DNA of 64,000 nucleotides, from contig JAZRUG010000015.1 in NCBI GenBank assembly GCA_045652425.1, forward strand, positions 1,240 to 65,239, given 5' to 3'. Below are positions 1 to 64,000 of the stretch, one piece after another. A model generated the notes under the pieces. The model did not search any database, had not been told where the DNA came from, and saw only the letters and a list, made by a program, of their open reading frames with translations. Source of the stretch: Eubacteriales bacterium. GTDB taxonomy: Bacteria; Bacillota; Clostridia; Oscillospirales; CAG-272. The translations under genes and the position numbers were made by a program. Positions within the stretch are counted from its first letter, which is position 1, and each line of letters opens with the position of its first letter.

Positions 1-46
1 TACTGCGGCAATAAGCGGATTACCCTACGGGATAGAAATAAAACTC

Positions 47-77
47 GCACAAAAAGAAGGCGTGGTTCTTTTTGTGC
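47..77 (+). terminator. Perfect 12-bp hairpin (gcacaaaaagaa-N7-ttctttttgtgc); possible terminator of a gene ending at the window edge
   Basis: Inverted repeat read directly. No clean T-run follows, because it runs straight into a repeat element. Confidence 0.3.
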
Positions 78-156
78 CTTCTCCAGCGGAGAAGGTGTCG
101 AGGCAGAATACAGGCTTCATCAATACAATTACTTTGCTGCCGAGACGGATGAGGAG
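77..156 (+). repeat. Interspersed structured repeat, family 1, copy a (CCTTCTCC-N3-GGAGAAGG-GTGTCGAGGCAG ... CTTTGCTGCCGAGACGGATGAGG)
   Basis: Both ends are near-identical to 1902..1980. Has a terminal hairpin plus GTCGAGGCAG/CTGCCGAGAC long-range complementarity. Confidence 0.75.
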
Positions 157-198
157 AACATCTTTTTCGCTCTCCTCATCCACCACTATCGTGGTCCC

Positions 199-372
199 CC
201 TTCTCCGCTGGAGAAGGCGCTTACATTGTTCGCACGTACAAAAACAGCCTCCACTGTGTAAGGGGAGGTGGCATTTTCGTAAGAAAATGACGGAGGGGGT
301 GTTTCTGCTTTTCTTTACTTATTCAAACAATCCCTCACCGCCTACGGCGGAGCTCCCTTTACACAAGGGAGC
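199..372. repeat. Chain of short GC-rich hairpin modules
   Basis: ccttctcc-gct-ggagaagg 199..217; cattttc-gtaa-gaaaatg 272..289; ccgcc-tac-ggcgg 338..350; gctccctt-tacac-aagggagc 352..372. Confidence 0.5.
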
Positions 373-402
373 CTGACAATACGAGTACAAACTATACTGT
401 CA

Positions 403-568
403 GTCATTCTGAGTGGAGCGCCGTGTGGCGCGGAATCGAAGAATATCATTATCTCCGCACAAAAAACAATGGGATTCCTCGACTTCGCTCGGAATGACCA
501 TAGAAATTCTCTCTGTGCAGAAATAACGGAATTCCTCGACTGCGAAACAGAATGACTATAGAGATTAT
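403..568. repeat. Repeat family 2 (GTCATTCYGAG...CGAGGAATCC), three copies in mixed orientation
   Basis: Copies at 403..447 (+), 471..499 (-) and 528..556 (-). The last two sit inside a roughly 57-nt tandem unit (453..510 / 511..568). Confidence 0.7.
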
Positions 569-584
569 CTCTGTTTCTCCAACT

Positions 585-1625
585 TCACGAAAATATCTCT
601 TTTCTTACTTTCTTTAGTATCTCTGCATTTTTGGTAAAGTCCATAGCTTCTATATAGTACTTTTCAAGCGAAGTATGAATGTCGTATATCTCATCAAAAC
701 CTTTTTGCACTCCCTCGTAGAGCGAATTAAGGCACCGTCTTGCAAATCTGTTTTTCTGCTTATTGTTTCGTAAAACATCTACATCAACAAACCTATCCAT
801 ATTAATTTGCTTCTTGTTCAAATCGTCGTCCTCGCTTATTACGAAAGAACAACTTACCTCCGGCAAATATAGGGCAGACACGTTCGCAGTATCAAGATAT
901 GACGGGCTGTAAACCACCTTTAATCCCTTACTTTCAGCCTTTTTCAGTAACATATCCATAAAAAGACATCCTATACTGTAGCGGTCTCTTATTACATATT
1001 TATTATCGGCAAAATTATGGAAAGTATCGTAAATAATATGTCCCGCGTGGCTTATTCCCTCTACAGGACGGAGTTTTTTTGAAAAACCTTTTCCGTTTTT
1101 CCACCCCTTTGTTAAACGCTCTACCGCACCTTGCATTTTTTCATACAACACAGCGCGCTTGTTATACAATTTTATTTCGGCTTCTATCCTGCCCGCCGCC
1201 GCCAGATAGTTATATACGTTGTTATAAAGTCTGCCTTTTGCGTTTACCAATTCGAATATTGTTTGCGTTCTTTTTTGTAACACTTCCCCGTCCCAATTAT
1301 CGCCGAGATGTATAATCTTGTCTTTTACACCGGGGTATCGAGGATCATACGTATGGGGTGCCGTTCCATCTATAACAGCGGTATTCAACTCTTCTATTAT
1401 TATTCCGTCGAGTGATAACGGGTCAGCCGAGCAATAAAAATATTCTACGGAAAGTCTCTTGTTTTCGGCTTCGTCGGCTATTTTTCTGATAAAGCTTGAT
1501 TTCCCCGTACCTGGGCCGCCCTTTATTATGTACACCATATCAAGCTCACCGTATATCTCATTAAAATATGATACAAAACCCTTTTCGGTATTTGCAGATG
1601 CAAAGTACTTTTTTTCGTTCTGCAT
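585..1625 (-). CDS. P-loop NTPase of unknown function (PRK06851-like ATPase)
   Basis: 346-aa ORF with Walker A GGPGTGKSS near the N-terminus. Bracketed on both sides by repeat elements. Confidence 0.7.
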   Translation of the reverse strand: MQNEKKYFASANTEKGFVSYFNEIYGELDMVYIIKGGPGTGKSSFIRKIADEAENKRLSVEYFYCSADPLSLDGIIIEELNTAVIDGTAPHTYDPRYPGVKDKIIHLGDNWDGEVLQKRTQTIFELVNAKGRLYNNVYNYLAAAGRIEAEIKLYNKRAVLYEKMQGAVERLTKGWKNGKGFSKKLRPVEGISHAGHIIYDTFHNFADNKYVIRDRYSIGCLFMDMLLKKAESKGLKVVYSPSYLDTANVSALYLPEVSCSFVISEDDDLNKKQINMDRFVDVDVLRNNKQKNRFARRCLNSLYEGVQKGFDEIYDIHTSLEKYYIEAMDFTKNAEILKKVRKEIFS

Positions 1626-1790
1626 TAAAATATCTCCCTTTAAATTAGTATTTCATTGATATTCTATGCAAAACTCTTCAATGGTGTTAAAAAGTGGCAA
1701 AGTCAAATTAATAAAATAGTATACACGACCTCATCCGGCGCACCGCATAAAGAACAATAGAGAATCAAAGATTACTTGCGGTACGACACG

Positions 1791-1980
1791 TTCTCCCACC
1801 GGAGAAGGTACTATGTACAAGCTTTCCGTTCATTAAAAAAATTGTTATACCTTCATTCCCTTCTTGTAACTACAGTTTTAAGAAGCCTGTATAAACAAAG
1901 ACCTTCTCCGGTGGGAGAAGGTGTCGAGGCAGTGCACAAACTTTACTCATCTTATCACTTTGCTGCCGAGACGGATGAGG
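1791..1980 (+). repeat. Repeat family 1: partial hairpin (1791..1806) and full copy b (1902..1980)
   Basis: ccttctcc-ggtg-ggagaagg-gtgtcgaggcag ... ctttgctgccgagacggatgagg aligns with 77..156. Confidence 0.75.
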
Positions 1981-2093
1981 TCGTAAAAACAATCAATTCT
2001 ATTGTTTATTGTGCAAACCTATCTTATTTAATAATTTGAGCAATAGAAATGGGCTAAGTTGATAAAACTCAGCCCATCTTTTTTCGCTTTTTT

Positions 2094-5000
2094 TTATTTA
2101 AAGTATTCTACACCTGACAAGAATATCTTCTGGTCCTGTTCACCTGGAACGTTTATTGCAACACCGTTGCCAATACGTTCGCTGTGCGCCATCTTACCGA
2201 GTATTCTGCCGTCGGGGCTTGTAATACCTTCAATAGCATAGTCAGATGCGTTGGGGTTAAAGGTAATATCCATCGTGGGATTACCCTTTTCGTCAACGTA
2301 CTGCGTAGCTATCTGTCCGTTTGCCGCAAGCTGTCTCAATATTGCTTCGGGAGCAGTAAATCTACCTTCACCGTGGCTTATCGGAACTGTGTGAACGTCG
2401 CCTGTATTTACATTAGCAAACCAAGGTGACTTAACCGACGAAATTCTCGTCTGTACCATCTGCGACTGGTGTCTGCCAATAGCATTGAAAGTAAGCGTAG
2501 GACTGTCGTTGTCCATAGTATCCATAATCTTACCGTAAGGCAAAAGTCCCGATTTAACGAGTGCCTGGAAACCATTACAGATACCGAGCATAAGACCGTC
2601 TCTGTTTTCGAGAAGGTTTGTTACTGCTTCTTTAACCATAGGATTACGGAGTACTGCAGTAATAAACTTACCTGAACCGTCGGGTTCGTCGCCGCCGCTG
2701 AAGCCACCGGGAAGCATAAGAATCTGGCTGTTGTTTATCTTTTCTGCAAACTCTTTAATAGACTGTGTAAGAACGTCGGAGTTGATGTTGCGGAGAACGA
2801 ATATCTCTGCCTCTGCTCCTGCTCTTTCAAACGCTCTTGCCGTATCGTATTCGCAGTTTGTACCGGGGAATACGGGAATAATTACGCGAGGCTTTGCAAC
2901 CTTTATGCTAGGTCTTGCAATATTTCTTTCGGTATATGCAAATGTCTCTGTAGTATCTCTGCCAATACCCTTTGCTTCTGTCGGGAATACCTTCTGCAAG
3001 GGAGCTTCCCAAGCTTCTTTGAGTTCTTTTACGCAAACTGTTTCGCCGTTAAGCTTGATAACAGCTTCGCTTAATGTCTTACCAAGAAGCTTACCTTCTG
3101 CCGTAGAGTCGGTTTCAACGATATATGCGCCGTAACCATTCTTAAGAAGTTCTTTCATATCGGTGTTTTCAGCAAACTCAAAACCGATTTCATTACCGAA
3201 GGTCATCTTTGCGATACCTTCTGCAATACCGCCAAAGCCGAGTGTATATACCGCTTTTGCCTTCTTATCAGCAATAAGCGAATGGATATAGGTGTAAACC
3301 TTCTTCAAGGATTCGAAGCATACGATACCGTTTTCGTCATATTCGGGAGTAATGAGATATATGTTATTTCCTGCCGCCTTGAATTCGGGAGTTGTAATAT
3401 TCTGCAATTTTGTCGCCGCACAAGCAAACGATACGAGCGTGGGGGGAACGTCGATATTTTCAAACGTACCACTCATACTGTCCTTACCGCCGATAGCCGC
3501 AAGTCCAAGCTCTGTCTGAGCCTTGAATGCACCAAGGAGAGCCGCGAAGGGTTTGCCCCATCTTTCAGGCTTATTGTTCGTTCTTTCAAAATATTCCTGG
3601 AAAGTAAGATAACAATCTTCAAAGGGTACGCCTGCCGCAACCATTCTCGATACGCTTTCTACTACCGCATAGAGTGCGCTGTGGTAAGGGCTCTTGTCTG
3701 CTATCATGGGGTTATAGCCGTATGCCATAACGGATACTGTATTTGTTTCACCCTTGAGTACGGGAAGCTTTGCCGCCATAAACTGAGGAGCTGTAGACTG
3801 TGTCTTACCGCCGTAAGGCATTACAACGCTACCTGCACCGATAGACGAGTCAAAACGGCTTACCAATCCTCTCTGCGAACAAACGTTAAGGTCGCCAACA
3901 AGAGAAGCAAAGCTTTCTTTTACGGTTGCCTTTGCGTGAGAACCGGCAGAGGAATCGAATATATCTGCAACTTCTGCTTTGAGAACAGAAATCTCCGTAT
4001 GCTTTTCTGCGCCGTTTGAGTTGAGGAATTCACGAGACAGGTCAACGGTCGTCTTGCCGTTCCAATGCATTCTGAGTCTCTTCTCTTCGGTAACTCTTGC
4101 AACAACTGTAGATTCAAGGTTTTCACCGAGAGCAAGCTGCATAAACTTTTCTGCATCCTTTGCTCTTACTACAACTGCCATTCTTTCCTGTGATTCGGAT
4201 ATTGCAAGTTCGGTACCGTCAAGTCCTTCATACTTCTTCGGTACTTTTGAAAGGTCTATATCAAGTCCGTCTGCAAGCTCACCGATAGCAACGGAGATAC
4301 CGCCTGCGCCAAAGTCGTTACAACGTCTGATAAGAGTAGTAGCTTCTTTTGAACGGAAAAGTCTCTGCAATTTTCTTTCTTCGGGGGGATTACCCTTCTG
4401 TACTTCTGCGCCGCACTTAACAAGGGATTCTGCTGTGTGCGCCTTTGATGAACCCGTTGCACCGCCGCAACCGTCGCGACCTGTTCTTCCGCCGAGAAGG
4501 ATTACAACGTCGCCGTCTTCGGGAACTTCTCTGATTACGTTTTCTGCGGGAGCCGCACCTACAACTACGCCTATTTCAAGTCTCTTTGCAACGTAGTTGG
4601 GGTGATATATTTCATTAACGCTACCGGTAGCAAGACCAATCTGGTTACCGTATGAAGAATAACCGTTTGCAGCACCTGTAGTTATTTTAGACTGAGGAAG
4701 CTTGCCGGGCATAGTTTCGCTTACTTTCTTGCGGGGATCTGCAGCACCGGTAACACGCATTGCCTGGTATACGTACGATCTACCTGAAAGCGGATCTCTG
4801 ATAGCACCGCCGAGACAAGTTGCCGCACCACCGAAAGGCTCAATTTCTGTGGGGTGGTTGTGAGTCTCGTTCTTGAACATCAAGAGCCAATCCTGCTCTT
4901 CTCCGTCAATTTCAGCCTTGATCTTAACGGAACAAGCGTTTATCTCTTCGGACTCATCGAGATTCTTGAGTATACCCTTCTTCTTGAGATATTTTGCAGC

Positions 5001-5825
5001 CAAAGTACCTATATCCATCAAGGTCATAGGCTTCATCTTTTTACCTGCATATACTTCTTCTCTCTTTGCAAGATAATCTTTATATGTATCTGCAATAAAG
5101 GAATCTTCTATTTTAACGCCGTCAATATGAGTAAGGAAAGTTGTATGACGGCAGTGGTCGGACCAGTAGGAGTCTATAAGACGAAGCTCTGAAAGTGTAG
5201 GATCTCTCTTTTCCTCGTCTCTGAAATGCTTAACGCAGAATTCAACGTCATCTTCATCCATAGCTAAAGCATATTTAGCTATAAAGCCCTTGAAATCGGG
5301 TCTTGTCATCTTGATGAAACCTTCAATGGTAGGAACCATATCTGGCATTTCGTGCTTTTCTTCCAAAGATACGGGCATTTCAAAAGATGCTTCGCGGCTT
5401 TCAACGGGGTTGATTACGTATTTCTTTATGCTTTCAACTTCGCTGTCAGATACGTTACCCGAAAGAATGTAAATTCTTGCAGTCTTTACAATAGGTCTGT
5501 CCCCCTGTGTAAGAATCTGAATACACTGTGAACACGAGTCTGCACGCTGGTCAAACTGTCCGGGCAGATACTCTACGGCAAAAAGTTTGTCTTCCTTGCC
5601 GTATTCAATATTTTCCGTAGCCACGTCTGTCTGCGGCTCTGAAAAAATTGTATATTTTGCTTTCTCAAAAATCTCTTCGCTGATACCCTCAACATAATAT
5701 CTGTTGATAAGTCTGACATTTTCAAGTCCGCCTATCATCAAGTTTTCGCGAAGATCTCTCTTCACGCCTTCCGCTTCAATACGGTTGTCCTGTTTTCTTT
5801 CAACAAAAACTCTGAAAACGCTCAT
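2094..5825 (-). CDS. purL: Phosphoribosylformylglycinamidine synthase, single-chain large form
   Basis: 1243 aa. Has PurS-like N-terminus, duplicated AIR-synthase-like core (ETHNHPTEIEPFGGAATCLGGAIRD) and C-terminal GATase (GICNGFQAL, HSE). Confidence 0.95.
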   Translation of the reverse strand: MSVFRVFVERKQDNRIEAEGVKRDLRENLMIGGLENVRLINRYYVEGISEEIFEKAKYTIFSEPQTDVATENIEYGKEDKLFAVEYLPGQFDQRADSCSQCIQILTQGDRPIVKTARIYILSGNVSDSEVESIKKYVINPVESREASFEMPVSLEEKHEMPDMVPTIEGFIKMTRPDFKGFIAKYALAMDEDDVEFCVKHFRDEEKRDPTLSELRLIDSYWSDHCRHTTFLTHIDGVKIEDSFIADTYKDYLAKREEVYAGKKMKPMTLMDIGTLAAKYLKKKGILKNLDESEEINACSVKIKAEIDGEEQDWLLMFKNETHNHPTEIEPFGGAATCLGGAIRDPLSGRSYVYQAMRVTGAADPRKKVSETMPGKLPQSKITTGAANGYSSYGNQIGLATGSVNEIYHPNYVAKRLEIGVVVGAAPAENVIREVPEDGDVVILLGGRTGRDGCGGATGSSKAHTAESLVKCGAEVQKGNPPEERKLQRLFRSKEATTLIRRCNDFGAGGISVAIGELADGLDIDLSKVPKKYEGLDGTELAISESQERMAVVVRAKDAEKFMQLALGENLESTVVARVTEEKRLRMHWNGKTTVDLSREFLNSNGAEKHTEISVLKAEVADIFDSSAGSHAKATVKESFASLVGDLNVCSQRGLVSRFDSSIGAGSVVMPYGGKTQSTAPQFMAAKLPVLKGETNTVSVMAYGYNPMIADKSPYHSALYAVVESVSRMVAAGVPFEDCYLTFQEYFERTNNKPERWGKPFAALLGAFKAQTELGLAAIGGKDSMSGTFENIDVPPTLVSFACAATKLQNITTPEFKAAGNNIYLITPEYDENGIVCFESLKKVYTYIHSLIADKKAKAVYTLGFGGIAEGIAKMTFGNEIGFEFAENTDMKELLKNGYGAYIVETDSTAEGKLLGKTLSEAVIKLNGETVCVKELKEAWEAPLQKVFPTEAKGIGRDTTETFAYTERNIARPSIKVAKPRVIIPVFPGTNCEYDTARAFERAGAEAEIFVLRNINSDVLTQSIKEFAEKINNSQILMLPGGFSGGDEPDGSGKFITAVLRNPMVKEAVTNLLENRDGLMLGICNGFQALVKSGLLPYGKIMDTMDNDSPTLTFNAIGRHQSQMVQTRISSVKSPWFANVNTGDVHTVPISHGEGRFTAPEAILRQLAANGQIATQYVDEKGNPTMDITFNPNASDYAIEGITSPDGRILGKMAHSERIGNGVAINVPGEQDQKIFLSGVEYFK

Positions 5826-7135
5826 ATTAACTCTCCCTCTGTCATTCCGTCTTTTTCATTATATTTTTTCAAAATGACACTTTTAAGTTTTCCGCTTAAA
5901 TTTTCGTCATTTCTAACTTTTACATAAATAAAATTACTTGTGTGTCCGTACCAATATCCGTTTCTTTCGGTTTCGATCAACACTTCAAGTATTGTTTGGT
6001 TTTCAATAAACCCATCAATACACCTTTTTTTCGTCGCGTCGGCAATTTCTTGCAGTTCTTTGTGCCGTTTTATTTTCACTTCATTATCTAACTGCTCTTT
6101 CATTTTTGCCGCTTCAGTATCAGGTCTTATCGAATAAGAGAAAATGTGGCTGTTTAGTATCCCAAGTGAATCCACAAACTCTAACGTATTCTTGTGGTCT
6201 TCTTCATTCTCCCCCGGAAATCCTACGATAAAGTCTGAACCAAACGTTACATTCGGTATTTTCTCTCTCATATAGCTAACGCATTCGGCTATCATCTTCG
6301 TATTATACCGCCGCCTCATTGCATTAAGCGTTTTGTCTGTACCGCTTTGTAAAGACAAGTGATAATGTGGCATAGGCTTTTTCAAAACCGCCAACCTATC
6401 AATTATAGGTTTCTTCAAGTACGCAGGTTCTAAAGAACCAAGCCTTATTCGCTCAAGCCCCTCTACGTTTTCAAGTTTCTCAAGCAAATCAATTAAGCTA
6501 TAATCTTTTCCCGCGCCGTAGGCCGCCGTTTCTATTCCGACAAGCACTATTTCGCGGTAGCCATTAGCAACTATATTTTTTACTTCAACCAAGACTTCGT
6601 CAATAGGCTTTGAACGTACACATCCTCTTGCTTTGGGAATTATGCAGTAAGAACACTTGTTATTACACCCGTCTTCAATCTTCAAAAACGCTCTCGTTCT
6701 GTCCTGCGTCGTCGCTTCCATAGCCTCAAACTCGGCATTAAACGGATTGCCTACATTAATTTCCGAACTTTCATTCTTGCCGTTTTCTACAAGACTGATA
6801 GCCTTTTCAACTATTTTAAGTTTGTCGGTAGTGCCGCCAATATAATCGACTCCCGAAATCCCCGCCGTCTCCTTTGGGAATATCTGCGAATGACAACCGC
6901 AAACAAGAACTTTAGCATCCGGATTATTCTTAATCGCACGTCTTATAATCTGCCTTGATTTGCGATCACTCTCGGCTGTTACCGTACAAGTGTTTATTAT
7001 ATAAACGTCGCACTTTTCGGAAAAGTCCACTATCTCAAAACCGCGCTCCGAAAGCTTGTCCATAATAGCTTCGCTTTCGTATAGGTTTACACGGCACCCT
7101 AACGTATATATCGAAGCTTTATACTTTTTGTCCAT
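5822..7135 (-). CDS. mtaB: Radical SAM methylthiotransferase, MtaB/MiaB family
   Basis: N-terminal UPF0004 cysteines (GCRVN, NTCTVT, CGC), radical SAM CSYCIIPKARG and a TRAM-like C-terminus. Stop overlaps the purL start (ATGA). Confidence 0.85.
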   Translation of the reverse strand: MDKKYKASIYTLGCRVNLYESEAIMDKLSERGFEIVDFSEKCDVYIINTCTVTAESDRKSRQIIRRAIKNNPDAKVLVCGCHSQIFPKETAGISGVDYIGGTTDKLKIVEKAISLVENGKNESSEINVGNPFNAEFEAMEATTQDRTRAFLKIEDGCNNKCSYCIIPKARGCVRSKPIDEVLVEVKNIVANGYREIVLVGIETAAYGAGKDYSLIDLLEKLENVEGLERIRLGSLEPAYLKKPIIDRLAVLKKPMPHYHLSLQSGTDKTLNAMRRRYNTKMIAECVSYMREKIPNVTFGSDFIVGFPGENEEDHKNTLEFVDSLGILNSHIFSYSIRPDTEAAKMKEQLDNEVKIKRHKELQEIADATKKRCIDGFIENQTILEVLIETERNGYWYGHTSNFIYVKVRNDENLSGKLKSVILKKYNEKDGMTEGELI

Positions 7136-7296
7136 TTATATCTCCGTAAATATACTTAATCAATATATTCTAACATTTTTTTGTGATTCTGTAAACAGTA
7201 TTTTCATATTTTTTCGTATATTTTATTTTTTTATTGCAATTTCCACAATAAAATGATATAATAACTTTAATTCTATTCCTAAAAAGGAGTAATTTT

Positions 7297-8250
7297 ATGC
7301 GGACTCTTACCGTAAAAGAAAACGATGCGGGGCAAAGGCTTGACAAGTTTTTGATAAAAACATTAAAAACACTCCCCCTTTCCCTTATGTATAAACAGAT
7401 AAGAACGAAGAAAATAAAAGTAAACAGAAAACGCACCGAGCCTAAATATATCTTGCAAAACGGCGACACGGTTGAACTGTTTATTGCAGAAGAATTTTTT
7501 GAAAAGAGTTCTCAATCCGAGGCGTTTACACAACTGAAGTCTAATTTAGACATTGTATACGAAGACAAAAACATTCTCCTTGCAGACAAACGCCCCGGGC
7601 TTATCGTTCATTCCGATTCAAAAGAAGATACGAAGACGCTTATTAATCATATAAAAGCATATCTTTATCAAAAGGGCGAATATGCCCCCGAAAGCGAAAA
7701 CTCTTTCGCCCCCGCGCTTTGTAACCGTATCGACAGAAATACTGGCGGTATAGTTATTGCTGCAAAAAATGCAGAAACGTTGCGTATTCTTAATCAAAAA
7801 ATAAAAGACCGCGAAATAACAAAAAAATATCTTTTGGCAGTTCACGGCAGAGTTTTACCCAAAAACGGTACAATTAAAAACTTTATACTAAAAGACGAAA
7901 AGACTAACACCGTCAAAGTTTACGAAACCCAAGTAAAAGGCTCAAAAACAGCCGAAACGAAGTATAGGGTTATTGAAGAAAGGAACAACCTTACTCTTAT
8001 TGAAGCCGAGCTTTTGACGGGCAGAACCCATCAAATAAGAGCGCAGTTTTCGTATATAGGTCATCCACTTCTCGGCGACGGCAAATACGGCATCAATAAA
8101 GACGACCGAAAGTCAGGTTACAAATGCCAAGCCCTTTATTCATACAAATTAGGCTTTGATTTCACGACAGAATCCGGTATTTTATCCTATCTCAAAGGCA
8201 AGTCGTTTGAAGTAAAAAAAGATAATATATATTTTCTAAAGGAGTTTTGA
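7297..8250 (+). CDS. RluA-family 23S rRNA pseudouridine synthase (RluD-like, S4 domain)
   Basis: RLDKFL S4-like N-terminus; HRIDRNTGG-type and GRTHQIRAQF motifs; AAGGAG RBS. Confidence 0.9.
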   Translation: MRTLTVKENDAGQRLDKFLIKTLKTLPLSLMYKQIRTKKIKVNRKRTEPKYILQNGDTVELFIAEEFFEKSSQSEAFTQLKSNLDIVYEDKNILLADKRPGLIVHSDSKEDTKTLINHIKAYLYQKGEYAPESENSFAPALCNRIDRNTGGIVIAAKNAETLRILNQKIKDREITKKYLLAVHGRVLPKNGTIKNFILKDEKTNTVKVYETQVKGSKTAETKYRVIEERNNLTLIEAELLTGRTHQIRAQFSYIGHPLLGDGKYGINKDDRKSGYKCQALYSYKLGFDFTTESGILSYLKGKSFEVKKDNIYFLKEF

Positions 8251-8253
8251 GTT

Positions 8254-9171
8254 ATGTTAGAATTAATAAAAAAAATATATCGAAAACTTTCAAACAGCAA
8301 ATTAAGTCCTTTAATAAACAAGTTTTTTGACTTTTTATCAATATTTGAATATAATTTTCTTTGTTTAAGTTGCTTGATTAAGGGCAATAAAATGCCAAAT
8401 AAACAAGAAATAGAGTTAATGAAAAATAATGTTACGGTTATATTCAAATCTTTCGAAAGGCAAAAAAAGGCAAAACAACTGTACAAATGCATTCAAAGAT
8501 ATTATCCAGGAACTAAAGTAATTATTGCCGATGACAGTGCAAAACCGCTTAACATTAAAGGCAACAATCTTGAAATTATACAATTGCCCTTTAACAGCGG
8601 AATAAGCTACGGTTTGAACTGTGCGCTCGAAAAAGTTAACACGCCTTTTCTGATTCGCTTGGATGATGACCAAATGCTTACTCCCGCCACAAAATTCCAC
8701 AATCATCTTAATTTTCTTTTTGAACATCCCGAGGTTGATATTGTAGCGGTTTTATATAAAGATCTTTTGCATCGATTAGACCTGAAAAAAATGCTTGATT
8801 TTTATTCCAGCCAAACTATGAGCAACGCTCCCAAAAAACTCTTAATTCCCCATATGACTTATATTGATAAAACTCACATTGTTTTAGCTAAACCGCCTCA
8901 AAAAATAATAGCAAGAACTGATGTTATGAAAAAAATAGGATATGACAACAATATAAGAATGCTTGACCATAATGAGTTTTTCTTCCGCGCATCTGGGGTT
9001 GCTGTTTCCGTTGTTGAAACAACCTCGTTCTTATACCACAGACATAATACTTTTGATAAGAATTATAACAAATATCGCAACGACTACGAAAAAGACGTAG
9101 AATACATTAAGCAAAAATCAAGACGTCTTATCGCTGAAGAAAAAGCAAAAAACACTACTGACAATACATAA
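8254..9171 (+). CDS. Family 2 glycosyltransferase
   Basis: VTVIFKSFERQ...KVIIADDS...RLDDD pattern. AAGGAG RBS lies inside the end of the upstream gene. An alternative start at 8392 is possible. Confidence 0.7.
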   Translation: MLELIKKIYRKLSNSKLSPLINKFFDFLSIFEYNFLCLSCLIKGNKMPNKQEIELMKNNVTVIFKSFERQKKAKQLYKCIQRYYPGTKVIIADDSAKPLNIKGNNLEIIQLPFNSGISYGLNCALEKVNTPFLIRLDDDQMLTPATKFHNHLNFLFEHPEVDIVAVLYKDLLHRLDLKKMLDFYSSQTMSNAPKKLLIPHMTYIDKTHIVLAKPPQKIIARTDVMKKIGYDNNIRMLDHNEFFFRASGVAVSVVETTSFLYHRHNTFDKNYNKYRNDYEKDVEYIKQKSRRLIAEEKAKNTTDNT

Positions 9172-9177
9172 AATAAC

Positions 9178-9209
9178 AGAGAGCATACGAATTTATCCGT
9201 ATGCTCTCT
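9178..9209. terminator. Bidirectional hairpin between convergent genes
   Basis: agagagcatacg-N8-cgtatgctctct, a 12-bp perfect stem. Confidence 0.7.
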
Positions 9210-9215
9210 AGTATT

Positions 9216-10199
9216 TTATAACATATTTTTTCTTAAAGTTTCGCCGTCGAGCGAAGAAAGATATGCAGGGGGAATATCAAATATTGTTTTGCAACCTTTC
9301 TGTCCTTCTTTGTGCATTCTATAAGCAGCACGTGCACATGCAACGAGTACACTTGCAGTAAACTCGGGATTCGAATCAAGTTTCAACGAATATTCAACAA
9401 CGTGTGTCGATTTACCGCCGTTGGTCTTCCCCGTTCTTATGACAAAACCTCCGTGCGGAATTCCCGAATGGTCTCTTTCGAGTTCTTCTTCGGTTATGAA
9501 ATTAACGGTAGTATCATAGTCGGCAAAGTATGCGGGCATTTCCTTTATCTCTTTTTCGATTCTTGCTTTATCTGCACCCTCTTCGGCAACTACAAAACAT
9601 TCTCTCGTATGCTTTTCTCTCGTTGTAAGAACAGGATTTTCGCCGTTTCTTACTCTTTCCAATGCGCTCTCAACAGGGATTGTATATTGCTTTGCGTTCT
9701 TTACGCCTTCAATTCTGCGTATAGCGTCGGAATGGCCCTGGCTTACACCCTTGCCCCAGAAAGTATATGTCTCTCCTACAGGCAAAATAACACTGCCGTA
9801 AAGACGGTTCAACGAAAACATACCGGGGTCCCAGCCTGCCGATATAACACTGACGTAACCACCGTTCTTTGCGGATTTATCAACGTTTTCAAAATGTGTC
9901 GGTATCATCGAATGGTTGTCAAAGCTATCGACAACATTGAAATATTTTGCATACTCGGGGGTCTGTACGGGAAGGTCGGTTGCGCTTCCTCCGCATATTA
10001 TAAGAACATCTATCTTGTCCTTATAATTCAATATCTCATCTGTATGAAGTACAGGTACACCCTCTGTATTTATCTTAACATTTGACGGATCACGTCTTGT
10101 AAAAACTGCTTCAAGAGTCATATCGGCATTATCCTTTATCGATGCCTCTGCTCCCCTTGCAAGATTTCCGTAACCTACTATACCAATTCTTATGCTCAT
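9216..10199 (-). CDS. ddh: meso-Diaminopimelate D-dehydrogenase
   Basis: Aligns end to end with my recollection of Corynebacterium Ddh (IGIVGYGNL, GWDPGMFS, FWG.G.SQGHSDA.RRI.GV, PHGG, NPEFTAS). Confidence 0.9.
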   Translation of the reverse strand: MSIRIGIVGYGNLARGAEASIKDNADMTLEAVFTRRDPSNVKINTEGVPVLHTDEILNYKDKIDVLIICGGSATDLPVQTPEYAKYFNVVDSFDNHSMIPTHFENVDKSAKNGGYVSVISAGWDPGMFSLNRLYGSVILPVGETYTFWGKGVSQGHSDAIRRIEGVKNAKQYTIPVESALERVRNGENPVLTTREKHTRECFVVAEEGADKARIEKEIKEMPAYFADYDTTVNFITEEELERDHSGIPHGGFVIRTGKTNGGKSTHVVEYSLKLDSNPEFTASVLVACARAAYRMHKEGQKGCKTIFDIPPAYLSSLDGETLRKNML

Positions 10200-10317
10200 T
10201 AAAAACCAAACCTTTCTTTGCCTTTTGTATTACTTTATATACAAATTGTTTTATCATTATTCATATATTTGTTTACCGCCGAATAAAATGTACAAATTCA
10301 TATCGGAGGAATAATTT

Positions 10318-10995
10318 ATGAAGCCACTTATAGCTATTACACCGCAATACGACAACTATCTCGGTATAAATAAAATCTCTCCATTCTACGCAAAAGCAGT
10401 AGAAGAATCGGGCGGTATTCCTTTTATATTGCCGTACACCCGAAATGAGTCCGTTATAGAAGAAACAGTAAGCCAACTCGACGGTATTATCTTTTCCGGC
10501 GGAACTAATATCGACCCGCAAAAATACGGAGAAAACGCTCAATCAAACTGCGGAAATATTGAATTTGAAAGAGATATTTTCGAGCTTAAGCTATGCAAAA
10601 TCGCTACCGATTTAGATAAATCAATTCTCGGTATCTGCCGAGGTTGTCAGCTTCTCACGGTTGCCGCAGACGGAACATTGCATCAGCATATCGAAAACCA
10701 CGACCAATCTGCAGATAAACACATTACAAGCCATACTGTAAATATTCTTACCGACACGCCGTTACATAAAATTCTTGGTGCTGACATCACCGACGTCAAC
10801 AGTTTCCATCATCAAACAGTCAAAACGTTGGGAAATTTAAAGATTGCCGCCCAAAGCGATGACGGTACTATCGAAGCCGTATATGCTCCGGGCAAAAAAT
10901 TCCACCTTGGAATCCAATGGCATCCGGAAAGAATGTATTCAACCAATATTCACGCAAAACTTATCTTCGACAGCTTTATTTCTTCATGTTGCTGA
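10318..10995 (+). CDS. Class I glutamine amidotransferase, peptidase C26 (gamma-glutamyl-GABA hydrolase family)
   Basis: GICRGCQLL nucleophile elbow, SFHHQ and QWHPE motifs; GGAGG RBS. Confidence 0.85.
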   Translation: MKPLIAITPQYDNYLGINKISPFYAKAVEESGGIPFILPYTRNESVIEETVSQLDGIIFSGGTNIDPQKYGENAQSNCGNIEFERDIFELKLCKIATDLDKSILGICRGCQLLTVAADGTLHQHIENHDQSADKHITSHTVNILTDTPLHKILGADITDVNSFHHQTVKTLGNLKIAAQSDDGTIEAVYAPGKKFHLGIQWHPERMYSTNIHAKLIFDSFISSCC

Positions 10996-11887
10996 GTTTT
11001 GTCAAATCAAGTGCCGGCATCTTAACGTTTATCGCCTTAGGGATAATAGATATATCTGCCGTATCACCATAAATAACTTCGCCGTCTATACCGTATCTGC
11101 TGATGTTTTTCACTGTCATTCTCGTACACTGAAAATACGTCAGCAGTTCTTTATATTTATCATTAACTTCACAAGTTTCCGTATTTACATGTTTGCCTAA
11201 TCTATAGTCACCCACAAGTTTCAAAAACGTAGGTTTACTCATATTGTTTACAACCATAGCGTCAAAGTAACCGTCGTTTAATAAAGCGGTAGGCGCAAAC
11301 TTGAATCCGCCTCCGCAGTACTTGCCATTGCCAAGACAAGTCATAAGGTACTTACCCTTAAATCCAACCTTTTCTCCGTCTTTTTTTGTAAGTTCTATTT
11401 CTAATTCCTTTCCCAATTCTCCGGACAGAACTTTCATAACACCTACTATATAACCCAAACTGCCCGAAGTCAAAAAGTTCTTCTTGACCTTGTCGGTTTC
11501 AACAACCACATCGCAGTCAAAGCCTATGTTAACAGAATTTATGCCGTATCTGTCATTTATCTTCAAAACGTCAACTTTGCCCATATATTTTTCAGTCTTG
11601 GAAAAATTACGCACAAAATCATTGCCCGAGCCTTTGGGAACAACCGAAAGAAAACACTTCTTTGCCGCCGCTTCTCCCGCTGCCATTATTCCGTTAACAG
11701 CTTCGCTGACAGTTCCATCTCCGCCGTATACCGTAAAATGTACTTCTGGATCTTCTATTAAAGTTTCAGTTATAAACCTCTCCATATCGCGAGGTCCTTG
11801 TGTTTCATATACCTCAACAGTTTCGGGGATATACAAATGCGCCTTCACCATTCCTGCCGCAGGGTTAAGAATATGTATTTTTCTCAT
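10976..11887 (-). CDS. YegS/DagK-family lipid kinase
   Basis: NPAAG start and GGDGTVSEAVNG motif; 303 aa. Confidence 0.85.
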   Translation of the reverse strand: MRKIHILNPAAGMVKAHLYIPETVEVYETQGPRDMERFITETLIEDPEVHFTVYGGDGTVSEAVNGIMAAGEAAAKKCFLSVVPKGSGNDFVRNFSKTEKYMGKVDVLKINDRYGINSVNIGFDCDVVVETDKVKKNFLTSGSLGYIVGVMKVLSGELGKELEIELTKKDGEKVGFKGKYLMTCLGNGKYCGGGFKFAPTALLNDGYFDAMVVNNMSKPTFLKLVGDYRLGKHVNTETCEVNDKYKELLTYFQCTRMTVKNISRYGIDGEVIYGDTADISIIPKAINVKMPALDLTKLSNMKK

Positions 11888-12066
11888 ATTTTACCTCTGT
11901 TATTTCATAGCCGCATAAAAAGGGCTCTACTTGTCAGTTTAACTGTATTATTTTACCATCTTTTTCGTCAAAAATCAATATATTTTTTAAATTAACTTAA
12001 TTAAAGGAAGAACCGTAATTGTTTTGTAAACTCTTTAATAAATTTACAAAAAAATTTGTTTATATG

Positions 12067-12095
12067 TTGACTTTTTTGAAAAGTTGTATTATAGT
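12067..12095 (+). promoter_or_regulatory. Sigma-70 type promoter of the B12 operon
   Basis: TTGACT (12067..12072), 17-nt spacer, TATAGT (12090..12095), about 25 nt upstream of riboswitch P1. Confidence 0.65.
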
Positions 12096-12120
12096 GTAAA
12101 AAGGTAAACATAAATACTCG

Positions 12121-12306
12121 AAGATACGGTTTGAAAAGTTAAACACTTAGTAGACGAAATAGGGAATTCGGTGTAAACCCGAAACAACCGCCATTACTGT
12201 ATATGTCGAACTGGGAGCATAAATAACCATTGGGAGTTTTCCCGAGAAGGATTGCTCATTTTGTGATTTTTCACATCGCCATGAGTCAGGAAACCTGCCG
12301 TATCTT
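12121..12306 (+). ncRNA. Cobalamin (B12) riboswitch aptamer
   Basis: 9-bp P1 aagatacgg/ccgtatctt; core AATAGGGAATTCGGTGTAAACCCGAAAC...CCGCCATTACTGT; B12 box AGTCAGGAAACCTGCC. Confidence 0.88.
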
Positions 12307-12337
12307 TTTAGGTTCAACACAACTTGGGTGAGAAGAG

Positions 12338-12383
12338 TGCAACCGACTTATTGCTATACAGCAGTTTAGGTTTGCATTTTTTA
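12338..12383 (+). terminator. Probable riboswitch expression-platform terminator
   Basis: tgcaacc...ggtttgca stem with inner tgct/agca pairing, followed by TTTTTTAT. Confidence 0.5.
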
Positions 12384-12435
12384 TACCCATAGAATTCGAA
12401 GTCTTTTTTTGCTGTATTATATATTAAGTCAGTTG

Positions 12436-12475
12436 TACTCTTTTGACCTTTTGGTGAAAGAGTATTTTTTATTTT
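12436..12475 (+). terminator. Second terminator-like hairpin in the leader
   Basis: tactcttt-N13-aaagagta followed by TTTTTTATTTT, 24 nt before the first ORF. Confidence 0.5.
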
Positions 12476-12498
12476 GTAATTGTAAAGGAGGGAAAATC

Positions 12499-12816
12499 GT
12501 GACACCTGATGAAAAAAAGTCCTTGGCGGAAGAACTTTTGCGTCAAAAAGAAAAAGAGCTCGGAAGACTGCCTCGCAAGGACGACTTTGATGAAGCTACA
12601 CGGTCGCGAATTAAAGCCTTCCTAGGACCTTGGCCAAGAGCATTGGAGGCCGCAGGATTAAAGGAACCGCGAGTTATTCTTCCAAAATCCCAAAAAAGAA
12701 AAAAAGCAGCAACAAAATCAAAAAAAGAAGCCATTTCAGCGCGACAAAAATTGGAAAGGCGCAGAGCTCGAGCAAAGGAACAAAAAGCTTCTTTAGAAAA
12801 TGAAATCAAAGAATAA
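12499..12816 (+). CDS. Small, very basic protein with one homing-endonuclease-associated-repeat-like motif
   Basis: GTG start 6 nt after AAAGGAGGG. Motif GRLPRKDDFDEATRSRIKAFLGPWPRALEAAGL. Lys/Arg-rich coiled C-terminal tail. Confidence 0.6.
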   Translation: MTPDEKKSLAEELLRQKEKELGRLPRKDDFDEATRSRIKAFLGPWPRALEAAGLKEPRVILPKSQKRKKAATKSKKEAISARQKLERRRARAKEQKASLENEIKE

Positions 12817-12842
12817 CTATCTATTAAAAGGAGAACTTTGTA

Positions 12843-14138
12843 ATGAAAAAAAGATTATTCAGCATTCTGCTTGCATTCGTATTGGTATTCTCAATGATAC
12901 ATTTGACATCGTTTGCTACAGACGAAGACATCGTTTACTTCTCAATCAGCTATGATGGACAATTCATTGAAGGTCAGGACGGCAAAAAAATTTCATATTC
13001 CCCTATTTCTGTTTCAGCATTGTCAAATATAAATTTAGCTGACTACGGACTCGAAGAATTCTTCTATGACGGAGATGGGGATAATAAATATGACATAACT
13101 TTACTTCATCTATACATCTATATTCACGAACAAATACTTGGTCTAGACTGGAATGACATAATGGTTTCTGGAGGTTCCGGAAGTATTTTCTTTGAATCAG
13201 GGCTTTTCGGCTTTGAAGATTGCAATTTGAATTACTACTACAACGGCTCATATCCCGAATTATATCCCGGTTGGGGAACTACTGCTGATTGCCTTTCACT
13301 CTCTAACGGAGATTTTTGCGATATTGCAGGTTATAGTAGCTGGTCATTTTGGAGCGACTCTGCAACAGGATTTCTCTACTTTGCAGATGAAGATGATAAC
13401 ATCACACACAACTATAACACCGACGCCAATACCCCCACCGACATTAAGCTTGTAAAAAGCGGAGGCGGTTTTGGAGGTGAATTAAATTTTAACACCATTG
13501 CCAATTATGATGTTTACTATGGTACATCATTAGATAATCGTGTTGGAACAGTTACAACTGACGAAAACGGTATAGCAACCCTTCCCACGCTTGATGCAGG
13601 AACTTATGTACTTTGGTGCGATGGTGGATACGGTGAAGAAAACCCCATGGATATTGTATCGGCCCCCGCCTATGCAACACTTACCGTAAATCAAGGCGCA
13701 TCAAATCCCCCTGTCGAAAAAACACCTTTAGAAAAAGCTGTTGAAGGAACACCTTTGAGTATCGGCGTTACCTCGACCAATGACAATGTAGTAATTGTCC
13801 CAACATCAAAAAACAATACTGCACTTACTCAAAACGAACTTATCAATATCTTATCTGACGAATCAATTACAATAACCGCAAACAATGGAATAATCGGTAC
13901 GGGTTGCAAAATCTCCATAAATGAAGAAGAAACTGAACTTGTAGTTATGGGCGATATAGACGGCGACGGCATTGTAAATGTATTTGATGCATTGATTTTG
14001 AAAAAAGCATTAACCAATAATACAAATCTTGAATCCATTATTGAGTTTGCCGGTGATGTTGATGGCAACAAAGAATTATCTGAATCAGACATTGATAAAA
14101 TCCTTTCGCATATAGTTGGAGAATCCTATATCGACTAA
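12843..14138 (+). CDS. Secreted dockerin protein with N-terminal DUF4430-like module and an Ig-like module
   Basis: Signal peptide. C-terminal two-segment dockerin GDIDGDGIVNVFDALILKKAL / GDVDGNKELSESDIDKILSHIVG. The N-terminal region resembles DUF4430 only weakly. Confidence 0.65.
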   Translation: MKKRLFSILLAFVLVFSMIHLTSFATDEDIVYFSISYDGQFIEGQDGKKISYSPISVSALSNINLADYGLEEFFYDGDGDNKYDITLLHLYIYIHEQILGLDWNDIMVSGGSGSIFFESGLFGFEDCNLNYYYNGSYPELYPGWGTTADCLSLSNGDFCDIAGYSSWSFWSDSATGFLYFADEDDNITHNYNTDANTPTDIKLVKSGGGFGGELNFNTIANYDVYYGTSLDNRVGTVTTDENGIATLPTLDAGTYVLWCDGGYGEENPMDIVSAPAYATLTVNQGASNPPVEKTPLEKAVEGTPLSIGVTSTNDNVVIVPTSKNNTALTQNELINILSDESITITANNGIIGTGCKISINEEETELVVMGDIDGDGIVNVFDALILKKALTNNTNLESIIEFAGDVDGNKELSESDIDKILSHIVGESYID

Positions 14139-14175
14139 AGAAACTATTAACTTATTTTTTGGGAGAACTTTGGTG

Positions 14176-16167
14176 ATGAAAAAGAAACTTCTCTGCTTTT
14201 TACTCATTACAGTAATGCTATTTACAACAATTCCGTTGTCAATATTTGCAAACGAAAATGAGCAACAGAAAAAAAGCGTTAGCGATGTATTAAACACCAC
14301 GTTAGCGCAACTTGCCAATACCGTAACAGCCCCCTCGTTTGGTACAAGTGCAGGTGAGTGGACTGTTCTTTGTCTTGCGCGCGGTGAATACTACGAAAAA
14401 GATAACGTTTATTTTAACGATTACTATAATAGAATCGTTGAATACGTAAATACTCAAGCACAAAAAATAAACATGAACGGTGCGTTACACAAATCCAAAT
14501 CTACAGACAATTCAAGATTAATACTCGCCCTCTCTTCTATTGGTAAAGATGCAACGTCTGTAGGCGATTGGAATTTGATTACTCCATACAATGATTTTAA
14601 TTGGATAAAAAAACAAGGTATAAACGGTGTTATTTTCGCCTTAATCGCACTAGATGCCAACAATTACCAAACAACCGATTCCACAATTCGTCAGCAATGT
14701 ATTGATTATCTGTTTGAAAAGCAGCTTGATGATGGTGGTTGGGCTATGTCGGGTAAAACTTTTAATACCGATATTACTGCAATGGCTTTGCAGTCTTTAT
14801 ACCCCTATCGCAACGAACAAGGCGTAACTGAAGTTGCCAATAAAGCTTTTTCTCGTTTATCCGAAGAGCAACTTGAAACCGGTGGATTTCTTTACGGCCC
14901 TGATGAAACCTCAGAAAGTGCTTCGCAATTCATTGTAGCTTGTACTACCTGGGGAATAAATCCACATACTGATAGTAGATTTATTAAAAACGGTAAGTCC
15001 GCTATAGATAATTTACTTTCGTATTACGCAGAAAATAATGCTATGTTTAAGCATTTTATCGATGGCGATTCCAACGATATGGCAACCGACCAAGCTTGTT
15101 ACGCACTTATTTCATATAATCGTTTCATAAACGGAAAAACTGCACTATATGATTACACTGACGTAGTTTTTGAAGGTACTGAACAAACCGTTATCGGTCC
15201 CCCTAAAGTTACTCTCGGTCTTCCGTCGGCAATAACCGACGACATCGGACGAACATTTAATGCCACAATAAATCTTGACCGCTGGGATAATTCTGCAGAA
15301 TATAAACTCATCGATTTTGTGATAAATGTTCCAACCGGATTAAGTGTAACCAACATTACCGCTAACAATCGTTTTGTTGGCGGTACGCTGAACTACAATC
15401 TCGAAGAAGATACCGGCAAATTACGTGTGGTTTACTTTGATGCAAATAATAATACCAGTCTTACAGTCAGCGGAACTACCTTCCCCATTTCAGCCTTCAC
15501 GATTACTTTTCGTGTAGACTCTGCAACTGCAGGAGATAGACTTGGAATAAATATTGGCGGAATGTCTTTAAAACGCACGTCAGATGCAACAGCCGAAGAA
15601 TCAATGACGATTGTTGACTCTACTTCTGCAAACGGAAAGATATCCGTCGTAGCAGGAATTTCATACAGTGCCGTATGTCTTTACACAGGTGATGATATTG
15701 ACATTATCCCCTCCACAAAAAAGGCAATCGCAATATCACTAACCGGAATAGAAAACACAGTAAAGCTTTTGTATGATGACGGTACAAACAAATATGAATT
15801 TAAGTACAGTCAAGAAATTTCAAAAAAGGCAGGAATTTCAACTTACATTGCCTTGGTAGATTCTTCTATTGATATGACAGCATTTGTAAACAAATCCAAC
15901 TTTACCTTCGAAGAAACAAATACAAACAATCTAACTTTCGGCGACGCAAACGCTGACGGAGTTATCAACGCCCAAGATGCTCTTATAGCTGTAGACACTT
16001 GGCTACGCAAGAATGACACGATTTCCGATAACGATATATTAGCGCTAAATGTAAACTGCGATAGTAGAATTAATACTTTTGATGCATTGGGTATCGTCGA
16101 AGCCTTCGTGAACGGCAGCGAGTATTCTATAATTACAAAAGCGGCTACGCTTTCTACCAAAAATTAA
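14176..16167 (+). CDS. Secreted adaptor protein: alpha/alpha-toroid (prenyltransferase/terpene-cyclase-like repeats) + cohesin-like module + dockerin
   Basis: ATG at 14176 after GGGAGA; signal peptide; DDGGWAMSG and ETGGFLYG repeats; cohesin-like stretch (FNATINLDRW...YKLIDFVINVPTGLSV...GKLRVVYFD); dockerin GDANADGVINAQDALIAVD / CDSRINTFDALGIVEAFV. Confidence 0.7.
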   Translation: MKKKLLCFLLITVMLFTTIPLSIFANENEQQKKSVSDVLNTTLAQLANTVTAPSFGTSAGEWTVLCLARGEYYEKDNVYFNDYYNRIVEYVNTQAQKINMNGALHKSKSTDNSRLILALSSIGKDATSVGDWNLITPYNDFNWIKKQGINGVIFALIALDANNYQTTDSTIRQQCIDYLFEKQLDDGGWAMSGKTFNTDITAMALQSLYPYRNEQGVTEVANKAFSRLSEEQLETGGFLYGPDETSESASQFIVACTTWGINPHTDSRFIKNGKSAIDNLLSYYAENNAMFKHFIDGDSNDMATDQACYALISYNRFINGKTALYDYTDVVFEGTEQTVIGPPKVTLGLPSAITDDIGRTFNATINLDRWDNSAEYKLIDFVINVPTGLSVTNITANNRFVGGTLNYNLEEDTGKLRVVYFDANNNTSLTVSGTTFPISAFTITFRVDSATAGDRLGINIGGMSLKRTSDATAEESMTIVDSTSANGKISVVAGISYSAVCLYTGDDIDIIPSTKKAIAISLTGIENTVKLLYDDGTNKYEFKYSQEISKKAGISTYIALVDSSIDMTAFVNKSNFTFEETNTNNLTFGDANADGVINAQDALIAVDTWLRKNDTISDNDILALNVNCDSRINTFDALGIVEAFVNGSEYSIITKAATLSTKN

Positions 16168-16175
16168 GCAATAGA

Positions 16176-16203
16176 TTAAGGGGGATATAAAATTCCCCCT
16201 TAA
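16176..16203 (+). other. Intra-operon 10-bp hairpin (partial terminator or mRNA stabiliser)
   Basis: ttaaggggga-N8-ttcccccttaa followed by cttttac, between the adaptor gene and the anchored-cohesin gene. Confidence 0.4.
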
Positions 16204-16225
16204 CTTTTACACAAGGAGAATTATT

Positions 16226-16852
16226 ATGAGCAAACAACTATTGAATAAAAAAACTAAAATGACATTACTTTTAAGTATAAACGCCGTTTTATTACTTCTT
16301 TTATTGATAATTATTCTTCTTGTCACAAAAAAAGACATCCGATTTAATGATTCCCCTACGCTTACCATTGAAACACCCCCAAAAATCAGCCTTTCTAAAA
16401 CAAACGAGTTTTTGGTGGACGTAAATATTTCCTCATTTGGAGATACACTCTACCCCGCTGTCAGTATGAATATTTCTTTTGACCCGTCAAGACTTGAATT
16501 TCTTAACGTTGAAGAAGGAAACGTATTTATCAGAAATGATGAAAATGACGTAACTCAAAAACTTCCTCAATGGAGTTTTAATTCTGAACAATGCAACAAC
16601 ACGGGAATAATCAGCATTATGTATCTTGATACAACGGGCGGAAAAAATGCCTTCAGCAAAGACCTTCTTGCTGATGATAACAATGTAGTACTTCGCCTTA
16701 AGTTCCGTTTACGCGGAAGCGCACGAAAAGGCGACGTATATGATTTAATCTTTGAGGATGCCGTATTTGCCGCTTCAAATGAATCGGATAGCCTGGCAAT
16801 CACACGCGATACCTTAAAAGTCAAAAACGGTAAAATCGTAATAGGAGAATAA
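16226..16852 (+). CDS. Membrane-anchored single-cohesin protein
   Basis: N-terminal TM (LLLSINAVLLLLLLIIILLV), then a roughly 150-aa cohesin-like domain (VDVNISSFGDTLYPAVSMNISFDPSRLEFLNVEEGNVF ... VVLRLKFRLRGSARKGDVYDLIFED ... VKNGKIVIG). Confidence 0.7.
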   Translation: MSKQLLNKKTKMTLLLSINAVLLLLLLIIILLVTKKDIRFNDSPTLTIETPPKISLSKTNEFLVDVNISSFGDTLYPAVSMNISFDPSRLEFLNVEEGNVFIRNDENDVTQKLPQWSFNSEQCNNTGIISIMYLDTTGGKNAFSKDLLADDNNVVLRLKFRLRGSARKGDVYDLIFEDAVFAASNESDSLAITRDTLKVKNGKIVIGE

Positions 16853-16854
16853 TA

Positions 16855-18087
16855 ATGAAAAAAATATTGAGTTTTATATTTATTTTATCACTTTTACTTT
16901 CAATTACGGCATGTAGTGGTAACTATGCAAAAGTTGATTTAAGAAAACCAATTGATATTCCTCAAAACGGTATTATTGAAAAACAACTGTTAGACGAAAT
17001 CAAAGCAGAAAATGCCATTGCTACTTTTACCAGCAAATCAAACAACTTAAAATACGAATGGATAATATTCGGAAGCGATCTTGAAGAAACTAAAGACATC
17101 AATTTATCACTTTCATTAGAAGAAAAAGAGGGTAGCGTTTCAGTCAAATTCAACGAAACTGCCGACTTTGGTTTCCCTTCGCTCTTGTCAATCTACTTAA
17201 ATAAAAAATGGACTGCAAACAGCGCTTCCGCCTACAATGGTGAAAACGCTGAATATTCAGTTTCAATCACCGGAAGTAAAACAAGTATCCTCAATATTTC
17301 CATTAACAAAACTGTTCCAAATCTTGAAATCTTCCCCGACGAAACGCAACAAACTGACGATCTTCTTTGCCCCGAATCCACTTCACCTCCAGAAACCATT
17401 CTCTCTCCGAACGAAACCAACAAAGTGGATAATTATCTTTCCGGCACAATTACAGAAGAAAACAACGAATTTCGCCAAGAAGAAACACAACAAACAAGCA
17501 ATATTCACTCAAATGATACATACATAACAGACAACTATCTTTCTAACACACTTCCTGAAGAAAACCGCGTTTATTCAGACGGCAACATCACTAACCAAGA
17601 TAAATATAAAACCGATCCCATTCCTGAAGGTAAACCCTTACCGGTTGAACCCGAAAATCAAGAAGTCAACAACAAAAAAGTTCTTACCTGCACAATTTCA
17701 ATAGAATGTTCAACAATTTTAAACAACCTATCTGTCCTTGATCCCGACAAACTTGAACTCGTTCCGTCAAACGGTGTGATTTTAGCCCCCATAAAAGTAT
17801 CTTTTTACGAGGGCGAGTCGGTATTTAACGTACTTCAGCGTGTATGCAAAGAAAAAGGTATTCATTTGGAATCTTCTTGGACACCTATCTACAACAGCGC
17901 ATACATAGAAGGCATTCACAATTTATACGAATTTGACTGCGGTGAGCTTTCAGGTTGGATGTACCGCGTTAACGGCTGGTATCCCAATTACGGCTCTTCA
18001 AGATACCAACTTGTAGACGGAGAGATCATCGAATGGCGTTATACATGCGACCTCGGCAAAGACATCGGTTGTGATTGGATGGGATAA
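16855..18087 (+). CDS. Lipoprotein with C-terminal DUF4430 (transcobalamin beta-domain-like) module
   Basis: Lipobox LSITAC. C-terminus NLYEFDCGELSGWMYRVNGWYPNYGSSRYQLVDGEIIEWRYTCDLGKDIG is canonical DUF4430. Low-complexity linker with DNYLS.T..EEN repeats. Confidence 0.8.
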   Translation: MKKILSFIFILSLLLSITACSGNYAKVDLRKPIDIPQNGIIEKQLLDEIKAENAIATFTSKSNNLKYEWIIFGSDLEETKDINLSLSLEEKEGSVSVKFNETADFGFPSLLSIYLNKKWTANSASAYNGENAEYSVSITGSKTSILNISINKTVPNLEIFPDETQQTDDLLCPESTSPPETILSPNETNKVDNYLSGTITEENNEFRQEETQQTSNIHSNDTYITDNYLSNTLPEENRVYSDGNITNQDKYKTDPIPEGKPLPVEPENQEVNNKKVLTCTISIECSTILNNLSVLDPDKLELVPSNGVILAPIKVSFYEGESVFNVLQRVCKEKGIHLESSWTPIYNSAYIEGIHNLYEFDCGELSGWMYRVNGWYPNYGSSRYQLVDGEIIEWRYTCDLGKDIGCDWMG

Positions 18088-18089
18088 TT

Positions 18090-18980
18090 ATGCGAGATTC
18101 TTTTTCTAATTTTCATCCCTTCAATAACTTTTTATATTTCGCCTTGGTTATTGGCTTTTCTCTTGCGTTATATCATCCATTAGCGCAAGTAATATCCCTT
18201 ATTTGCGCATGTATTTACGTCATCAGCATAGAAAGCAAAAAAAGCGTGTTGTTTATTTTTAAGTATTGTTTACCCATGGTGATTTTAACGACCTTTATAA
18301 ATCCCGCCTTTAACCACGAGGGGACAACTATTTTACTTTATTTCAGCAATGGAAATCCATTAACATTTGAAAGCATTTTGTACGGCATATCGGCAGGCTC
18401 TATGCTTGTAACGGTATTGCTTTGGTTTTCGTCGTTTAACCGAGTAATGACATCGGATAAGTTTATTTATCTATTCGGTAAGCTTATTCCTGCTTTATCG
18501 TTGGTATTAAGTATGTCCTTGCGATTTGTACCGAAATTCAAATCACAAATGGCAACCGTTACGGAAGCACAACGAAGCATTGGCCGTGACGTGTCAAGCG
18601 GAAGCCTGTTCAGCAGAACAAAAACGGCGATTCTTATTTTTTCTATTATGATTACTTGGTCACTTGAAAATGCCATTGAAACGGCGGACAGTATGAAAAG
18701 CCGCGGATATGGGCTAAAAGGCCGAACCGCTTTTTCAATCTACCACTTCGATGAACGCGATAAATATACATTGGCTTGGCTTTGCTTTTGCGGTCTGTTT
18801 TTGCTTATCGGTACGATACTTAACGCCTTTGGGTTTCGATATTTTCCAAATATCCGTTACGCTGCGCTAGATAGGACCACTATTCCATTTTACTGCGTAT
18901 ATTTTGCCCTTTGCATTACCCCTGTCGTATTAAACATAAAGGAGGATAAAAAATGGAAAACTTTAGTTTCAAAGACGTAA
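18090..18980 (+). CDS. ecfT: ECF transporter transmembrane (T) component, CbiQ family
   Basis: Polytopic membrane protein with a CbiQ-like layout. ATG at 18090 lies 3 nt after the upstream stop. Coupling-helix-type region EAQRSIGRD...ETADSMKSRGY. Confidence 0.8.
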   Translation: MRDSFSNFHPFNNFLYFALVIGFSLALYHPLAQVISLICACIYVISIESKKSVLFIFKYCLPMVILTTFINPAFNHEGTTILLYFSNGNPLTFESILYGISAGSMLVTVLLWFSSFNRVMTSDKFIYLFGKLIPALSLVLSMSLRFVPKFKSQMATVTEAQRSIGRDVSSGSLFSRTKTAILIFSIMITWSLENAIETADSMKSRGYGLKGRTAFSIYHFDERDKYTLAWLCFCGLFLLIGTILNAFGFRYFPNIRYAALDRTTIPFYCVYFALCITPVVLNIKEDKKWKTLVSKT

Positions 18981-21598
18981 ACTTTTCATATCCCGAACAA
19001 AAAAATAAAGCTCTCCAAAATATCTCCTTTGATATTTCACAGGGAGAATTTGTTATTCTTTGCGGTCCTTCGGGTTGCGGAAAATCCACGTTGCTCCGTC
19101 ACCTTAAAACCAGCCTTGCACCTCACGGAATTTTGACAGGTGATATTCTGTTTGATGGCAATCTTTTAAGCGAAACCGATGAGCGCACACAATCGCAGAA
19201 AATCGGATTTGTGTTGCAATCCCCTGAAAATCAGGTGGTAACCGATAAAGTATGGCACGAATTGGCTTTCGGTCTTGAAAGTCTTGGCTACGATACACCA
19301 ACAATTCGCCGCCGTGTCGCTGAAGTTGCGGCATTCTTCGGTATTGAGAATTGGTTTTATAAAAACGTTACCGAGCTTTCGGGAGGTCAAAAGCAGCTTT
19401 TAAGTCTTGCTTCTGTTATGGCGATGAGCCCTAAAATTTTGGTACTTGATGAGCCCACCGCACAGCTTGATCCTATTGCCGCCGCTGACTTTTTGGATTT
19501 GCTTGGTAAAATTAACCGCGAACTTGGCATTACCGTTATTCTGACCGAACACCGCCTTGAAGAAGCGTTCCCCTTTGCAACAAGAGTTATTGTTATGGAA
19601 AAGGGTGCGATTGTTTGTGACGATGCTCCTGGAAAGGTTGGACTGCATCTTCGCGATAAGGATTGCGGTATGTTCCTAGCAATGCCTACAGCCATGCGTG
19701 TTTGGGCAGGAATTGAAAACACTCTTGCCTGTCCTCTCACTGTGCGTGACGGAAGTGATTTTTTAACCGAGCTAAATAAACAAAAAACTATTTTACCTTT
19801 AAATGCAGTTCAAAATACCCCCTATAACCATGAAATCACCTTGCAATGTAATGAAATATGGTTCCGTTATGAAAAAAACTTGCCCGATGTTGTAAAAGGC
19901 CTTTCGCTCACCCTGCATAAAGGTGAATTTTATGCAATACTCGGTGGTAACGGTGCGGGTAAAACCACATCGCTTAAAGTTATTTCACGACTTTACTCCG
20001 CCTATCGCGGTACACTTCAAACTAACGGCAAAATAGGAATGTTACCGCAAAATCCGCAAGCGCTTTTTGTGAAAAGAACCGTGCGTGAGGATTTATACGA
20101 AGCACTGTGCGACATAAGGCTTTCCAAAGAGGAAAAGAAAAAACATGTTGCGCGCATAGTCGCTCTTTGCGGACTCAGTGAATTTCTCGACAGACACCCA
20201 TATGATATTTCGGGGGGGGAGCAACAACGAACCGCACTTGCCAAAGTGCTTTTGACTGCACCCGATATTCTTTTACTTGATGAACCTACAAAGGGGGTTG
20301 ATGCAGAATTTAAGGTGACCTTTGCCGATATTATTGATAAACTGACCAAACAGGGTGTTACCGTTCTTATGGTGAGCCACGATGTGCCTTTTTGTTCAGA
20401 GTATGCTCACCGTTGTGGAATGTTCTTTGACGGAAACATTGTAGCAGAAGGCTCTCCCCGTGAGTTTTTCTCGGGTAACAGTTTTTATACGACTCCTGCA
20501 AACCGTATGGCAAGGCATTTGATTCCCAATGCAGTTACGGTTGATGATATTATTGTTTGCTGCGGCGGAAAAATCAAAAAGAAGCAAGAGGAATTTAATG
20601 AGGTTTCACCTCTGCCCTCGCCTCCGCCGAGAAGCGTAAACTTTAAGCCTCAGCCTCTAAAACTGTGGCGAAAGCTTCTTGCCATAATTTCGGGAATTGT
20701 TGCCTTCGGTGTGTTCCTATATGCGACTGGTATTACCAACCTGTCCTCCCTCGTGACTTCTTCAGGGCTAAGCACACAAGGCAAGGAACAGTTATCATTG
20801 TATATCGTTTTGTTTGCATCTCTGACGGTATTTTTGTTTGCAATCGGACGGCGAAGTGAACCGCCGCTTGTAGCACAAACACCAAAAGAAAAGCGTAATT
20901 TAAGCAACCGTACCATTGCAGCAACCGTTTGTATTTTGCTGTTGATTCCGCTTACAATCTTTGCCGGTATCTTCTATATGGATGATCGGCAGTATAATCT
21001 TGTAGCTTTGCTGATCTTACTTGAATGTATGCTGCCCTTTATTCTTGTGTTTGAAGGCAGAAAGCCTAAAGCAAGAGAGCTTGTTACCATAGCCGTACTT
21101 TGTGCCATCGGCATTGCAGGTAGAAGTTTGTTCTTTATGCTCCCGCAGTTCAAACCCGTGCTTGCGCTTACAATAATTGCCGGTGTTGCCTTTGGTGGTG
21201 AGGCAGGCTTTTTGGTGGGAGCTGTTACAATGCTTACCTCTAATATGCTTTTCTCACAAGGGCCTTGGACACCTTGGCAAATGTTTGCAATGGGAATTAT
21301 CGGTTTCCTTGCCGGTGTACTTTTCAAAAAGGGCTGGCTTCGAAGAACCCGTGTATCTCTTGCTGTATTCGGCGCATTTACCGCGATTATCATTTACGGC
21401 GGTATTATGAATCCTGCCGCCGCATTTATGGTATCGTCAGAAGGCATAACATTAAAAACGTTGTTTGCCTACTACATTACGGGATTTCCTATGGATCTCG
21501 TTCATGCTTTTGGAACGGTAATATTTATTATGATTGCCGCCGAGCCTATGCTTGAAAAAATGGATCGAATAAAGGTTAAATACGGCTTGGTCGAATAA
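18953..21598 (+). CDS. Fused ECF ATPase-ATPase-S component (EcfA1-EcfA2 plus membrane domain)
   Basis: Two ABC cassettes (GPSGCGKST/LSGGQKQ/LVLDEP and GGNGAGKTT/ISGGEQQ/LLLDEP), a Pro-rich linker, then a roughly 300-aa polytopic domain with ECF-S-like GPWTPWQM. Confidence 0.8.
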   Translation: MENFSFKDVNFSYPEQKNKALQNISFDISQGEFVILCGPSGCGKSTLLRHLKTSLAPHGILTGDILFDGNLLSETDERTQSQKIGFVLQSPENQVVTDKVWHELAFGLESLGYDTPTIRRRVAEVAAFFGIENWFYKNVTELSGGQKQLLSLASVMAMSPKILVLDEPTAQLDPIAAADFLDLLGKINRELGITVILTEHRLEEAFPFATRVIVMEKGAIVCDDAPGKVGLHLRDKDCGMFLAMPTAMRVWAGIENTLACPLTVRDGSDFLTELNKQKTILPLNAVQNTPYNHEITLQCNEIWFRYEKNLPDVVKGLSLTLHKGEFYAILGGNGAGKTTSLKVISRLYSAYRGTLQTNGKIGMLPQNPQALFVKRTVREDLYEALCDIRLSKEEKKKHVARIVALCGLSEFLDRHPYDISGGEQQRTALAKVLLTAPDILLLDEPTKGVDAEFKVTFADIIDKLTKQGVTVLMVSHDVPFCSEYAHRCGMFFDGNIVAEGSPREFFSGNSFYTTPANRMARHLIPNAVTVDDIIVCCGGKIKKKQEEFNEVSPLPSPPPRSVNFKPQPLKLWRKLLAIISGIVAFGVFLYATGITNLSSLVTSSGLSTQGKEQLSLYIVLFASLTVFLFAIGRRSEPPLVAQTPKEKRNLSNRTIAATVCILLLIPLTIFAGIFYMDDRQYNLVALLILLECMLPFILVFEGRKPKARELVTIAVLCAIGIAGRSLFFMLPQFKPVLALTIIAGVAFGGEAGFLVGAVTMLTSNMLFSQGPWTPWQMFAMGIIGFLAGVLFKKGWLRRTRVSLAVFGAFTAIIIYGGIMNPAAAFMVSSEGITLKTLFAYYITGFPMDLVHAFGTVIFIMIAAEPMLEKMDRIKVKYGLVE

Positions 21599-21601
21599 AT
21601 C

Positions 21602-21650
21602 AAAAAAGCGCAAATTTCTATGAGACTCATATAAATTCGCGCTTTTTTAT
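21602..21650. terminator. Bidirectional terminator closing the B12 operon and trmO
   Basis: aaaaaagcgcaaattt-N15-aaattcgcgctttttt. Confidence 0.7.
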
Positions 21651-21659
21651 TTTCTTAAG

Positions 21660-22346
21660 CTAATTTATTGAAACTGCTACTACTGTCAGCAAATTTCCGT
21701 CAACGGTAAAATCTACGTCATATCCTGCAAAGGTCATTTTATATATACGTTTCTCGTCATCCTGATATGATGGGCGCGGATCATCTGCAAGGCAGTCAAG
21801 AAGCGGCTGTCTTTTTTCTTCGTCTATCTTTTGGAGTAATTCCCTATCTATCACAACTTCAAGCCTATGACCAGTTTCTTCATCGGCATAACCGCCCTTC
21901 GCTTCGGGTTTCGAATCAGCATACGGCAGATACGGTTTTATATCATATATAGGCGTACCGTCAAGCAGGTCTGCGCCGCCTACAATCAACACGTATCCGT
22001 TTTCTTTTTCGTGTTCCACAGAAATAAGCTCTACACAAGACAGTCCCAAATTATTAGGTCTGAATGGCGAACGACTTGCAAAAACGCCTACTCTTCTGTT
22101 TCCGCCAAGTCTTGGCGGTCTTACCGTCGGCGACCACCCATCTCTATGAGCAAGAGAAAAATCAAATATAAGCCACAAGTGTGAAAAACCTTCTATTCCC
22201 CTTAAAGCTTCTTTGCTTCTGTAATCGGGCAAAAATACAATCTTCGCTCTCAAAGATTTTACTCTTCCGCTTTGGCGCGGTATACCAAATTTCTGCGAAA
22301 AATCCGTCTTTATATGCGCTATGGGTTTTATAATCATTCCGTTCAC
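21660..22346 (-). CDS. trmO: tRNA (t6A37-N6)-methyltransferase TrmO/TsaA
   Basis: IKPIAHIKTDFSQKFGIPRQ, HLWLIFDF, RSPFRPN and GTPIYDIKPY motifs. Confidence 0.88.
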   Translation of the reverse strand: MNGMIIKPIAHIKTDFSQKFGIPRQSGRVKSLRAKIVFLPDYRSKEALRGIEGFSHLWLIFDFSLAHRDGWSPTVRPPRLGGNRRVGVFASRSPFRPNNLGLSCVELISVEHEKENGYVLIVGGADLLDGTPIYDIKPYLPYADSKPEAKGGYADEETGHRLEVVIDRELLQKIDEEKRQPLLDCLADDPRPSYQDDEKRIYKMTFAGYDVDFTVDGNLLTVVAVSIN

Positions 22347-22494
22347 ACATCTTTCTTCGTAATAGTTTTACAAAGTTAATTTTAGCATAGTTTCTAATAT
22401 TTTTCAACACGAAACCATCTACTTTTTCCAAGCTTCACAAATTATATAATACATTTTAGTTTTTCGCTTTACATTTGGGAAACAATGTGCTAAT

Positions 22495-23733
22495 ATGATT
22501 AAAATGAGTATTATGCAAAATTTTTGGGGGCTTTTATTGAAACTTTCAAACGATAAAAACTATATGCTTCACCATACACTGTACAATGTAGCTTACAGTA
22601 TGATAACTAATTCTATACTCCAAGGATTTATGCTTGAAAACGGATTAAAAGAAGAAAACGTTTTGCTATATTTGGCTGTTGTACAAGCAATACAAATATT
22701 TATTATGCTGGGCTTTTCTCCCATAGTCGATAAACTAAAAAAAATAATGTCGATGTATGCATATTCAATATTATTACAAACAACTATGTTCGGTGCTGTA
22801 ATATTCATTTGTTTATATTCTGACTTGTCGCAAACACTAAAAACAGTAATATTATTCTCTGCCGGCATCTTAACGAATATATATCAAGCAATTTATAATA
22901 TACTATCCCTAAAAACACCTTATTACTATCTTGATATGAATAAAATCGGCAATATTCAAGGCAAAACAGGTGCATTATGTGGTCTTTTAGGCGCATGTAT
23001 TTCCGGATTAATCGTATTCTTCACTTCAAAATTTGACTACAACCAAACAATGCTCATATTTTTTGCTATCGGCACGTTTTTCATTATAATATCTTTCCTT
23101 ATTATAAAACAAATTCGTTCGCACACACCTGTGTCTTCTGCAAAAACGACCAATACTAAAAAAATTAACCTCTTTAAGTATAAACCCTTTTACATACTCA
23201 TAATACCAAATTTGCTTCGCGGCTTCAACTCTGGTATATTCGTTACGACAATGACGATAGGCTTTTCACTTGGAATAACACAAAAAAGTTCATCGGCTAC
23301 CCTGGCATTGATATTACAAGCATCGGCAATTTTGGGAAATATCATTTTTTCAAAAACATCTGCCCCTCGAAAAAATGTAATAATAACGTTATTCGGCAGT
23401 TTAGGATTGCTTTTCTTTATGCCGCTTATGGTGTCGGGCAACCTTACACTATTCTATTTAATGCACTTTCTGTCAAGCCTATGCATAACGTTGATAGATG
23501 CATCAGTTCCGTGTGCCGTCATAGAAATAGTTGATTTCGAGGTTATGGGACAGTTTTCATCATACAGAATGCTCCTGCACACAGCCGGAATAACGCTTTC
23601 AACGCTTGTCGCTATGAAGATGTTAGATTTATTTGGCGGTGTCGGAACTATGATAATATCAACTTCGTTCCAATTAATATCGGCTATATCTTACCTCTTG
23701 CTTGAAAAAAGCGTTTATAAATCAAGAGCATAA
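22495..23733 (+). CDS. Polytopic membrane transporter (MFS-like)
   Basis: 412 aa with about 12 hydrophobic segments. No diagnostic motif recognised. Confidence 0.5.
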   Translation: MIKMSIMQNFWGLLLKLSNDKNYMLHHTLYNVAYSMITNSILQGFMLENGLKEENVLLYLAVVQAIQIFIMLGFSPIVDKLKKIMSMYAYSILLQTTMFGAVIFICLYSDLSQTLKTVILFSAGILTNIYQAIYNILSLKTPYYYLDMNKIGNIQGKTGALCGLLGACISGLIVFFTSKFDYNQTMLIFFAIGTFFIIISFLIIKQIRSHTPVSSAKTTNTKKINLFKYKPFYILIIPNLLRGFNSGIFVTTMTIGFSLGITQKSSSATLALILQASAILGNIIFSKTSAPRKNVIITLFGSLGLLFFMPLMVSGNLTLFYLMHFLSSLCITLIDASVPCAVIEIVDFEVMGQFSSYRMLLHTAGITLSTLVAMKMLDLFGGVGTMIISTSFQLISAISYLLLEKSVYKSRA

Positions 23734-23735
23734 TC

Positions 23736-23765
23736 AAAAAAACACCGCAAACGGTGTTTTTTTTA
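23736..23765. terminator. Bidirectional terminator
   Basis: aaaaaaacaccg-caaa-cggtgttttttttt. Confidence 0.75.
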
Positions 23766-23778
23766 GTATTTATAATTT

Positions 23779-24519
23779 TTATCGCAGTTTACGGCAGTAT
23801 TGTGTGCATAGTTTATCGGTACATTCGGAGCATTTCAAAGCGTCATTTGAATGTTCCCAAAAACGTTCGGGATACATCATAAAAAATAATTCCCATACCA
23901 TCCATACCGCTATTGACGTAATAAATAATGAACACGAAAAAAATCCGTCAATATATATCATAGGACTAAACATCATCAAATGGTCCCAGTTAAATATACG
24001 GCAGGTCGTACAACATTTATTTTTCATAATCAATCGAAATGGACACCAAAAAAGTACACAGATAAGATCACATACGTAAAACAAAACACTTATCATAAAA
24101 ATCATACTATCATTCAGTATACCAAATCTATAAAAAAAACCTATCGCCAAAATAAGCGCAATCCACAGTATAAACACTTTGTATGCCGACTTCGTCGTAC
24201 TTACCACATAATTACGCAAACCCTGATAATTTATCTTTTCTTTTATTGGTCTAAATCTGTCAAAAAAATGTTTCTGTGAACCTAAAGGAATATGCTCTTT
24301 TATTGGAACAAGCTGACATATCATACCAAACATCCATATTCCCCACAGTATATGCAAAAGCGAAAAAACTCTAAAAAAATTCCAGCCCCGCAACACGTCA
24401 AAAACTTTTGGCATCCCAATAAACGCCACAACACAGGCAATTAGTATCGCAACCCTTACAACAAATCTAAATATATACTGCTTTCTGATTTTTGTCGTCT
24501 GCACTTTTTCTTTGTTCAT
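23779..24519 (-). CDS. Polytopic membrane protein with Cys-rich segments; function unknown
   Basis: ORF 23779..24570. The start at MNKEKV (24519) avoids overlap with the upstream gene. Motifs CCTTCRIFNWDH and CSECTDKLCTQYC. Confidence 0.5.
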   Translation of the reverse strand: MNKEKVQTTKIRKQYIFRFVVRVAILIACVVAFIGMPKVFDVLRGWNFFRVFSLLHILWGIWMFGMICQLVPIKEHIPLGSQKHFFDRFRPIKEKINYQGLRNYVVSTTKSAYKVFILWIALILAIGFFYRFGILNDSMIFMISVLFYVCDLICVLFWCPFRLIMKNKCCTTCRIFNWDHLMMFSPMIYIDGFFSCSLFITSIAVWMVWELFFMMYPERFWEHSNDALKCSECTDKLCTQYCRKLR

Positions 24520-24530
24520 AAAAATACCTT

Positions 24531-24947
24531 TTACGTTTTCTTTGGCGTTTTCGCTCTGCACCTTGGACACGTTACTTCTATTTCACCTTTGTTTTTCGGT
24601 ACACGTATTATCGCTCCGCAGTACTTGCATTTAAAATAAACATGTGTCTTTCTGTCGCGCCATCTTGACTTTATTAGTCTTATCTCTTTTTTCGCTTTGT
24701 CGGATACAACGTAATACCTGTTCAGTTCCATTCTTCTTGCCGTATGATTCTTTGAATACGTACGAAACAAATAATATGCTAATACAACCAGCCCCAAAAG
24801 CGACAGTATTTTTAAAAAAGGAAGATACCCCAATATAGTCAACACTAAAGCAGTTAATACCAAAAACTTCCCGAATTCATCATATCCGTATCTGCCTTGC
24901 ATAAATCTATTATATCTATGTATTATTTCACGAAAAATATTTCTCAC
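24531..24947 (-). CDS. Zinc-ribbon membrane protein
   Basis: Two TM segments, then CKYCGAIIRVP...CPRCRAK (CxxC-N16-CxxC). Confidence 0.6.
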   Translation of the reverse strand: MRNIFREIIHRYNRFMQGRYGYDEFGKFLVLTALVLTILGYLPFLKILSLLGLVVLAYYLFRTYSKNHTARRMELNRYYVVSDKAKKEIRLIKSRWRDRKTHVYFKCKYCGAIIRVPKNKGEIEVTCPRCRAKTPKKT

Positions 24948-25062
24948 TTTTTCACCTTCTTATCGCTTATTATACAACCATTTTACTATTTTCGTATTAT
25001 CGCTTCAAGTCAATTATTGTAAACTATATTTTAAATATTGTTGCCGCCTCAAATAAAATTTA

Positions 25063-25100
25063 AGCGCAGATATTGTTTTTTCAACTTCTGCGCTTTTTTT
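25063..25100. terminator. Hairpin terminator downstream of the oxidoreductase gene
   Basis: agcgcaga-N16-tctgcgct with T/A runs on both sides. Confidence 0.6.
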
Positions 25101-26067
25101 ATTCAAAATTCAAACCGATTATACAACGTATTCTGTCCATCTGCTTCAACGTATTTATAGATGACTCTAACGGAACAAGCAAACTTTCTTTCAGTCCATC
25201 TCTTACACATCTGCACACTTCTTCTATCTCATATTCAAAACCGTTATCACCGTACGGATAACATTTTTCTTCAAACTTTCCGTTGGAAAAAGTTACGGTA
25301 TATTTGTCGGCTTTATAAAAACAAGGTATAAATATACTGCCTTTTGTTCCGTAAATATGCGCATCATAAGGCTTTTCAAGTTTTATCGCCGATGAAAGCG
25401 AAGCTATCGCATCATTATCATATTTCAACAATATCTGCGTATGATGGTCAACACCGTTTTGTATATCCGAAAAAGCAGAAATGTCTTTAGGCTGCCCCAA
25501 TATAAGAGATGCAAAATGTAAACAGTATACTCCAACGTCAAGCAGAGAACCTCCAGCCATATTCTTTTCAAACAGTTTCGGATCCTCTTCCTTTTCTATT
25601 GTATAACAAAAATCAGCACTAATCCCCTTTATTTCACCGATAATTCCGTTTCTTATATCTTCCTGTAAAGCTATTACTGCAGGTAAACACGCTGTCCACA
25701 TACCTTCCATAAGAAATACGTCGTTTTCCTTTGCCAGTTTCTTCAGTCTTTCGGCAGATTCACTATCCACACATATAGGTTTTTCGCACAGTATATGTTT
25801 CTTTGCCTTTATAAACATTTCGGCGCAGGGCGCGTGGAACGGGTGGGCAGTTGATATATATACTACATCTATATCAGCAGCTAAAGCCATATCCTCGTAG
25901 CAAGAATACACTTTCGGTATTCCGTACTTTTCTGCAAATTCAACTGCTCTTTCTTTTGAACGAGATGCGACGCCGACAAGCTCTGCCGTTTCTACTCTTT
26001 TTACTGCTTCGGCAAACTTCTGCGCAATAATACCGGGCCCTACTATTCCCCATCTTATCTTTTTCAT
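25099..26067 (-). CDS. Gfo/Idh/MocA-family NAD(P)-dependent oxidoreductase
   Basis: IRWGIVGPGIIAQKF Rossmann N-terminus and EKP motif (LCEKPI). Confidence 0.85.
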   Translation of the reverse strand: MKKIRWGIVGPGIIAQKFAEAVKRVETAELVGVASRSKERAVEFAEKYGIPKVYSCYEDMALAADIDVVYISTAHPFHAPCAEMFIKAKKHILCEKPICVDSESAERLKKLAKENDVFLMEGMWTACLPAVIALQEDIRNGIIGEIKGISADFCYTIEKEEDPKLFEKNMAGGSLLDVGVYCLHFASLILGQPKDISAFSDIQNGVDHHTQILLKYDNDAIASLSSAIKLEKPYDAHIYGTKGSIFIPCFYKADKYTVTFSNGKFEEKCYPYGDNGFEYEIEEVCRCVRDGLKESLLVPLESSINTLKQMDRIRCIIGLNFE

Positions 26068-26075
26068 TCTTTTTT

Positions 26076-27326
26076 TTACTCCGCCGTTTCTTCTCCTATC
26101 ATTGCAAAAGAAATAAATTTCGATATTTCGGTATTGTCTACCGTCTTATCTTTGAATAATTCGCTTCCCTGTCCCAGTGCAAACACCCTAACGTCAGTTG
26201 CCGTATGCTCCGTCAATGTAAACAAGTCGTTTGTAGGTACGTTCTCTCCCTCGGGCATCTTTACTCCGCCCGTTTCGTGATCAGACGTAACAACAAGAAG
26301 CGTATCAGGATTTTTTTCCATAAACAAAAGCACCGAAGCCAACGTCTTGTCAAGATTTACTACGCTTGACTGCTTACCCTGAATATTTTTTTCATGCCCG
26401 TAAACATCAGTTCCCGAACTCTCTATAAGCAAGAAAAAACCATTTTCGTTATCTAACAAATCCATTGCAGTTTGAGCTGATTTTGCAAGGTGATCCGACA
26501 CAGTATCGGTATAACCACCGTTAAATCCCGCAAACAGTCTTTCACTTTCCAAAGATGATTTGGCTGCCGCATCAAATTCTGACAACTCTTTTGCAACGCT
26601 GTACTTATTCTCAAATTCAGCCTTCTTATCATCGGCAAGGTTAGCTACAAAGCTATCATATCCCTTACCTATCATAACCTCCGGCGCAAAATTCAATATT
26701 CCTTGCGCAAGTTCTCCGTAATTATATCTGTCGTTGCTGTGGGTTACAAAAGCAGAAGGGGTAACACCGAATATTTCGTCATCAGTTACAATCCCAATCT
26801 TTTTCCCTGTTTCTCTTGCTATTTCTGCCATTGTTTTTAATATAGTTGAATCGGGAGCCATGGCGATCAACCCATTGTTTGTCTTTTGCCCTGTTGAAAG
26901 CGCAGTTGCAGAGGCAGCGGAATCTGTAATTTCGTTATCAGCTGATTTGGTGGTTACAGATCCGGCGTTAACCAATTTATTAAGTATAAGCCCGAAATCA
27001 AATACACCCTCGGCATACTTTTCGGTTATTGATATATCATTCGGTCCCATTCCGTCGCCTATCAATACTATAATATTTTTAGGCTTTTGGTATTCGGCGT
27101 TTACAATCGACTGTACAAGCTCCTCGGTTATAGTCTTTGCATAATCAATAGAATCCGAGGTGGATTCAGTATCTTCAACACCGTTTGTTTCAGCCTCATT
27201 TTGAGTCTCTTCTTTTAACTCGTTTTTCCATTCAGGTTCCGAAAAACCAAAATCTCCCTCAATTTTGCAACTGTACAAAGACAATGCCAATACGAATGTT
27301 AATGCAAGTATAAATAATCTTTTCAT
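26076..27326 (-). CDS. Alkaline phosphatase (PhoA family), lipoprotein
   Basis: Lipobox LSLYSC; active-site TDSAASATALSTGQKT; DHETGG. Confidence 0.88.
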   Translation of the reverse strand: MKRLFILALTFVLALSLYSCKIEGDFGFSEPEWKNELKEETQNEAETNGVEDTESTSDSIDYAKTITEELVQSIVNAEYQKPKNIIVLIGDGMGPNDISITEKYAEGVFDFGLILNKLVNAGSVTTKSADNEITDSAASATALSTGQKTNNGLIAMAPDSTILKTMAEIARETGKKIGIVTDDEIFGVTPSAFVTHSNDRYNYGELAQGILNFAPEVMIGKGYDSFVANLADDKKAEFENKYSVAKELSEFDAAAKSSLESERLFAGFNGGYTDTVSDHLAKSAQTAMDLLDNENGFFLLIESSGTDVYGHEKNIQGKQSSVVNLDKTLASVLLFMEKNPDTLLVVTSDHETGGVKMPEGENVPTNDLFTLTEHTATDVRVFALGQGSELFKDKTVDNTEISKFISFAMIGEETAE

Positions 27327-27365
27327 AACTTCTCCCTGTAATTGTTATCTCTATAAATCAATAGA

Positions 27366-27950
27366 TTATGAAAATATATCATAAACGAGTTTATCCTCTA
27401 CAGCACGATAATCATCTTCCTCGTCAACAAAAGGTAAAAACTCTACTTTCTTCCCATCCCCCTCGGCAACTATAACAAAATTATAATCTGTCATAGTTCC
27501 TTGCAAATATAAAGGTCTTCCTTCTTGGGGAATATCATACTCTTTCCCTTTTTTATAAGTCTCATTTTCGTAATCGTATTCACATTCGTAAACCTTAACC
27601 GTTACTCCTTCAATAGGAAGTAACAATAATACTTCTTCGCCTCTCTCTTCTATAAAATTATCGGGCATAATGCTTGCAAACATAGGATAGTCTGACCAGT
27701 AATGCTGTCTGTTCAAAAACTCTCCTAAAGTCTCAAATGCAGAATCTCTCTTACCAAGATACGCTACACCTAATATTCCGCCATTCTCTTTTATTTTCTT
27801 ATGTTGTGCCAACACACTTTCATCTGTTTCCACATACTTTTCAGCTTCGCCAATTTCTCCGGAATTGTTCCCCTTTGTTTTCGAACATGAAAAAACACTT
27901 ACAGAAAGCAATAATACCAACAATATTAATAAACCTTTTTTCACTGTCAT
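27366..27950 (-). CDS. Lipoprotein, function unknown
   Basis: Signal/lipobox VSVFSC; 194 aa. Confidence 0.6.
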   Translation of the reverse strand: MTVKKGLLILLVLLLSVSVFSCSKTKGNNSGEIGEAEKYVETDESVLAQHKKIKENGGILGVAYLGKRDSAFETLGEFLNRQHYWSDYPMFASIMPDNFIEERGEEVLLLLPIEGVTVKVYECEYDYENETYKKGKEYDIPQEGRPLYLQGTMTDYNFVIVAEGDGKKVEFLPFVDEEDDYRAVEDKLVYDIFS

Positions 27951-28105
27951 TCTCCTTTTTATTCGGTATACACCAAATTAACATTTTTTATTATTTGATA
28001 CCGTATTATACCACATTAACAACAACATTTCAATGAATATTTTTTTAATAAATAAGAGAGGATATGAGTTTTACCCCTATCCTCTCGATTGTATTCAAAA
28101 AATAA

Positions 28106-29161
28106 TTACTTCATATACTTTTTGCGGTTTTCTTCAAGAATTCTGTCGCGCTCGATTGCTCGAACTCTCTTCATTGCTTCAACCGTCATATCCCACGTAC
28201 GCTCGGGATTCTTTGCTGCATAGTTATTAGATTCACTACCCATAAAGCCCCATGCCAAAAGTGTTCTTGCCCCCGCATCATAAGCCGCGTGAGTCGCTTG
28301 GATTATTTCTTCTTCTCTTCCTCGGGGTGTCTTATATGTCTGAATCCAAATGTTGTGGTCCTTGTTGAATCGACTGCAAACGTCAAGCGTTCTCTTAGTT
28401 CCCGCATATACGAATTCATAAGGATCTGCATCTTTATAGTTCAACCAATATGGGTCAGAACCTATATTGTCAAGTGTAGGAATACTGCAAAGTCTATCAA
28501 TAGTGCTGAGATCCATACCGGTGTGGGGACGGAGCATTACGCAGATTACGTTCTTTATTCCAAGTGATGCGCTGTATTCGGTTACTTCTTTATAATAGTC
28601 AACAATTGTATCTGTTCTGAACTCTTCTACGTCAGCATCAGCCAAAAGGGGCATCGGTCTGCCGTATTTTTCTTCAAAAAGTTTCTTACATCTTGGGCAG
28701 CAGCAGCCGTAATATCTGTCTTCGGATTCGGGAGAAACCTTCTTCTTTGGAATGTGAGGCTCGTCCCAAATTATAGTCTTTCCGCCTATTTCGGCAACTG
28801 TATCAATCCAGTCCTTTATAAACTTACGTAAATCGGGGCTGTTAAGGCACGCATAAGTAGGCATCATATCGCCGTTACTGAAATACATGTGTGAATCGGG
28901 GTAATAAGCAAGAAAATGTGATTTGTCTCCGGGAGGGCCCGACAAGCCCCAAGGGTCTACCCAGATATCCAAACCTGCATCCTCGGTTATCGCAAAGATA
29001 TCCTTCATTCTGTCCTTGTGTCTGTCCCAGTCTGTGTGTGATAACATATGAACAACTATGTCCATATCCGCCTTTGCTATCTCGCGCATATCCTGTCTTA
29101 CGTGAGAGGGCATACGGTTGCCGTGATAAGCAACACCTGTCAGCAATGATCTTTTTGCCAT
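28106..29161 (-). CDS. Cytoplasmic TIM-barrel-like hydrolase/isomerase candidate; function unknown
   Basis: 351-aa ORF with no signal peptide. Alternating beta/alpha pattern and a CCCPRC motif. No confident family assignment. Confidence 0.35.
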   Translation of the reverse strand: MAKRSLLTGVAYHGNRMPSHVRQDMREIAKADMDIVVHMLSHTDWDRHKDRMKDIFAITEDAGLDIWVDPWGLSGPPGDKSHFLAYYPDSHMYFSNGDMMPTYACLNSPDLRKFIKDWIDTVAEIGGKTIIWDEPHIPKKKVSPESEDRYYGCCCPRCKKLFEEKYGRPMPLLADADVEEFRTDTIVDYYKEVTEYSASLGIKNVICVMLRPHTGMDLSTIDRLCSIPTLDNIGSDPYWLNYKDADPYEFVYAGTKRTLDVCSRFNKDHNIWIQTYKTPRGREEEIIQATHAAYDAGARTLLAWGFMGSESNNYAAKNPERTWDMTVEAMKRVRAIERDRILEENRKKYMK

Positions 29162-29309
29162 TTTTCTTACCTCTTTCTTTCTGTAATAGAAATTTTCGGC
29201 CGAAGTCCCTCGGTCAATTTTATCGTAACATATTCAAAATCTCTTGTCAATAAATCACGATGATTTTTTGCCTTTTTTTCGTTCGGATTTGTTATTACTT
29301 ACTGTAACG

Positions 29310-30746
29310 TCAATGCAAAAGCAATGCCCAAGCCAAACCGTAATAGCTCACTACTGCCACAAGGTCATTTACCGTCGTTATCAGCGGTCCCGATGCAACG
29401 GCAGGGTCAACCTTCAAGCGATACAAGCAAAGCGGTATTGCCGCCCCCGTAAAGCCTGATATCATCATCGCAAAACACATCGCTCCCCCGATACACGATG
29501 CAGTCGTTAAAGCAAATCCCATTCCGTATCCCATTAACAAGGAAAGATACACCGCTGTAATCACAAAAGATATTGCACCAATAACCATACCGTTCAAAAA
29601 AGCAACACGTGTCTCTTTTGCTATTATACTTAACTGTTTCTTAAATCCGTTCTTTTCATCCTGTCCGAGCGCTCTTACCGTTACGGCAAGAGACTGAGTT
29701 CCGACGTTACCTGCCATACCCAGTATCAGCGATTGGAAAGATACTATCATCGGCAAAGCGTCAACCACTCCCTCGAATAATCCAACAACGGCAGATACAG
29801 CAAGTCCCATAAACATCAGCACTATCAGCCAAGGTACCCTCTTTTTTATACTTTTCAACAGACTCTCGTCGGGTTCTTCCTCTTCGGTCAAAGCCGCTAA
29901 CTTTGCATAATCTTCACCCAACGCCTCATCTACCATATCTATTATTACGTTTGCTGTAATTACACCGAGAAGTCTTCCGTCAACAGAAGAAACTACGGGT
30001 ATCAATTCCTCGGAATATCCTCGCAAACGTTCAATATTGTCGGAAATATTATCCCTGTCATATACAAAAGGAAACGTCGTGCTTATAAGCTCTTCGAATT
30101 CGTCGTCGCTTCTTGCAACTATAAGAGCCTTCAAATCAACTGCTCCGTAAAATCTCTCTTTTTCATCTACGACAAACACCGTATATATATTATCATTTTC
30201 AGCCGCCTGAAAAATCAGCTGCTTCATTGCATCTTTTATTGTGATTCCACGCTTAACGGCTATATAATTCGTGCTCATCTTGCTACCGAACTCCTCTTCT
30301 TCATAAGAATCAATAAGCTCGATATCTTCTTTAATATCTTCGTCCTCAATAAGCTCAAGGACCTCATTCCTCGTCTGTTCGTCAAGGTCATCAAGTGCAA
30401 AATGTGCGTCGTCGGCATCCATATTCTCAATAATGTCCGCCGCCTCTTCTCTGTCAAACGACGATAAATACTCGCCTGCATAGTCAAGATAAGAAAAAAC
30501 GTCGGACAGAGTTTCAGTATCAAGTCCTCTGAAAACACGGCCTAACTCATCTTCATCTAACTGCTCAAGAATACACGCAATATCGTTCGTGTGGTATTTT
30601 TTCAGCTGTTCTCCCAGTTCCTCATCTGTAATGCTTCCTCGAATAATTTCAAGTATCTCCGCACCGTAGTCTATTTTCTCAACTTCAAATAATTCTCTCT
30701 TTTCCAAAATAACACCGCCCTTCTGAATCAATATATTTTGGAGCAT
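29310..30746 (-). CDS. mgtE: Magnesium transporter MgtE
   Basis: Acidic MgtE_N domain, CBS pair and C-terminal TM domain (GNVGTQSLAVTVRAL, PLITTVNDL). Confidence 0.9.
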   Translation of the reverse strand: MLQNILIQKGGVILEKRELFEVEKIDYGAEILEIIRGSITDEELGEQLKKYHTNDIACILEQLDEDELGRVFRGLDTETLSDVFSYLDYAGEYLSSFDREEAADIIENMDADDAHFALDDLDEQTRNEVLELIEDEDIKEDIELIDSYEEEEFGSKMSTNYIAVKRGITIKDAMKQLIFQAAENDNIYTVFVVDEKERFYGAVDLKALIVARSDDEFEELISTTFPFVYDRDNISDNIERLRGYSEELIPVVSSVDGRLLGVITANVIIDMVDEALGEDYAKLAALTEEEEPDESLLKSIKKRVPWLIVLMFMGLAVSAVVGLFEGVVDALPMIVSFQSLILGMAGNVGTQSLAVTVRALGQDEKNGFKKQLSIIAKETRVAFLNGMVIGAISFVITAVYLSLLMGYGMGFALTTASCIGGAMCFAMMISGFTGAAIPLCLYRLKVDPAVASGPLITTVNDLVAVVSYYGLAWALLLH

Positions 30747-30861
30747 ACTGCGTTGTATTATGCTCCTTTTTTATTATATTGATTATTGTATATCAAAATA
30801 GTTTCGTTTTGTCCATGTTGTCCGCTATGTGCATTGACTTAACCTAAAAAAAAGCGTAATA

Positions 30862-31641
30862 TCAAAATAGGTCGTCAGTATGTAACCTGCGGTATTCCGT
30901 GGGACTTACCCCCATCTGTTTCTTAAATATTCGGCTGAAATAAAGAGGATCTTTATACCCAACAGCTACAGATATGCTTGCAACGCTCATCGCTTCTCCC
31001 TCTACAAGCATATTGCAAGCAAGGCGTATCCTTTCTTTTATCACATAACCTGCAGGCGAAACGCCGTAACGGCGTTTGAAGATTCGCCGCAAATATGCGT
31101 CGCTTATCCCACACAGTTCTAAAAGCTTTTCTACGGTCAAATCAGAGTCTGTCAAGTGTTCTGTCAAATATTTCTCGACAGGCTCAAGTAATTGTCTGTC
31201 CCTTACAGATAAATAACTTCCCGAAAGGTTATTTGCCTTATCTAACAACATATATAAACACGATAAAACGCCGTACAATCTCTCTTTTTGCCAATATCGG
31301 TACATTTTTTCCGCAACAGATGCTACGTCCTGCGACGAAGACACCGGCAGTTTGTAAATATCTTCTTCGGGATCTTGACAGGAGTCAAAATTTACTACGT
31401 AAGAATACCCCGGCGTTACCTCTCTTATATAGTACGAGCTTCCTTTTTTGACAAATAATATCTGCCCCTCGCCAAGTAACCATTTCTTGTCGCCGAAGCA
31501 GTACTCGGTTTCGCCTTTTATCTTAATTATAAAACCGTTGGAACGGCGGCTGAGCATCTGTCTTGTTCCGCCTATAGACACATCACGAAACATACTGCTT
31601 ATATTTAGTCCGATATAAAGCATTTTTTCTAAAAACTCCAT
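30862..31641 (-). CDS. AraC-family transcriptional regulator (cupin sensor + HTH)
   Basis: C-terminal ISDAYLRRIFKRRYGVSPAGY...GYKDPLYFSRIFKKQMGVSPTEYR. ATG at 31641 lies 7 nt after GGAGG. Confidence 0.88.
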   Translation of the reverse strand: MEFLEKMLYIGLNISSMFRDVSIGGTRQMLSRRSNGFIIKIKGETEYCFGDKKWLLGEGQILFVKKGSSYYIREVTPGYSYVVNFDSCQDPEEDIYKLPVSSSQDVASVAEKMYRYWQKERLYGVLSCLYMLLDKANNLSGSYLSVRDRQLLEPVEKYLTEHLTDSDLTVEKLLELCGISDAYLRRIFKRRYGVSPAGYVIKERIRLACNMLVEGEAMSVASISVAVGYKDPLYFSRIFKKQMGVSPTEYRRLHTDDLF

Positions 31642-31736
31642 ATTCACCCCTCCAATATGTTTATTGTAACATTACATATTATTTCCGTCAAGCAGATTTT
31701 AAAAAACATTTTTTAATATAAAAGGAGATTTGTATC

Positions 31737-32669
31737 ATGATCAAACAAAAAAAGTACAGCGGTATTACCGTCCCCGTTCTCACCCCCGTTCTTGAAGATG
31801 AAACCGTAGACGAAAAAGGCTATCGCCGTCTTATCAGATACCTTCTCGATAACGGTGTACACGGCGTTTTTGCCTGCGGAACCTTAGGTGAAACCATGTC
31901 CTTGACTCAAGCTGAAAGAGACCGCGCTATTCGCATTGCGGCTGACGAATGCAAGGGGCGCGCAAAGGTTTTTGCCGGTGTTATGGACACGAGTACAAAA
32001 AGAGTTATTGAAAATATTAAAAGAATCGAAGACTGCGGCTGTGATGCGGCGGTAATAACTCCGGTTTTTTATGACAGACACACTTCTCAAGGAGAAATCA
32101 TCCGCCTTTTCGAAGATACTGCAAAGGCTACGAATATTGACCTTGTTGCATATAACATCCCCTCTTTCGTTGTAGAAAAGATCGAACCTGCAACAGTTTC
32201 AGCCCTTGCTGACATTGAGGCTGTTAAGGCTTACAAGGACAGCGCAGCTAATTTTAACGATACCGTTAAGGTATGCAACGCTCTTGCCGACAGAGAGGAC
32301 TTTTCCATACTCAACGGTACTCCCGTTCAGTATATGCCCTCTGCTCTTCTCGGCTGCGACGGCTGTGTTCCCGGTATGGCTTCCATGTACCCCAAAGTTT
32401 TTGTCGAAGCATATAAGGCTTCTTTGACGGGCGACGTTGACCTTATGCAGAAATTCAATAAGCTTGTCTGCCTCGCGGGTTCCGTATACGCTTCTGCAAA
32501 GAACGGTACGGCGGCTGTTAAGTATGCGGTTTCTACTATGGGCTTCATCAACGAAAGAATTCTCCGTCCTCAAGACGGCTGTTCGGATGAGGAAAAAGCA
32601 AAGATACACAAACAAATGGCTATATGCGAAGAAACATTCAAAGCCGAGGGAGTTGAAAGCATATTATGA
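31737..32669 (+). CDS. DapA/NanA-family class I aldolase or dehydratase (Schiff-base lysine enzyme)
   Basis: GVFACGTLGE, YNIP and VKAYKDS (catalytic Lys context). Substrate unknown. Confidence 0.8.
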   Translation: MIKQKKYSGITVPVLTPVLEDETVDEKGYRRLIRYLLDNGVHGVFACGTLGETMSLTQAERDRAIRIAADECKGRAKVFAGVMDTSTKRVIENIKRIEDCGCDAAVITPVFYDRHTSQGEIIRLFEDTAKATNIDLVAYNIPSFVVEKIEPATVSALADIEAVKAYKDSAANFNDTVKVCNALADREDFSILNGTPVQYMPSALLGCDGCVPGMASMYPKVFVEAYKASLTGDVDLMQKFNKLVCLAGSVYASAKNGTAAVKYAVSTMGFINERILRPQDGCSDEEKAKIHKQMAICEETFKAEGVESIL

Positions 32670-33709
32670 AAGTAAATGCAGTTAAATACAAGGAATTTTG
32701 CCTTAATGCTCTTATAAAATGCGGCGTAAAAAAAGAAGCGGCTGAAGCTATTGCCGACTGCTGTGTTATGACCGATATGATGGGAATTACCACTCACGGC
32801 TCGGTAAATATACCCAAATATATAAATAAAATGAACGCAGGCGGTATAAATAACGATGCAGTTCCTTCGGTTATTACCGAAGGTCCAACCTGGGCAAGAC
32901 TCAACGGAAACGGCGGCTTCGGTATGTACAACGGTAGATACGCCATCGATCTCGCTATGAAAAAGGCGGATGAAGTCGGAATGTCAATCGTTACGGTCAG
33001 CGACAGCGGACATTTCGGCGCTTGTTGCTGTTACAGCGTATATGCCGCTGAAAAAGGCTATCTTGCTATTGCAATGAGTAACACGGTAAAGCTTATGTGC
33101 GTTCCGGGCGGTAAAGGCAATATTATCGGTAACGCGCCTATTTCCTATGCACTTCCACGTCAAGACAAACACCCTATATTTATGGATATTGCGCTCAGCG
33201 AGGTCGCAAAACTCAAAGTCGTTCAGTATCAAAAAGAGGGCAAAAAAGTCCCTGACGGTTGGGTGGTTGACGAAAACGGACTGCCCACCAACGACCCGCA
33301 GGGGAATAATTTCTCTATGTGTCCTATGTCTGCACATAAGGGTTACTGCCTTGCTTTCTTGGTTGAAACCCTTACCACCGTTCTCTCGGGCGGCAGCTTC
33401 GATATAAAGAGCTGGCTGTTTGCACCACCGGAAGTACAGTCTAATTTGGGACATACAATGATAGTTATAGACCTCAAAAAAATGATGGATCCTATGCAGT
33501 TCGCAAGCCGTCTTGAAGAATATACAAACGAAATAGTCAATGCCCCCAAGGCGCTCGGCTTGGAAAAGATATTCTATCCCGGCGAACCTAACTGGATAAA
33601 CTATGATAAGGCTTCCGAATCGGGCCTCGATTTGCCCGAAGCAACGGTCGAAGCCGCAAAATTATTAGCCGAAATGTCAGGACTTTCTTTTGAGGAGGTA
33701 GTTTTATGA
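32666..33709 (+). CDS. Ldh_2-family (malate/L-lactate dehydrogenase type 2) oxidoreductase
   Basis: GITTHG, DSGHFGA and HKGY motifs. ATGA overlap with the upstream gene. Confidence 0.8.
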   Translation: MKVNAVKYKEFCLNALIKCGVKKEAAEAIADCCVMTDMMGITTHGSVNIPKYINKMNAGGINNDAVPSVITEGPTWARLNGNGGFGMYNGRYAIDLAMKKADEVGMSIVTVSDSGHFGACCCYSVYAAEKGYLAIAMSNTVKLMCVPGGKGNIIGNAPISYALPRQDKHPIFMDIALSEVAKLKVVQYQKEGKKVPDGWVVDENGLPTNDPQGNNFSMCPMSAHKGYCLAFLVETLTTVLSGGSFDIKSWLFAPPEVQSNLGHTMIVIDLKKMMDPMQFASRLEEYTNEIVNAPKALGLEKIFYPGEPNWINYDKASESGLDLPEATVEAAKLLAEMSGLSFEEVVL

Positions 33710-35139
33710 AAATGCTTATAGGCGGTATGGAAGTTGACGCTTCCGACCTTTCCTTTACAAATAATATTAACCCTGCTACGAGCGAGATAATCGATACCGT
33801 TCCCACAGCTACGGCTGACGACCTTGAAACAGTTATTTCAAATGCTGTTATCGGTCAAAAAGAGTGGGCGGCTATTCCCTTCCACAAAAGAATGGAGATA
33901 CTCGAAAAGTTCGTTGTTCTCATTCAGGATAACGAAGAAGCTATCGCAAAAACTATGGCAATTGAAGGCGGTAAGCCCATCGCTCAGGCTATCGGCGAAA
34001 TAGGCAGAGTCAAAGATGCTTTCAGACTGTATATGGCTGAGGCTCGCACTATGTACGGCAAAACTATCCCCCTTAACTCCGAGCCCCGCGGTATCGGCGA
34101 CGTATGCTTTACTGTTTTTGAGCCGCTTGGAGTTATTGCCGCTATATGCGCCTTTAACTTCCCCGGCGTTCTCTTCTCACATAAAGCCGCGGCTGCCCTC
34201 TGCGCAGGTAACAGCGTAATACTTAAGCCTGCAAGCGATACCCCCGGCGCAACAATGATGATGACAAAATTGCTCCTTGAAGCAGGTGTTCCCGGCAATG
34301 CCGCACAGTGCATTACAGGTTCGGGTGCTGTTGTGGGCGACGGATTGGTTTCTGACCCCCGTGTTGCAGGTGTTACGCTTACTGGAAGCACACGCGTTGG
34401 TATAAACGTGGCAAAGCAATGCGCTGCTCAGCTTAAACCATACTCTCTTGAGCTTGGCGGTAACGACCCCTTGGTTATTATGGACGATACTTCCGTTGAC
34501 GAGGCTGTTGAACAGGCTCTCGGCGGCAGAATAGCAAACGCAGGACAGATATGCTGTTCGAGCAAACGCTTTATCGTTCAGAATACCATAAAAGACGAGT
34601 TTGCAAAAAAATTGGCTGACAGGCTCTCTCAGATGAAGCTCGGTGATCCCCTTGACCCCGATACTAAAGTCGGCCCCGTTATTAACGAAAAAGCCGCAAA
34701 AACTATTATCGACCAAATAAATACTGCTGTTTCCGAGGGCGCTAAGATACTCTACGGCGGACAGCGTGAGGGTTGCTTCGTTACGCCTACGGTACTCGTT
34801 GACGTTCCAAAGAACAGCAGTGTTGCAACCGACGAAGAAATCTTCGGTCCCGTGTTCCCCGTTATCGGCTTCGACACTCTCGACGAAGCTATTGAGATAG
34901 CTAATAACAGCATATATGGACTGTCCTCGGGTATTCTCACAAAGGATACAAAAATTGGTATGAAATTTGCCCTTGCTGTTGATGCAGGCGGTGTTGTCGT
35001 CGGCGCCAACGGTAACTACAGACTTACCCAACAGCCTTTTAACGGTCATAAAATGTCGGGCTTCGGTTCGGAAGGTACTATGTACACACTTCACGAAATG
35101 GTTAAAGTTAAAACCATCGTTCTTAAAAATGTGTTTTAA
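33706..35139 (+). CDS. NAD(P)+-dependent aldehyde dehydrogenase
   Basis: ELGGNDP and GQICCSSKR (catalytic Cys); EEIFGPV. ATGA overlap with the upstream gene. Confidence 0.9.
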   Translation: MKMLIGGMEVDASDLSFTNNINPATSEIIDTVPTATADDLETVISNAVIGQKEWAAIPFHKRMEILEKFVVLIQDNEEAIAKTMAIEGGKPIAQAIGEIGRVKDAFRLYMAEARTMYGKTIPLNSEPRGIGDVCFTVFEPLGVIAAICAFNFPGVLFSHKAAAALCAGNSVILKPASDTPGATMMMTKLLLEAGVPGNAAQCITGSGAVVGDGLVSDPRVAGVTLTGSTRVGINVAKQCAAQLKPYSLELGGNDPLVIMDDTSVDEAVEQALGGRIANAGQICCSSKRFIVQNTIKDEFAKKLADRLSQMKLGDPLDPDTKVGPVINEKAAKTIIDQINTAVSEGAKILYGGQREGCFVTPTVLVDVPKNSSVATDEEIFGPVFPVIGFDTLDEAIEIANNSIYGLSSGILTKDTKIGMKFALAVDAGGVVVGANGNYRLTQQPFNGHKMSGFGSEGTMYTLHEMVKVKTIVLKNVF

Positions 35140-35160
35140 TAAATATTCTACACTATAACA

Positions 35161-35196
35161 AAAAATATCCCGCTTGAAAAAGCGGGATATTTTTTA
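35161..35196. terminator. Bidirectional terminator between convergent genes
   Basis: aaaaatatcccgct-tgaaaa-agcgggatattttt. Confidence 0.8.
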
Positions 35197-35221
35197 TCGT
35201 TATTGGATTAACATTATTAAT

Positions 35222-38200
35222 TTACGCTGCTACGTTAAGAGTCTGAAGAACAGCCTTACCTGCTGCAAGTTCAACCTCGATAGTATATGTATAGCTCTTG
35301 CCCTTGTAGTTGCTTGTACAGAGATAACCGTCCGTTGTATTGCCTATGTACGTAGCACTTGTACTTGTTGTAAACAACTGACCTACATTATATGCGTTAA
35401 CGTTAGTCAAGCCTGTCTTTTCAACCTTATCAAGAACGTTGCCGTTTTGGTCTTTTATTGTAACTCTTACAGCAATAATAGGATAGTTGGACTCAACAAT
35501 ACCTAATTTATACTGAGTAGGCGCTTCAAGCGTCTCTTTTGTAGCCAACTTAGTCAAACCGACATATTGTTTCTCTGTCTCGTTTGTCATAAATTCGTGG
35601 GGTCTGAGAATAATACAGCTCGGCTCACTTGTTGCGAGTGTCTTGAACGTGTATTCGTGTTCCCACCACGTTGAATCATATCCGTTTAACAATGTAAACA
35701 GTTTATTCTGTTCGGATTCAAGTGTATCCGTCTGCTCTATCATCAAAACATAACTCTTGTCAGGATTAATCTTTCCGTTGCTGTCTCTGACAACTTTTAC
35801 CGACTGAACCATACGTGTATGACCGCCGCCGGCTGTTCTATACATAAAATCGCCGGGCTGTGCCAGTGCATAAGATTCATACATAGCTTCTGCACCATAA
35901 AGCTTCATTACAGAGTTCGTATAGGAAGAAACCCCATAGTACAAATCCTTGAGTCCGAGAAGCTTCATATTGGGATTGCCTCTTGACGAAGCGTGGAGTC
36001 TCGATACTTTTTGATAGCCGTGATACATCGCTGCACTGCAGTGGTTACCTACTACGTAGTTCCAGTCTGTAGTACCACTGTAATTTGAATCACCTGCACC
36101 AAGTGTATAAACTGTATTTCCTTTAAATGTTTTTTCGCTCGGTTCACCTAACGCTGCTTCAAAGTCTGCTAAAGTTGCTCTTGTGTTCGCATAAAGAACA
36201 CCTTTATAAATTGTACCTTTTACAAATTTTGTATTTGGAACAAAGCCTGTAGCGCCTTCAAGATTAGAATATTGGAAAGTAGTCGCAGGTGTCCAATAAA
36301 TGTTGGACTGTTCTTTCATATGATTGATAGGCGTCTGAGGCATGTTACTGAAATCAACGTTAAATGAATCATAATATGACGCGTACAATGTAGAAAGATT
36401 TACTGTAGGTTCAGTATAGCTGTATGAAGCAATGGTCTTCATACCTTCGTTTCCAACTTCTGCATTAACTGTCAATGTATATGTTTTTCCGTCAACAAGA
36501 TACGGAAGCACTTTGCTCATATCAAACTGCGACAAGTTTACAAGGTTCATATTCTGGTCGCCGTATTTATTGCAATATACGGTTTCATTGTAGAACTCGC
36601 CGTCATTGCCGTTTCTGCTCAATTTTACGTTAACTGCAATAATCTGCTTGTTCGAAATAAGTTCACCGGAAAGGATACCTGTCTTTATAGCATTTGCTCC
36701 GTCCAAACCAACCACAAACGTTGTTGTTTTACTTTGAGTACCCGCAGCAAGTTCGGGAAGCGTTACGGGAATAAATCCACCGCTGTATAAAGAATCATAC
36801 GTTTTTTCAGTCGACTGGAAGTGAGTATTGTTTTTCATAGTAGGATTGAAAGTCATAAGCTTCAGCGCATCTCCGCTACCGGCATCTTCCATAACCATGT
36901 AAATACTTCTTCCTGCGCCTGCTTCGTCGCTCTGACAACAAATCAACACGTCTCCGCGCTTACATGCAGCGTAAGCCGCTTTCATTCCTGCTTCGCCGAC
37001 AGATGCCACAATTGCATCCGTATATTTGGCTGTAGATGCAACCTTATAACCGCCTACAGCAACAGTTCCCTGTTTTCCGGGAATAAAGCTTGTAAGAGTC
37101 GTCAACCAAACCTTATTGGTTCCAACCTTGTTCCATACGTTAACTATCATTCCGGTATAGTCGGATGCAGGGAAAAAGCTTTCTATTTCATAATATTTTT
37201 CATCTAACTTATACTTATTAGACTCAACATAAGTTGCCTGATCGCCGGTATAACCAAAATCATTTATACCCTCTATAGGACCGTAATATACGTTTGTTCC
37301 GTCCGATCTGGTCTTTATGTACGATTTAAATTCTCCAAGTTCATGTTTTGCGTTGTTAATATACGGCATACCGTAATAAATTGTGCCTGCCGTGTACGTC
37401 TTTCCGCCGCTGTGCTTAACGCCGTTCGCAATAACCTCTTCGGTCAAATCAATATTTGTACTCGGTGTCCATGCAAAGTTAGCATTCGCATTCATCTCAG
37501 CTACAACAATATCACGGAGTCTTTCTGCATTTTCAGAATCGTAAAGATTGCTTGAAGCTGCAACATATTCATCATACTTATCGAGAATATTGGCTTTTAT
37601 CCATTGTTTATCTTTTTCAGTTTCCTGATCCATTTCGTCTGCATACGCAGCATTTGCTACTTCAAGTACGGTTCTGCTTATAGCATCAGAATAGCTTGTA
37701 TATGTCTTTCCGTTATAGTCATACTCTATATATGCAACAGCAACGATATAGTTATCGTAGTCATTTAACTGAATGTCATCATAAACTGCAGCAAACGTGG
37801 TTTTTTCGTCATTGTTGTAAACACCAAGTTCATCATATTCTTCTCTGAATTTTGTTCCGAATGCTGTCAATTCTTCTATGCCTTGTACTGTGCTTATATC
37901 GGTAATCTTACTTGCACCGTAAACGGAACCGTCCCAAATATAGAAACCGTAATCCTTTACAGTTACATCTTTTTCGGCACTTCTTGACATTTCCGCAACA
38001 AATCGAAGTCCGCCTTTTGTATTTTTGGTGCTAATCTGTGCACCTAAAACTGTCGGTGTCGGGTCATCAACAACCTTTACCGTTTTATTCAAACCGGTTA
38101 TGGTTTTTCCGCAATAAGTACCTGTAACGGTAACATTCTTTCCTGCTTCGCTGCTATCACCGTTAAATATAAATTTACTGTCGTCGGGAGAGTAAGTAAT

Positions 38201-39475
38201 TTGTGCAGTTTTACTGTCGGTATAAGTAACATTAATTACCAAACCGTCTGCTTTGTACGCTTCACCAACAAACATAAGATCGTTTGATGGTGCTGTTTTC
38301 ACACTTACAGACGAAACCATATCAGCAGGATAATATATCGCATCGGCCAATCTGCTTGTAGGAAATTTAGAGCTTGTTATTGCCGTATTTCCGATGTAAT
38401 CTGAAAGGTCAAACGTAACATATGGCTGAATACACGTTGAATCCAAAGTAACACCATTGTATTTTCTGAACGGCGAAGAGTATGTGAATTCACCGCCGTC
38501 TATCTTGAAATATACAGTTGAATTCTTATATCCTACTCCGGTACCCGAGTGAGCATAAATAATATTGAAGAAAGTACCTCCGGTAATATGATAATACGTA
38601 TTACCGCAATGAAGCGTAGATTCCTGTGAATCTCCCCAAACAGCACCGCCAATAGTACCTCCGGCAATAGTAACGTTTATATCTCCCCAATGGGTATGGT
38701 TAGCAAGACCTCTGTTACCGCCGTATACTCTATCCCAAGAACCGCCTTTAATAGTCAAATTTACATCTGACGTAAGATTTCCATATCTTCTACCGCCTGC
38801 CAAGGAAATAAAGTTGCTTACTGTATCGTTAGTAATTCCCACTCCGTTATTCGTGCAAACAACACCGTCTTCGAAAACAACGTTATAACCGTATGCGCAA
38901 ATCGTAGAATCATCATAATCGCCCGAATCATACGGATTCAAAACAGATTCTATGGTTATATCATCAAACACGGTATCTCCACCGAGACACAAGTGTGAAC
39001 CTTCCTCTATGATAAGTCTACCGCCTTGGCCTTTGATAGTGATCTTATTATTACCGTGGGTCGGCATAAAAAAGTCTCTGTCAGAATATCTGTTGGCAGC
39101 AACGGTATTCTCAACGCCTATTTTTACGTCCCCTACAAGTACAATCGTACCACCTTTATTATTCAGTTTTTCAACAGCTTGATACAGTACGCTGTTCAGC
39201 GAAAAGTTTTCTCCGGTCGAGCTGAAACAAGAGCAATAATATCTACTCGCATTTTCCGCTGTTACCCCGTGTGTACAAGTTTTCGTTGTATCAAGTGCTA
39301 CTCTTTCTACCGCCTTCAAAGGACTTGTTGGCGAAGAGCCGTCGCCGGTACCGTTATCCGAAATATAAATCGTCTCTCCGGATGCGGCTGATACGGGAGC
39401 AACAAACATAGAAGCCATAACAGCTACCAAAAGTATTGCCACCGCAATCATTGAAAAATGCATAAAATTTTTCAT
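35222..39475 (-). CDS. Giant secreted multidomain protein: beta-helix-like N-terminus, Ig-like modules, internally duplicated putative Cys/His hydrolase-like module
   Basis: 1417 aa with signal peptide (cleavage near VSA-ASG). The N-terminal ~380 aa is homologous to the N-termini of ORFs 60887 and 62848. No dockerin, LPXTG or SLH signal seen. Confidence 0.6.
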   Translation of the reverse strand: MKNFMHFSMIAVAILLVAVMASMFVAPVSAASGETIYISDNGTGDGSSPTSPLKAVERVALDTTKTCTHGVTAENASRYYCSCFSSTGENFSLNSVLYQAVEKLNNKGGTIVLVGDVKIGVENTVAANRYSDRDFFMPTHGNNKITIKGQGGRLIIEEGSHLCLGGDTVFDDITIESVLNPYDSGDYDDSTICAYGYNVVFEDGVVCTNNGVGITNDTVSNFISLAGGRRYGNLTSDVNLTIKGGSWDRVYGGNRGLANHTHWGDINVTIAGGTIGGAVWGDSQESTLHCGNTYYHITGGTFFNIIYAHSGTGVGYKNSTVYFKIDGGEFTYSSPFRKYNGVTLDSTCIQPYVTFDLSDYIGNTAITSSKFPTSRLADAIYYPADMVSSVSVKTAPSNDLMFVGEAYKADGLVINVTYTDSKTAQITYSPDDSKFIFNGDSSEAGKNVTVTGTYCGKTITGLNKTVKVVDDPTPTVLGAQISTKNTKGGLRFVAEMSRSAEKDVTVKDYGFYIWDGSVYGASKITDISTVQGIEELTAFGTKFREEYDELGVYNNDEKTTFAAVYDDIQLNDYDNYIVAVAYIEYDYNGKTYTSYSDAISRTVLEVANAAYADEMDQETEKDKQWIKANILDKYDEYVAASSNLYDSENAERLRDIVVAEMNANANFAWTPSTNIDLTEEVIANGVKHSGGKTYTAGTIYYGMPYINNAKHELGEFKSYIKTRSDGTNVYYGPIEGINDFGYTGDQATYVESNKYKLDEKYYEIESFFPASDYTGMIVNVWNKVGTNKVWLTTLTSFIPGKQGTVAVGGYKVASTAKYTDAIVASVGEAGMKAAYAACKRGDVLICCQSDEAGAGRSIYMVMEDAGSGDALKLMTFNPTMKNNTHFQSTEKTYDSLYSGGFIPVTLPELAAGTQSKTTTFVVGLDGANAIKTGILSGELISNKQIIAVNVKLSRNGNDGEFYNETVYCNKYGDQNMNLVNLSQFDMSKVLPYLVDGKTYTLTVNAEVGNEGMKTIASYSYTEPTVNLSTLYASYYDSFNVDFSNMPQTPINHMKEQSNIYWTPATTFQYSNLEGATGFVPNTKFVKGTIYKGVLYANTRATLADFEAALGEPSEKTFKGNTVYTLGAGDSNYSGTTDWNYVVGNHCSAAMYHGYQKVSRLHASSRGNPNMKLLGLKDLYYGVSSYTNSVMKLYGAEAMYESYALAQPGDFMYRTAGGGHTRMVQSVKVVRDSNGKINPDKSYVLMIEQTDTLESEQNKLFTLLNGYDSTWWEHEYTFKTLATSEPSCIILRPHEFMTNETEKQYVGLTKLATKETLEAPTQYKLGIVESNYPIIAVRVTIKDQNGNVLDKVEKTGLTNVNAYNVGQLFTTSTSATYIGNTTDGYLCTSNYKGKSYTYTIEVELAAGKAVLQTLNVAA

Positions 39476-39679
39476 AATCTTTCTCCCTAATTAGTTTTTA
39501 GTGTATTATCTTTAAAGTATATTGTACACAAAAAATTAAATTTTGTCAATCGAAAATTAATGCATTTATACCAACACCAAATAATTTGGTCATTTTTCAT
39601 TAATTCTCTTGCATTAAATTAGTTAATATGATAAGATATTTTGTATTGTTTAATAATCGTAACCAGAAGGAGATAAAAA

Positions 39680-40264
39680 ATGAAAAAATTCATAGCGTTT
39701 TTGGGGCTTTTGACATTAATATTCTTCATAACAGCATGCGGAAGTAAAGATGTGGGGCTTGCAGAAGAATCATATACCATCGAAATCGAAATTGAAAACT
39801 ACGGCATTATCACCGCGGCACTTGATGCAAAAACGGCACCTATTACAGTAAAAAACTTCATCGACCTTATAAATGACGGTTTCTATAACGGTGTGTCATT
39901 TCACCGTATAATAAACGGATTTATGATGCAGGGCGGAGATCCCAACGGAAACGGAATTAACGATGAGGAAACACCTACCATTAAAGGCGAGTTTGCTTAT
40001 AACGGCGTTGAAAACAACATCAGCCACACAAAAGGTACGCTCTCCATGGCTCGTTCAGGCAGCTATAACAGCGCTGCTTCGCAATTCTTTATCATGCACG
40101 AAGATGATACACGTCTCGACGGTCAATACGCTGCTTTCGGCAGAGTCACCAAAGGAATGGATATTGTTGACAAAATCTGCAAAAACACCCCCGTTACCGA
40201 TAACAACGGTTCAGTTCTCCCACAAAACAGACCTATAATCAAAGAAATCAGAATAGTTGACTAA
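39680..40264 (+). CDS. Cyclophilin-type peptidyl-prolyl isomerase, lipoprotein
   Basis: Lipobox FFITACG; FHRII.GFMMQGGDP; SMAR; QFFI. Confidence 0.9.
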   Translation: MKKFIAFLGLLTLIFFITACGSKDVGLAEESYTIEIEIENYGIITAALDAKTAPITVKNFIDLINDGFYNGVSFHRIINGFMMQGGDPNGNGINDEETPTIKGEFAYNGVENNISHTKGTLSMARSGSYNSAASQFFIMHEDDTRLDGQYAAFGRVTKGMDIVDKICKNTPVTDNNGSVLPQNRPIIKEIRIVD

Positions 40265-40289
40265 TTTTTTCAAAAACAGAGGTTTAATT

Positions 40290-40973
40290 ATGCTTGACAC
40301 AAACAAACTCGAAAAAAAATACGGCAATTACACAGGCAAAGAAATACTTTCATTTTGCGACCACACCATATTAAAACAAGAATCCGTTTGGGCAGACGTT
40401 AAGCGTATTTGCGACGAGGGACTTTTGGCTAAAACTGCTTCGGTATGTATTCAGCCTTCTTTTGTAAAACAAGCTGTCGACTACGTTGAGGGTAAACTTC
40501 CCATTTGTACGGTAATAGGATTTCCCAATGGATATATGACAACTGCAACAAAAGTTTTTGAAACGGCAGACGCTGTCAAAAACGGAGCTGCTGAAATAGA
40601 TATGGTAATCAATATCGGTTCACTCAAAGAAGGCAAATACGATACCCTTTCAAGCGAAATAAAAGCAATAAAAGAAGCTTGTAACGGAAAACTGCTCAAG
40701 GTTATAATCGAAACCTGCCTTTTAACCGATGATGAGAAAAAAATTATGTGCAATATAGTTGCAAACAGCGGCGCTGAATATATAAAAACTTCTACCGGTT
40801 TTGCCGGCGGCGGTGCAACCTTCCACGATGCAGAACTTATGGTAAAAGAAGTCGGCGGTAAAATAAAAGTAAAAGCGGCAGGCGGTATAAAATCCATTGA
40901 CGATGCAGTAAAATTCCTTGATATCGGAGTTTCAAGACTTGGTACAAGCTCTCTTTATAAAATGTTTTGCTAA
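40290..40973 (+). CDS. deoC: Deoxyribose-phosphate aldolase
   Basis: CDHTILK, EIDMVINIG, IKTSTGF (Schiff-base Lys) and KAAGGI. ATG at 40290 follows AGAGG. Confidence 0.88.
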   Translation: MLDTNKLEKKYGNYTGKEILSFCDHTILKQESVWADVKRICDEGLLAKTASVCIQPSFVKQAVDYVEGKLPICTVIGFPNGYMTTATKVFETADAVKNGAAEIDMVINIGSLKEGKYDTLSSEIKAIKEACNGKLLKVIIETCLLTDDEKKIMCNIVANSGAEYIKTSTGFAGGGATFHDAELMVKEVGGKIKVKAAGGIKSIDDAVKFLDIGVSRLGTSSLYKMFC

Positions 40974-41006
40974 CACATTAAACTTTTTAAAGAATAGGTT
41001 AAGAAT

Positions 41007-41720
41007 ATGATAGGACTCGGAACAATAATAAACGTCGCCGCTATTTTAGCAGGCGGACTTATCGGCGCTCTTTTCGGTAAGTTTTTAAAAGAAAGTCTGC
41101 AAAGCGCACTTGTTAAATCAACCGGTATCTGTGTTATGTTTATCGGCGTCAGCGGCGCGTTGGAAAAAATAATGACAGTATCCGACGGAAAACTGACAAG
41201 CGGCGGAACTCTGATGATGATATCAAGTATGGCCATTGGTACGCTCATTGGAGAAATAATAAATATCGACGGACTTATCGAACGCTTCGGCGAATGGCTA
41301 AAGAAAAAAACAGGTAACGCTAAAGACGTTACTTTCGTCGAAGGTTTTGTCAGCGCATCTATAACAGTATGCGTAGGCGCAATGACTGTCGTTGGTTCTA
41401 TAAACGACGGTTTGTTCGGCGATTACTCAATACTGCTTGTAAAATCTTTGCTCGACTTTATTATTATTATCGTAATGACGTCATCAGTCGGAAAAGGCTG
41501 CGTTTTTTCAGCCATTCCTGTAGCAATATTGCAGGGCGGTTTTACCCTTGCCGCAAAAATTATCGAGCCCTACATGACAGATGCGGCCTTACATAATCTC
41601 TCTCTTGTCGGTTCAATCCTTATTTTCTGCGTCGGCTTGAATCTTCTCCGCAAAAATTCGGTCAGAGTTGCAAATATGCTTCCCGCAATCGTTATAGCGG
41701 TAATTTGGGCATTCTTTTAA
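41007..41720 (+). CDS. DUF554-family membrane protein
   Basis: MIGLGTIINVAAILAGGLIG start and internally duplicated TM layout typical of DUF554. Confidence 0.7.
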   Translation: MIGLGTIINVAAILAGGLIGALFGKFLKESLQSALVKSTGICVMFIGVSGALEKIMTVSDGKLTSGGTLMMISSMAIGTLIGEIINIDGLIERFGEWLKKKTGNAKDVTFVEGFVSASITVCVGAMTVVGSINDGLFGDYSILLVKSLLDFIIIIVMTSSVGKGCVFSAIPVAILQGGFTLAAKIIEPYMTDAALHNLSLVGSILIFCVGLNLLRKNSVRVANMLPAIVIAVIWAFF

Positions 41721-41746
41721 AAAATGTTATTTAGAAGGTGTTTTTT

Positions 41747-42520
41747 ATGAAATTGCTTGACAGAATAGCAGTAATCCTTTTTACCATTTGTATTATTTTA
41801 GCTTCTGTGCTTATACCCGTAACCATAATAAGCACGAGAGATACATATTACCGCAATCAGCTAAAAAAATGCGGTATATACCCTAATGATAACGAGACAA
41901 CAGTTATTCGCTATATAGGCGGAGACAGCTCTAAGTCGGCGGCATTCACTTCTGAACAGTTTGATGATATTATTTCTCATATTACAGACTTTTTGGCAAA
42001 CAAAAAACAAAGCTTTGCTCTGCAAATGAACGAAATTAATTTGAACGGAGAAACAGTTGACAAGGTTGATATTTTCGGCGAAGAGGCTGTAACACACATG
42101 GATGACGTAAGACCGGTCTTTTCAGCTGCAAAAACAGTTCTTTTCGTATGTATTTCCTTGTTAATTATATGTGGTGTATATATGTTTACCAGAAAAAATA
42201 CCGTCAGAAAAATAATTTACAAATATTCGCTCGGTGTTGTTATTGGTTTCTTTGGTGCCTTTGCCCTGTTTTTCGGCGTAGTACTCGTAAAACATCTTAT
42301 AAATGGAAGCGGCACGTATTTTGATACGCTTTGGTCGGATATGCATCACATATTTTTCCCACTGGCTTCGGACAAATTCCAAGGTTCATTTTTCAATGAC
42401 ACGCTGACATATATACTCACCCTTGACTTCTTTATGAATACTGTATTTACGGTAATTGTCAATATTATCGCTCTAACGGCAGCCTGGCTGTTTTCGGCAA
42501 AATTAATTTCAAGAAGATAA
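41747..42520 (+). CDS. TIGR01906-like integral membrane protein (Lit-type lipoprotein transacylase family candidate)
   Basis: N-terminal TM, soluble loop, three C-terminal TMs, and Y..QL..C.IY motifs near the N-terminus. Assignment made from memory. Confidence 0.5.
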   Translation: MKLLDRIAVILFTICIILASVLIPVTIISTRDTYYRNQLKKCGIYPNDNETTVIRYIGGDSSKSAAFTSEQFDDIISHITDFLANKKQSFALQMNEINLNGETVDKVDIFGEEAVTHMDDVRPVFSAAKTVLFVCISLLIICGVYMFTRKNTVRKIIYKYSLGVVIGFFGAFALFFGVVLVKHLINGSGTYFDTLWSDMHHIFFPLASDKFQGSFFNDTLTYILTLDFFMNTVFTVIVNIIALTAAWLFSAKLISRR

Positions 42521-42530
42521 AAGACATCAA

Positions 42531-42560
42531 AAAAAGACCGGTTATAATCGGTCTTTTTCT
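42531..42560 (+). terminator. Rho-independent terminator
   Basis: aaaaagaccg-gttataat-cggtcttttt. Confidence 0.75.
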
Positions 42561-42570
42561 CTGCACTTTT

Positions 42571-43203
42571 TTACGCGCTTTTCTGTTTCAAAAGCTTTAC
42601 AACTGCGCGAATTTCACCGGACGTAAGGAACTTGTCCTTATTTACGTCAGACATAAAAGGCGCAATCTCATCCGCTGTAATAAGTCCGTTCAATCTCTTT
42701 GAGAACTTAACTCTCTTTCCCGAGAATATCACAACGTCATGGACAGGTATGTTCTCAACGCCCTCATTTCTCAAAAAGAACTTCATAGACTTAACATTTT
42801 CTTTGCTTCTGATAAACGGATCTTCGAAAGAATAAAACTTGTCGTTTACTATACGGTTCCATGTACCGCCCTCGGTTACATCAATAAATCCGGATCCGGG
42901 AACCGTGGTAACTATCATAATCCCACCCTTGTTTACAAAAACAAGCCCCAGGTCAGCTATGTACTTTCCGCGTCTTTCGGGGGAGTTTTCTATAAGCAAC
43001 TTAACACCTCTTATCGTATTAATCCGACTGAAACGTGTGCTTAAGTAGCTAAAAGCAAAGTTTTTCTTATTTCTGCCTTCTCTCAATATTTTTCTTGCAG
43101 TTATTCGAGAATAAATTACCCATATCAGCCAAATCATAAAGGCTATATATAGCATTATTCCAACAGTAATAAAAAACTTTCCCATATACTTCCCCTTCCC
43201 CAA
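42571..43203 (-). CDS. Membrane-anchored NERD (nuclease-related) domain protein
   Basis: N-terminal TM. IADLGLVFVNKGGIMIVTTVPGSGFI...GTWN fits the NERD core. Confidence 0.6.
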   Translation of the reverse strand: MGKGKYMGKFFITVGIMLYIAFMIWLIWVIYSRITARKILREGRNKKNFAFSYLSTRFSRINTIRGVKLLIENSPERRGKYIADLGLVFVNKGGIMIVTTVPGSGFIDVTEGGTWNRIVNDKFYSFEDPFIRSKENVKSMKFFLRNEGVENIPVHDVVIFSGKRVKFSKRLNGLITADEIAPFMSDVNKDKFLTSGEIRAVVKLLKQKSA

Positions 43204-43250
43204 TTTTTATCAAAAACAAACAGCAAAGATATACGTTTTTTTAAGTATTC

Positions 43251-43481
43251 TTATTCTCCGACAACATCGGAAAGATAGTTTACAACGTCGCCTACAGTAA
43301 CAAATTTGTGAATTTCTTCGTCCTTGATTTCAATGTCAAACTTTTCCTCGCATGAAAGAACAAGATCTGCAAGTTCGAGAGAGTTGATTCCCAAATCGCC
43401 TACGAGCTCACTCTTCATTGTAATTTCATCGGGATTGATCTGAAGTGCTTCTTCCAAAAGTTCTTTTACCTTTTCAAACAT
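43251..43481 (-). CDS. Stand-alone acyl carrier protein
   Basis: Start at MFEKV after GGAGA. Phosphopantetheine site DLGINSLE. No fab/pks/nrps neighbours. Confidence 0.8.
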   Translation of the reverse strand: MFEKVKELLEEALQINPDEITMKSELVGDLGINSLELADLVLSCEEKFDIEIKDEEIHKFVTVGDVVNYLSDVVGE

Positions 43482-43792
43482 AAAATTCTCCATTCCCGGC
43501 AGCATAATTATAGTTTTGTTTTTTTAAGAAACATTCTTACCAAGGGTCTGCCGGAATCCTCGGCTGTTTCAATTATTAACATAAAATATGTCGTATTCCC
43601 ATAACAAAAACACGACTGCTTTCACCAATTATATCAAACGAATATTATTTTGTCAACAAGTTTTATTCGCCTAAAAAAATTTGTTGATTTACACCAAAAT
43701 AAAGCCCCTATTTTCTTCTACTATAAATATTTACAACAGTTAACGTATATGATATAATTAAATAAATAACATATATATAGGAGGCGTTTGTT

Positions 43793-44236
43793 ATGATAGA
43801 GTATATGCCTTACGTTTGGGCTGCGGTAACCGTACTGGCTATAGTAGTCGAATGTATTGTCGGTGATCTTGTAACGATATGGTTTATTCCTACAGGAATT
43901 CTGTCTGTCATTCTTTCACTTTTACCTTTTAATATTCCGGTATGGCTTCAAGTATTGATTTTTCTTACCCTCTCAACTGTGCTGGTTATTATGTCAAAAA
44001 CACTCTGGAAAAAGCTTTTCCAAAAAACTCCCTTGGTAAAAACCAACCTTGATACAGTTGTAGGAAACGAAGCTCTCGTTGTTGAAAAAATAGACAACAT
44101 CGAAGGCAAGGGCGCAGTTAAAATTTTTGGCAAAGTTTGGTCTGCGCTTTCAGAAGACGGTTCTATTATTGATAAAAACGAACTTGTTACCGTAAAAGAA
44201 ATTCGCGGCGTAAAGCTCGTTTGCATAAAAAAATAA
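43793..44236 (+). CDS. NfeD-family membrane protein
   Basis: Three N-terminal TMs plus a C-terminal OB-like domain (G.A.VVE...GKGAVKIFGKVWSA). Precedes an SPFH gene. Confidence 0.85.
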   Translation: MIEYMPYVWAAVTVLAIVVECIVGDLVTIWFIPTGILSVILSLLPFNIPVWLQVLIFLTLSTVLVIMSKTLWKKLFQKTPLVKTNLDTVVGNEALVVEKIDNIEGKGAVKIFGKVWSALSEDGSIIDKNELVTVKEIRGVKLVCIKK

Positions 44237-44256
44237 TTTTTTGGAGGTTTTATTTT

Positions 44257-45180
44257 ATGACAGGATTTATTATTGGAGCTGTTATAGTACTGTTCCTTAT
44301 TATCGTAAGTAATATACACATTGTTCCTCAAGCTTACGGTTTCGTTGTTGAACGTCTCGGTGCCTATAGTTCTACCTGGACTACGGGTATCCATTTCAAG
44401 ATTCCCTTTATTGACAAAGTTTCAAAAAAGGTTACCCTTATGGAACAGGTTGCGGACTTTCCCCCCCAACCAGTTATCACAATGGATAACGTAAGAATGC
44501 AGATAGATACCGTTATTTTCTATCAGATAACCGACTGTAAGCTCTACACCTACGGTGTTACTAACCCCATCGCCGCTATCGAAAATCTTACTGCTACGAC
44601 GTTGCGTAATATTATAGGTGAGCTTGAACTTGACGCCACACTTACTTCAAGAGATATCATTAACACGAAAATGCGCGCTATTCTTGATGAAGCAACTGAC
44701 CCTTGGGGTATTAAGGTTAACAGAGTTGAGCTTAAGAATATTATTCCGCCTAAAGAAATTCAAGATGCTATGGAAAAACAGATGAAAGCAGAACGCGAAA
44801 GACGTGAGCTTATCTTGCGTGCAGAGGGTGAAAAGAATTCTCAAATTCTTGTTTCCGAAGGTAGAAAGCAATCTATGATCCTTGAAGCAGAAGCTAAAAA
44901 ACAAGCGGCTATTCTTGAAGCAGAAGCATTGAAAGAAACAAAAATTCTTGAAGCTGCCGGTGAAGCCGAGGCTATTCTTAAAATCCAGGAAGCAAATGCA
45001 ACGGGTATCAAGCTTCTTAACGAGGCTGCCCCCACTAAAGAAATTGTTGCCTTGAAGGGCCTTGAAGCATTCGTTGAAGCTGCTAACGGTAACGCGACGA
45101 AGATTATTATACCAAGTGAAATACAGTCGCTTGCGGGTCTTGCAACATCTGCATCCGAGCTTATGAAATCGGACAAATAA
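44257..45180 (+). CDS. SPFH/band-7 (stomatin-like) protein
   Basis: TM anchor, PQAYGFVVERLG, TRD and Ala/Glu-rich coiled C-terminus. ATG at 44257 follows GGAGG. Confidence 0.9.
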   Translation: MTGFIIGAVIVLFLIIVSNIHIVPQAYGFVVERLGAYSSTWTTGIHFKIPFIDKVSKKVTLMEQVADFPPQPVITMDNVRMQIDTVIFYQITDCKLYTYGVTNPIAAIENLTATTLRNIIGELELDATLTSRDIINTKMRAILDEATDPWGIKVNRVELKNIIPPKEIQDAMEKQMKAERERRELILRAEGEKNSQILVSEGRKQSMILEAEAKKQAAILEAEALKETKILEAAGEAEAILKIQEANATGIKLLNEAAPTKEIVALKGLEAFVEAANGNATKIIIPSEIQSLAGLATSASELMKSDK

Positions 45181-45197
45181 TTTACAAAAACATTTTA

Positions 45198-45227
45198 CGG
45201 CGAGGGATTTTCCCCCGCCGTTTTTTT
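45198..45227 (+). terminator. Rho-independent terminator of nfeD-SPFH
   Basis: cggcgaggg-atttt-cccccgccg followed by TTTTTTT. Confidence 0.8.
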
Positions 45228-45239
45228 GTTTGTATTCAC

Positions 45240-45269
45240 CTTAAGACCTTTTTGAAAAAAGGTCTTAAG
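45240..45269. repeat. Perfect 14-bp-arm palindrome
   Basis: cttaagaccttttt-ga-aaaaaggtcttaag. Confidence 0.6.
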
Positions 45270-45345
45270 AATCCCAAAAACTTTGAATAAACGCATAAAC
45301 AAGCAGAGTATCTTCGTAGGGGATGGCGCCCTCGACATCCCATTT

Positions 45346-45405
45346 AAAAGTTTTTGCGGTTTCCAAAGGGGCTTTTTTCAAAAACCCTCTTTGGTGTGGG
45401 TTCGG
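45346..45405 (+). repeat. Repeat family 3, copy a (AAAAGTTTTTGCGG.TTCCAAAGG...TTTTTTCAAAAA....CTTTGGTG.GG)
   Basis: Reverse-complement match to 53254..53314. Contains a CCAAAG...CTTTGG hairpin. Confidence 0.7.
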
Positions 45406-45440
45406 GAGCAACGCTCCTGACTGTCTGTTACTCATAAAAC

Positions 45441-45484
45441 AAAAAAACACTCGGCTATATTTCTATAACCGAGTGCCTTTTATT
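45441..45484. terminator. Bidirectional hairpin terminator
   Basis: aaaaaaa-cactcggctat-atttct-ataaccgagtg-cctttta. On the minus strand the hairpin is followed by TTTTTTTG. Confidence 0.65.
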
Positions 45485-45720
45485 AAGCCCCACCGGGCCG
45501 TGTAAACGGAAATTAAGCAACCCTGCATGTGCAAGGCGGTGCCCTCTTCAATAGTTTGTGCTACCAGCTTCCCTCTATACACGTATAATAGGCACATAGG
45601 AGGAGGTCTGCATTCCCCATACCGAAAGTCCGGGCTCCTTTAATAATTTGTGGGTTTAATTACCCGTTTATCACAAACAAAGCAGGAATACTATTATTGT
45701 ATTCAAACGATAAAATTTAA
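45485..45720 (-). ncRNA. Candidate structured RNA (unclassified GC-rich island)
   Basis: GC-rich block in otherwise AT-rich intergenic DNA with no plausible ORF. Local hairpins ccttgc-acat-gcaggg, ccgt-ttac-acgg and gggt-aattaa-accc. Ends at the 45441..45484 terminator on the minus strand. Confidence 0.3.
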
Positions 45721-45745
45721 TTACTGTAATTTTTTTGAATAAATT

Positions 45746-46042
45746 TTAGTTTGCGTCGTAATCGATTTCGTCAAAGAGCATATCTTCAAAAATCTCTGCC
45801 ACTTTTTCAAATTCATCATCATCATCGATAGTAACAAGAAGTTCTTCTCCGTCTTTGTCCACTTCGAGCTTAAGAACAACGTATTCCTGTTCTTCAGCAT
45901 CTTTCTTTTCGGGATCATATGGTACAAGCGCTACGTAGGTAGTGCCGTCTATTTCCTGACTTGCAATAAGCTCAAATTCGCTTTCGTTGCCCTCTTCGTC
46001 TGTTAATGTAAATATTTCATCACCCATAAATTCTTCTGCCAT
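45746..46042 (-). CDS. DUF1292-family small acidic protein
   Basis: FTLTDEEGNESEFELI...IDGTTYVALVP...VVLKLE....GEELL pattern. Confidence 0.8.
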   Translation of the reverse strand: MAEEFMGDEIFTLTDEEGNESEFELIASQEIDGTTYVALVPYDPEKKDAEEQEYVVLKLEVDKDGEELLVTIDDDDEFEKVAEIFEDMLFDEIDYDAN

Positions 46043-46141
46043 TGGTTTGTACCTCTCTTATCTATAATATCTTTAAATTTCTTACAATATAATCATAGCC
46101 GATTTACACCGAATTGTCAATACGTTTCTTATTTAGTTTTC

Positions 46142-47347
46142 TTATGTTTTTTCCGCTGTTTCCTTAATTTCAGCGTCTTTTTTCTCTTCACTCGGTTCAA
46201 CGCTCGGTTCAGTTACCTGAACGCTGTTTTGGGGACTGTTCTTTCTTTCAATATCTTCTCTAATTATACGGTATACCGCCGAGAATAACGGAACGCCCAC
46301 AAGCATACCGACAACACCGTAGCAACCACCGCCAACCGTTACCGCAACAAGCACCCACAATCCCGGAAGTCCTATAGATGAACCAACTACTTTAGGATAA
46401 ATTATGTTACCTTCAAGCTGTTGCAAAATAAGTATGAACACTATAAACCAAAGCGCTTTTACGGGAGATACCGTAAGTATCATCAAAGCACCGGTTATTG
46501 CACCTATATACGCACCTGCAATAGGTATCAGTGCAGTTACTGCGATCAATGCGCCTATCATAGTTGCAAACGGGAAACCAAATACCAACATTCCCAGAGT
46601 ACAAAGTACACCTAAAATAACAGCTTCGGTTATCTGCCCTACGAAAAATTTGCTGAATGAATCGTTCAATATTTCTAAAAAGTAGAAAACTTTGCCATAT
46701 ACTTTTTCGGGAAAATAATTTTCAGCAAGTTTTCTGAATTGTCTTTTTAGTCTGTCTTTATCAAGAAGCAAATATATCGAGAAGATAAGACCGAGTACAC
46801 CTGTTATCACTCCCGAAACAATTCCGACAACGGTTTTTGCAACGGTATTTACAACGTCTCCTACACCGTTTGTTACAAGAGTTACAAACTGGCCTATCTT
46901 TGATTCCCAGTCTATTGCCGCCAAATACTCAATAACTTTGTCCGGTATAAAGTCCCAGTTCTGCGCTTTTTCAATAAATTCTTTCATAAGTGCAGGTACC
47001 CTTGATGCAAACGACAGCATAATTTGAATGCAAGATATGAGCTGTGGGACTATCAACCAAACTACTGCCGCCAACACAACTATTACCGTCAAAAAGGCAA
47101 AAACCATACACAATGGGCGCCTCATTTTTGAAATAGCTTTAGCATTTCTTTTCGGGAAAAAACACTTTTCATAACGCTTCATCAATATGTTGACTATATA
47201 AGCAATAATCCCACCTATAATCAGAGGGTTCATTGCGGCAATTACTACACCTAAAAAAGTGATAAAAGGCTGCCAATACAATATAGCCAAAAACAGACCG
47301 AATACGCATAAAGCTATTTTTAGCGCTTTTTTCCAATCAAATTTCAT
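46142..47347 (-). CDS. AI-2E family transporter (PerM/UPF0118)
   Basis: 401 aa, polytopic, with LIPIAGAYIG and QQLEGNIIYPKVVG motifs. Confidence 0.85.
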   Translation of the reverse strand: MKFDWKKALKIALCVFGLFLAILYWQPFITFLGVVIAAMNPLIIGGIIAYIVNILMKRYEKCFFPKRNAKAISKMRRPLCMVFAFLTVIVVLAAVVWLIVPQLISCIQIMLSFASRVPALMKEFIEKAQNWDFIPDKVIEYLAAIDWESKIGQFVTLVTNGVGDVVNTVAKTVVGIVSGVITGVLGLIFSIYLLLDKDRLKRQFRKLAENYFPEKVYGKVFYFLEILNDSFSKFFVGQITEAVILGVLCTLGMLVFGFPFATMIGALIAVTALIPIAGAYIGAITGALMILTVSPVKALWFIVFILILQQLEGNIIYPKVVGSSIGLPGLWVLVAVTVGGGCYGVVGMLVGVPLFSAVYRIIREDIERKNSPQNSVQVTEPSVEPSEEKKDAEIKETAEKT

Positions 47348-47436
47348 TTATTATAACTTCCTTTACATAATCAAATGTCATAACGTTTTGCCTAACAATT
47401 ATACCGCTGTTTTTACGTTTTTGCAACACAAAATTG

Positions 47437-47892
47437 TTATGAATTTTTTAATTTTTCAAATAGCGCGTAGCAACCTTTTAACACGTCGGACTCCGTAGCT
47501 TCAAAATTCCCCGTATACCAAGGATCAGCAACGTCGCGCGGTTCGTCCGTATAATCAAGTAAAAGAGAAATCTTGTTTTCGGTATCGTCGCCAAATATGC
47601 GCTTCATATTACGCAGGTTGTATGAATCCATACCAATTATAAGGTCATATTTTTTGTAATCGGAAGGGGTTATCTGCACCGCCCTCTTTTTTGAAAAGTC
47701 AACGTTATATTTTCGCAAAACCTGCCTTGTTCCGTAATGCACAGGATTGCCTATCTCTTCTGTAGAAGTAGCGGCGGATTCAATATAAAACTCTGAAGAT
47801 AATCCGGCATCGCTTACTATTTTTTTCATTATAAATTCTGCCATAGGACTTCTGCAAATATTGCCATGGCAGACAAATAAAATCTTGGTCAT
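47437..47892 (-). CDS. Low-molecular-weight protein-tyrosine phosphatase
   Basis: P-loop CHGNICRSP (CX5R-S) and DPWY general-acid loop. Confidence 0.88.
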   Translation of the reverse strand: MTKILFVCHGNICRSPMAEFIMKKIVSDAGLSSEFYIESAATSTEEIGNPVHYGTRQVLRKYNVDFSKKRAVQITPSDYKKYDLIIGMDSYNLRNMKRIFGDDTENKISLLLDYTDEPRDVADPWYTGNFEATESDVLKGCYALFEKLKNS

Positions 47893-47977
47893 TTTGTTTC
47901 ACCCCGAAGTAAGTATAACACATACGCTAAATAAGTGCAACAAAAAACAAAACAAATGAAAATAATAAAAAAAGTAC

Positions 47978-48006
47978 TTGACAATATTGCATTGTTTTGC
48001 TATAAT
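47978..48006 (+). promoter_or_regulatory. Consensus sigma-70 promoter for tRNA-Thr
   Basis: TTGACA (47978..47983), 17 nt, TATAAT (48001..48006). Confidence 0.8.
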
Positions 48007-48022
48007 GTTTTCTCGGTGGAAT

Positions 48023-48098
<76 letters not shown>

Positions 48099-48104
48099 AA
48101 AAAA

Positions 48105-48130
48105 GCCTGTTCAAATGAACAGGCTTTTTT
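48105..48130 (+). terminator. tRNA terminator
   Basis: gcctgttc-aaat-gaacaggc followed by TTTTTT. Confidence 0.8.
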
Positions 48131-48164
48131 CAACCAAATAATGCCGCTTGGGAGTTTATTTTTT

Positions 48165-48833
48165 ATGAGAAAGATTAGACTATTACTTTCGGGAAAAACA
48201 AGAATAGAATATTATATTGATGCCGTTGAACGTTTGGGAGCTGAAGCTATCTCTGACTACCCACCCACAATAGATACCCAATATGACGGACTTATACTGT
48301 GCGGCGGCAGCGACGTTAATCCAAAATATTATAATGAAGAAATAAACGGTTCAGTTAATATAGACAACGAGCGCGACGAGATTGAATTTGCACTCCTAAA
48401 GGCATATATTGACGCAGGAAAGCCCGTTTTTGGTATATGTCGTGGATTTCAGTTAATAAATATTTATTTCGGCGGTACACTTTATCAAGACATCAAAGAA
48501 GCTGATCTACATAAACGTATCAACAAAATAGACTCCGTTCACTCAATTACTGCCAATGAAAACAGTATAGTTGGTAGACTTTACGGTCAAAATGTTTCTA
48601 TCAACAGTGCGCATCACCAAGCACTTAAAGATTTAGGAAAAGGACTTCGCGCAACTGCATATTGGCAAGATAAATACATTGAAGCTATTGAACATACGGA
48701 ATTACCCATTTTTGCAGTTCAATGGCACCCTGAAAGAACTTGTTTCAGTATGGCGAGAAACGATACATGCGACGGCTCAAAACTGTTTGAATATTTTATT
48801 AAATTATGTGAAGAATATAGAGATAATAGGTAA
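48165..48833 (+). CDS. Class I glutamine amidotransferase, peptidase C26 family (second paralog)
   Basis: GICRGFQLIN, SAHHQA and VQWHPE. ATG at 48165 follows GGGAG. The longer ORF-track start overlaps the tRNA. Confidence 0.85.
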   Translation: MRKIRLLLSGKTRIEYYIDAVERLGAEAISDYPPTIDTQYDGLILCGGSDVNPKYYNEEINGSVNIDNERDEIEFALLKAYIDAGKPVFGICRGFQLINIYFGGTLYQDIKEADLHKRINKIDSVHSITANENSIVGRLYGQNVSINSAHHQALKDLGKGLRATAYWQDKYIEAIEHTELPIFAVQWHPERTCFSMARNDTCDGSKLFEYFIKLCEEYRDNR

Positions 48834-48843
48834 AACACAAAAT

Positions 48844-48879
48844 GCGGTATATGGCTAAAAAACCATATACCGCTTATTT
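48844..48879. terminator. Bidirectional terminator
   Basis: gcggtatatgg-N8-ccatataccgc flanked by A/T runs. Confidence 0.75.
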
Positions 48880-51543
48880 TTATTTCTTTTTAGATGTTTT
48901 AATATCTGCTTCGGTAGGCTTCGCTGTTTCTACAAAATGGTTACCGTAGTATGCATTAAGGTACATTTGCTTAATTTCGCTCATAAGGGGATAACGGGGA
49001 TTAGCACCTGTACACTGGTCATCGAACGCCTGTTCAACCATATCGTCAAGACGCTCAAGGAAGTCCTTTTCGTCGATACCGTAGTCCTTGATAGTCTTTT
49101 TAATACCAACGCGTTCCTTAAGTTCGTTAATAGCTTGAATAAGCTTTTCAAGCTTTTCTTCGTCGGTCTTACCGCCGAGATTGAGATAATCGGCAATCTC
49201 TGCATAACGAGCAAGTGTGTGAGGATGATCGTACTGCGAGAAAGTACCCATCTTTGCGGGCGCTTCAGCCGCATTAAAACGAAGCACTTCTTCAATCATA
49301 AGAGCATTAGCAACGCCGTGAGGTAAATGGTGGAATGCGCCGAGTTTATGAGCCATAGAGTGACATACACCGAGGAATGCATTGGCAAACGCCATACCTG
49401 CCATTGTTGCAGCATTAGCCATCTTTTCACGCGCTTCTACGTCGGTTTGACCATTGTCGTATGCACGGGGCAAATATTTGAAAATGTTCTTAAGAGCCTG
49501 AAGCGCAAGACCGTCGGTATAGTCTGTCGCAAGCATTGCTGCATAGGCCTCAACTGCATGGGTAACCGCGTCAATACCCGATGCGGCAGTAAGTCCTTTA
49601 GGCGCACTCATATGGAAGTCTGTATCAATAATCGCCATATCAGGAAGCAATTCATAGTCGGCAAGAGGATATTTTACCCCTGTCTTTTCGTCTGTTATAA
49701 CAGCAAACGGTGTAACCTCGGAACCTGTACCCGCAGAGGTAGGAATCGCGATAAAGTATGCCTTTTCACCCATCTTGGGGAAGGTATATACACGCTTACG
49801 TATATCAATAAAGCGCATCGCCATATCCATAAAGTCTGCCTCGGGATGCTCGTAGAGCACCCACATAATCTTTGCGGCATCCATTGCTGAACCGCCACCA
49901 AGGGCGATAATAGTATCGGGCGCAAACGCCGTCATCTGTTTAGCGCCCTCGGTAGCATTAGCGAGGGTGGGATCTGGCTGAACATTAAAGAACGTAGTAT
50001 GTGCAATACCCATTTCGTCAAGCTTATCAGTTATCGGTTTTGTGTAGCCATTCTGATAGAGAAACGTATCGGTTACTATAAACGCTTTTTTTGCACCGCG
50101 TACACTTCTGAGTTCATCGAGTGCTACAGGCAAACAACCTTTCTTTATGTATACCTTTTCAGGCGCACGGAACCAAAGCATATTTTCCCTTCTTTCAGCT
50201 ACTGTTTTAATATTTAAGAGGTGCTTTACACCTACGTTTTCAGATACGCTGTTGCCGCCCCATGAGCCGCACCCCAAGGTAAGCGACGGTGCAAGTTTAA
50301 AGTTATAGAGGTCTCCTATACCGCCGTGCGATGAGGGGGTATTTACGAGAACACGGCAAGTCTTCATACGGGCTGTGAACTCTGCAAGCTTTTCTTGCTC
50401 GGTCATTTCGTTAAGATATACACTTGATGTATGTCCGTATCCGCCGTCAGCCACAAGCTGTTCAGCCTTGTTAAGAGCATCGCCGAAATCCTTCGCCTTG
50501 TACATAGCAAGTACGGGACTGAGCTTTTCGTGAGCAAATTCTTCGGAAAGGTCTACACTTTCAACCTCACCTATAAGAATCTTTGTGCCTTCGGGAACGG
50601 TTATGTCGGCAAGTTCTGCGATTTTAGAAGCAGGCTGCCCTACTATCTTCGCATTAAGTGCGCCGTCTATTATAATCGTCTTGCGAACCTTTTCGGTTTC
50701 TTTGGGATTAAGGAAATAACAGCCGCGTTTAGCAAACTCTTTTTTCACTGCACCGTAAACGCTTTCAAGAACGATAACCGACTGCTCAGAAGCGCATATC
50801 ATACCGTTATCAAAAGTTTTCGAATGTATAATTGAGTTAACCGCCAAAAGAATATCGGCTGAATCATCTATTATAGCGGGTGTGTTCCCTGCGCCAACAC
50901 CAAGGGCGGGCTTACCGCTGGAATATGCCGCCTTAACCATACCGGGACCGCCCGTAGCCAATATTATGTCTGCATCTTTCATAACCGTGTTGGTTAACTC
51001 CAACGACGGAACGTCTATCCACGCAATAATTTCTTCGGGTGCACCTGCCGCAACAGCTGCTTCAAGAACTAACTTTGCAGCCGCAATAGTGCTGTTCTTC
51101 GCTCTAGGGTGAGGACTAATGATGATTGCATTGCGGGTTTTGAGAGCAATAAGACACTTAAAAATTGCGGTTGAGGTAGGATTAGTAGTAGGAATAACCG
51201 CTGCGATAACACCTAAAGGTTCTGCTATTTTCTTGACTCCGTAAGCTTTATCTTCTTCAATTACGCCACAAGTCTTGGTGTTTTTATAGGCGTTATAAAT
51301 ATATTCGGAAGCGTAGTTGTTTTTGATAACCTTGTCTTCTACGACTCCCATTCCTGTTTCTTCAACTGCCATTTTAGCGAGGGGAATTCTGGCTTTATTT
51401 GCCGCTGACGCTGCTGCAAGAAAAATCTTATCTACCTGTTCCTGGGTAAAAGTAGAAAACTTTTTCTGCGCTTCTCTTGTGCGCGCAATCGCTTCTTCCA
51501 GTTTTTCCACGCTATCTACTAAAGTATAGTTCTTTGTTTTCAT
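48880..51543 (-). CDS. adhE: Bifunctional acetaldehyde-CoA / alcohol dehydrogenase
   Basis: N-terminal ALDH domain (catalytic Cys in FDNGMICASEQ) and C-terminal Fe-ADH domain (GGGSAMDAAK, HSMAHKLG). ATG at 51543 follows GGAGG. Confidence 0.95.
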   Translation of the reverse strand: MKTKNYTLVDSVEKLEEAIARTREAQKKFSTFTQEQVDKIFLAAASAANKARIPLAKMAVEETGMGVVEDKVIKNNYASEYIYNAYKNTKTCGVIEEDKAYGVKKIAEPLGVIAAVIPTTNPTSTAIFKCLIALKTRNAIIISPHPRAKNSTIAAAKLVLEAAVAAGAPEEIIAWIDVPSLELTNTVMKDADIILATGGPGMVKAAYSSGKPALGVGAGNTPAIIDDSADILLAVNSIIHSKTFDNGMICASEQSVIVLESVYGAVKKEFAKRGCYFLNPKETEKVRKTIIIDGALNAKIVGQPASKIAELADITVPEGTKILIGEVESVDLSEEFAHEKLSPVLAMYKAKDFGDALNKAEQLVADGGYGHTSSVYLNEMTEQEKLAEFTARMKTCRVLVNTPSSHGGIGDLYNFKLAPSLTLGCGSWGGNSVSENVGVKHLLNIKTVAERRENMLWFRAPEKVYIKKGCLPVALDELRSVRGAKKAFIVTDTFLYQNGYTKPITDKLDEMGIAHTTFFNVQPDPTLANATEGAKQMTAFAPDTIIALGGGSAMDAAKIMWVLYEHPEADFMDMAMRFIDIRKRVYTFPKMGEKAYFIAIPTSAGTGSEVTPFAVITDEKTGVKYPLADYELLPDMAIIDTDFHMSAPKGLTAASGIDAVTHAVEAYAAMLATDYTDGLALQALKNIFKYLPRAYDNGQTDVEAREKMANAATMAGMAFANAFLGVCHSMAHKLGAFHHLPHGVANALMIEEVLRFNAAEAPAKMGTFSQYDHPHTLARYAEIADYLNLGGKTDEEKLEKLIQAINELKERVGIKKTIKDYGIDEKDFLERLDDMVEQAFDDQCTGANPRYPLMSEIKQMYLNAYYGNHFVETAKPTEADIKTSKKK

Positions 51544-51611
51544 TTTTATTTCCTCCAAACAAAAACTGTAACCTTATTTTAATAACTTCTTCCCCATTTG
51601 ACAATTCTTAA

Positions 51612-51633
51612 TTGTGATAATCGATATTATCAA
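51612..51633. promoter_or_regulatory. Rex-box-like palindrome in the adhE upstream region
   Basis: TTGTGATAAT-CGAT-ATTATCAA (TGATAAT/ATTATCA arms), 69 nt upstream of the adhE start. Confidence 0.3.
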
Positions 51634-51952
51634 TATTGATAAGGGGTGTAGCGAAACAAATCCACGCTCTTAATATTAAGAAAATGGGATAAATAGTATA
51701 TTTATATGTATGTTATCAATATTATATTTATGGATATTTAAACAGTTTTTCCATTATCTTATGTTTGGGAAAATATTTTCAAGAAACTTGTTTTTTTAAA
51801 ATAATAGAATCTTTTTCTTGCTATATTGGTATACAAAACACTAAAACTGACAAAAAGTAGTTATTGAAGCAGAAGTATGCGACTATACATCTGCGGGAAA
51901 TGAATAACTATCCAACAGCAAATATTTCTGTATGTATTTTTAATAAGAAAAG

Positions 51953-51988
51953 GCGGTTATAAATGCAACAAGTTTGCTTTATAACCGC
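51953..51988 (-). terminator. Terminator of the YgjP-like gene
   Basis: gcggttataaa-N14-tttataaccgc. The minus strand has a T-rich tail. Confidence 0.6.
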
Positions 51989-51991
51989 TGT

Positions 51992-52663
51992 TTATTTCAA
52001 AATATTATATATATTCCAGTAGTCAGGACAAATTTTCAATAACAACTCGTAAAACTCATTTCCATGCCCTTTTACTTTAAGGTGTGCAAGTTCGTGATAT
52101 ACCACAGCTTCAACACACTCAAGTGGCTTTTCCATTAACCATACAGAAATCCATACTCTTTTTTCTTTTGTGTTACAGCTTCCGTAGCGTGTTGTCATAT
52201 CTCTTACGCGCCACTCGTTAGCATAAAGCCCCGATTGTTTCTGACACTTTGCAAAAATATCGGGTAAAATTTCATTCATAGCATCTCTGTAAAACCCAAC
52301 TAACGCTTTCCGTCTTGATTCAGGCGTACTGTTTTCACCTATGCATATAACAAGTTCGTTTCCTTTAAAATAATAGCCCCCATTTCTTGCAGTATCGGTA
52401 TGCAAAACACTTTTTCTGCCCAGCAAAAAGAATTCTTCCCCCTCGTCAAAAGTTCTTTTTTGCTTTTGCTTACTTTGCGCTCTGCCTATCGCCGACTTTA
52501 TCCATTTTTGTTTTGAAAAAACAAAGCTTTCCACCGCAGAATCTGACAGAAACATAGGGGCAGAAACAACAATTTCTCCGCGTTTATTAATACGGAGATA
52601 CATATTCTTTATTCTCTTTTTTACTACCTTGACTTCAATACCGTCAAAAGTCAGCTTGTCCAT
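51992..52663 (-). CDS. YgjP/DUF45-type M48-like zinc metallopeptidase
   Basis: HELAHL motif. Start at MDKL (52663) follows GGAGA. The ORF-track N-terminal extension runs into rnpB. Confidence 0.8.
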   Translation of the reverse strand: MDKLTFDGIEVKVVKKRIKNMYLRINKRGEIVVSAPMFLSDSAVESFVFSKQKWIKSAIGRAQSKQKQKRTFDEGEEFFLLGRKSVLHTDTARNGGYYFKGNELVICIGENSTPESRRKALVGFYRDAMNEILPDIFAKCQKQSGLYANEWRVRDMTTRYGSCNTKEKRVWISVWLMEKPLECVEAVVYHELAHLKVKGHGNEFYELLLKICPDYWNIYNILK

Positions 52664-52678
52664 TTTTCTTTCTCCAAC

Positions 52679-52707
52679 TTGACAAAAAATAATAAAATAA
52701 ATATAAT
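52679..52707 (+). promoter_or_regulatory. Consensus promoter of rnpB
   Basis: TTGACA (52679..52684), 17 nt, TATAAT (52702..52707). Confidence 0.75.
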
Positions 52708-52712
52708 ATATA

Positions 52713-53185
52713 CCGTACCAGACCGCGCGTTCGCGTGATATTATGCCGAAAGGTCGTATCGCGAGGAAAGTCCGGGCTTCATAGGGCAGGATAACGGATA
52801 ACGTCCGCCGGAGGCAACTCCCGGGAGAGTGCAACAGAGATATACCGCCTATACTATTTGCGGATGGCTTCGCCATACCGAGTAAAGATGGTTAGGCTGT
52901 TTTTTCAAAACAGCCTATACCGCTAATATTTTGTACGTATAGGTAAGGGTGGAAAGGCGAGGTAAGAGCTCACCTTGCTCTATGGTAACATAGAGGAAAT
53001 GTAAACCCTATCCGAAGCAACACCGTATAAGAGTATTGCAGAAATGCAAGCGGCTGCCCGTCGTTTACTCTTGGGTGGCGCGGGTTTTTACCCGAAGCTT
53101 GTCGGTAACGCCAAGCGAAGATAGATGAACGCGGTTAAGCTTTATGCTTTTCACAGAACCCGGCTTACAAGTCTGATATAACCAT
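52713..53185 (+). ncRNA. rnpB: RNase P RNA, bacterial type A
   Basis: GAGGAAAGTCCGGGCTTCATAGGGCAGG, GGTAAGGGTGGAAAGGCGAGGTAAGAGCTCACC and ACAGAACCCGGCTTA. Ends are approximate, within about 10 nt. Confidence 0.92.
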
Positions 53186-53195
53186 TTTAAGACAA

Positions 53196-53230
53196 AAACC
53201 CTTTTTAACCAAAAGGGTTTTTGTTATTTT
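53196..53230 (+). terminator. rnpB terminator
   Basis: aaaccctttt-taacc-aaaagggttt followed by TTGTTATTTT. Confidence 0.8.
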
Positions 53231-53253
53231 AGTATAATTTAGTTATGGCTCCG

Positions 53254-53314
53254 CCCTAAAACCCACCAAAGATGCTTTTTGAAAAAAACTCCTTTGGAAC
53301 CCGCAAAAACTTTT
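53254..53314 (-). repeat. Repeat family 3, copy b
   Basis: Its reverse complement aligns with 45346..45405. Confidence 0.7.
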
Positions 53315-53370
53315 GTACTTACATTAGTTAGTGCAAACATAAAGTGTAGCACTATCCCCTTTTTAAAAGG

Positions 53371-53408
53371 TTCTTTGCCTACTTTCTTCCTTAAAGAAAG
53401 TAGGTTTC
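53371..53408. repeat. ACTTTCTT-N6-AAGAAAGT hairpin module (family 4 fragment)
   Basis: ctttgcctactttcttccttaaagaaagtagg matches the inner ends of the 60194..60350 and 60458..60624 elements. Confidence 0.6.
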
Positions 53409-53828
53409 TTAAGGCCTATTACTATCCATATAATTCTGCAAAATAATCTGTGCTGAAAGGGTATCAACAACGCCCTTTCTTTTTTTGCCTCTTGTGTTCG
53501 TCTCATTCAAAAACTGATGCGCCGCCATAGTAGTGCATCTTTCATCAAACAGCACAACGGGCAGACCTGTTTTCTCTTTCAGTCTTTCCGCCAGTTTTGC
53601 AACCTTTTCGGCTTTCGGTCCCAGTGTTCCATTCATATTAACGGGATATCCCATAACAATTTTTTCCACCGAAAGCTCAACCGCCTTTTCGGCAATCTTG
53701 TTTATAAGTCTGTTTATATCACGTTCTTCTATATTTCCGATACCATTCGCAAGAAAACCTAACGCATCGCTTACAGCCACACCCGTTCTTGCTTCACCGT
53801 AATCTATTCCGAGAATTTTTCCAGCCAT
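53409..53828 (-). CDS. ruvX: Holliday-junction resolvase-like nuclease RuvX/YqgF
   Basis: ILGIDYGEARTGVAVSD, DERCTT and AAHQFL motifs. ATG at 53828. Confidence 0.9.
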   Translation of the reverse strand: MAGKILGIDYGEARTGVAVSDALGFLANGIGNIEERDINRLINKIAEKAVELSVEKIVMGYPVNMNGTLGPKAEKVAKLAERLKEKTGLPVVLFDERCTTMAAHQFLNETNTRGKKRKGVVDTLSAQIILQNYMDSNRP

Positions 53829-53842
53829 ACAAAATCTCTCTT

Positions 53843-54799
53843 TCAGTTTAATTTCATACACTCGATAACGCCTTCAATAACGCTCTCGCACCAAACGTGT
53901 ATATCCTCAAACACTTCTTCTTTATTCGTTTCGTTTACAAGTTCATGTCTCGCGCCTTCATAAAGTTTAAACGTAAGATTGTTTATTTCTGCATCAACAA
54001 GGCTTTCGTAAACTTCGGTAACCCCCTTGCCCTTTCCGCCTATAGGATCATCGCTACCGCTTATTATAAATATAGGCAGACTTTTAGGCACATCTTCCGC
54101 CCACTCGGGATACGACACGTTATCATACAAACGAAGCAAGTCGTTAAAGCCTCTTGAAGTAAAAGTAAAATCGCACAGTTCGTCTTTGTCGTTTTCAATA
54201 CCTACGTTCGTATCACGCGATATCCATGCTCTTGGCGTTTTCTCCTCAAACTCCATATCAAAAACTTTCATTATCGCTTCTTTTAATGATTCTTGTCTTG
54301 ACCTGCCGCCCTTAAATCTTGCAGTAAACTCGGTCAAAGCTATTCCCTGCTTCAATGGATATTTTCCGCCGACAGTTCCCGAAATAATAGCGCCGTCAAT
54401 ATCCGTACCGTGGTCAACTATATAATCGCGGAGAACAAGACTTCCCATACTGTGTCCAAACATAATATAGGGCAATCTTCTGTATTTTTCGCGCATTATA
54501 AGTCTTAATTCCTCGGTATCCTTGCTGAAAAAGTCATAACCCTTTTTAGCGCCGAAATAGCCTAAATCCTCTTTAGTCTTCGCGCTTTTTCCGTGTCCGC
54601 GCATATCAAATCCGCACACAACTATTCCCTTTTCGCAAAGATATTCTGCAAAATGCTCGTATCTTTCCATATATTCACACATCCCGTGAATAATCTGAAA
54701 AACAGCCTTTGGCGTTTCATCGGGGGTATAAACGTAATAAACTATTTCCGTCTCCTTGTCGGGAGAAAGAAAACTCTTTTGTTCCTTTGTATAAGCCAT
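53843..54799 (-). CDS. Alpha/beta hydrolase (lysophospholipase / monoacylglycerol lipase-like)
   Basis: HGMCEY, GHGKS and nucleophile elbow GHSMGS. Confidence 0.85.
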   Translation of the reverse strand: MAYTKEQKSFLSPDKETEIVYYVYTPDETPKAVFQIIHGMCEYMERYEHFAEYLCEKGIVVCGFDMRGHGKSAKTKEDLGYFGAKKGYDFFSKDTEELRLIMREKYRRLPYIMFGHSMGSLVLRDYIVDHGTDIDGAIISGTVGGKYPLKQGIALTEFTARFKGGRSRQESLKEAIMKVFDMEFEEKTPRAWISRDTNVGIENDKDELCDFTFTSRGFNDLLRLYDNVSYPEWAEDVPKSLPIFIISGSDDPIGGKGKGVTEVYESLVDAEINNLTFKLYEGARHELVNETNKEEVFEDIHVWCESVIEGVIECMKLN

Positions 54800-54847
54800 T
54801 ACAAAAACCTTTCGTATAAGAAATATGAATTTCAGAAACCAACATAT

Positions 54848-56239
54848 CTAAATAAAGTTGTTTTTTGATAAACGCTTTTCAACCATTCCCGCAACCATAA
54901 TTAAGACAGATACCAATACGCCCGCAAAAAGCGGATCAAATGGTAAAATTCCCCACAAGTTAAACACCAGTACTATCAGTGGTCCGAAAACAATCGAAAG
55001 CTGTGCATATTTACTTGGAACACGTCCCGATAAAAAGAGTGCAAAACACAGCGGAGCAAAAACAGTCGCACCACGTAATCCCATCGACATAAATGAGAAG
55101 TTCAGTATTGTGTCCCCCAACGGTCCCATAGATAAAACACACGCCAACAATAAAACCAAAATCACAAGATTTTTTTCCGTCACTTTTTGGTATAATTTTT
55201 CTTTAACAATGTTTTTCATTATCGGTAAGATATCTTTCTTTATAACAATCGCAATTCCCAACGCCAGTCCTGCGCCTGTGCCCACCACTGCAATAAACAA
55301 CGCTCCGAGTACTATCCCCCCAAACAGAGGTGGCATATATTGTATTATAAAATATGTCAATGCGGTTTTTGAAACAATTCCGGGATGCATCGCTCTCATA
55401 TAAAGTCCGACTAATATCCCTCCGATCCCTATAGGCGGAATAAACACCGCACTAATAAGAGCGCCGTTAACCGCTTGTTTTTCGCTTTGCGCCATAAATA
55501 TTGCCTGAGCATAACTTTGCGTGGTAATAACACCAAGTATAAGCGAAAGACACGCGCCTAAATCTTTTCCAATGCCACGCGCAAAAAGACTGTAAAAATT
55601 AACATTATCGTAATTCTCAATTTTACTTATACTCTCTAAAAAGGGGGATACCCCTCCGCAAAGGTATAAAACCAAAATGCCTGCTGTTACCATACTGACG
55701 TAGAGCAAAAACATTTTTAAAATTCCTACAAATCCGCTTCCTTTTACACCGCCGAAAATAATATACAATATCATAATAATTGCAGAAAAAATCAATGCAA
55801 ATTCCAAAGATACTTTTGGAAAAATAACCGAAATAATTGCCGTAGCGGCTATTAACTGAGAAATAATATTTATAAAGCTTCCCAGGGAAGAAAACGCTGA
55901 CGCAAGTACACCGACTTTCGTTCCGTATTCTTTTGTAATAAACCCCATCAAGGTTGTATGTCTGCTCAAGCAGAAAGGTTTTGCATATACCAAAGCCAAA
56001 ATAAAACAGGCAATTCCTCCGCCTAAAGTAAACCACCACGCGCTCATTCCATATTGGTAGGCAAGCTGTGCTGTGCCAATAGTTGACGACCCTCCGACAA
56101 GTGTCCCCATAATTGCGCCTGCCACCAAAAAAGAATTAGCCCCTTTTTTGTTCTTTGCCATTTTTCCCGATAAGACACTTACTGCAATGAGAATAACAAT
56201 TGTAAGTGCGATACCGATACCTAAGTACGTTTTACTCAT
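54848..56239 (-). CDS. Sodium:solute symporter family transporter
   Basis: 463 aa with about 13 TMs. SSS-like N-terminus (SFLVAG...GGSSTIG.AQLAY). Confidence 0.75.
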   Translation of the reverse strand: MSKTYLGIGIALTIVILIAVSVLSGKMAKNKKGANSFLVAGAIMGTLVGGSSTIGTAQLAYQYGMSAWWFTLGGGIACFILALVYAKPFCLSRHTTLMGFITKEYGTKVGVLASAFSSLGSFINIISQLIAATAIISVIFPKVSLEFALIFSAIIMILYIIFGGVKGSGFVGILKMFLLYVSMVTAGILVLYLCGGVSPFLESISKIENYDNVNFYSLFARGIGKDLGACLSLILGVITTQSYAQAIFMAQSEKQAVNGALISAVFIPPIGIGGILVGLYMRAMHPGIVSKTALTYFIIQYMPPLFGGIVLGALFIAVVGTGAGLALGIAIVIKKDILPIMKNIVKEKLYQKVTEKNLVILVLLLACVLSMGPLGDTILNFSFMSMGLRGATVFAPLCFALFLSGRVPSKYAQLSIVFGPLIVLVFNLWGILPFDPLFAGVLVSVLIMVAGMVEKRLSKNNFI

Positions 56240-56418
56240 TATAGCAAATGCCCCTCCATAAAATTGAAATAATATTGTTTCATATCAAAAAACGACAAAT
56301 TATCCATGTTTAACAACTAATTGAGATAGTTATGTTATATTCTTTCATTCTGCGCTGATCAATATGCTTACTAACATATATTTAGGGGCGGCACAAATCT
56401 CGCGCCGCCCAAAAAATC

Positions 56419-57357
56419 TTAATTAAGAGTTACTCCCAACCTATCGGCAAAACGTTTTACATCATCTTGTGTCGGAATAACGTCATAAGTACCCTCGCGC
56501 GAGACCATAATAGCCGCCGCAAGATTTGCATATTTACAAGCCGCCTTTATATCGCCGTGCTTCAAATAATCGGCAGTCATAGCCGCAGTAAACACGTCGC
56601 CCGCGCCCGAGCCATCGATAAACGTCGTATCATAAGATGGTACAACATCGTAGTAGCTTCCGTCGTATATAAAGCAACCCTTTTCGCCCAGCTTCAATAC
56701 TATATACTTCGCTTGAATCTTTGTTGCAAGAGACATACAGGCATTTAAGCTATTTTCAGGAGTTCTCGGGAGAATACCGGTATAATTAAACACCTCTTCC
56801 TCGTTAGGTGAAAATATCTCAACATTTTCAAGTTTTTCCAAAGGCAATTCAAATTTTCTCGGTCCTGCATCTATAAATACGGGAACTCTCCACCTCTGTG
56901 CCATTCTCGTCGCGGCAACTATTTCTCTGTCGGGCAGGTCAAACTGCAGATACAATGCATCGGGATAACACAAAAACGCGCCCTCTACTTCATTTCTGCC
57001 AAAATTATCATTCGCCCCGGGAAAAACAATTGACCTTGCAGTTCCGTTAGCCTCGTTTATGGTAACTGAAAAACCTGTGGGTTCATCATTGTCCCTTGTC
57101 ATATATCGGGTATCAACTCTGCATCTGTCATAATAGTTTATGAGCGTTTCGCCGTTTTCGTCATTACCGAGACGCGCGCAAAAAACCGAGCCTACAGAAT
57201 GAGAAGCAAACGTAACTGCCGCTATTCCCCCTCTTCCTCCGGGAGCATAAGCATAGTCCGTTCCCTTGGTGGTTCTTCCCACCATAGGAATCGAGCCTAT
57301 ATTCATAACCATTTTCATCTCGGCTTTGCCGAGTGTCAATACCGTTCTGTTAAACAA
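56419..57357 (-). CDS. PfkB-family carbohydrate kinase (ribokinase-like)
   Basis: GGRGG..AV near the N-terminus and a C-terminal DGSGAGDVFTAA anion-hole motif. TTG start follows AGAGGG; alternative ATG at 57318. Confidence 0.8.
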   Translation of the reverse strand: MFNRTVLTLGKAEMKMVMNIGSIPMVGRTTKGTDYAYAPGGRGGIAAVTFASHSVGSVFCARLGNDENGETLINYYDRCRVDTRYMTRDNDEPTGFSVTINEANGTARSIVFPGANDNFGRNEVEGAFLCYPDALYLQFDLPDREIVAATRMAQRWRVPVFIDAGPRKFELPLEKLENVEIFSPNEEEVFNYTGILPRTPENSLNACMSLATKIQAKYIVLKLGEKGCFIYDGSYYDVVPSYDTTFIDGSGAGDVFTAAMTADYLKHGDIKAACKYANLAAAIMVSREGTYDVIPTQDDVKRFADRLGVTLN

Positions 57358-57388
57358 CTCTTTATACCCTCTTTAAAGTGTATTTGAA

Positions 57389-58555
57389 TTAATAGTTGAA
57401 TTCTGCGCCGTTAGCTTTAATAGTAACCTTGTTTTCGCCGCTGTCACTCGCTTCAACTCTACCTACTATCTTTGCTTCAACACCGTACTTTTCCGCTGTC
57501 TTTATCATAAATTCAGCATCAGCGGGAGAACAGTACATTTCAAGTCTGTGTCCCATATTAAATACTCTGTACATTTCTGCGGGAGCAATGTCGGAGTTTT
57601 CTGCAATAGCCTTAAACAACGGAGGAACGTCAAAAAGATTATCCTTAATGTAGTGGAGTCCGATACCGAAGTTCTTACACTTAACCTGACCGCCGCCTGT
57701 GCAATGAACCATACCGTGTACAGCTTCACGCTTTGCATCGAGTATTTCCTTTACAATAGGTGCGTACGTTCTTGTGGGAGAAAGAATAGCATCACCTACA
57801 GTAACGTTTGTTCCGGGAAGAATATCGTTAAATTTGTACGTACCGCAATATACCTGCGCATCGGGAATAGTGTTTGAATATGTTTCAGGGTACTTTGCAG
57901 CATACTCGTGAGCAAGAAGCAAATGACGTGCCGCAGTAAGTCCGTTTGAACCCATACCTGCGTTGTACTTATCTTCATATACAGCCTGTCCCGAAGATGC
58001 AAAGCCGACGATAACGTCGCCCGCCTTTATGTTATCGCAGTTGATAACCTGGTCTCTTCTCATTCTTACGAAGAATGTAGAGTCAACGATAAGTGTCGAA
58101 ACAAGGTCGCCTACGTCTGCTGTCTCACCGCCGCACATAGTAATATCAACACCGTACTTACGCATCTTTTCAACAAAATCGGTGTAACCTTTTATAACTC
58201 CTGCAACTGCCTTACCGTCAACACGGTGAGCGTTTCTGCCTATGGTATTTGACATAATGAAGCCTTCGGTAGCACCTACGCAGAGAAGGTCGTCAAGGTT
58301 CATTACCATAGAGTCTTGAGCAATGTCAGTAAATGCTGTGTAATCGCCCGTTTCTTTAAACTTTATGTAAGCAAGAGAAGATTTCGTACCTGCGCCGTCG
58401 GCATGCATAGCCGCGCAATAGTTTTCGTCACCCGTAGGATCAGGCATAAGAGTACAGAATGCGCCCTTAAAAACGCCCTTATCCAATGTTTTAACCGCGT
58501 TATGAACGTCTGTTTTTTCGGCAGATACGCCTCTTGACAAATATGCTTCACTCAT
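57389..58555 (-). CDS. purM: Phosphoribosylformylglycinamidine cyclo-ligase, long (Bacteroides/Clostridia-type) PurM
   Basis: RGVSAEKTDVHNAV...AMHADGAGTKS. ATG at 58555. The ORF-track N-terminal extension was rejected. Confidence 0.8.
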   Translation of the reverse strand: MSEAYLSRGVSAEKTDVHNAVKTLDKGVFKGAFCTLMPDPTGDENYCAAMHADGAGTKSSLAYIKFKETGDYTAFTDIAQDSMVMNLDDLLCVGATEGFIMSNTIGRNAHRVDGKAVAGVIKGYTDFVEKMRKYGVDITMCGGETADVGDLVSTLIVDSTFFVRMRRDQVINCDNIKAGDVIVGFASSGQAVYEDKYNAGMGSNGLTAARHLLLAHEYAAKYPETYSNTIPDAQVYCGTYKFNDILPGTNVTVGDAILSPTRTYAPIVKEILDAKREAVHGMVHCTGGGQVKCKNFGIGLHYIKDNLFDVPPLFKAIAENSDIAPAEMYRVFNMGHRLEMYCSPADAEFMIKTAEKYGVEAKIVGRVEASDSGENKVTIKANGAEFNY

Positions 58556-58819
58556 TATATACATCCTCATTTCCGCCGTAAAACTAAACGCAATACGGCA
58601 TAATAAACTATAATTAGATATATTATAACACATAAACTCCAATCTTGCAAGTAATTTAATTATTTTTTGTTGTAACCTTTTTGCTCAAAAAAATGTCTAT
58701 ATTAGTTGAAAAGTATGAATAAGCTTTTTGGATATTATTTACAAAAAGTACTTTTTTATAAACATTATTTGTGGTATTATTAGATAAACCACACAACCAC
58801 ACCGAAAGGAGCAAGAATT

Positions 58820-59488
58820 ATGACAGGCAAAAGCAAATGTAAAATATTAAAAGATATCCGCCGACAGATTGCTGAAAAGAACGAGATTGAGCTCGTTATA
58901 GAAGAATGTAAATACAAAGGCGATTGCCTTGGAACCTGCCCTCGTTGTGAGGCTGAGGTGCGTTATCTTGAAAGAGAACTTGAAAGACGCAGAGCACTCG
59001 GTAAAAAAGTTGCAGTTGCAGGACTTGTGGCGACGCTGTCCGTTTCAACAACAAGCTGTAACCTCGTTGACAAAGTAATAGACACATCAACATCCGGTAT
59101 TTTTCCAACAGAACAATCAGCAGAACTTGACGGCGACATTGCTATTCCCGAAACAATGATAACTATGGGAGATATACTCCCACCGGAAACAACGGAAACC
59201 ACAGCGAAAACAACTGCACCCGAAACGAAATATACCGGTACATTGTCGTTATTAGCACTCCTTAACACCACTCCTTATCTTAAATATATTCAAAACTATA
59301 GCAAAGACGAAATAATGACAGCATGGAAAGGTAACTATCTAGGCTACAAGGATAATATGGATTCATTTGATTTTACACATGAGGGAACACATTATCTTGT
59401 AAGCATACAATTTGATGAAAACGGAAAGCCGATACAAATACATATCGACGAGTACATTCTTCCTTTGATGGGAGATCCCGCATGGTAA
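58820..59488 (+). CDS. Bitopic membrane protein with cytoplasmic Cys-rich N-domain
   Basis: CKILKDIRRQIAEKNEIELVIEECKYKGDCLGTCPRCEAE, then a coiled segment, one TM (VAVAGLVATLSV) and a roughly 150-aa extracytoplasmic domain. Confidence 0.6.
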   Translation: MTGKSKCKILKDIRRQIAEKNEIELVIEECKYKGDCLGTCPRCEAEVRYLERELERRRALGKKVAVAGLVATLSVSTTSCNLVDKVIDTSTSGIFPTEQSAELDGDIAIPETMITMGDILPPETTETTAKTTAPETKYTGTLSLLALLNTTPYLKYIQNYSKDEIMTAWKGNYLGYKDNMDSFDFTHEGTHYLVSIQFDENGKPIQIHIDEYILPLMGDPAW

Positions 59489-60138
59489 AAGAAAGTGACA
59501 TAATTACAGCACCTATTGTTACTTACGCAAGACACCGAATGCAGTCTGACGGACAGGGCGTAACGACACTTGTTTGTTTTCACGGTTGTCCTCTGCGTTG
59601 TAAAATGTGCCTAAACCCGTTTTCGTTTTCGCCCGATACCAAGCGTAAAATCATGACACCAAAAGAATTATACGACGAAGTTAAGATAGACGAACTATAC
59701 TTTCTTGCAACAAACGGCGGAGTTACCTTCGGCGGCGGAGAACCGTTGTTATATCCCGATTTTTTGACGGAATTTCGCAACATTTGCGGTAAGGAATGGC
59801 ATTTGTGCGCCGAGACGTCATTAAACGTTCCATGGGTGAACGTTGAAAAAAGTATAAGTGCAATTGATTATTACATAATTGACTGCAAAGACACGAACCC
59901 CGAAATATACAAAAAATATACCAATAAAGATAACGGCATTATGCTCGACAATCTGAAAAGACTTGTTTCGTTGATTTCTCCCGAAAATATTCTTGTGAGA
60001 GTTCCCCTTATAACAAATTATAATACTGAACAAGACAGAGAAAAATCAATAGAATTTTTGTCTTCTATCGGCATTAAAAACTTCGATAAATTCGAATATA
60101 TTAACCCAAAAAACAGAAAGAATTTGTTTAAAGAATAA
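59482..60138 (+). CDS. Radical SAM enzyme of the glycyl-radical-enzyme-activase type
   Basis: GCPLRCKMCLNP (CX3CX2C) and GGGEPLLYPDFL. The start overlaps the upstream stop (ATGGTAA). Confidence 0.75.
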   Translation: MVKESDIITAPIVTYARHRMQSDGQGVTTLVCFHGCPLRCKMCLNPFSFSPDTKRKIMTPKELYDEVKIDELYFLATNGGVTFGGGEPLLYPDFLTEFRNICGKEWHLCAETSLNVPWVNVEKSISAIDYYIIDCKDTNPEIYKKYTNKDNGIMLDNLKRLVSLISPENILVRVPLITNYNTEQDREKSIEFLSSIGIKNFDKFEYINPKNRKNLFKE

Positions 60139-60193
60139 AACCTCTATGCACTTATTACAACATCGCACAAACCAAGGAAAATTACAGAAACTT

Positions 60194-60350
60194 CACCTCT
60201 ATGTATGCACGTACAGTCAAGATAGGAAGATTCCAAAGAGGTCTCCTCTTTGGTCGTTTTAGGGGTAGGGGTATATAGGGGCGGGGGAATCGAAACCCCT
60301 GCCCCTATACGTCTTCTTTGGTTACTTTCTTTACGGAAAGAAAGTAACGA
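60194..60350 (+). repeat. Repeat family 4, left arm of a large imperfect palindrome
   Basis: ggaagattccaaag-N9-ctttgg.cgtttta.ggg...cttctttg..tactttct-N6-agaaagta. Homologous to the reverse complement of 60458..60624. Confidence 0.75.
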
Positions 60351-60457
60351 AGAGAAATCTAAAAGAGTGTATTTTTTTATAGATACATTTGTTTAGAAGA
60401 TACAAATATATATCACAGAGATATTGTTTTTAAAAGAGTTCTAATTTCTGTTTTTTT

Positions 60458-60624
60458 CATACTTTCTTGGTGCCAAGAAAGTATTGCAAAGAAGGCACAA
60501 AGGGAGGAGGAGTTCCGATTCTCCCCCTCCCTTTGAACCCTCCCTCTTAAAACGGCCAAAGGTTTTCCACCTTTGGAATCTTCCTTGGTCTGTGCAGACT
60601 TTTTGTAAATGCACAGAGGTAAGG
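60458..60624 (-). repeat. Repeat family 4, right arm
   Basis: Same module order as 60194..60350 on the opposite strand. An extra partial copy lies at 60658..60700, whose end pairs with 60164..60184. Confidence 0.75.
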
Positions 60625-60796
60625 TTTTATTTGTAGATAGTATTTTGAAAAATACTATCAAAGGCACTACCTTTTTGGAATCTTCCTCGGTTTGTGCGGA
60701 TTTGTTTGTTTCTTCCAAAAAAATTATGTACAACATAAGTATATATCAATGATTTTTGTGAAAAAAGTAAAAATATGCCTAAAATACAAATGGGTG

Positions 60797-60826
60797 TTGC
60801 AAAAAAATATGTTAATAGTGTATAAT
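60797..60826 (+). promoter_or_regulatory. Promoter of dockerin paralog 1
   Basis: TTGCAA, 18 nt, TATAAT. The roughly 130-nt upstream block is duplicated at 62700..62847. Confidence 0.6.
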
Positions 60827-60886
60827 ATTAATAGTTATTAGCCAATTGAGTTGATGTAACAAAAATTGAAAAGGAGATTTATACCG

Positions 60887-62521
60887 ATGAAAAATTTTGC
60901 AAAAATCTTGGTTTTGGCTTTTTCAGTTGTAATCATTGCCGGACTGTTAATAGCAAGCTCGTTTGCGGCAGAGGTTACTGACACCGTTACACTTCAGCCG
61001 GGAAGTGATAGAGTTATATTTATTAAAGATGCTCCCAGAGATGAAAACTATGTAGTAACAGGTGAACTTGAAGGTGACGGAACAGGATTAGATCCTGATA
61101 ATCCCTTGAGACCGGACGAATGGCATGAAGATTTTGATCCTGCTGCTCAATATCCCAAATGGCATCTTTTGACAGCGTTCTACCAAGCAACCGAGCTTTT
61201 GCGGGAAGAAGGCGGAACAATTGTTGTCTGCGGTCCCGTATATTTTGGTGTCGGCGAAAGCTATGGCTCAGGCGGTTCTGAAAGGGACGTGTTTACAGCC
61301 ACTTTTAGAGATAACGTTATTAAGATTACTTCTGTTTACAACGGTGTTGACTATCGTGAAACAGCAGGTGCAAAAATTATAATAGATAGTCCCGCAATGT
61401 TATCGGTACGAGGTTCTTCCATTTGGGAAAATATTGATATTGCAACGGCGGCTGCTGATCGTGCAATTACATTTGATGAACATCGCACATTGATAGGAGA
61501 CGGGGTAAATTGTTATCCTACCACTCAAGAATTTTATACTCCTGCATCAAGCTACGTGAGTCTTTCTGCCGGACACAGATATTCGGGAAGTGATGGCGAA
61601 AATCCTACCCTTACCGTATTGTCAGGTACATATAACTATATTACCGGTGGTGTGTGGGGAGCGGTTTCGTCAGCCATAATGGAAAATGCAAACGTAAATC
61701 TTACACTTGGTGGAACTACAAAGGTTCTTGGTGTAGTTTCGGGTACGGTTCGCCAAAAAGCAGGTTTCTCCGGCAATGTAAACATTACAATTAACGGCGG
61801 TACTTACGAGTGTGATATTTGTGGTGTTGGTAAGACAGGTATGCTTAATACCGATGGAATTGTTAATATTACAATTAACGGTGGCGATTTTAAGAACGCA
61901 GGGTCTATCAGCAACGTGGCGATTGATGCAACTAATAATATGCCCGCATCATGTACGGTTGATTTTTCCGATTGGACAGGCAAAATGATCGATCTTGCAT
62001 TTGCAAACAAGAGTGTTGTCGGTATCGATGATATTAAGTATCCTACAGGAGTAACAGCAGATAATTTGGTTGAGTTGATTGAGAACTATAATCCATCATA
62101 TTCCGAAGAAAATCTTGACTATATAGAAAGTGTTTTAGAGGGAACGGGGTTGAGTCTTGATTATACTGTCAAAAATAATCCTGTAATAACAGTGCCTCTT
62201 TCGGCTGACGGTAAGGCTATGACTGTGGAAGAACTTGGGGAATTGATTGATGACGATGAAGTTACGATTGGTGTGGCTAATGGCGTTGTCGGTACAGGTT
62301 GTAGACTTGTAATAGGCGAATATATTTTGGAAATTGCAGTTAAGGGTGATTTGGACGGCGACGGAATAGTAACGGTATATGATGCTGCTATGGTTAAAAA
62401 GGCTGTTGCGAATAATGGTTTCGTCGGAAATGGTGTTCGTGAGTTTGCGGGAGATTTTGATGGAACAAACGGAACGAATGTGGAGGACGTAGATGCAATT
62501 CTTGCCTATGTTCTAGGATAA
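60887..62521 (+). CDS. Secreted beta-helix-like protein with C-terminal dockerin (paralog 1)
   Basis: Signal peptide; GDGTG..DNPL; repeated INGG/TLGG turns; dockerin GDLDGDGIVTVYDAAMVKKAV / GDFDGTNGTNVEDVDAILAYVLG. Confidence 0.75.
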   Translation: MKNFAKILVLAFSVVIIAGLLIASSFAAEVTDTVTLQPGSDRVIFIKDAPRDENYVVTGELEGDGTGLDPDNPLRPDEWHEDFDPAAQYPKWHLLTAFYQATELLREEGGTIVVCGPVYFGVGESYGSGGSERDVFTATFRDNVIKITSVYNGVDYRETAGAKIIIDSPAMLSVRGSSIWENIDIATAAADRAITFDEHRTLIGDGVNCYPTTQEFYTPASSYVSLSAGHRYSGSDGENPTLTVLSGTYNYITGGVWGAVSSAIMENANVNLTLGGTTKVLGVVSGTVRQKAGFSGNVNITINGGTYECDICGVGKTGMLNTDGIVNITINGGDFKNAGSISNVAIDATNNMPASCTVDFSDWTGKMIDLAFANKSVVGIDDIKYPTGVTADNLVELIENYNPSYSEENLDYIESVLEGTGLSLDYTVKNNPVITVPLSADGKAMTVEELGELIDDDEVTIGVANGVVGTGCRLVIGEYILEIAVKGDLDGDGIVTVYDAAMVKKAVANNGFVGNGVREFAGDFDGTNGTNVEDVDAILAYVLG

Positions 62522-62547
62522 ACAATTGTTTCTTGAAAATAAAAGTA

Positions 62548-62590
62548 AAAGCTTTCTTTTTCGGTAAAACGGAGAGGAAAGCTTTTTGTT
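62548..62590 (+). terminator. Terminator between the tandem paralogs
   Basis: aaagctttc-N20-gaaagcttt followed by a T-rich tail. Confidence 0.55.
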
Positions 62591-62757
62591 GCTTGTTTGT
62601 GTTGAAGTGGTGGGGGGACGAGTTGTTTTTTTAATGGTGACAAGACATTGATGTGCATTTGTATATTTGCACCAAAACGATATGTATAATATTAACATAT
62701 AATGGTTGACGAGAGATAAAAAAAGTAAAAAAATATCTTCAAAATGCAAAATAGATA

Positions 62758-62786
62758 TTGCAAAAATCTAATCTATAGTGTATAAT
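62758..62786 (+). promoter_or_regulatory. Promoter of paralog 2
   Basis: TTGCAA (62758..62763), 17 nt, TATAAT (62781..62786). Confidence 0.65.
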
Positions 62787-62847
62787 ACCAATAGTTATAA
62801 AAACAATATATTTGTTGTAACAAAAATCGAAAAGGAGATTTATAACG

Positions 62848-64000
62848 ATGAAAAAATTTGCAAAACTTTTGGTTGTAGCTCTTTCAGTTGCAATCATCGC
62901 ATCCTTGTTTGCAGTAAGCTCTTCTGCTGCTGAAATTGTTGACCCCAACACTCTTCAGCCCGCAAGTGACAGAGTTATCTTTATCAAGGACGCTCCCAGA
63001 GACGAAAACAATCAGGTTGTAGGTAAACTTGAAGGCGACGGAACAGGTTCTGACGCTGATAACCCCTTGCAGCCTATCGACCACGAACAGTTCAGCCCTG
63101 ATGCTCAGTATCCCAAATGGCATCTTCAGACAGCTTTCTATCAGGCAACAGAACTTTTGAAGGAAGACGGTGGTACAATCGTTGTTTGCGGTCCCGTATT
63201 CTTCGGCGTTGGCGAAAGCTACGGTTCCGGTGGTTCTACAAGAGACGTATTTACAGCTAAATTCGGCGACAAGACAATCAAGATTACTTCTGTTTATAAC
63301 GGTGTTGACTACCGTGAAACAGCAGGCGCTAAGATTATTCTTGAATCTCCCGCAGAAATCGGTATGTACGGTCAGTCAATTTGGGAAAACATTGATATTG
63401 CTACAGCTAGCACATATCGTGTAATTTCTTTCTCTAACTATGCTACACTTATTGGTGAAGGCGTTAAGTGCTATCCTACCGACGAAGCATTTGAAGGCGT
63501 TGCAGCAAACTACGTAAGCCTTTCCGCTGGTCACAGATATTCCGGTGGTGTTGACCTCACAACAAACCTCGTTGTTAAGTCCGGTAGCTACAACGTAATT
63601 GCAGCAGGTGAATGGGGCGTTAACGCAAGCCGTACCTACAAAGAAGCTGATAACCCTGAATCAGGCATTAAGTCAACAAACAACCTTGACGGTAACACAG
63701 TTGCTAACTTGGTAATTGAAGGTACAACAACAGTTTATGGTGAAATCAACGGCACCAACAGACAGGGCGCTGAATTCTCCGGTCAGACTAACGTTACTAT
63801 TAACGGTGGTAAGTTCGAATGTGATATCAACATGGTTGGTAAGACAGGTATGGTGAATACAGACGGTAAGGTTAATTTGAAGATCAACGGCGGTGATTTT
63901 GCCGGCGCATGGTCTATCAATACTGCAACAGCAGGTCATACAAACAATCCTCCCGCAGTATCTGTACTTGACTTCTCCGGTTGGACAGGTGAACTTTCTG
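62848..64000 (+). CDS. Secreted beta-helix-like protein, paralog 2 (3' end beyond the window)
   Basis: Absent from the ORF track because no stop is reached. I translated it by hand: MKKFAKLLVVALSVAIIASLFAVSSSAAEIVDPNTLQPASDRVIFIKDAPRDEN..., open to 64000. AAGGAG RBS. Confidence 0.8.
   Translation, partial: MKKFAKLLVVALSVAIIASLFAVSSSAAEIVDPNTLQPASDRVIFIKDAPRDENNQVVGKLEGDGTGSDADNPLQPIDHEQFSPDAQYPKWHLQTAFYQATELLKEDGGTIVVCGPVFFGVGESYGSGGSTRDVFTAKFGDKTIKITSVYNGVDYRETAGAKIILESPAEIGMYGQSIWENIDIATASTYRVISFSNYATLIGEGVKCYPTDEAFEGVAANYVSLSAGHRYSGGVDLTTNLVVKSGSYNVIAAGEWGVNASRTYKEADNPESGIKSTNNLDGNTVANLVIEGTTTVYGEINGTNRQGAEFSGQTNVTINGGKFECDINMVGKTGMVNTDGKVNLKINGGDFAGAWSINTATAGHTNNPPAVSVLDFSGWTGELS

Follow-up and report, generated by a model that had tools for sequence, protein, structure and literature searches.

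A cobalamin riboswitch operon of gut Clostridia with predicted cohesin–dockerin tethering of transcobalamin-like proteins

A 2007 study predicted that Gram-positive surface proteins with SLBB or toroid domains, whose genes accompany CbiO/CbiQ genes, scavenge vitamin B12 (PMC1796856). The DUF4430 domain is the C-terminal domain of transcobalamins (PMC4350170; PMC1796856), and in Lactobacillus sakei split alpha and beta transcobalamin-like proteins are encoded beside an ECF transporter (bioRxiv 10.1101/864751). ECF-CbrT is a biochemically proven B12 importer with a B12-specific S-component, CbrT. This complex also carries cobinamide, whereas hemin did not compete with B12 in it.

The operon described here lies in a 64,000-nucleotide stretch of a Eubacteriales bacterium contig, which we refer to as the window. 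It has in common with the 2007 prediction the combination of surface transcobalamin-like proteins and ECF genes, to which it adds cohesin and dockerin modules. The related L. sakei operon has been argued to import heme (bioRxiv 10.1101/864751). Our literature search found no paper linking dockerin or cohesin to B12 uptake, and the tethering of surface transcobalamin-like proteins by such modules appears to be undescribed. The novelty suggested in an earlier note on this DNA appears to stand for the tethering, but the idea of surface B12 scavenging had already been published. The operon suggests that the cell tethers B12 catchers at its membrane with a kit known mainly from fibre-degrading complexes.

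Seven plus-strand ORFs are closely packed (gaps of 2 to 58 nt, or overlapping), and their order is kept in 80 of 80 related loci retrieved, all from MAGs of gut Clostridia. The operon is conserved in hundreds of uncultured members of this group. Each of the 80 loci, where the contig extends far enough, has a dockerin-bearing toroid gene followed by an anchored cohesin gene. The first gene, ORF1 (12499–12816, with its start corrected to the GTG at 12499), encodes a basic cytoplasmic protein of 105 aa with an HNH_repeat (PF18780, 1.7e-10), and in 62 of 62 loci a homolog separates the riboswitch from the first of the binder genes.

The leader contains a cobalamin riboswitch aptamer (12110–12316) that matches the full Rfam Cobalamin model RF00174 with 82.3 bits (E 9e-19; gathering score 31.5). 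Both the B12 box AGTCAGGAAACCTGCC (12284–12299) and a 9-bp P1 stem, wherein AAGATACGG (12122–12130) pairs with CCGTATCTT (12298–12306), can be read directly. Orthologous aptamers were recovered at 8 of 10 related loci by Rfam search and at 50 of 53 testable loci by nhmmer; two more were found further upstream, which brings the total to 52 of 53 and argues for B12 control of the operon. A sigma-70-type promoter, TTGACT-17-TATAGT, is predicted at 12067–12095 from its consensus match only (10 of 12 positions). Promoter-like sites are not enriched across the region (33 found versus 29 expected), and so the weight given to this one derives solely from its position, with its end 15 nt upstream of the aptamer. 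On the other side of the aptamer, a long hairpin followed by a U-rich stretch (12326–12449; dG −46.4 kcal/mol, z −6.8) is a candidate expression platform that would act as a terminator.

The importer genes are consistent with corrinoid transport. ORF6 (18075–18980, alternative start ATG 18090), whose position is conserved among related loci, encodes the transmembrane coupling subunit EcfT of the CbiQ family (PF02361, 27.8 bits versus a cutoff of 25). ORF7 (18953–21598) is an EcfA-EcfA′-S fusion that matches TIGR04520 (337 bits, cutoff 315), two ABC_tran domains, ECF-ribofla_trS (35.3 bits) and ECF_trnsprt (32.6 bits), with about four extra hydrophobic segments between EcfA′ and the S-component. 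This S domain (aa ~707–881, nt 21071–21595) aligns with 6fnp_A, from ECF-CbrT, over residues 10 to 177 of 182 (E 3.3e-6). No other S-component was matched when all solved structures were searched, suggesting a dedicated corrinoid importer.

Just upstream, ORF5 (16855–18087) encodes a lipoprotein (lipobox ITAC) whose N-domain is joined through a low-complexity linker of about 120 aa to a C-terminal DUF4430/SLBB domain (PF14478, 53.8 bits; aa 320–397, nt 17812–18045). No other module of the operon is as well conserved as this domain (83%). Its proposed partner is the alpha/alpha toroid of ORF3 (14176–16167), a secreted protein with a signal peptide. The toroid (aa ~40–330, nt 14293–15165) is assigned from a confident AF2 model (pLDDT 70–96) whose top Foldseek matches include MstE, transcobalamin 2bb5, and squalene-hopene cyclase (probability 1.0, E about 1e-3), although terpene cyclases match as well as transcobalamin does (TM about 0.45–0.5) and the Pfam Prenyltrans and SQHop_cyclase matches are weak and below cutoffs. 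Both parts of a transcobalamin-like protein are predicted in the operon, as the earlier note had proposed.

The remaining modules are those of a potential tether. ORF3 continues with a cohesin-like module (aa 337–493, nt 15184–15654), an X module extending to nt 15900, and a dockerin (aa 589–638, nt 15940–16089; Dockerin_1, 24.1 bits). The cohesin-like module itself has no Pfam match but is supported by profile comparison with the ORF4 family (hhalign probability 92%, E 6e-7; 16% identity to ORF4), by the PDB cohesin 3ul4_A (E 0.013), and by a homolog, P0170, that scores above the Pfam Cohesin cutoff. ORF4 (16226–16852) comprises only an N-terminal hydrophobic anchor (aa ~12–34) and, starting about 10 to 20 residues on, a single cohesin (PF00963, 33.2 bits versus a cutoff of 24.1; Pfam match aa 62–188, nt 16409–16789). 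Its family contains 2838 clusters, nearly all of 208 aa. ORF2 (12843–14138) encodes a signal peptide, a type B N-module, an X region, and a dockerin (aa 370–418, nt 13950–14096; Dockerin_1, 30.3 bits). Each dockerin exceeds the Pfam cutoff of 22.9 bits and has a pair of canonical 12-residue calcium loops (DIDGDGIVNVFD with DVDGNKELSESD in ORF2, DANADGVINAQD with NVNCDSRINTFD in ORF3).

ORF2 and ORF3 form a single protein in most relatives. Residues 1 to 285 of ORF2 are 59% identical to the N terminus of one such fused relative, P0002 (fused relatives are 921 aa long). At the position of the ORF2 N-module, relatives carry a true DUF4430 module; in those with a type A N-module, DUF4430 and the toroid share a polypeptide (hhalign 99%, E 7e-18). 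In five of six split loci, the freed N-part terminates in a dockerin or a module resembling one, and these modules fall into three or more different sequence types.

The earlier note had read these genes as a corrinoid-capture scaffold. Its gene-by-gene assignments largely held, as did the central elements of its proposal: the riboswitch, the dedicated ECF importer, the dockerins and the anchored cohesin, and the cohesin-like module of ORF3. What failed was the description of ORF2 as DUF4430-like. That protein is indeed predicted to be secreted and bears a dockerin, but its N-module aligned with DUF4430 at an hhalign probability below 1%, and its N-terminal domain found no match in Pfam.

With this correction, we consider it somewhat probable that the locus is a B12-repressed corrinoid-scavenging operon with cohesin–dockerin tethered binders in a Gram-positive gut Clostridium. 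When intracellular adenosylcobalamin is low, the riboswitch would permit read-through transcription. The cell would then make a dedicated ECF importer from EcfT and the EcfA-EcfA′-CbrT-like fusion, while ORF5 would display its transcobalamin beta-type domain on a long flexible linker. The N-terminal anchor of ORF4 would fix a single cohesin to the outside of the membrane. Two dockerin-ended proteins would be secreted, ORF3 with its transcobalamin alpha-type toroid and internal cohesin, and ORF2 with an accessory binding module. Calcium-dependent capture of the ORF3 dockerin by the ORF4 cohesin would keep the toroid beside the transporter and the DUF4430 lipoprotein. The ORF2 dockerin would bind the internal ORF3 cohesin, or ORF4 as well, and so re-join two parts that are one polypeptide in most relatives. 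A corrinoid held between the toroid and beta-grasp domains, as in transcobalamin, would pass to the CbrT-like S domain and be imported at the expense of ATP.

The modules in question are not confined to this operon. An X-dockerin of the ORF2 type recurs on an unrelated protein encoded at 60866–62521 of the window and also ends BspA-type LRR proteins in relatives. The ORF3-type cassette of cohesin, X, and dockerin likewise ends unrelated GH/CBM9 and DUF2961 proteins.

Given the cassette on GH-type proteins and the X-dockerin at 60866–62521, the dockerins of the operon could be part of a broader surface system at the level of the genome. It is conceivable, if unlikely, that corrinoids are imported but the dockerins attach the binders to a general scaffold encoded elsewhere, with the ORF3 and ORF4 cohesins recruiting other dockerin proteins. 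A mirror-tree comparison cannot tell the two cohesins apart: the partial r between dockerin distances and those of the ORF4 cohesin is 0.42, only slightly above the 0.38 obtained with the internal one. However, the anchored cohesin gene directly follows a dockerin gene in all 80 loci of this predicted B12-repressed operon, where the contig extends far enough, and repression by B12 would be surprising for a general anchor. Furthermore, conservation is high in the ORF3 dockerin core (80%) and the ORF4 cohesin (73%), which rank near the top of the operon's modules, ahead of the toroid (69%), the internal cohesin (64%), the N-module (56%), and the ORF4 anchor (35%). Most relatives also encode exactly one dockerin protein beside the anchored cohesin.

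The transported substrate could instead be another B12-related, tetrapyrrole, or metal species in place of complete cobalamin, a reading that we regard as quite unlikely. Candidates would be heme, cobamide precursors including cobinamide, and cobalt ions bound through the DUF4198-like module. The ORF2 N-module (aa 28–285) consists of an alpha/beta domain and a prealbumin/DUF4198-like sandwich; residues 30 to 285 are modeled by AF2 with a pLDDT of about 95, and the best Foldseek match is the metal-capture protein Zcp (9mhl). The DUF4198 signal is weak, appearing in 20 of 63 family members, and the module's signals, weak but convergent, are of a metal-capture kind rather than a B12-binding signature. 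Cobalt transporters are also among the genes controlled by B12 riboswitches. The S domain nonetheless resembles CbrT and not CbiM/N-type cobalt components, and CbiM was not matched in a Pfam search of the operon products. Cobinamide transport by ECF-CbrT and the heme argument for L. sakei lend some weight to the other substrates, against which stand the failure of hemin to compete with B12 in ECF-CbrT, the near-universal retention of the cobalamin riboswitch, and the presence of both transcobalamin domains.

It is improbable that the cohesin and dockerin modules form no tether at all, with ORF3 capping itself or polymerizing head to tail, or the modules acting as calcium-stabilized spacers, and ORF4 serving as an Ig-like spacer or direct transporter partner. 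The conserved co-occurrence of cohesin-like module and dockerin within the ORF3 chain, the low AF2 confidence for these parts, and the lack of a sequence match between the ORF4 family profile and solved cohesins would fit such arrangements. Yet the duplicated calcium loops are canonical, and the low identity between the two cohesins is compatible with two distinct specificities. Moreover, if dockerins did not link one protein to another, it would be difficult to see why split N-parts acquired different types of them. Lastly, it is very improbable that the toroid protein is a surface enzyme akin to terpene cyclases, prenyltransferases, or (alpha/alpha)6 hydrolases whose link to B12 is incidental. 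The type II terpene and squalene-hopene cyclases among its best structural matches and its weak Pfam matches are outweighed by the lack of a DxDD motif in its sequence, by its secretion and its place in an operon that has a riboswitch and encodes an ECF-CbrT-type importer across 80 loci, and by the DUF4430-toroid fusion of relatives, which is the transcobalamin domain pair.

The operon is closed by a strong bidirectional intrinsic terminator (21602–21648; dG −17.8 kcal/mol, z −7.0), whose hairpin has an A6 run on its 5′ side and a U6 run on its 3′ side and is shared with the convergent trmO gene on the minus strand (21660–22346). The earlier note had counted one terminator, which holds only if a strong GC-rich hairpin in the gap between ORF3 and ORF4 (16175–16204, plus strand; dG −17 kcal/mol, z −5.2) does not terminate transcription. 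With just CUUUU 3′ of its stem, this second hairpin is possibly a partial terminator or an mRNA stabilizer.

The operon at approximately 12067 to 21650 on the forward strand consists of a cobalamin riboswitch, which is its regulatory element, followed by seven ORFs (ORF1 to ORF7) on the same strand that overlap or are separated by gaps of 2 to 58 nt. The parts list comprises an HNH_repeat protein (ORF1), two secreted dockerin proteins (ORF2 and ORF3), an anchored cohesin (ORF4), a DUF4430 lipoprotein (ORF5), and an ECF transporter (ORF6 and ORF7). An earlier note had read the cobalamin aptamer from the sequence alone, and the Rfam model RF00174 bears this out. The aptamer (12110 to 12316, + strand) scores 82.3 bits (E = 9e-19) relative to a gathering score of 31.5 bits, with an alignment that spans model positions 1 to 189 of 189. 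Both the B12 box AGTCAGGAAACCTGCC (12284 to 12299, + strand) and a 9-bp P1 helix, wherein nucleotides 12122 to 12130 pair with nucleotides 12298 to 12306 (+ strand), can be read in the sequence.

Several additional signals frame this arrangement. A promoter-like site (TTGACT-17-TATAGT, 12067 to 12095, + strand) ends 15 nt 5′ of the aptamer. The AT-rich region holds 33 such sites, compared with 29 expected, and thus the match alone is no better than chance and only its position gives it weight. Between the aptamer and ORF1 is a long hairpin followed by U-rich sequence (12326 to 12449, + strand; ΔG −46 kcal/mol, z −6.8), which is a plausible candidate for a terminator-type expression platform. 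A GC-rich hairpin with a short U tract (16175 to 16204; ΔG −17 kcal/mol, z −5.2) lies between ORF3 and ORF4, and could act as a partial terminator or mRNA stabilizer that sets the stoichiometry of binders to transporter. The operon closes with a hairpin bearing an A-run on its 5′ side and a U-run on its 3′ side (21602 to 21648; ΔG −17.8, z −7) that is shared with the convergent trmO gene.

ORF6 encodes EcfT/CbiQ (27.8 bits, cut-off 25), and ORF7 encodes an 881-aa fusion of EcfA, EcfA′, and an S domain, with two ABC_tran stretches, a TIGR04520 match of 337 bits (cut-off 315), and both ECF-ribofla_trS and ECF_trnsprt above their cut-offs. When the S domain was compared with all solved structures, the only S-component matched was 6fnp_A (E = 3.3e-6, residues 10 to 177 of 182), which we took to be the CbrT chain from its 182-residue length. 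The 6FNP structure is ECF-CbrT of Lactobacillus delbrueckii, for which import of cobalamin and cobinamide, and not of hemin, has been demonstrated (Santos et al. 2018, PMC5997447). Judged by this sequence match, the ORF6–ORF7 transporter is of the B12 (CbrT) type. A cobalt transporter of the CbiMNQO type was set aside because of the CbrT-like S domain and because the Pfam matches in the operon include neither CbiM nor CbiN, the cobalt components.

The window system shares EcfT, two ATPases, and a CbrT-type S-component with the L. delbrueckii transporter. Unlike ECF-CbrT, its ECF module is dedicated to the operon, its EcfA, EcfA′, and S portions are fused in 881 aa with extra hydrophobic segments, and it comes with four extracytoplasmic proteins and a riboswitch. 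ECF-CbrT works without any extracellular binder (PMC5997447). The extra segments, approximately four as judged by eye, fall between the second ATPase and the S domain of ORF7 (aa ~575 to 705; 20675 to 21070).

The extracytoplasmic proteins carry the modules of a cohesin–dockerin assembly. ORF2 (431 aa) and ORF3 (663 aa from the ATG at 14176) each have a signal peptide and a Dockerin_1 domain (Pfam PF00404, gathering cut-off 22.9 bits), which scores 30.3 bits at the C terminus of ORF2 and 24.1 bits in ORF3. Both dockerins include two tandem F-hand 12-residue calcium loops, each followed by a helix (DIDGDGIVNVFD and DVDGNKELSESD in ORF2; DANADGVINAQD and NVNCDSRINTFD in ORF3). A profile of the ORF3 cassette also matches solved dockerins, the best being ScaH (8ajy_B) of Ruminococcus flavefaciens (E = 1e-4). 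ORF4 (208 aa) has a hydrophobic N terminus that appears to be uncleaved and, ~10 to 20 residues later, a Cohesin domain (PF00963, aa 62 to 188; 33.2 bits, cut-off 24.1), for which its orthologues are also annotated. Thus, the two dockerins and the cohesin originally claimed all exceed their Pfam cut-offs. Sequence and profile searches of PDB chains with ORF4 matched no solved cohesin.

Many ORF4 orthologues (for example, those at L069:7217–7816 and L079:2755–3360 in related genomes) carry a cysteine immediately after the hydrophobic segment (LLLVRCG), and a canonical lipobox, LVGC, is present in the L069 orthologue. It may therefore be that some anchored cohesins are lipoproteins and not signal-anchored proteins.

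A second cohesin appears to reside within ORF3, where the region between the toroid and the dockerin has no Pfam match in the window protein. An exhaustive HMMER search with aa 336 to 575 recovered 94 representative clusters, of which 61 were used to build a profile for the middle module (aa 337 to 493). This profile aligns with the ORF4 cohesin family over 131 to 147 columns that span the whole cohesin (hhalign probability 92%, E = 6e-7). Significance required the diverse family recovered among the representative clusters; with close orthologues only, the same comparison was not significant (probability 2%). Moreover, the aligned region of the homologous protein P0170 scores above the Pfam cut-off for Cohesin (24.7 bits versus 24.1), and two cohesins of known structure, 3ul4_A (E = 0.013) and 2xdh_A (E = 0.19), are matched by the ORF3 cassette profile. 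The internal module therefore reads as cohesin-like, and the predicted order of ORF3 is a toroid, a cohesin-like module, an X region, and the dockerin. In an AlphaFold2 (AF2) model of full ORF3, the last three parts have pLDDT values below 50. A mirror-tree analysis gave partial correlations of 0.42 versus 0.38 for the ORF3 dockerin with the two cohesins, which do not discriminate between them.

Dockerins and this cassette also occur in other settings. The cohesin-like, X, and dockerin cassette ends three further proteins (P0167, P0217, and P0220), which are a GH/CBM9 protein, a DUF2961 protein, and a 2013-aa DUF4430-toroid protein. Its presence on unrelated secreted proteins points to a self-linking cassette that these bacteria use for surface display in general, rather than for B12 specifically. 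Within the window, a 551-aa protein (60866 to 62521, + strand) has an X module and a dockerin in common with ORF2 (phmmer 1.5e-13 and 1.8e-14), and therefore dockerin proteins also exist outside the B12 operon. Its Pfam Dockerin_1 score of 18.4 bits is below the cut-off, and relatives of its tail contain BspA-type LRR repeats.

The proposed binders are reminiscent of human transcobalamin and intrinsic factor (2BB5), in which an alpha/alpha toroid and a DUF4430 beta domain sandwich cobalamin. ORF5 is a 410-aa lipoprotein with a lipobox (ITAC), a low-complexity linker, and a C-terminal DUF4430 domain (PF14478, 53.8 bits); sequence and profile searches of PDB chains with ORF5 gave nothing useful. 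Transcobalamins end in a DUF4430 domain (PMC4350170), which is the same domain as the beta-grasp that Burroughs et al. call SLBB (PMC1796856). For ORF3, aa 40 to 330 are modeled confidently by AF2 as an all-helical structure (pLDDT 70 to 96), and Foldseek matches this region in the PDB to type II terpene cyclases, human and rat transcobalamin, and squalene-hopene cyclases, all with E ~1e-3. The match to 2bb5_A has a probability of 1.0, a TM score of 0.45, and an identity of ~14%, and terpene cyclases match equally well. The Pfam Prenyltrans score is 16.2 bits, below the cut-off of 26.5. At the level of the model, therefore, the toroid fold that had been read from the sequence is established and a specific tie to transcobalamin is not. 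That ORF3 might be a terpene-cyclase enzyme, as the equally good structural matches would allow, was set aside on the basis of its lack of a DxDD motif and the operon context. Unlike transcobalamin, the window divides the toroid and the beta domain between ORF3 and ORF5.

ORF2 had been labeled DUF4430-like, and this assignment does not hold. Pfam DUF4430 is absent from ORF2 and from 63 members of its family, hhalign against the DUF4430 family gives a probability of less than 1%, and a 97% hhalign match of the ORF2 module to the DUF4430 module of relatives (type A, below) disappeared once the common signal peptide was removed. The AF2 model of ORF2 aa 30 to 285 (pLDDT ~95) is matched by Foldseek only to Ig-like sandwiches and to the zinc-capture protein Zcp (E ~1e-3). 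Weak Pfam DUF4198 matches are present in 20 of the 63 family members, and Zcp is a DUF4198 protein (PMC12663993). Apart from this label, the observation of a riboswitch operon that joins cohesin and dockerin modules to an ECF transporter is confirmed. The accompanying interpretation survives in part: the B12-type riboswitch and importer, the dockerins, and the anchored cohesin stand, and ORF2 as a DUF4430-like binder does not.

The operon is not limited to this genome. Relatives of ORF3 form more than 2250 clusters in the protein collection and give at least 450 matches among species-representative genomes, and the anchored-cohesin family of ORF4 comprises 2838 clusters of unnamed proteins, nearly all of 208 aa. 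We compared the loci of the best 80 of the 450 species-representative matches, all of which are animal-gut MAGs with labels such as Acutalibacteraceae, Faecousia, Ruminococcus, Oscillospiraceae, and Clostridia. Wherever the DNA suffices, the order is a dockerin-bearing toroid protein, an anchored cohesin (~208 aa), a DUF4430 lipoprotein, EcfT, and EcfA-A′-S. A riboswitch was identified by Rfam in 8 of 10 related loci, and by nhmmer directly upstream in 50 of the 53 loci with enough upstream DNA; in two more it lies ~2.3 kb upstream (52 of 53). This retention of the aptamer lends indirect support to control of the downstream genes by the ligand. In all, the operon has been conserved in hundreds of uncultured gut species. 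Mean pairwise identity across ~70 loci is highest for DUF4430 (83%) and the ORF3 dockerin core (80%), followed by the ORF4 cohesin (73%), the toroid (69%), the internal cohesin (64%), the N-terminal module (56%), and the membrane anchor (35%).

In 62 of 62 related loci, the riboswitch and the first binder gene are separated by a homologue of ORF1. In the window, this gene (12499 to 12816, + strand) starts with GTG at 12499, not 12500, and encodes a basic 105-aa protein without a signal peptide that contains the Pfam HNH_repeat, a homing-endonuclease-associated repeat (1.7e-10). Its core motif, GRLPxKDDFDxxTRSRIKAFLGPWPRALEAAGLK, is strongly conserved, and the protein might be a regulator in the B12 uptake operon.

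In most relatives, the N-terminal module of ORF2 and ORF3 constitute a single protein of 900 to 970 aa. Indeed, ORF2 aa 1 to 285 is 59% identical to the N terminus of one such homologous protein, P0002. Two alternative modules occupy this same N-terminal position, called type A (DUF4430/SLBB) and type B (as in the window). With the signal peptide removed, type A matches DUF4430/SLBB with an hhalign probability of 99% (E = 7e-18). Type A is thus a true DUF4430 domain, and proteins of this type combine the two transcobalamin domains in a single chain; here the beta domain precedes the toroid, the reverse of the transcobalamin order. The toroid and DUF4430 share a chain only in these relatives and are on separate polypeptides in the window. 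The closest relative of the window, locus L005, has the same flanking genes, a type A module in the ORF2 position, and the same X-dockerin tail. Two unrelated N-terminal modules are thereby swapped between close relatives, wherein the type B module at 12843 to 13697 of the window, an alpha/beta part plus a Zcp/DUF4198-like sandwich, corresponds to the type A module at L005:7778–9070. Type A loci also have a DUF2284 gene directly 3′ of the ECF genes (L001:13775–14314, and L002 to L004). The window and L005 lack this gene, and the ECF genes there are followed by the convergent trmO gene.

Six loci have the N-terminal part split from the toroid protein, and in five of them the freed part carries a terminal dockerin or dockerin-like repeat. 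One common dockerin type is present in the window, L005, and L006. The freed part of L054 ends in a different dockerin (Dockerin_1, 3e-10), that of L039 in a third type with the motif GDVTADGIVNNADVLQINRK present twice, and in that of L067 no dockerin was found. The differing dockerin sequences and junctions suggest that the fissions were independent. The strongest indirect indication that dockerins hold the partners together here is that separate fissions have each retained or acquired one.

What the analysis shows is the parts list, the regulatory element, and the evolutionary pattern, and from these we infer that the proteins would pair through their cohesins and dockerins, bind corrinoid, and hand it to the importer. 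Low B12 would open the riboswitch, and the importer, the DUF4430 lipoprotein, and the anchored cohesin would then be made. The ORF3 dockerin would bind the ORF4 cohesin, which would place the toroid at the membrane surface beside the transporter, and the ORF2 dockerin would bind either the internal cohesin of ORF3 or ORF4. Corrinoid, once captured by the toroid and the beta-grasp domain, would be handed on to the CbrT-like S domain. In its fullest form, this would be a modular, split transcobalamin wherein the anchored cohesin holds the toroid protein next to the ECF-CbrT importer, interchangeable accessory modules (DUF4430 type A or Zcp-like type B) attach to the cohesin of the toroid protein, and the tethered DUF4430 lipoprotein closes the corrinoid sandwich. 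We offer this reading tentatively, and rate its chance of being correct as a whole somewhat below even.

Cellulosomes and amylosomes provide the closest parallel for the anchoring device. In Ruminococcus flavefaciens, which belongs to the same lineage as the window (Oscillospirales), the single-cohesin cell anchor ScaE of the cellulosome binds X-dockerin modules. Both systems have one cell-bound cohesin, which in the window would receive a protein ending in an X-dockerin, and an adaptor that combines a dockerin with a cohesin or, in ORF3, a cohesin-like module. Unlike a cellulosome, however, the window appears to carry a vitamin-binding fold as cargo rather than a carbohydrate-active enzyme, its anchor is an N-terminal membrane helix ~10 to 20 residues from the cohesin rather than a sortase or SLH wall anchor, it is under a B12 riboswitch, and each scaffold has one cohesin, not many. 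Pfam-type domain searches found no CAZyme domains in the operon. With a single cohesin on each protein and no CAZyme as cargo, the system consists of cellulosome parts without being a cellulosome.

Related binder systems have been described. Gram-positive surface SLBB/toroid proteins encoded beside CbiO/CbiQ genes were predicted in 2007 to scavenge B12 and possibly to form surface complexes (Burroughs, Balaji, Iyer and Aravind, PMC1796856). These proteins resemble those of the window in combining toroid and SLBB domains, in adjoining CbiO/CbiQ-type genes, and in often having a further SLBB protein encoded in the operon. Their attachments were LPXTG anchors, Ig, FIVAR, fasciclin, and beta-propeller domains, with zero occurrences of dockerin or cohesin (PMC1796856), whereas the predicted attachment device in the window is a set of cohesin–dockerin modules. 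In Lactobacillus sakei (lsa1836–1840), toroid and DUF4430 proteins are separate and accompany S, A-A′, and T components; a tetrapyrrole-capturing heterodimer of the two was proposed to serve the ECF system, which was assigned to heme uptake (bioRxiv 10.1101/864751). This arrangement likewise places the toroid and beta domain on separate extracytoplasmic proteins beside ECF genes, but it was reported without a cohesin, dockerin, or HNH_repeat gene. In Bacteroides thetaiotaomicron, the surface-tethered, riboswitch-controlled corrinoid binders BtuG, BtuH, BtuJ, and BtuK feed BtuB in a proposed inward B12 relay (PMC13616437). As predicted for the window, several surface-tethered binders are encoded with a riboswitch-controlled transporter, but their folds are unrelated, their lipid tether is to the outer membrane, and the importer is TonB-dependent. 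According to a 2026 review, extracellular capture “remains entirely uncharacterized” in Gram-positive Firmicutes (PMC13616437).

Corrinoid uptake of the ECF-CbrT type and transcobalamin-like binders are already known, and what would be new is their tethering through dockerins to a membrane-anchored cohesin. In the literature searched, which lay mostly outside subscription journals, cohesin–dockerin modules were not linked to cobalamin, vitamin uptake, or corrinoid-ECF surface binders. Competition for cobamides shapes gut communities, and surface capture machinery has been detailed for Bacteroides only. The operon is a concrete and widespread Gram-positive candidate, with thousands of gut-metagenome protein clusters in its families. 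If the proposed mechanism is true, cohesin–dockerin assembly would extend beyond polysaccharide degradation to micronutrient uptake, and the split loci would be a natural case of gene fission offset by dockerin acquisition. The operon would also provide small orthogonal cohesin–dockerin pairs and a compact membrane anchor for surface-display engineering. Should the split-transcobalamin reading hold, Gram-positive gut bacteria would possess a surface relay that can be reconfigured for different cobamides, the cellulosome toolkit would have a widespread role in Oscillospirales that does not involve carbohydrates, and the riboswitch-controlled small HNH_repeat protein would be a further regulator.

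Elsewhere in the window, a 1417-aa ORF (35222 to 39475, − strand) has no Pfam family above threshold and a weak Big_3 match only. The window also includes a tRNA (48023 to 48095, + strand) and a class A RNase P RNA (52715 to 53183, + strand; 236 bits) with an insertion of ~90 nt relative to the model.

Follow-up and report, generated by a model that had tools for sequence, protein, structure and literature searches.

A riboswitch-led clostridial operon encoding dockerin-bearing secreted proteins, a membrane cohesin and an ECF transporter for putative surface capture of corrinoids

We have analysed a 64,000-nucleotide stretch of DNA from a Eubacteriales bacterium (the window) in which a cobalamin riboswitch leads an operon comprising ORF1 to ORF6 (Table 1). 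The riboswitch lies on the operon's own strand and scores 82.3 bits against RF00174 (gathering score 31.5, E 9e-19). Leaders homologous to it were detected by nhmmer in 56 of 82 related loci, and RF00174 was found in all 11 related loci tested, from Clostridia, Bacillus, Paenibacillus and Lutispora; locus L083 likewise has an RF00174 leader upstream. A small HNH_repeat ORF occupies the equivalent place in L001, L004, L005, L007, L032, L033 and L063. When compared with shuffled sequence, the region shows no enrichment of promoter-like sites, and the site listed is a consensus match only.

Table 1. Features of the operon and its leader, in window coordinates
Feature	Position	Strand	Remarks
Promoter-like site TTGACT-17-TATAGT	12067..12095	+	10/12 consensus matches; just 5' of riboswitch
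Cobalamin riboswitch aptamer, RF00174	12110..12316	+	Operon leader; full model length
Small lysine-rich ORF, HNH_repeat domain	12500..12816	+	PF18780, E 3e-10; between riboswitch and ORF1
ORF1, secreted, 431 aa	12843..14138	+	Signal peptide aa 1-24
ORF1 beta-like alpha/beta module	aa 25-172, nt 12915-13358	+	AlphaFold secondary structure, residues 25-293
ORF1 beta-sandwich	~aa 185-285, nt 13395-13697	+	Weak SpaA, CarboxypepD_reg matches
ORF1 X-module	aa 291-365, nt 13713-13937	+	
ORF1 dockerin	aa 366-431, nt 13938-14135	+	Dockerin_1, E 5e-7, 30.3 bits
ORF2, secreted, 663 aa	14176..16167	+	Own signal peptide
ORF2 alpha/alpha toroid	aa 31-340, nt 14266-15195	+	AlphaFold, Foldseek, family profile
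ORF2 cohesin-like or X-type beta module (O2mid)	aa 351-585, nt 15226-15930	+	
ORF2 dockerin	aa 586-663, nt 15931-16164	+	Dockerin_1, 24.1 bits (cut-off 22.9)
ORF3, 208 aa	16226..16852	+	N-terminal membrane anchor ~aa 12-34; between toroid and lipoprotein genes
ORF3 single cohesin	aa 62-188, nt 16409-16789	+	PF00963, E 7e-8, 33.2 bits (cut-off 24.1)
ORF4, lipoprotein, 410 aa	16855..18087	+	Lipobox ITAC
ORF4 conserved 145-aa DUF4430 domain	nt 17650-18084; Pfam core nt 17812-18045	+	PF14478
ORF5, ECF T component, CbiQ family	18075..18980	+	PF02361, E 2.4e-6, 27.8 bits (cut-off 25)
ORF6, EcfA and EcfA' ATPases fused to S component, 881 aa	18953..21598	+	
ORF6 CbrT-like S component	~aa 707-861, nt 21071-21535	+	ECF-ribofla_trS, ECF_trnsprt matches

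The first four proteins all carry export signals, namely the signal peptides of ORF1 and ORF2, the membrane anchor of ORF3 and the lipobox of ORF4. ORF4 comprises an N-terminal beta-rich domain, a polar linker of about 100 residues and, as a preliminary description of this DNA had correctly recognised, a canonical C-terminal DUF4430 domain (PF14478 at residues 320-397, E 2.6e-14, 53.8 bits against a cut-off of 23.8). It has more than 4,173 homologues, at up to 85% identity, and wherever related contigs reach that far the lipoprotein DUF4430 is a separate gene adjoining that for EcfT. In ORF6, ABC_tran matches twice (E 7e-59), together with ECF_ATPase_1 and ECF_ATPase_2, and extra membrane helices join the ATPases to an S component for which the best match among solved structures, and the only significant one, is 6fnp_A (E 5.5e-6 over 170 residues). 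That entry, 6FNP, is the ECF-CbrT complex, which transports B12 in Lactobacillus delbrueckii. That these modules belong to one corrinoid-uptake system is supported by the riboswitch upstream, by the T, A-A' and S components downstream and by the match of the S component to 6FNP chain A.

The toroid repeats that the preliminary description had assigned to ORF2 are present, in the motifs QLDDGGWAMSG and QLETGGFLYG, and AlphaFold folds residues 31-350 into a 12-helix alpha/alpha toroid (pLDDT 94, pTM 0.91); Prenyltrans and SQHop_cyclase_C match ORF2 weakly (E ~0.007). The label transcobalamin-like that it had given this toroid is not a specific one. In Foldseek a GH88 hydrolase, terpene cyclases and prenyltransferase beta subunits rank at or above transcobalamin, whose chain 2bb5_A comes 18th (E 3e-3, TM 0.55), and complement TED domains match at least as well. 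Toroid and DUF4430 sequence profiles run against the PDB retrieved no transcobalamin, intrinsic factor or haptocorrin chain, and Cobalamin_bind has no sequence-level match in the window's modules. The toroid fold is generic.

Relatives within the toroid family (1,421 members) are named 'terpene cyclase/mutase family protein' by NCBI, the family profile matches squalene-hopene cyclase repeats (4.8e-9) as well as drimenyl diphosphate synthases, and the top Foldseek matches are enzymes, so that the toroid might be imagined as a terpene cyclase/prenyltransferase-like, glycoside hydrolase-like or corrinoid-remodelling enzyme that merely shares the transporter operon. The likeness to cyclases, however, lies in generic repeat segments (six partial matches along squalene-hopene cyclase), and all Pfam and NCBIfam scores lie far below the family cut-offs. 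Nor is the DxDD acid motif intact: opposite the DVDD of squalene-hopene cyclase the family has D-P-D-I-T and the window N-T-D-I-T. Export and dockerin tethering place the toroid away from isoprenoid diphosphates, its fusion partners are binding-type modules and it is under B12 control, and we consider an enzymatic role very improbable indeed. Because the DxDD site is degenerate and the protein secreted, we lean, a little beyond even odds and as part of the overall explanation given below, towards a binding or scaffolding module that is not a terpene cyclase.

The module at the N-terminus of ORF1 is harder to place. It had been described as a weaker DUF4430-like module; DUF4430 has no Pfam match in ORF1 even at E values up to 10. 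With narrow profiles, hhalign relates the ORF1-module family to DUF4430 families at probabilities of 0.9-36%. The family (527 clusters) is one of its own, its members occurring alongside SLH, Big_2 and fn3 domains in large surface proteins, and ten of its distant members have no DUF4430 match. These observations would suit an adhesin or other ligand binder unrelated to DUF4430 or the transcobalamin beta domain and fused by chance in one clade, which we regard as possible but doubtful. Against this, a 144-sequence profile of the module aligns with DUF4430 over 53 columns (hhalign 65%, E 6e-5), and the core of the alignment is always the identical region, GLFGFEDCNLNYYYNGSYP..GWG..L.NGDF in the ORF1 module and NLYEFDCG.SGWMYRVNGWYPNYG..L.DGE in DUF4430. 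The order of strands and helix that AlphaFold predicts parallels the DUF4430 sequence pattern, and in relatives the ORF1-type module takes the exact slot before the toroid that is otherwise held by canonical DUF4430. The ORF1 module is probably DUF4430-like.

The operon's two dockerins and one cohesin all score above the Pfam cut-offs. Where the contig runs on beyond the dockerin-bearing toroid gene, a gene for a membrane-anchored cohesin always comes next on the 3' side (45 of 45 loci), and this gene is missing from 37 of the 38 loci whose toroid has no such dockerin; because of this perfect co-occurrence, ORF3 would be the anchor whose cohesin holds the dockerin of ORF2. O2mid, the toroid's neighbour module, resembles the ORF3 cohesin family (hhalign 69%, E 4.5e-5, 109 columns) and has no match in any other ORF of the window. 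The dockerin of ORF1 is of another type than that of ORF2: together with its X-module it shares 48% identity across 63 aa with the C-terminus of ORF 60860-62518, and it matches the cassette of that unrelated protein. Co-docking of both secreted proteins on one scaffold is thus unsupported. The earlier idea of tethering by cohesin and dockerin is supported by the co-occurrence described above and by the dockerins of split-off beta-like proteins described below.

A comparison set of 82 related loci and the window holds 88 toroid genes, of which 64 encode a beta-type module N-terminal to the toroid in the same polypeptide, either ORF1-type (31 genes) or DUF4430 (33 genes). The order of modules in these fusions, beta then alpha, is the reverse of that in transcobalamin. 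Since the toroid of five loci lacks any extra beta module, the N-terminal one is dispensable, and the minimal set conserved across loci is toroid, DUF4430 and ECF. Split forms are nested among fused forms in the toroid tree, and a split-off ORF1-type protein bears a dockerin in three lineages (the window, L005 and L083/P0122-P0123). The window shows a rare, derived fission, the beta-like piece having acquired a dockerin for itself. Because ORF2 carries a separate signal peptide, the ORF1/ORF2 split is a genuine gene boundary rather than a frameshift.

Since so many toroid genes carry a beta fusion, a classic fusion signal, the alpha and beta modules probably cooperate physically. The pairing of alpha and beta modules foreseen in the preliminary description is to that extent retained; as to the partner, the fusions point to the ORF1-type or N-terminal DUF4430 module and not to the DUF4430 of the lipoprotein. 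AlphaFold modelling of the ORF1 module with the toroid weighs against the pairing, the domains being confident and their arrangement unconfident (pTM 0.60, compared with 0.91 for the toroid alone); no confident closed sandwich is therefore predicted, and the models demonstrate no transcobalamin-like ligand face on the toroid.

We think it somewhat more probable than an even chance that this is a riboswitch-repressed operon for surface corrinoid capture and ECF-CbrT-type import in a Gram-positive gut bacterium of the Clostridia, the binding being putative. When B12 is scarce the leader would permit expression of the operon, as the riboswitch family implies. Membrane-anchored ORF3 would hold the toroid protein through its single cohesin, and the toroid and a beta-type module may together hold the corrinoid as the alpha and beta domains of transcobalamin do, with ORF1, as a split-off beta module, joining the surface complex by its own, different dockerin. 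ORF4, lipid-anchored on its long flexible linker, might then take over the corrinoid, or might itself be the beta partner of the toroid where no other beta module exists, and would pass the ligand to the CbrT-like S component that shares a chain with the ATPases.

It is also conceivable, although we think it rather unlikely, that the system is a relay with no alpha-beta sandwich, in which each DUF4430-type module binds corrinoid alone, the fusions reflect co-localisation only, and the toroid is a cell-wall spacer, protects the ligand or recognises a foreign B12 carrier such as host haptocorrin or intrinsic factor or another microbe's binder. The beta domain of human transcobalamin can hold cobalamin by itself. 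Crystals of this domain alone have been obtained in several states (Bloch et al. 2017, cited in bioRxiv 10.1101/864751). The DUF4430 lipoprotein is far more conserved and widespread than the toroid family, the interdomain packing is not confident in AlphaFold, and in some giant relatives (L057, L062, L073, L074 and L080) DUF4430 and toroid modules occur in varied orders. What argues against such a relay is the strict adjacency of beta module and toroid in one chain in most toroid genes, with two beta types in the same slot, as direct cooperation predicts, and the minimal conserved set, which is that of Lactobacillus sakei.

In L. sakei, lsa1836-1840 encode ECF S, A-A' and T components with Lsa1839 (transcobalamin-beta-like) and Lsa1840 (transcobalamin-alpha-like, prenyltransferase-like). 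Verplaetse et al. (bioRxiv 10.1101/864751) proposed and modelled these two separate proteins as an alpha/beta heterodimer, with a tetrapyrrole clasped between them for delivery to the S component. Split transcobalamin-like alpha/beta proteins beside an ECF transporter are therefore not new. Going by the paper's description, the order from lsa1840 to lsa1836 is that of the window (toroid, DUF4430-type, EcfT, EcfA-A', S), with export signals on both extracellular proteins. The window differs in its cobalamin riboswitch, membrane cohesin, dockerins on both secreted proteins, extra ORF1-type module and single A-A'-S chain, and the text consulted makes no mention of cohesin, dockerin, a second beta-type module or a riboswitch. 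The ligand claimed for L. sakei is haem: the operon was tied experimentally to haem uptake, not B12, as an effective actor, and docking could place haem between the alpha and beta models (bioRxiv 10.1101/864751). We nevertheless think there is little chance that haem or another tetrapyrrole is the substrate here, given that a cobalamin riboswitch leads the window's operon and every related locus tested for RF00174, that the sole significant solved match of the S component is 6fnp_A, and that DUF4430 is the family of the cobalamin-binding C-terminal domain of vertebrate TCN proteins.

Elsewhere the likenesses are partial. Solved ECF-CbrT, which consists of separate subunits and is not known to have extracellular accessory proteins, shares the T, A, A' and S components, whereas in the window A, A' and S form one chain and four extracellular proteins are encoded before the transporter genes. 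Vertebrate transcobalamin, intrinsic factor and haptocorrin likewise combine an alpha6/alpha6 toroid with a small beta domain of DUF4430 type in the service of cobalamin, but do so in one chain, alpha then beta, as opposed to beta then alpha (relatives) or separate chains (window), and the structural match of our toroid to them is no better than to enzymes. Bacteroides BtuG and BtuH are surface B12-capture lipoproteins encoded with a riboswitch-controlled B12 transporter (PMC8941943); surface accessory binders hand the vitamin to a transporter there too, by analogy only, as the folds are unrelated, the system is an outer-membrane TonB one and the phylum is different. The cellulosomes and amylosomes of Clostridia and Ruminococcus share type-I-like dockerins with two calcium-binding repeats, a membrane-anchored single-cohesin protein and X-module-dockerin dyads, which the beta modules before the dockerins resemble. 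Here, though, the cargo is a putative vitamin binder and not a carbohydrate-active enzyme, and the cohesin gene lies within a riboswitch-controlled transporter operon. We found no paper that links dockerins or cohesins with cobalamin uptake, and no published report of cohesin-dockerin anchoring, reversed fusions or fission in such a system. Where most relatives fuse them, fission in this organism has left the two halves of a putative transcobalamin-like binder on separate proteins, each bearing a docking tag.

The four extracellular-protein genes (ORF1 to ORF4) and the ECF transporter genes downstream of them lie in a single string in which all genes of the operon region are co-directional, behind a promoter-like site and a full-length cobalamin riboswitch aptamer. 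The preliminary description was silent on the riboswitch and the transporter, both of which are central to our interpretation. The ECF parts are complete, with matches to CbiQ (27.8 bits; cut-off 25), to ABC_tran twice and to TIGR04520 (337 bits; cut-off 315), and the S component matches ECF-ribofla_trS and ECF_trnsprt. Among solved structures the S component significantly matches chain A of 6FNP alone (E 5.5e-6, covering residues 10-177 of that 182-aa chain); we take 6FNP to be the ECF-CbrT vitamin B12 transporter and its chain A to be CbrT. The traits of an ECF-CbrT-type system are found together here, namely EcfT with a duplicated EcfA and an S component, a CbrT-related S component, and cobalamin riboswitch control. 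A literature search on the SEED-style name of the transporter returned nothing relevant, and the operon is not listed in a review of C. difficile riboswitches.

Features of the operon region and of related loci (window positions unless another locus is named)
Feature	Position	Strand	Remarks
Promoter-like site	12067-12095	+	
Cobalamin riboswitch aptamer, full length	12110-12316	+	RF00174, 82 bits, E 9e-19
Small lysine-rich ORF with HNH_repeat domain	about 12500-12816	+	PF18780, E 3e-10
ORF1	12843-14138	+	
ORF1-type module	12915-13358		ORF1 aa 25-172
ORF2	14176-16167	+	
GC-rich hairpin	16180-16198	+	
ORF3	16226-16852	+	
ORF4	16855-18087	+	
ORF5, ECF T component	18075-18980	+	
ORF6, two ECF ATPases and S component	18953-21598	+	881-aa fusion
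tRNA gene	48023-48095	+	
RNase P RNA, bacterial class A	52715-53183	+	236 bits
Secreted protein ending in ORF1's cassette	60860-62518	+	553 aa
Giant protein, L057	4988-12502		
Giant protein, L062	6731-12565		
Giant protein, L073	5465-12703		
Giant protein, L074	8291-13972		
Giant protein, L075	2-6979		
Giant protein, L080	9533-14041		
Broken ORF1-type module, L001	6646-8614		
Broken ORF1-type module, L002	1-1852		

Several other features of the region deserve mention. The small ORF between the riboswitch and the first structural gene carries a domain that Pfam names 'homing endonuclease associated repeat', and an equivalent ORF occupies the same position in the related loci L001, L004, L005, L007, L032, L033 and L063. 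Within the 58 nt that separate ORF2 from ORF3 is a GC-rich hairpin (GGGGGATATAAAATTCCCC), its T tail weak, which might act as a partial terminator or mark a processing site and so fix how much secreted protein is made relative to transporter. ORF6 joins EcfA, EcfA' and the S component in one polypeptide, in which the S component is separated from the ATPases by two additional predicted membrane helices (about aa 560-640); some 40 related loci share this EcfA-EcfA'-S fusion. It is unusual for the S component to be covalently tethered in a transporter that is thought to work by S-component toppling. The RNase P RNA and tRNA genes are ordinary chromosomal features.

Scanning an alignment of the ORF2 alpha/alpha domain (the toroid) against one genome per GTDB species gave at least 573 loci with a relative, 80 of which were analysed together with loci L001 and L002. 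All the toroid loci are from Bacillota except a few bins labelled otherwise; the majority are in MAGs of gut Oscillospiraceae, Acutalibacteraceae, Ruminococcus and Faecousia, and others are in Clostridium, Terrisporobacter, Lutispora, Bacillus and Paenibacillus. Among them are L077, of Terrisporobacter muris, and L078, of Clostridium sp. CCUG 7971. The order of elements is conserved: riboswitch, toroid protein, in some cases a cohesin protein, DUF4430 lipoprotein, EcfT, and EcfA-A' with or without a fused S component. RF00174 was present in 11 of 11 loci tested, Bacillus, Paenibacillus and Lutispora included, and an nhmmer profile found the leader in 56 of the 82 loci, many of the others being without upstream sequence. 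It is this conservation, taken with the 6FNP match, that leads us to assign the operon to corrinoid uptake, a role that the sequence data support well.

ORF2 contains both repeat motifs attributed to it, QLDDGGWAMSG and QLETGGFLYG, and when modelled by AlphaFold from an alignment of 69 homologues its residues 31-350 form a twelve-helix alpha/alpha toroid (pLDDT 94, pTM 0.91) with the alpha6/alpha6 barrel fold of the transcobalamin-type large domain. A Foldseek search of the PDB with the toroid places human transcobalamin (2bb5_A) at rank 18 (E 3e-3, TM 0.55) and also returns 2v3n and 7qbe_C, but a GH88 hydrolase, MstE, squalene-hopene cyclases and prenyltransferase beta subunits rank as high or higher, and in many cases proteins that are not binders match the fold as well as transcobalamin does. 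PF01122 (Cobalamin_bind) is absent from the Pfam matches of ORF2, and no TC, IF or HC chain is among the PDB matches of the toroid family profile at E up to 10. The toroid can thus be called transcobalamin-like only in a generic sense. Residues invariant in the toroid (aa 31-340 of ORF2) are Y53, Y54, N82, W159, D169, Q202, D236 and K241 in the numbering of the model. The DUF4430 domain of the lipoprotein ORF4 (lipobox ITAC) is borne out by Pfam (PF14478, residues 320-397, 53.8 bits against a cut-off of 23.8, E 2.6e-14), and the C-terminal 145 residues (aa 266-410) share up to 85% identity with thousands of short 'DUF4430 domain-containing' lipoproteins. Direct searches with the ORF4 sequence gave no transcobalamin-type PDB match, and the DUF4430 profiles A3 and A6, run against all PDB sequences at E up to 10, retrieved no TC, IF or HC chain. 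The proposed link between DUF4430 and transcobalamin comes from the Pfam family definition and from HHpred results for Lactobacillus sakei proteins; DUF4430 has been described as the C-terminal domain of TCN proteins (PMC4350170). We regard cobalamin binding by the DUF4430 domain of ORF4 as putative.

We find that the separate polypeptides of the window are the exception among relatives. An ORF1-type module is fused directly before the toroid in 31 of 88 toroid genes, and a DUF4430 module in 33, which include a divergent class (97.6% match to the lipoprotein DUF4430 family by hhalign). L003 and L004 are examples of loci with a natural fusion. The beta module is not fused but has its own gene just upstream in 14, some of them second toroid paralogues; it is absent altogether in five (L042, L054, L078, L080, L081), and the remaining five toroid genes are cut by a contig end. 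Transcobalamin, IF and HC are single chains with alpha first and beta last, whereas the window has alpha and beta on separate chains and the relatives have beta first and alpha second, the reverse of the transcobalamin order. True splits (the window, L005, L021, L038, L061, L029 and L001/L002) are scattered within the fused clade of the toroid tree, and L083, reached through P0122, the closest homologue of ORF1, adds a split locus whose gene order and leader are the same. A frameshift artefact was ruled out as the cause of the split, which recurs in L005 and L083; the complete dockerin of ORF1 and the separate signal peptide of ORF2 show it to be a real gene fission.

We also note some less common architectures. 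Giant proteins of about 1,500 to 2,500 aa in Paenibacillus, Lutispora and some Clostridia MAGs string DUF4430 and toroid domains repeatedly, for example as DUF4430-toroid-DUF4430-toroid; they precede the same lipoprotein and ECF genes and are without cohesin or dockerin. In L001 and L002, two independent assemblies, the ORF1-type module is broken into two ORFs at an identical point, its second half being fused to the toroid, and downstream in L001 a short ORF joins DUF4430-like and EcfT-like pieces; either decay of the copy or an assembly error common to both might explain the broken module.

As a stand-in for the alpha-beta complex, we modelled a chimera of ORF1 residues 25-293 and ORF2 residues 30-333 (window 12915-13721 and 14263-15174) on the natural fusions, which were included in the alignment. 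AlphaFold predicted the domains confidently (pLDDT 92) but not their arrangement (pTM 0.60, against 0.91 for the toroid alone), with no confident closed arrangement of the ligand-free chain, and the model speaks neither for nor against a ligand-induced sandwich. As with the toroid alone, all Foldseek matches of the chimera were generic toroids; the best are complement C3/C4/C5 and alpha-2-macroglobulins (E about 5e-7), in which an Ig-like MG domain is followed by a TED toroid as in the chimera. These matches reflect domain order, not function, and the thioester motif is absent (RQQC instead of CGEQ).

The toroid protein is probably tethered at the cell surface by a dedicated pair of modules. 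Dockerins in ORF1 (30.3 bits) and ORF2 (24.1 bits) score above the Pfam cut-off of 22.9 and also have PDB dockerin matches, and ORF3 combines a membrane anchor at its N-terminus with one cohesin (33.2 bits against a cut-off of 24.1). Where the contig continues, a homologous cohesin gene follows the toroid gene in 45 of 45 cases in which the toroid protein has an ORF2-type dockerin, and it is missing in 37 of 38 toroid genes without one. This co-occurrence strongly suggests that the ORF2 dockerin and the ORF3 cohesin are a dedicated candidate pair, which would fix the toroid protein at the membrane next to the lipid-anchored ORF4. The middle region of ORF2, for which BLASTP against ORF3 was not significant, has a cohesin-like profile-profile match (69%, E 4.5e-5) that suggests a cohesin-like fold. 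An X-module and a second cohesin are both possible; because the region accompanies the ORF2-type dockerin in every case, the former role is as likely as that of a functional cohesin.

Docking of ORF1 on the scaffold that would carry the toroid is hypothetical. ORF1 begins with a signal peptide and ends in a dockerin of a different type, with only patches of about 22 residues in common with that of ORF2. No cohesin matching this type was found within the window. The small module and dockerin of ORF1 share 48% identity over 63 residues with the C-terminus of an unrelated secreted protein without a Pfam match, and the presence of this cassette on such a protein indicates a dockerin system of general use in the organism, additional to the operon-specific pair. 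In the ORF1 orthologues P0122, P0123 and P0128 the C-terminal dockerin-like modules are different ones: P0123 and P0128 are recorded with Pfam Dockerin_1, and the C-terminus of P0122 aligns with that of P0123. Such repeated gain of a dockerin by the split-off beta-like protein argues that its surface tethering is under selection.

Taken together, these observations are compatible with a tentative picture, plausible to us but less likely than not, of a 'bacterial transcobalamin' in gut Clostridia: a beta module followed by a toroid, docked to the membrane by cohesin and dockerin and encoded with a B12 ECF transporter. In the mechanism that we consider most likely, B12 scarcity would de-repress the operon through the riboswitch, ORF3 would anchor ORF2 at the membrane, and the toroid and a beta-type module would jointly hold a corrinoid. 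In the window the beta partner would be ORF1, through its own dockerin, or the DUF4430 domain of ORF4 on its linker of about 100 residues, or both, and the corrinoid would pass to the CbrT-like S component for import driven by the fused ATPases.

The toroid might instead be an enzyme. The toroid family profile matches squalene-hopene cyclase (4.8e-9) and other class II cyclases in the PDB, but this likeness, made up of six partial matches along squalene-hopene cyclase, resides in the helical-hairpin repeats. Besides its dockerin, ORF2 has in Pfam sub-threshold matches to Prenyltrans (16.2 bits; cut-off 26.5) and SQHop_cyclase_C (15.7; cut-off 26.1), and with TIGR01787 (18; cut-off 323) all its terpene cyclase and prenyltransferase family scores fall under the curated cut-offs. 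The DxDD site, D-V-D-D-T in squalene-hopene cyclase, reads D-P-D-I-T in the consensus of the family and, in the window, N-T-D-I-T. The toroid therefore lacks the intact cyclase active site that would have told against the preliminary description; we consider an enzymatic role extremely unlikely. That the substrate is haem is also highly unlikely given the riboswitch and the CbrT-related S component, although it is haem that has been claimed for a similar system. The L. sakei operon lsa1836-1840 encodes an ECF S component, A-A', T and two exported proteins, and was reported as an effective actor of haem uptake; by HHpred against human transcobalamin Lsa1839 matches the beta domain and Lsa1840 the alpha domain, the latter being also prenyltransferase-like, and the two were modelled as a heterodimer with haem docked between them (Verplaetse et al., bioRxiv 10.1101/864751). 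Going by that paper's description, gene content and order are shared with the window operon. The idea that an ECF transporter is served by alpha and beta proteins of transcobalamin type on separate chains has therefore been published before, with haem as the claimed ligand.

The beta side of the proposed carrier is less certain. Pfam finds no PF14478 in ORF1 or its sub-regions at E up to 10 and no DUF4430 match in ten distant relatives of the ORF1 module, and narrow profiles gave profile-profile probabilities of 0.9-36% against DUF4430 families; that the module is unrelated to DUF4430 is accordingly a possibility of some weight, if on the unlikely side. The best value, from a broad profile of 144 sequences gathered by exhaustive search, is 65% (E 6e-5, 53 columns), and the same core was aligned every time (...FGFEDCNLNYYYNGSYP..GWG..L.NGDF in the module against ...YEFDCG.SGWMYRVNGWYPNYG..L.DGE in DUF4430). 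In the AlphaFold model the module runs strand, strand, helix and five strands, an order that matches the DUF4430 sequence pattern, and a beta-sandwich comes after it. The 'weaker DUF4430-like module' claimed for ORF1, though without a Pfam match, is probable. The family of this module (P0252-P0399) has no Pfam model. At E up to 1e-3 it comprises 527 clusters (50% identity), with members among large surface proteins, up to 3,337 aa long, that have SLH, Big_2, fn3 and PKD domains. Fusion of two modules is a standard indicator of joint action, so its occurrence in most relatives supports alpha-beta cooperation, although the order is beta then alpha. The fused partner is an ORF1-type or N-terminal DUF4430 module, and the lipoprotein DUF4430 is invariably a separate gene; where a locus has no extra beta module the lipoprotein is the sole candidate partner of the toroid, as in the L. 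sakei proposal. We consider rather unlikely a relay, in which each beta module would bind on its own and the toroid would serve some different purpose at the surface. The preliminary description was mostly right in what it observed, and its interpretation, which the literature in part anticipated, is partly supported.

What is new here is the riboswitch and CbrT context, and the recognition that fused beta-toroid proteins in reverse order are the rule and the window a fission variant. The putative dedicated cohesin-dockerin anchoring appears to be so far undescribed; we found no literature in which such modules are linked to the uptake of cobalamin. Corrinoids are contested in the gut. Much work has gone into the surface capture proteins of Bacteroides; to our knowledge, how Gram-positive Clostridia acquire B12 at low concentration is poorly understood. 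The operon family is large, with toroid relatives in at least 573 GTDB species genomes and more than 4,000 DUF4430 lipoprotein clusters, and its B12 riboswitch control is uniform across the loci tested. If the toroid and beta modules form a high-affinity binder, bacteria would have a counterpart, perhaps even a relative, of the B12 carriers of vertebrates; proteins widely mis-annotated as 'terpene cyclase/mutase family' would gain a function, and nutrient scavenging would join the uses of cohesin-dockerin assembly. Whether the alpha and beta halves must pair can be asked with constructs that nature already provides, in the form of fused and split variants. Should the proposed carrier prove real, the fission variant of the window would mean that both halves can work in trans when tethered at the surface, a non-carbohydrate use of cellulosome-type assembly that might account for the way in which Gram-positive bacteria of the gut compete for corrinoids.
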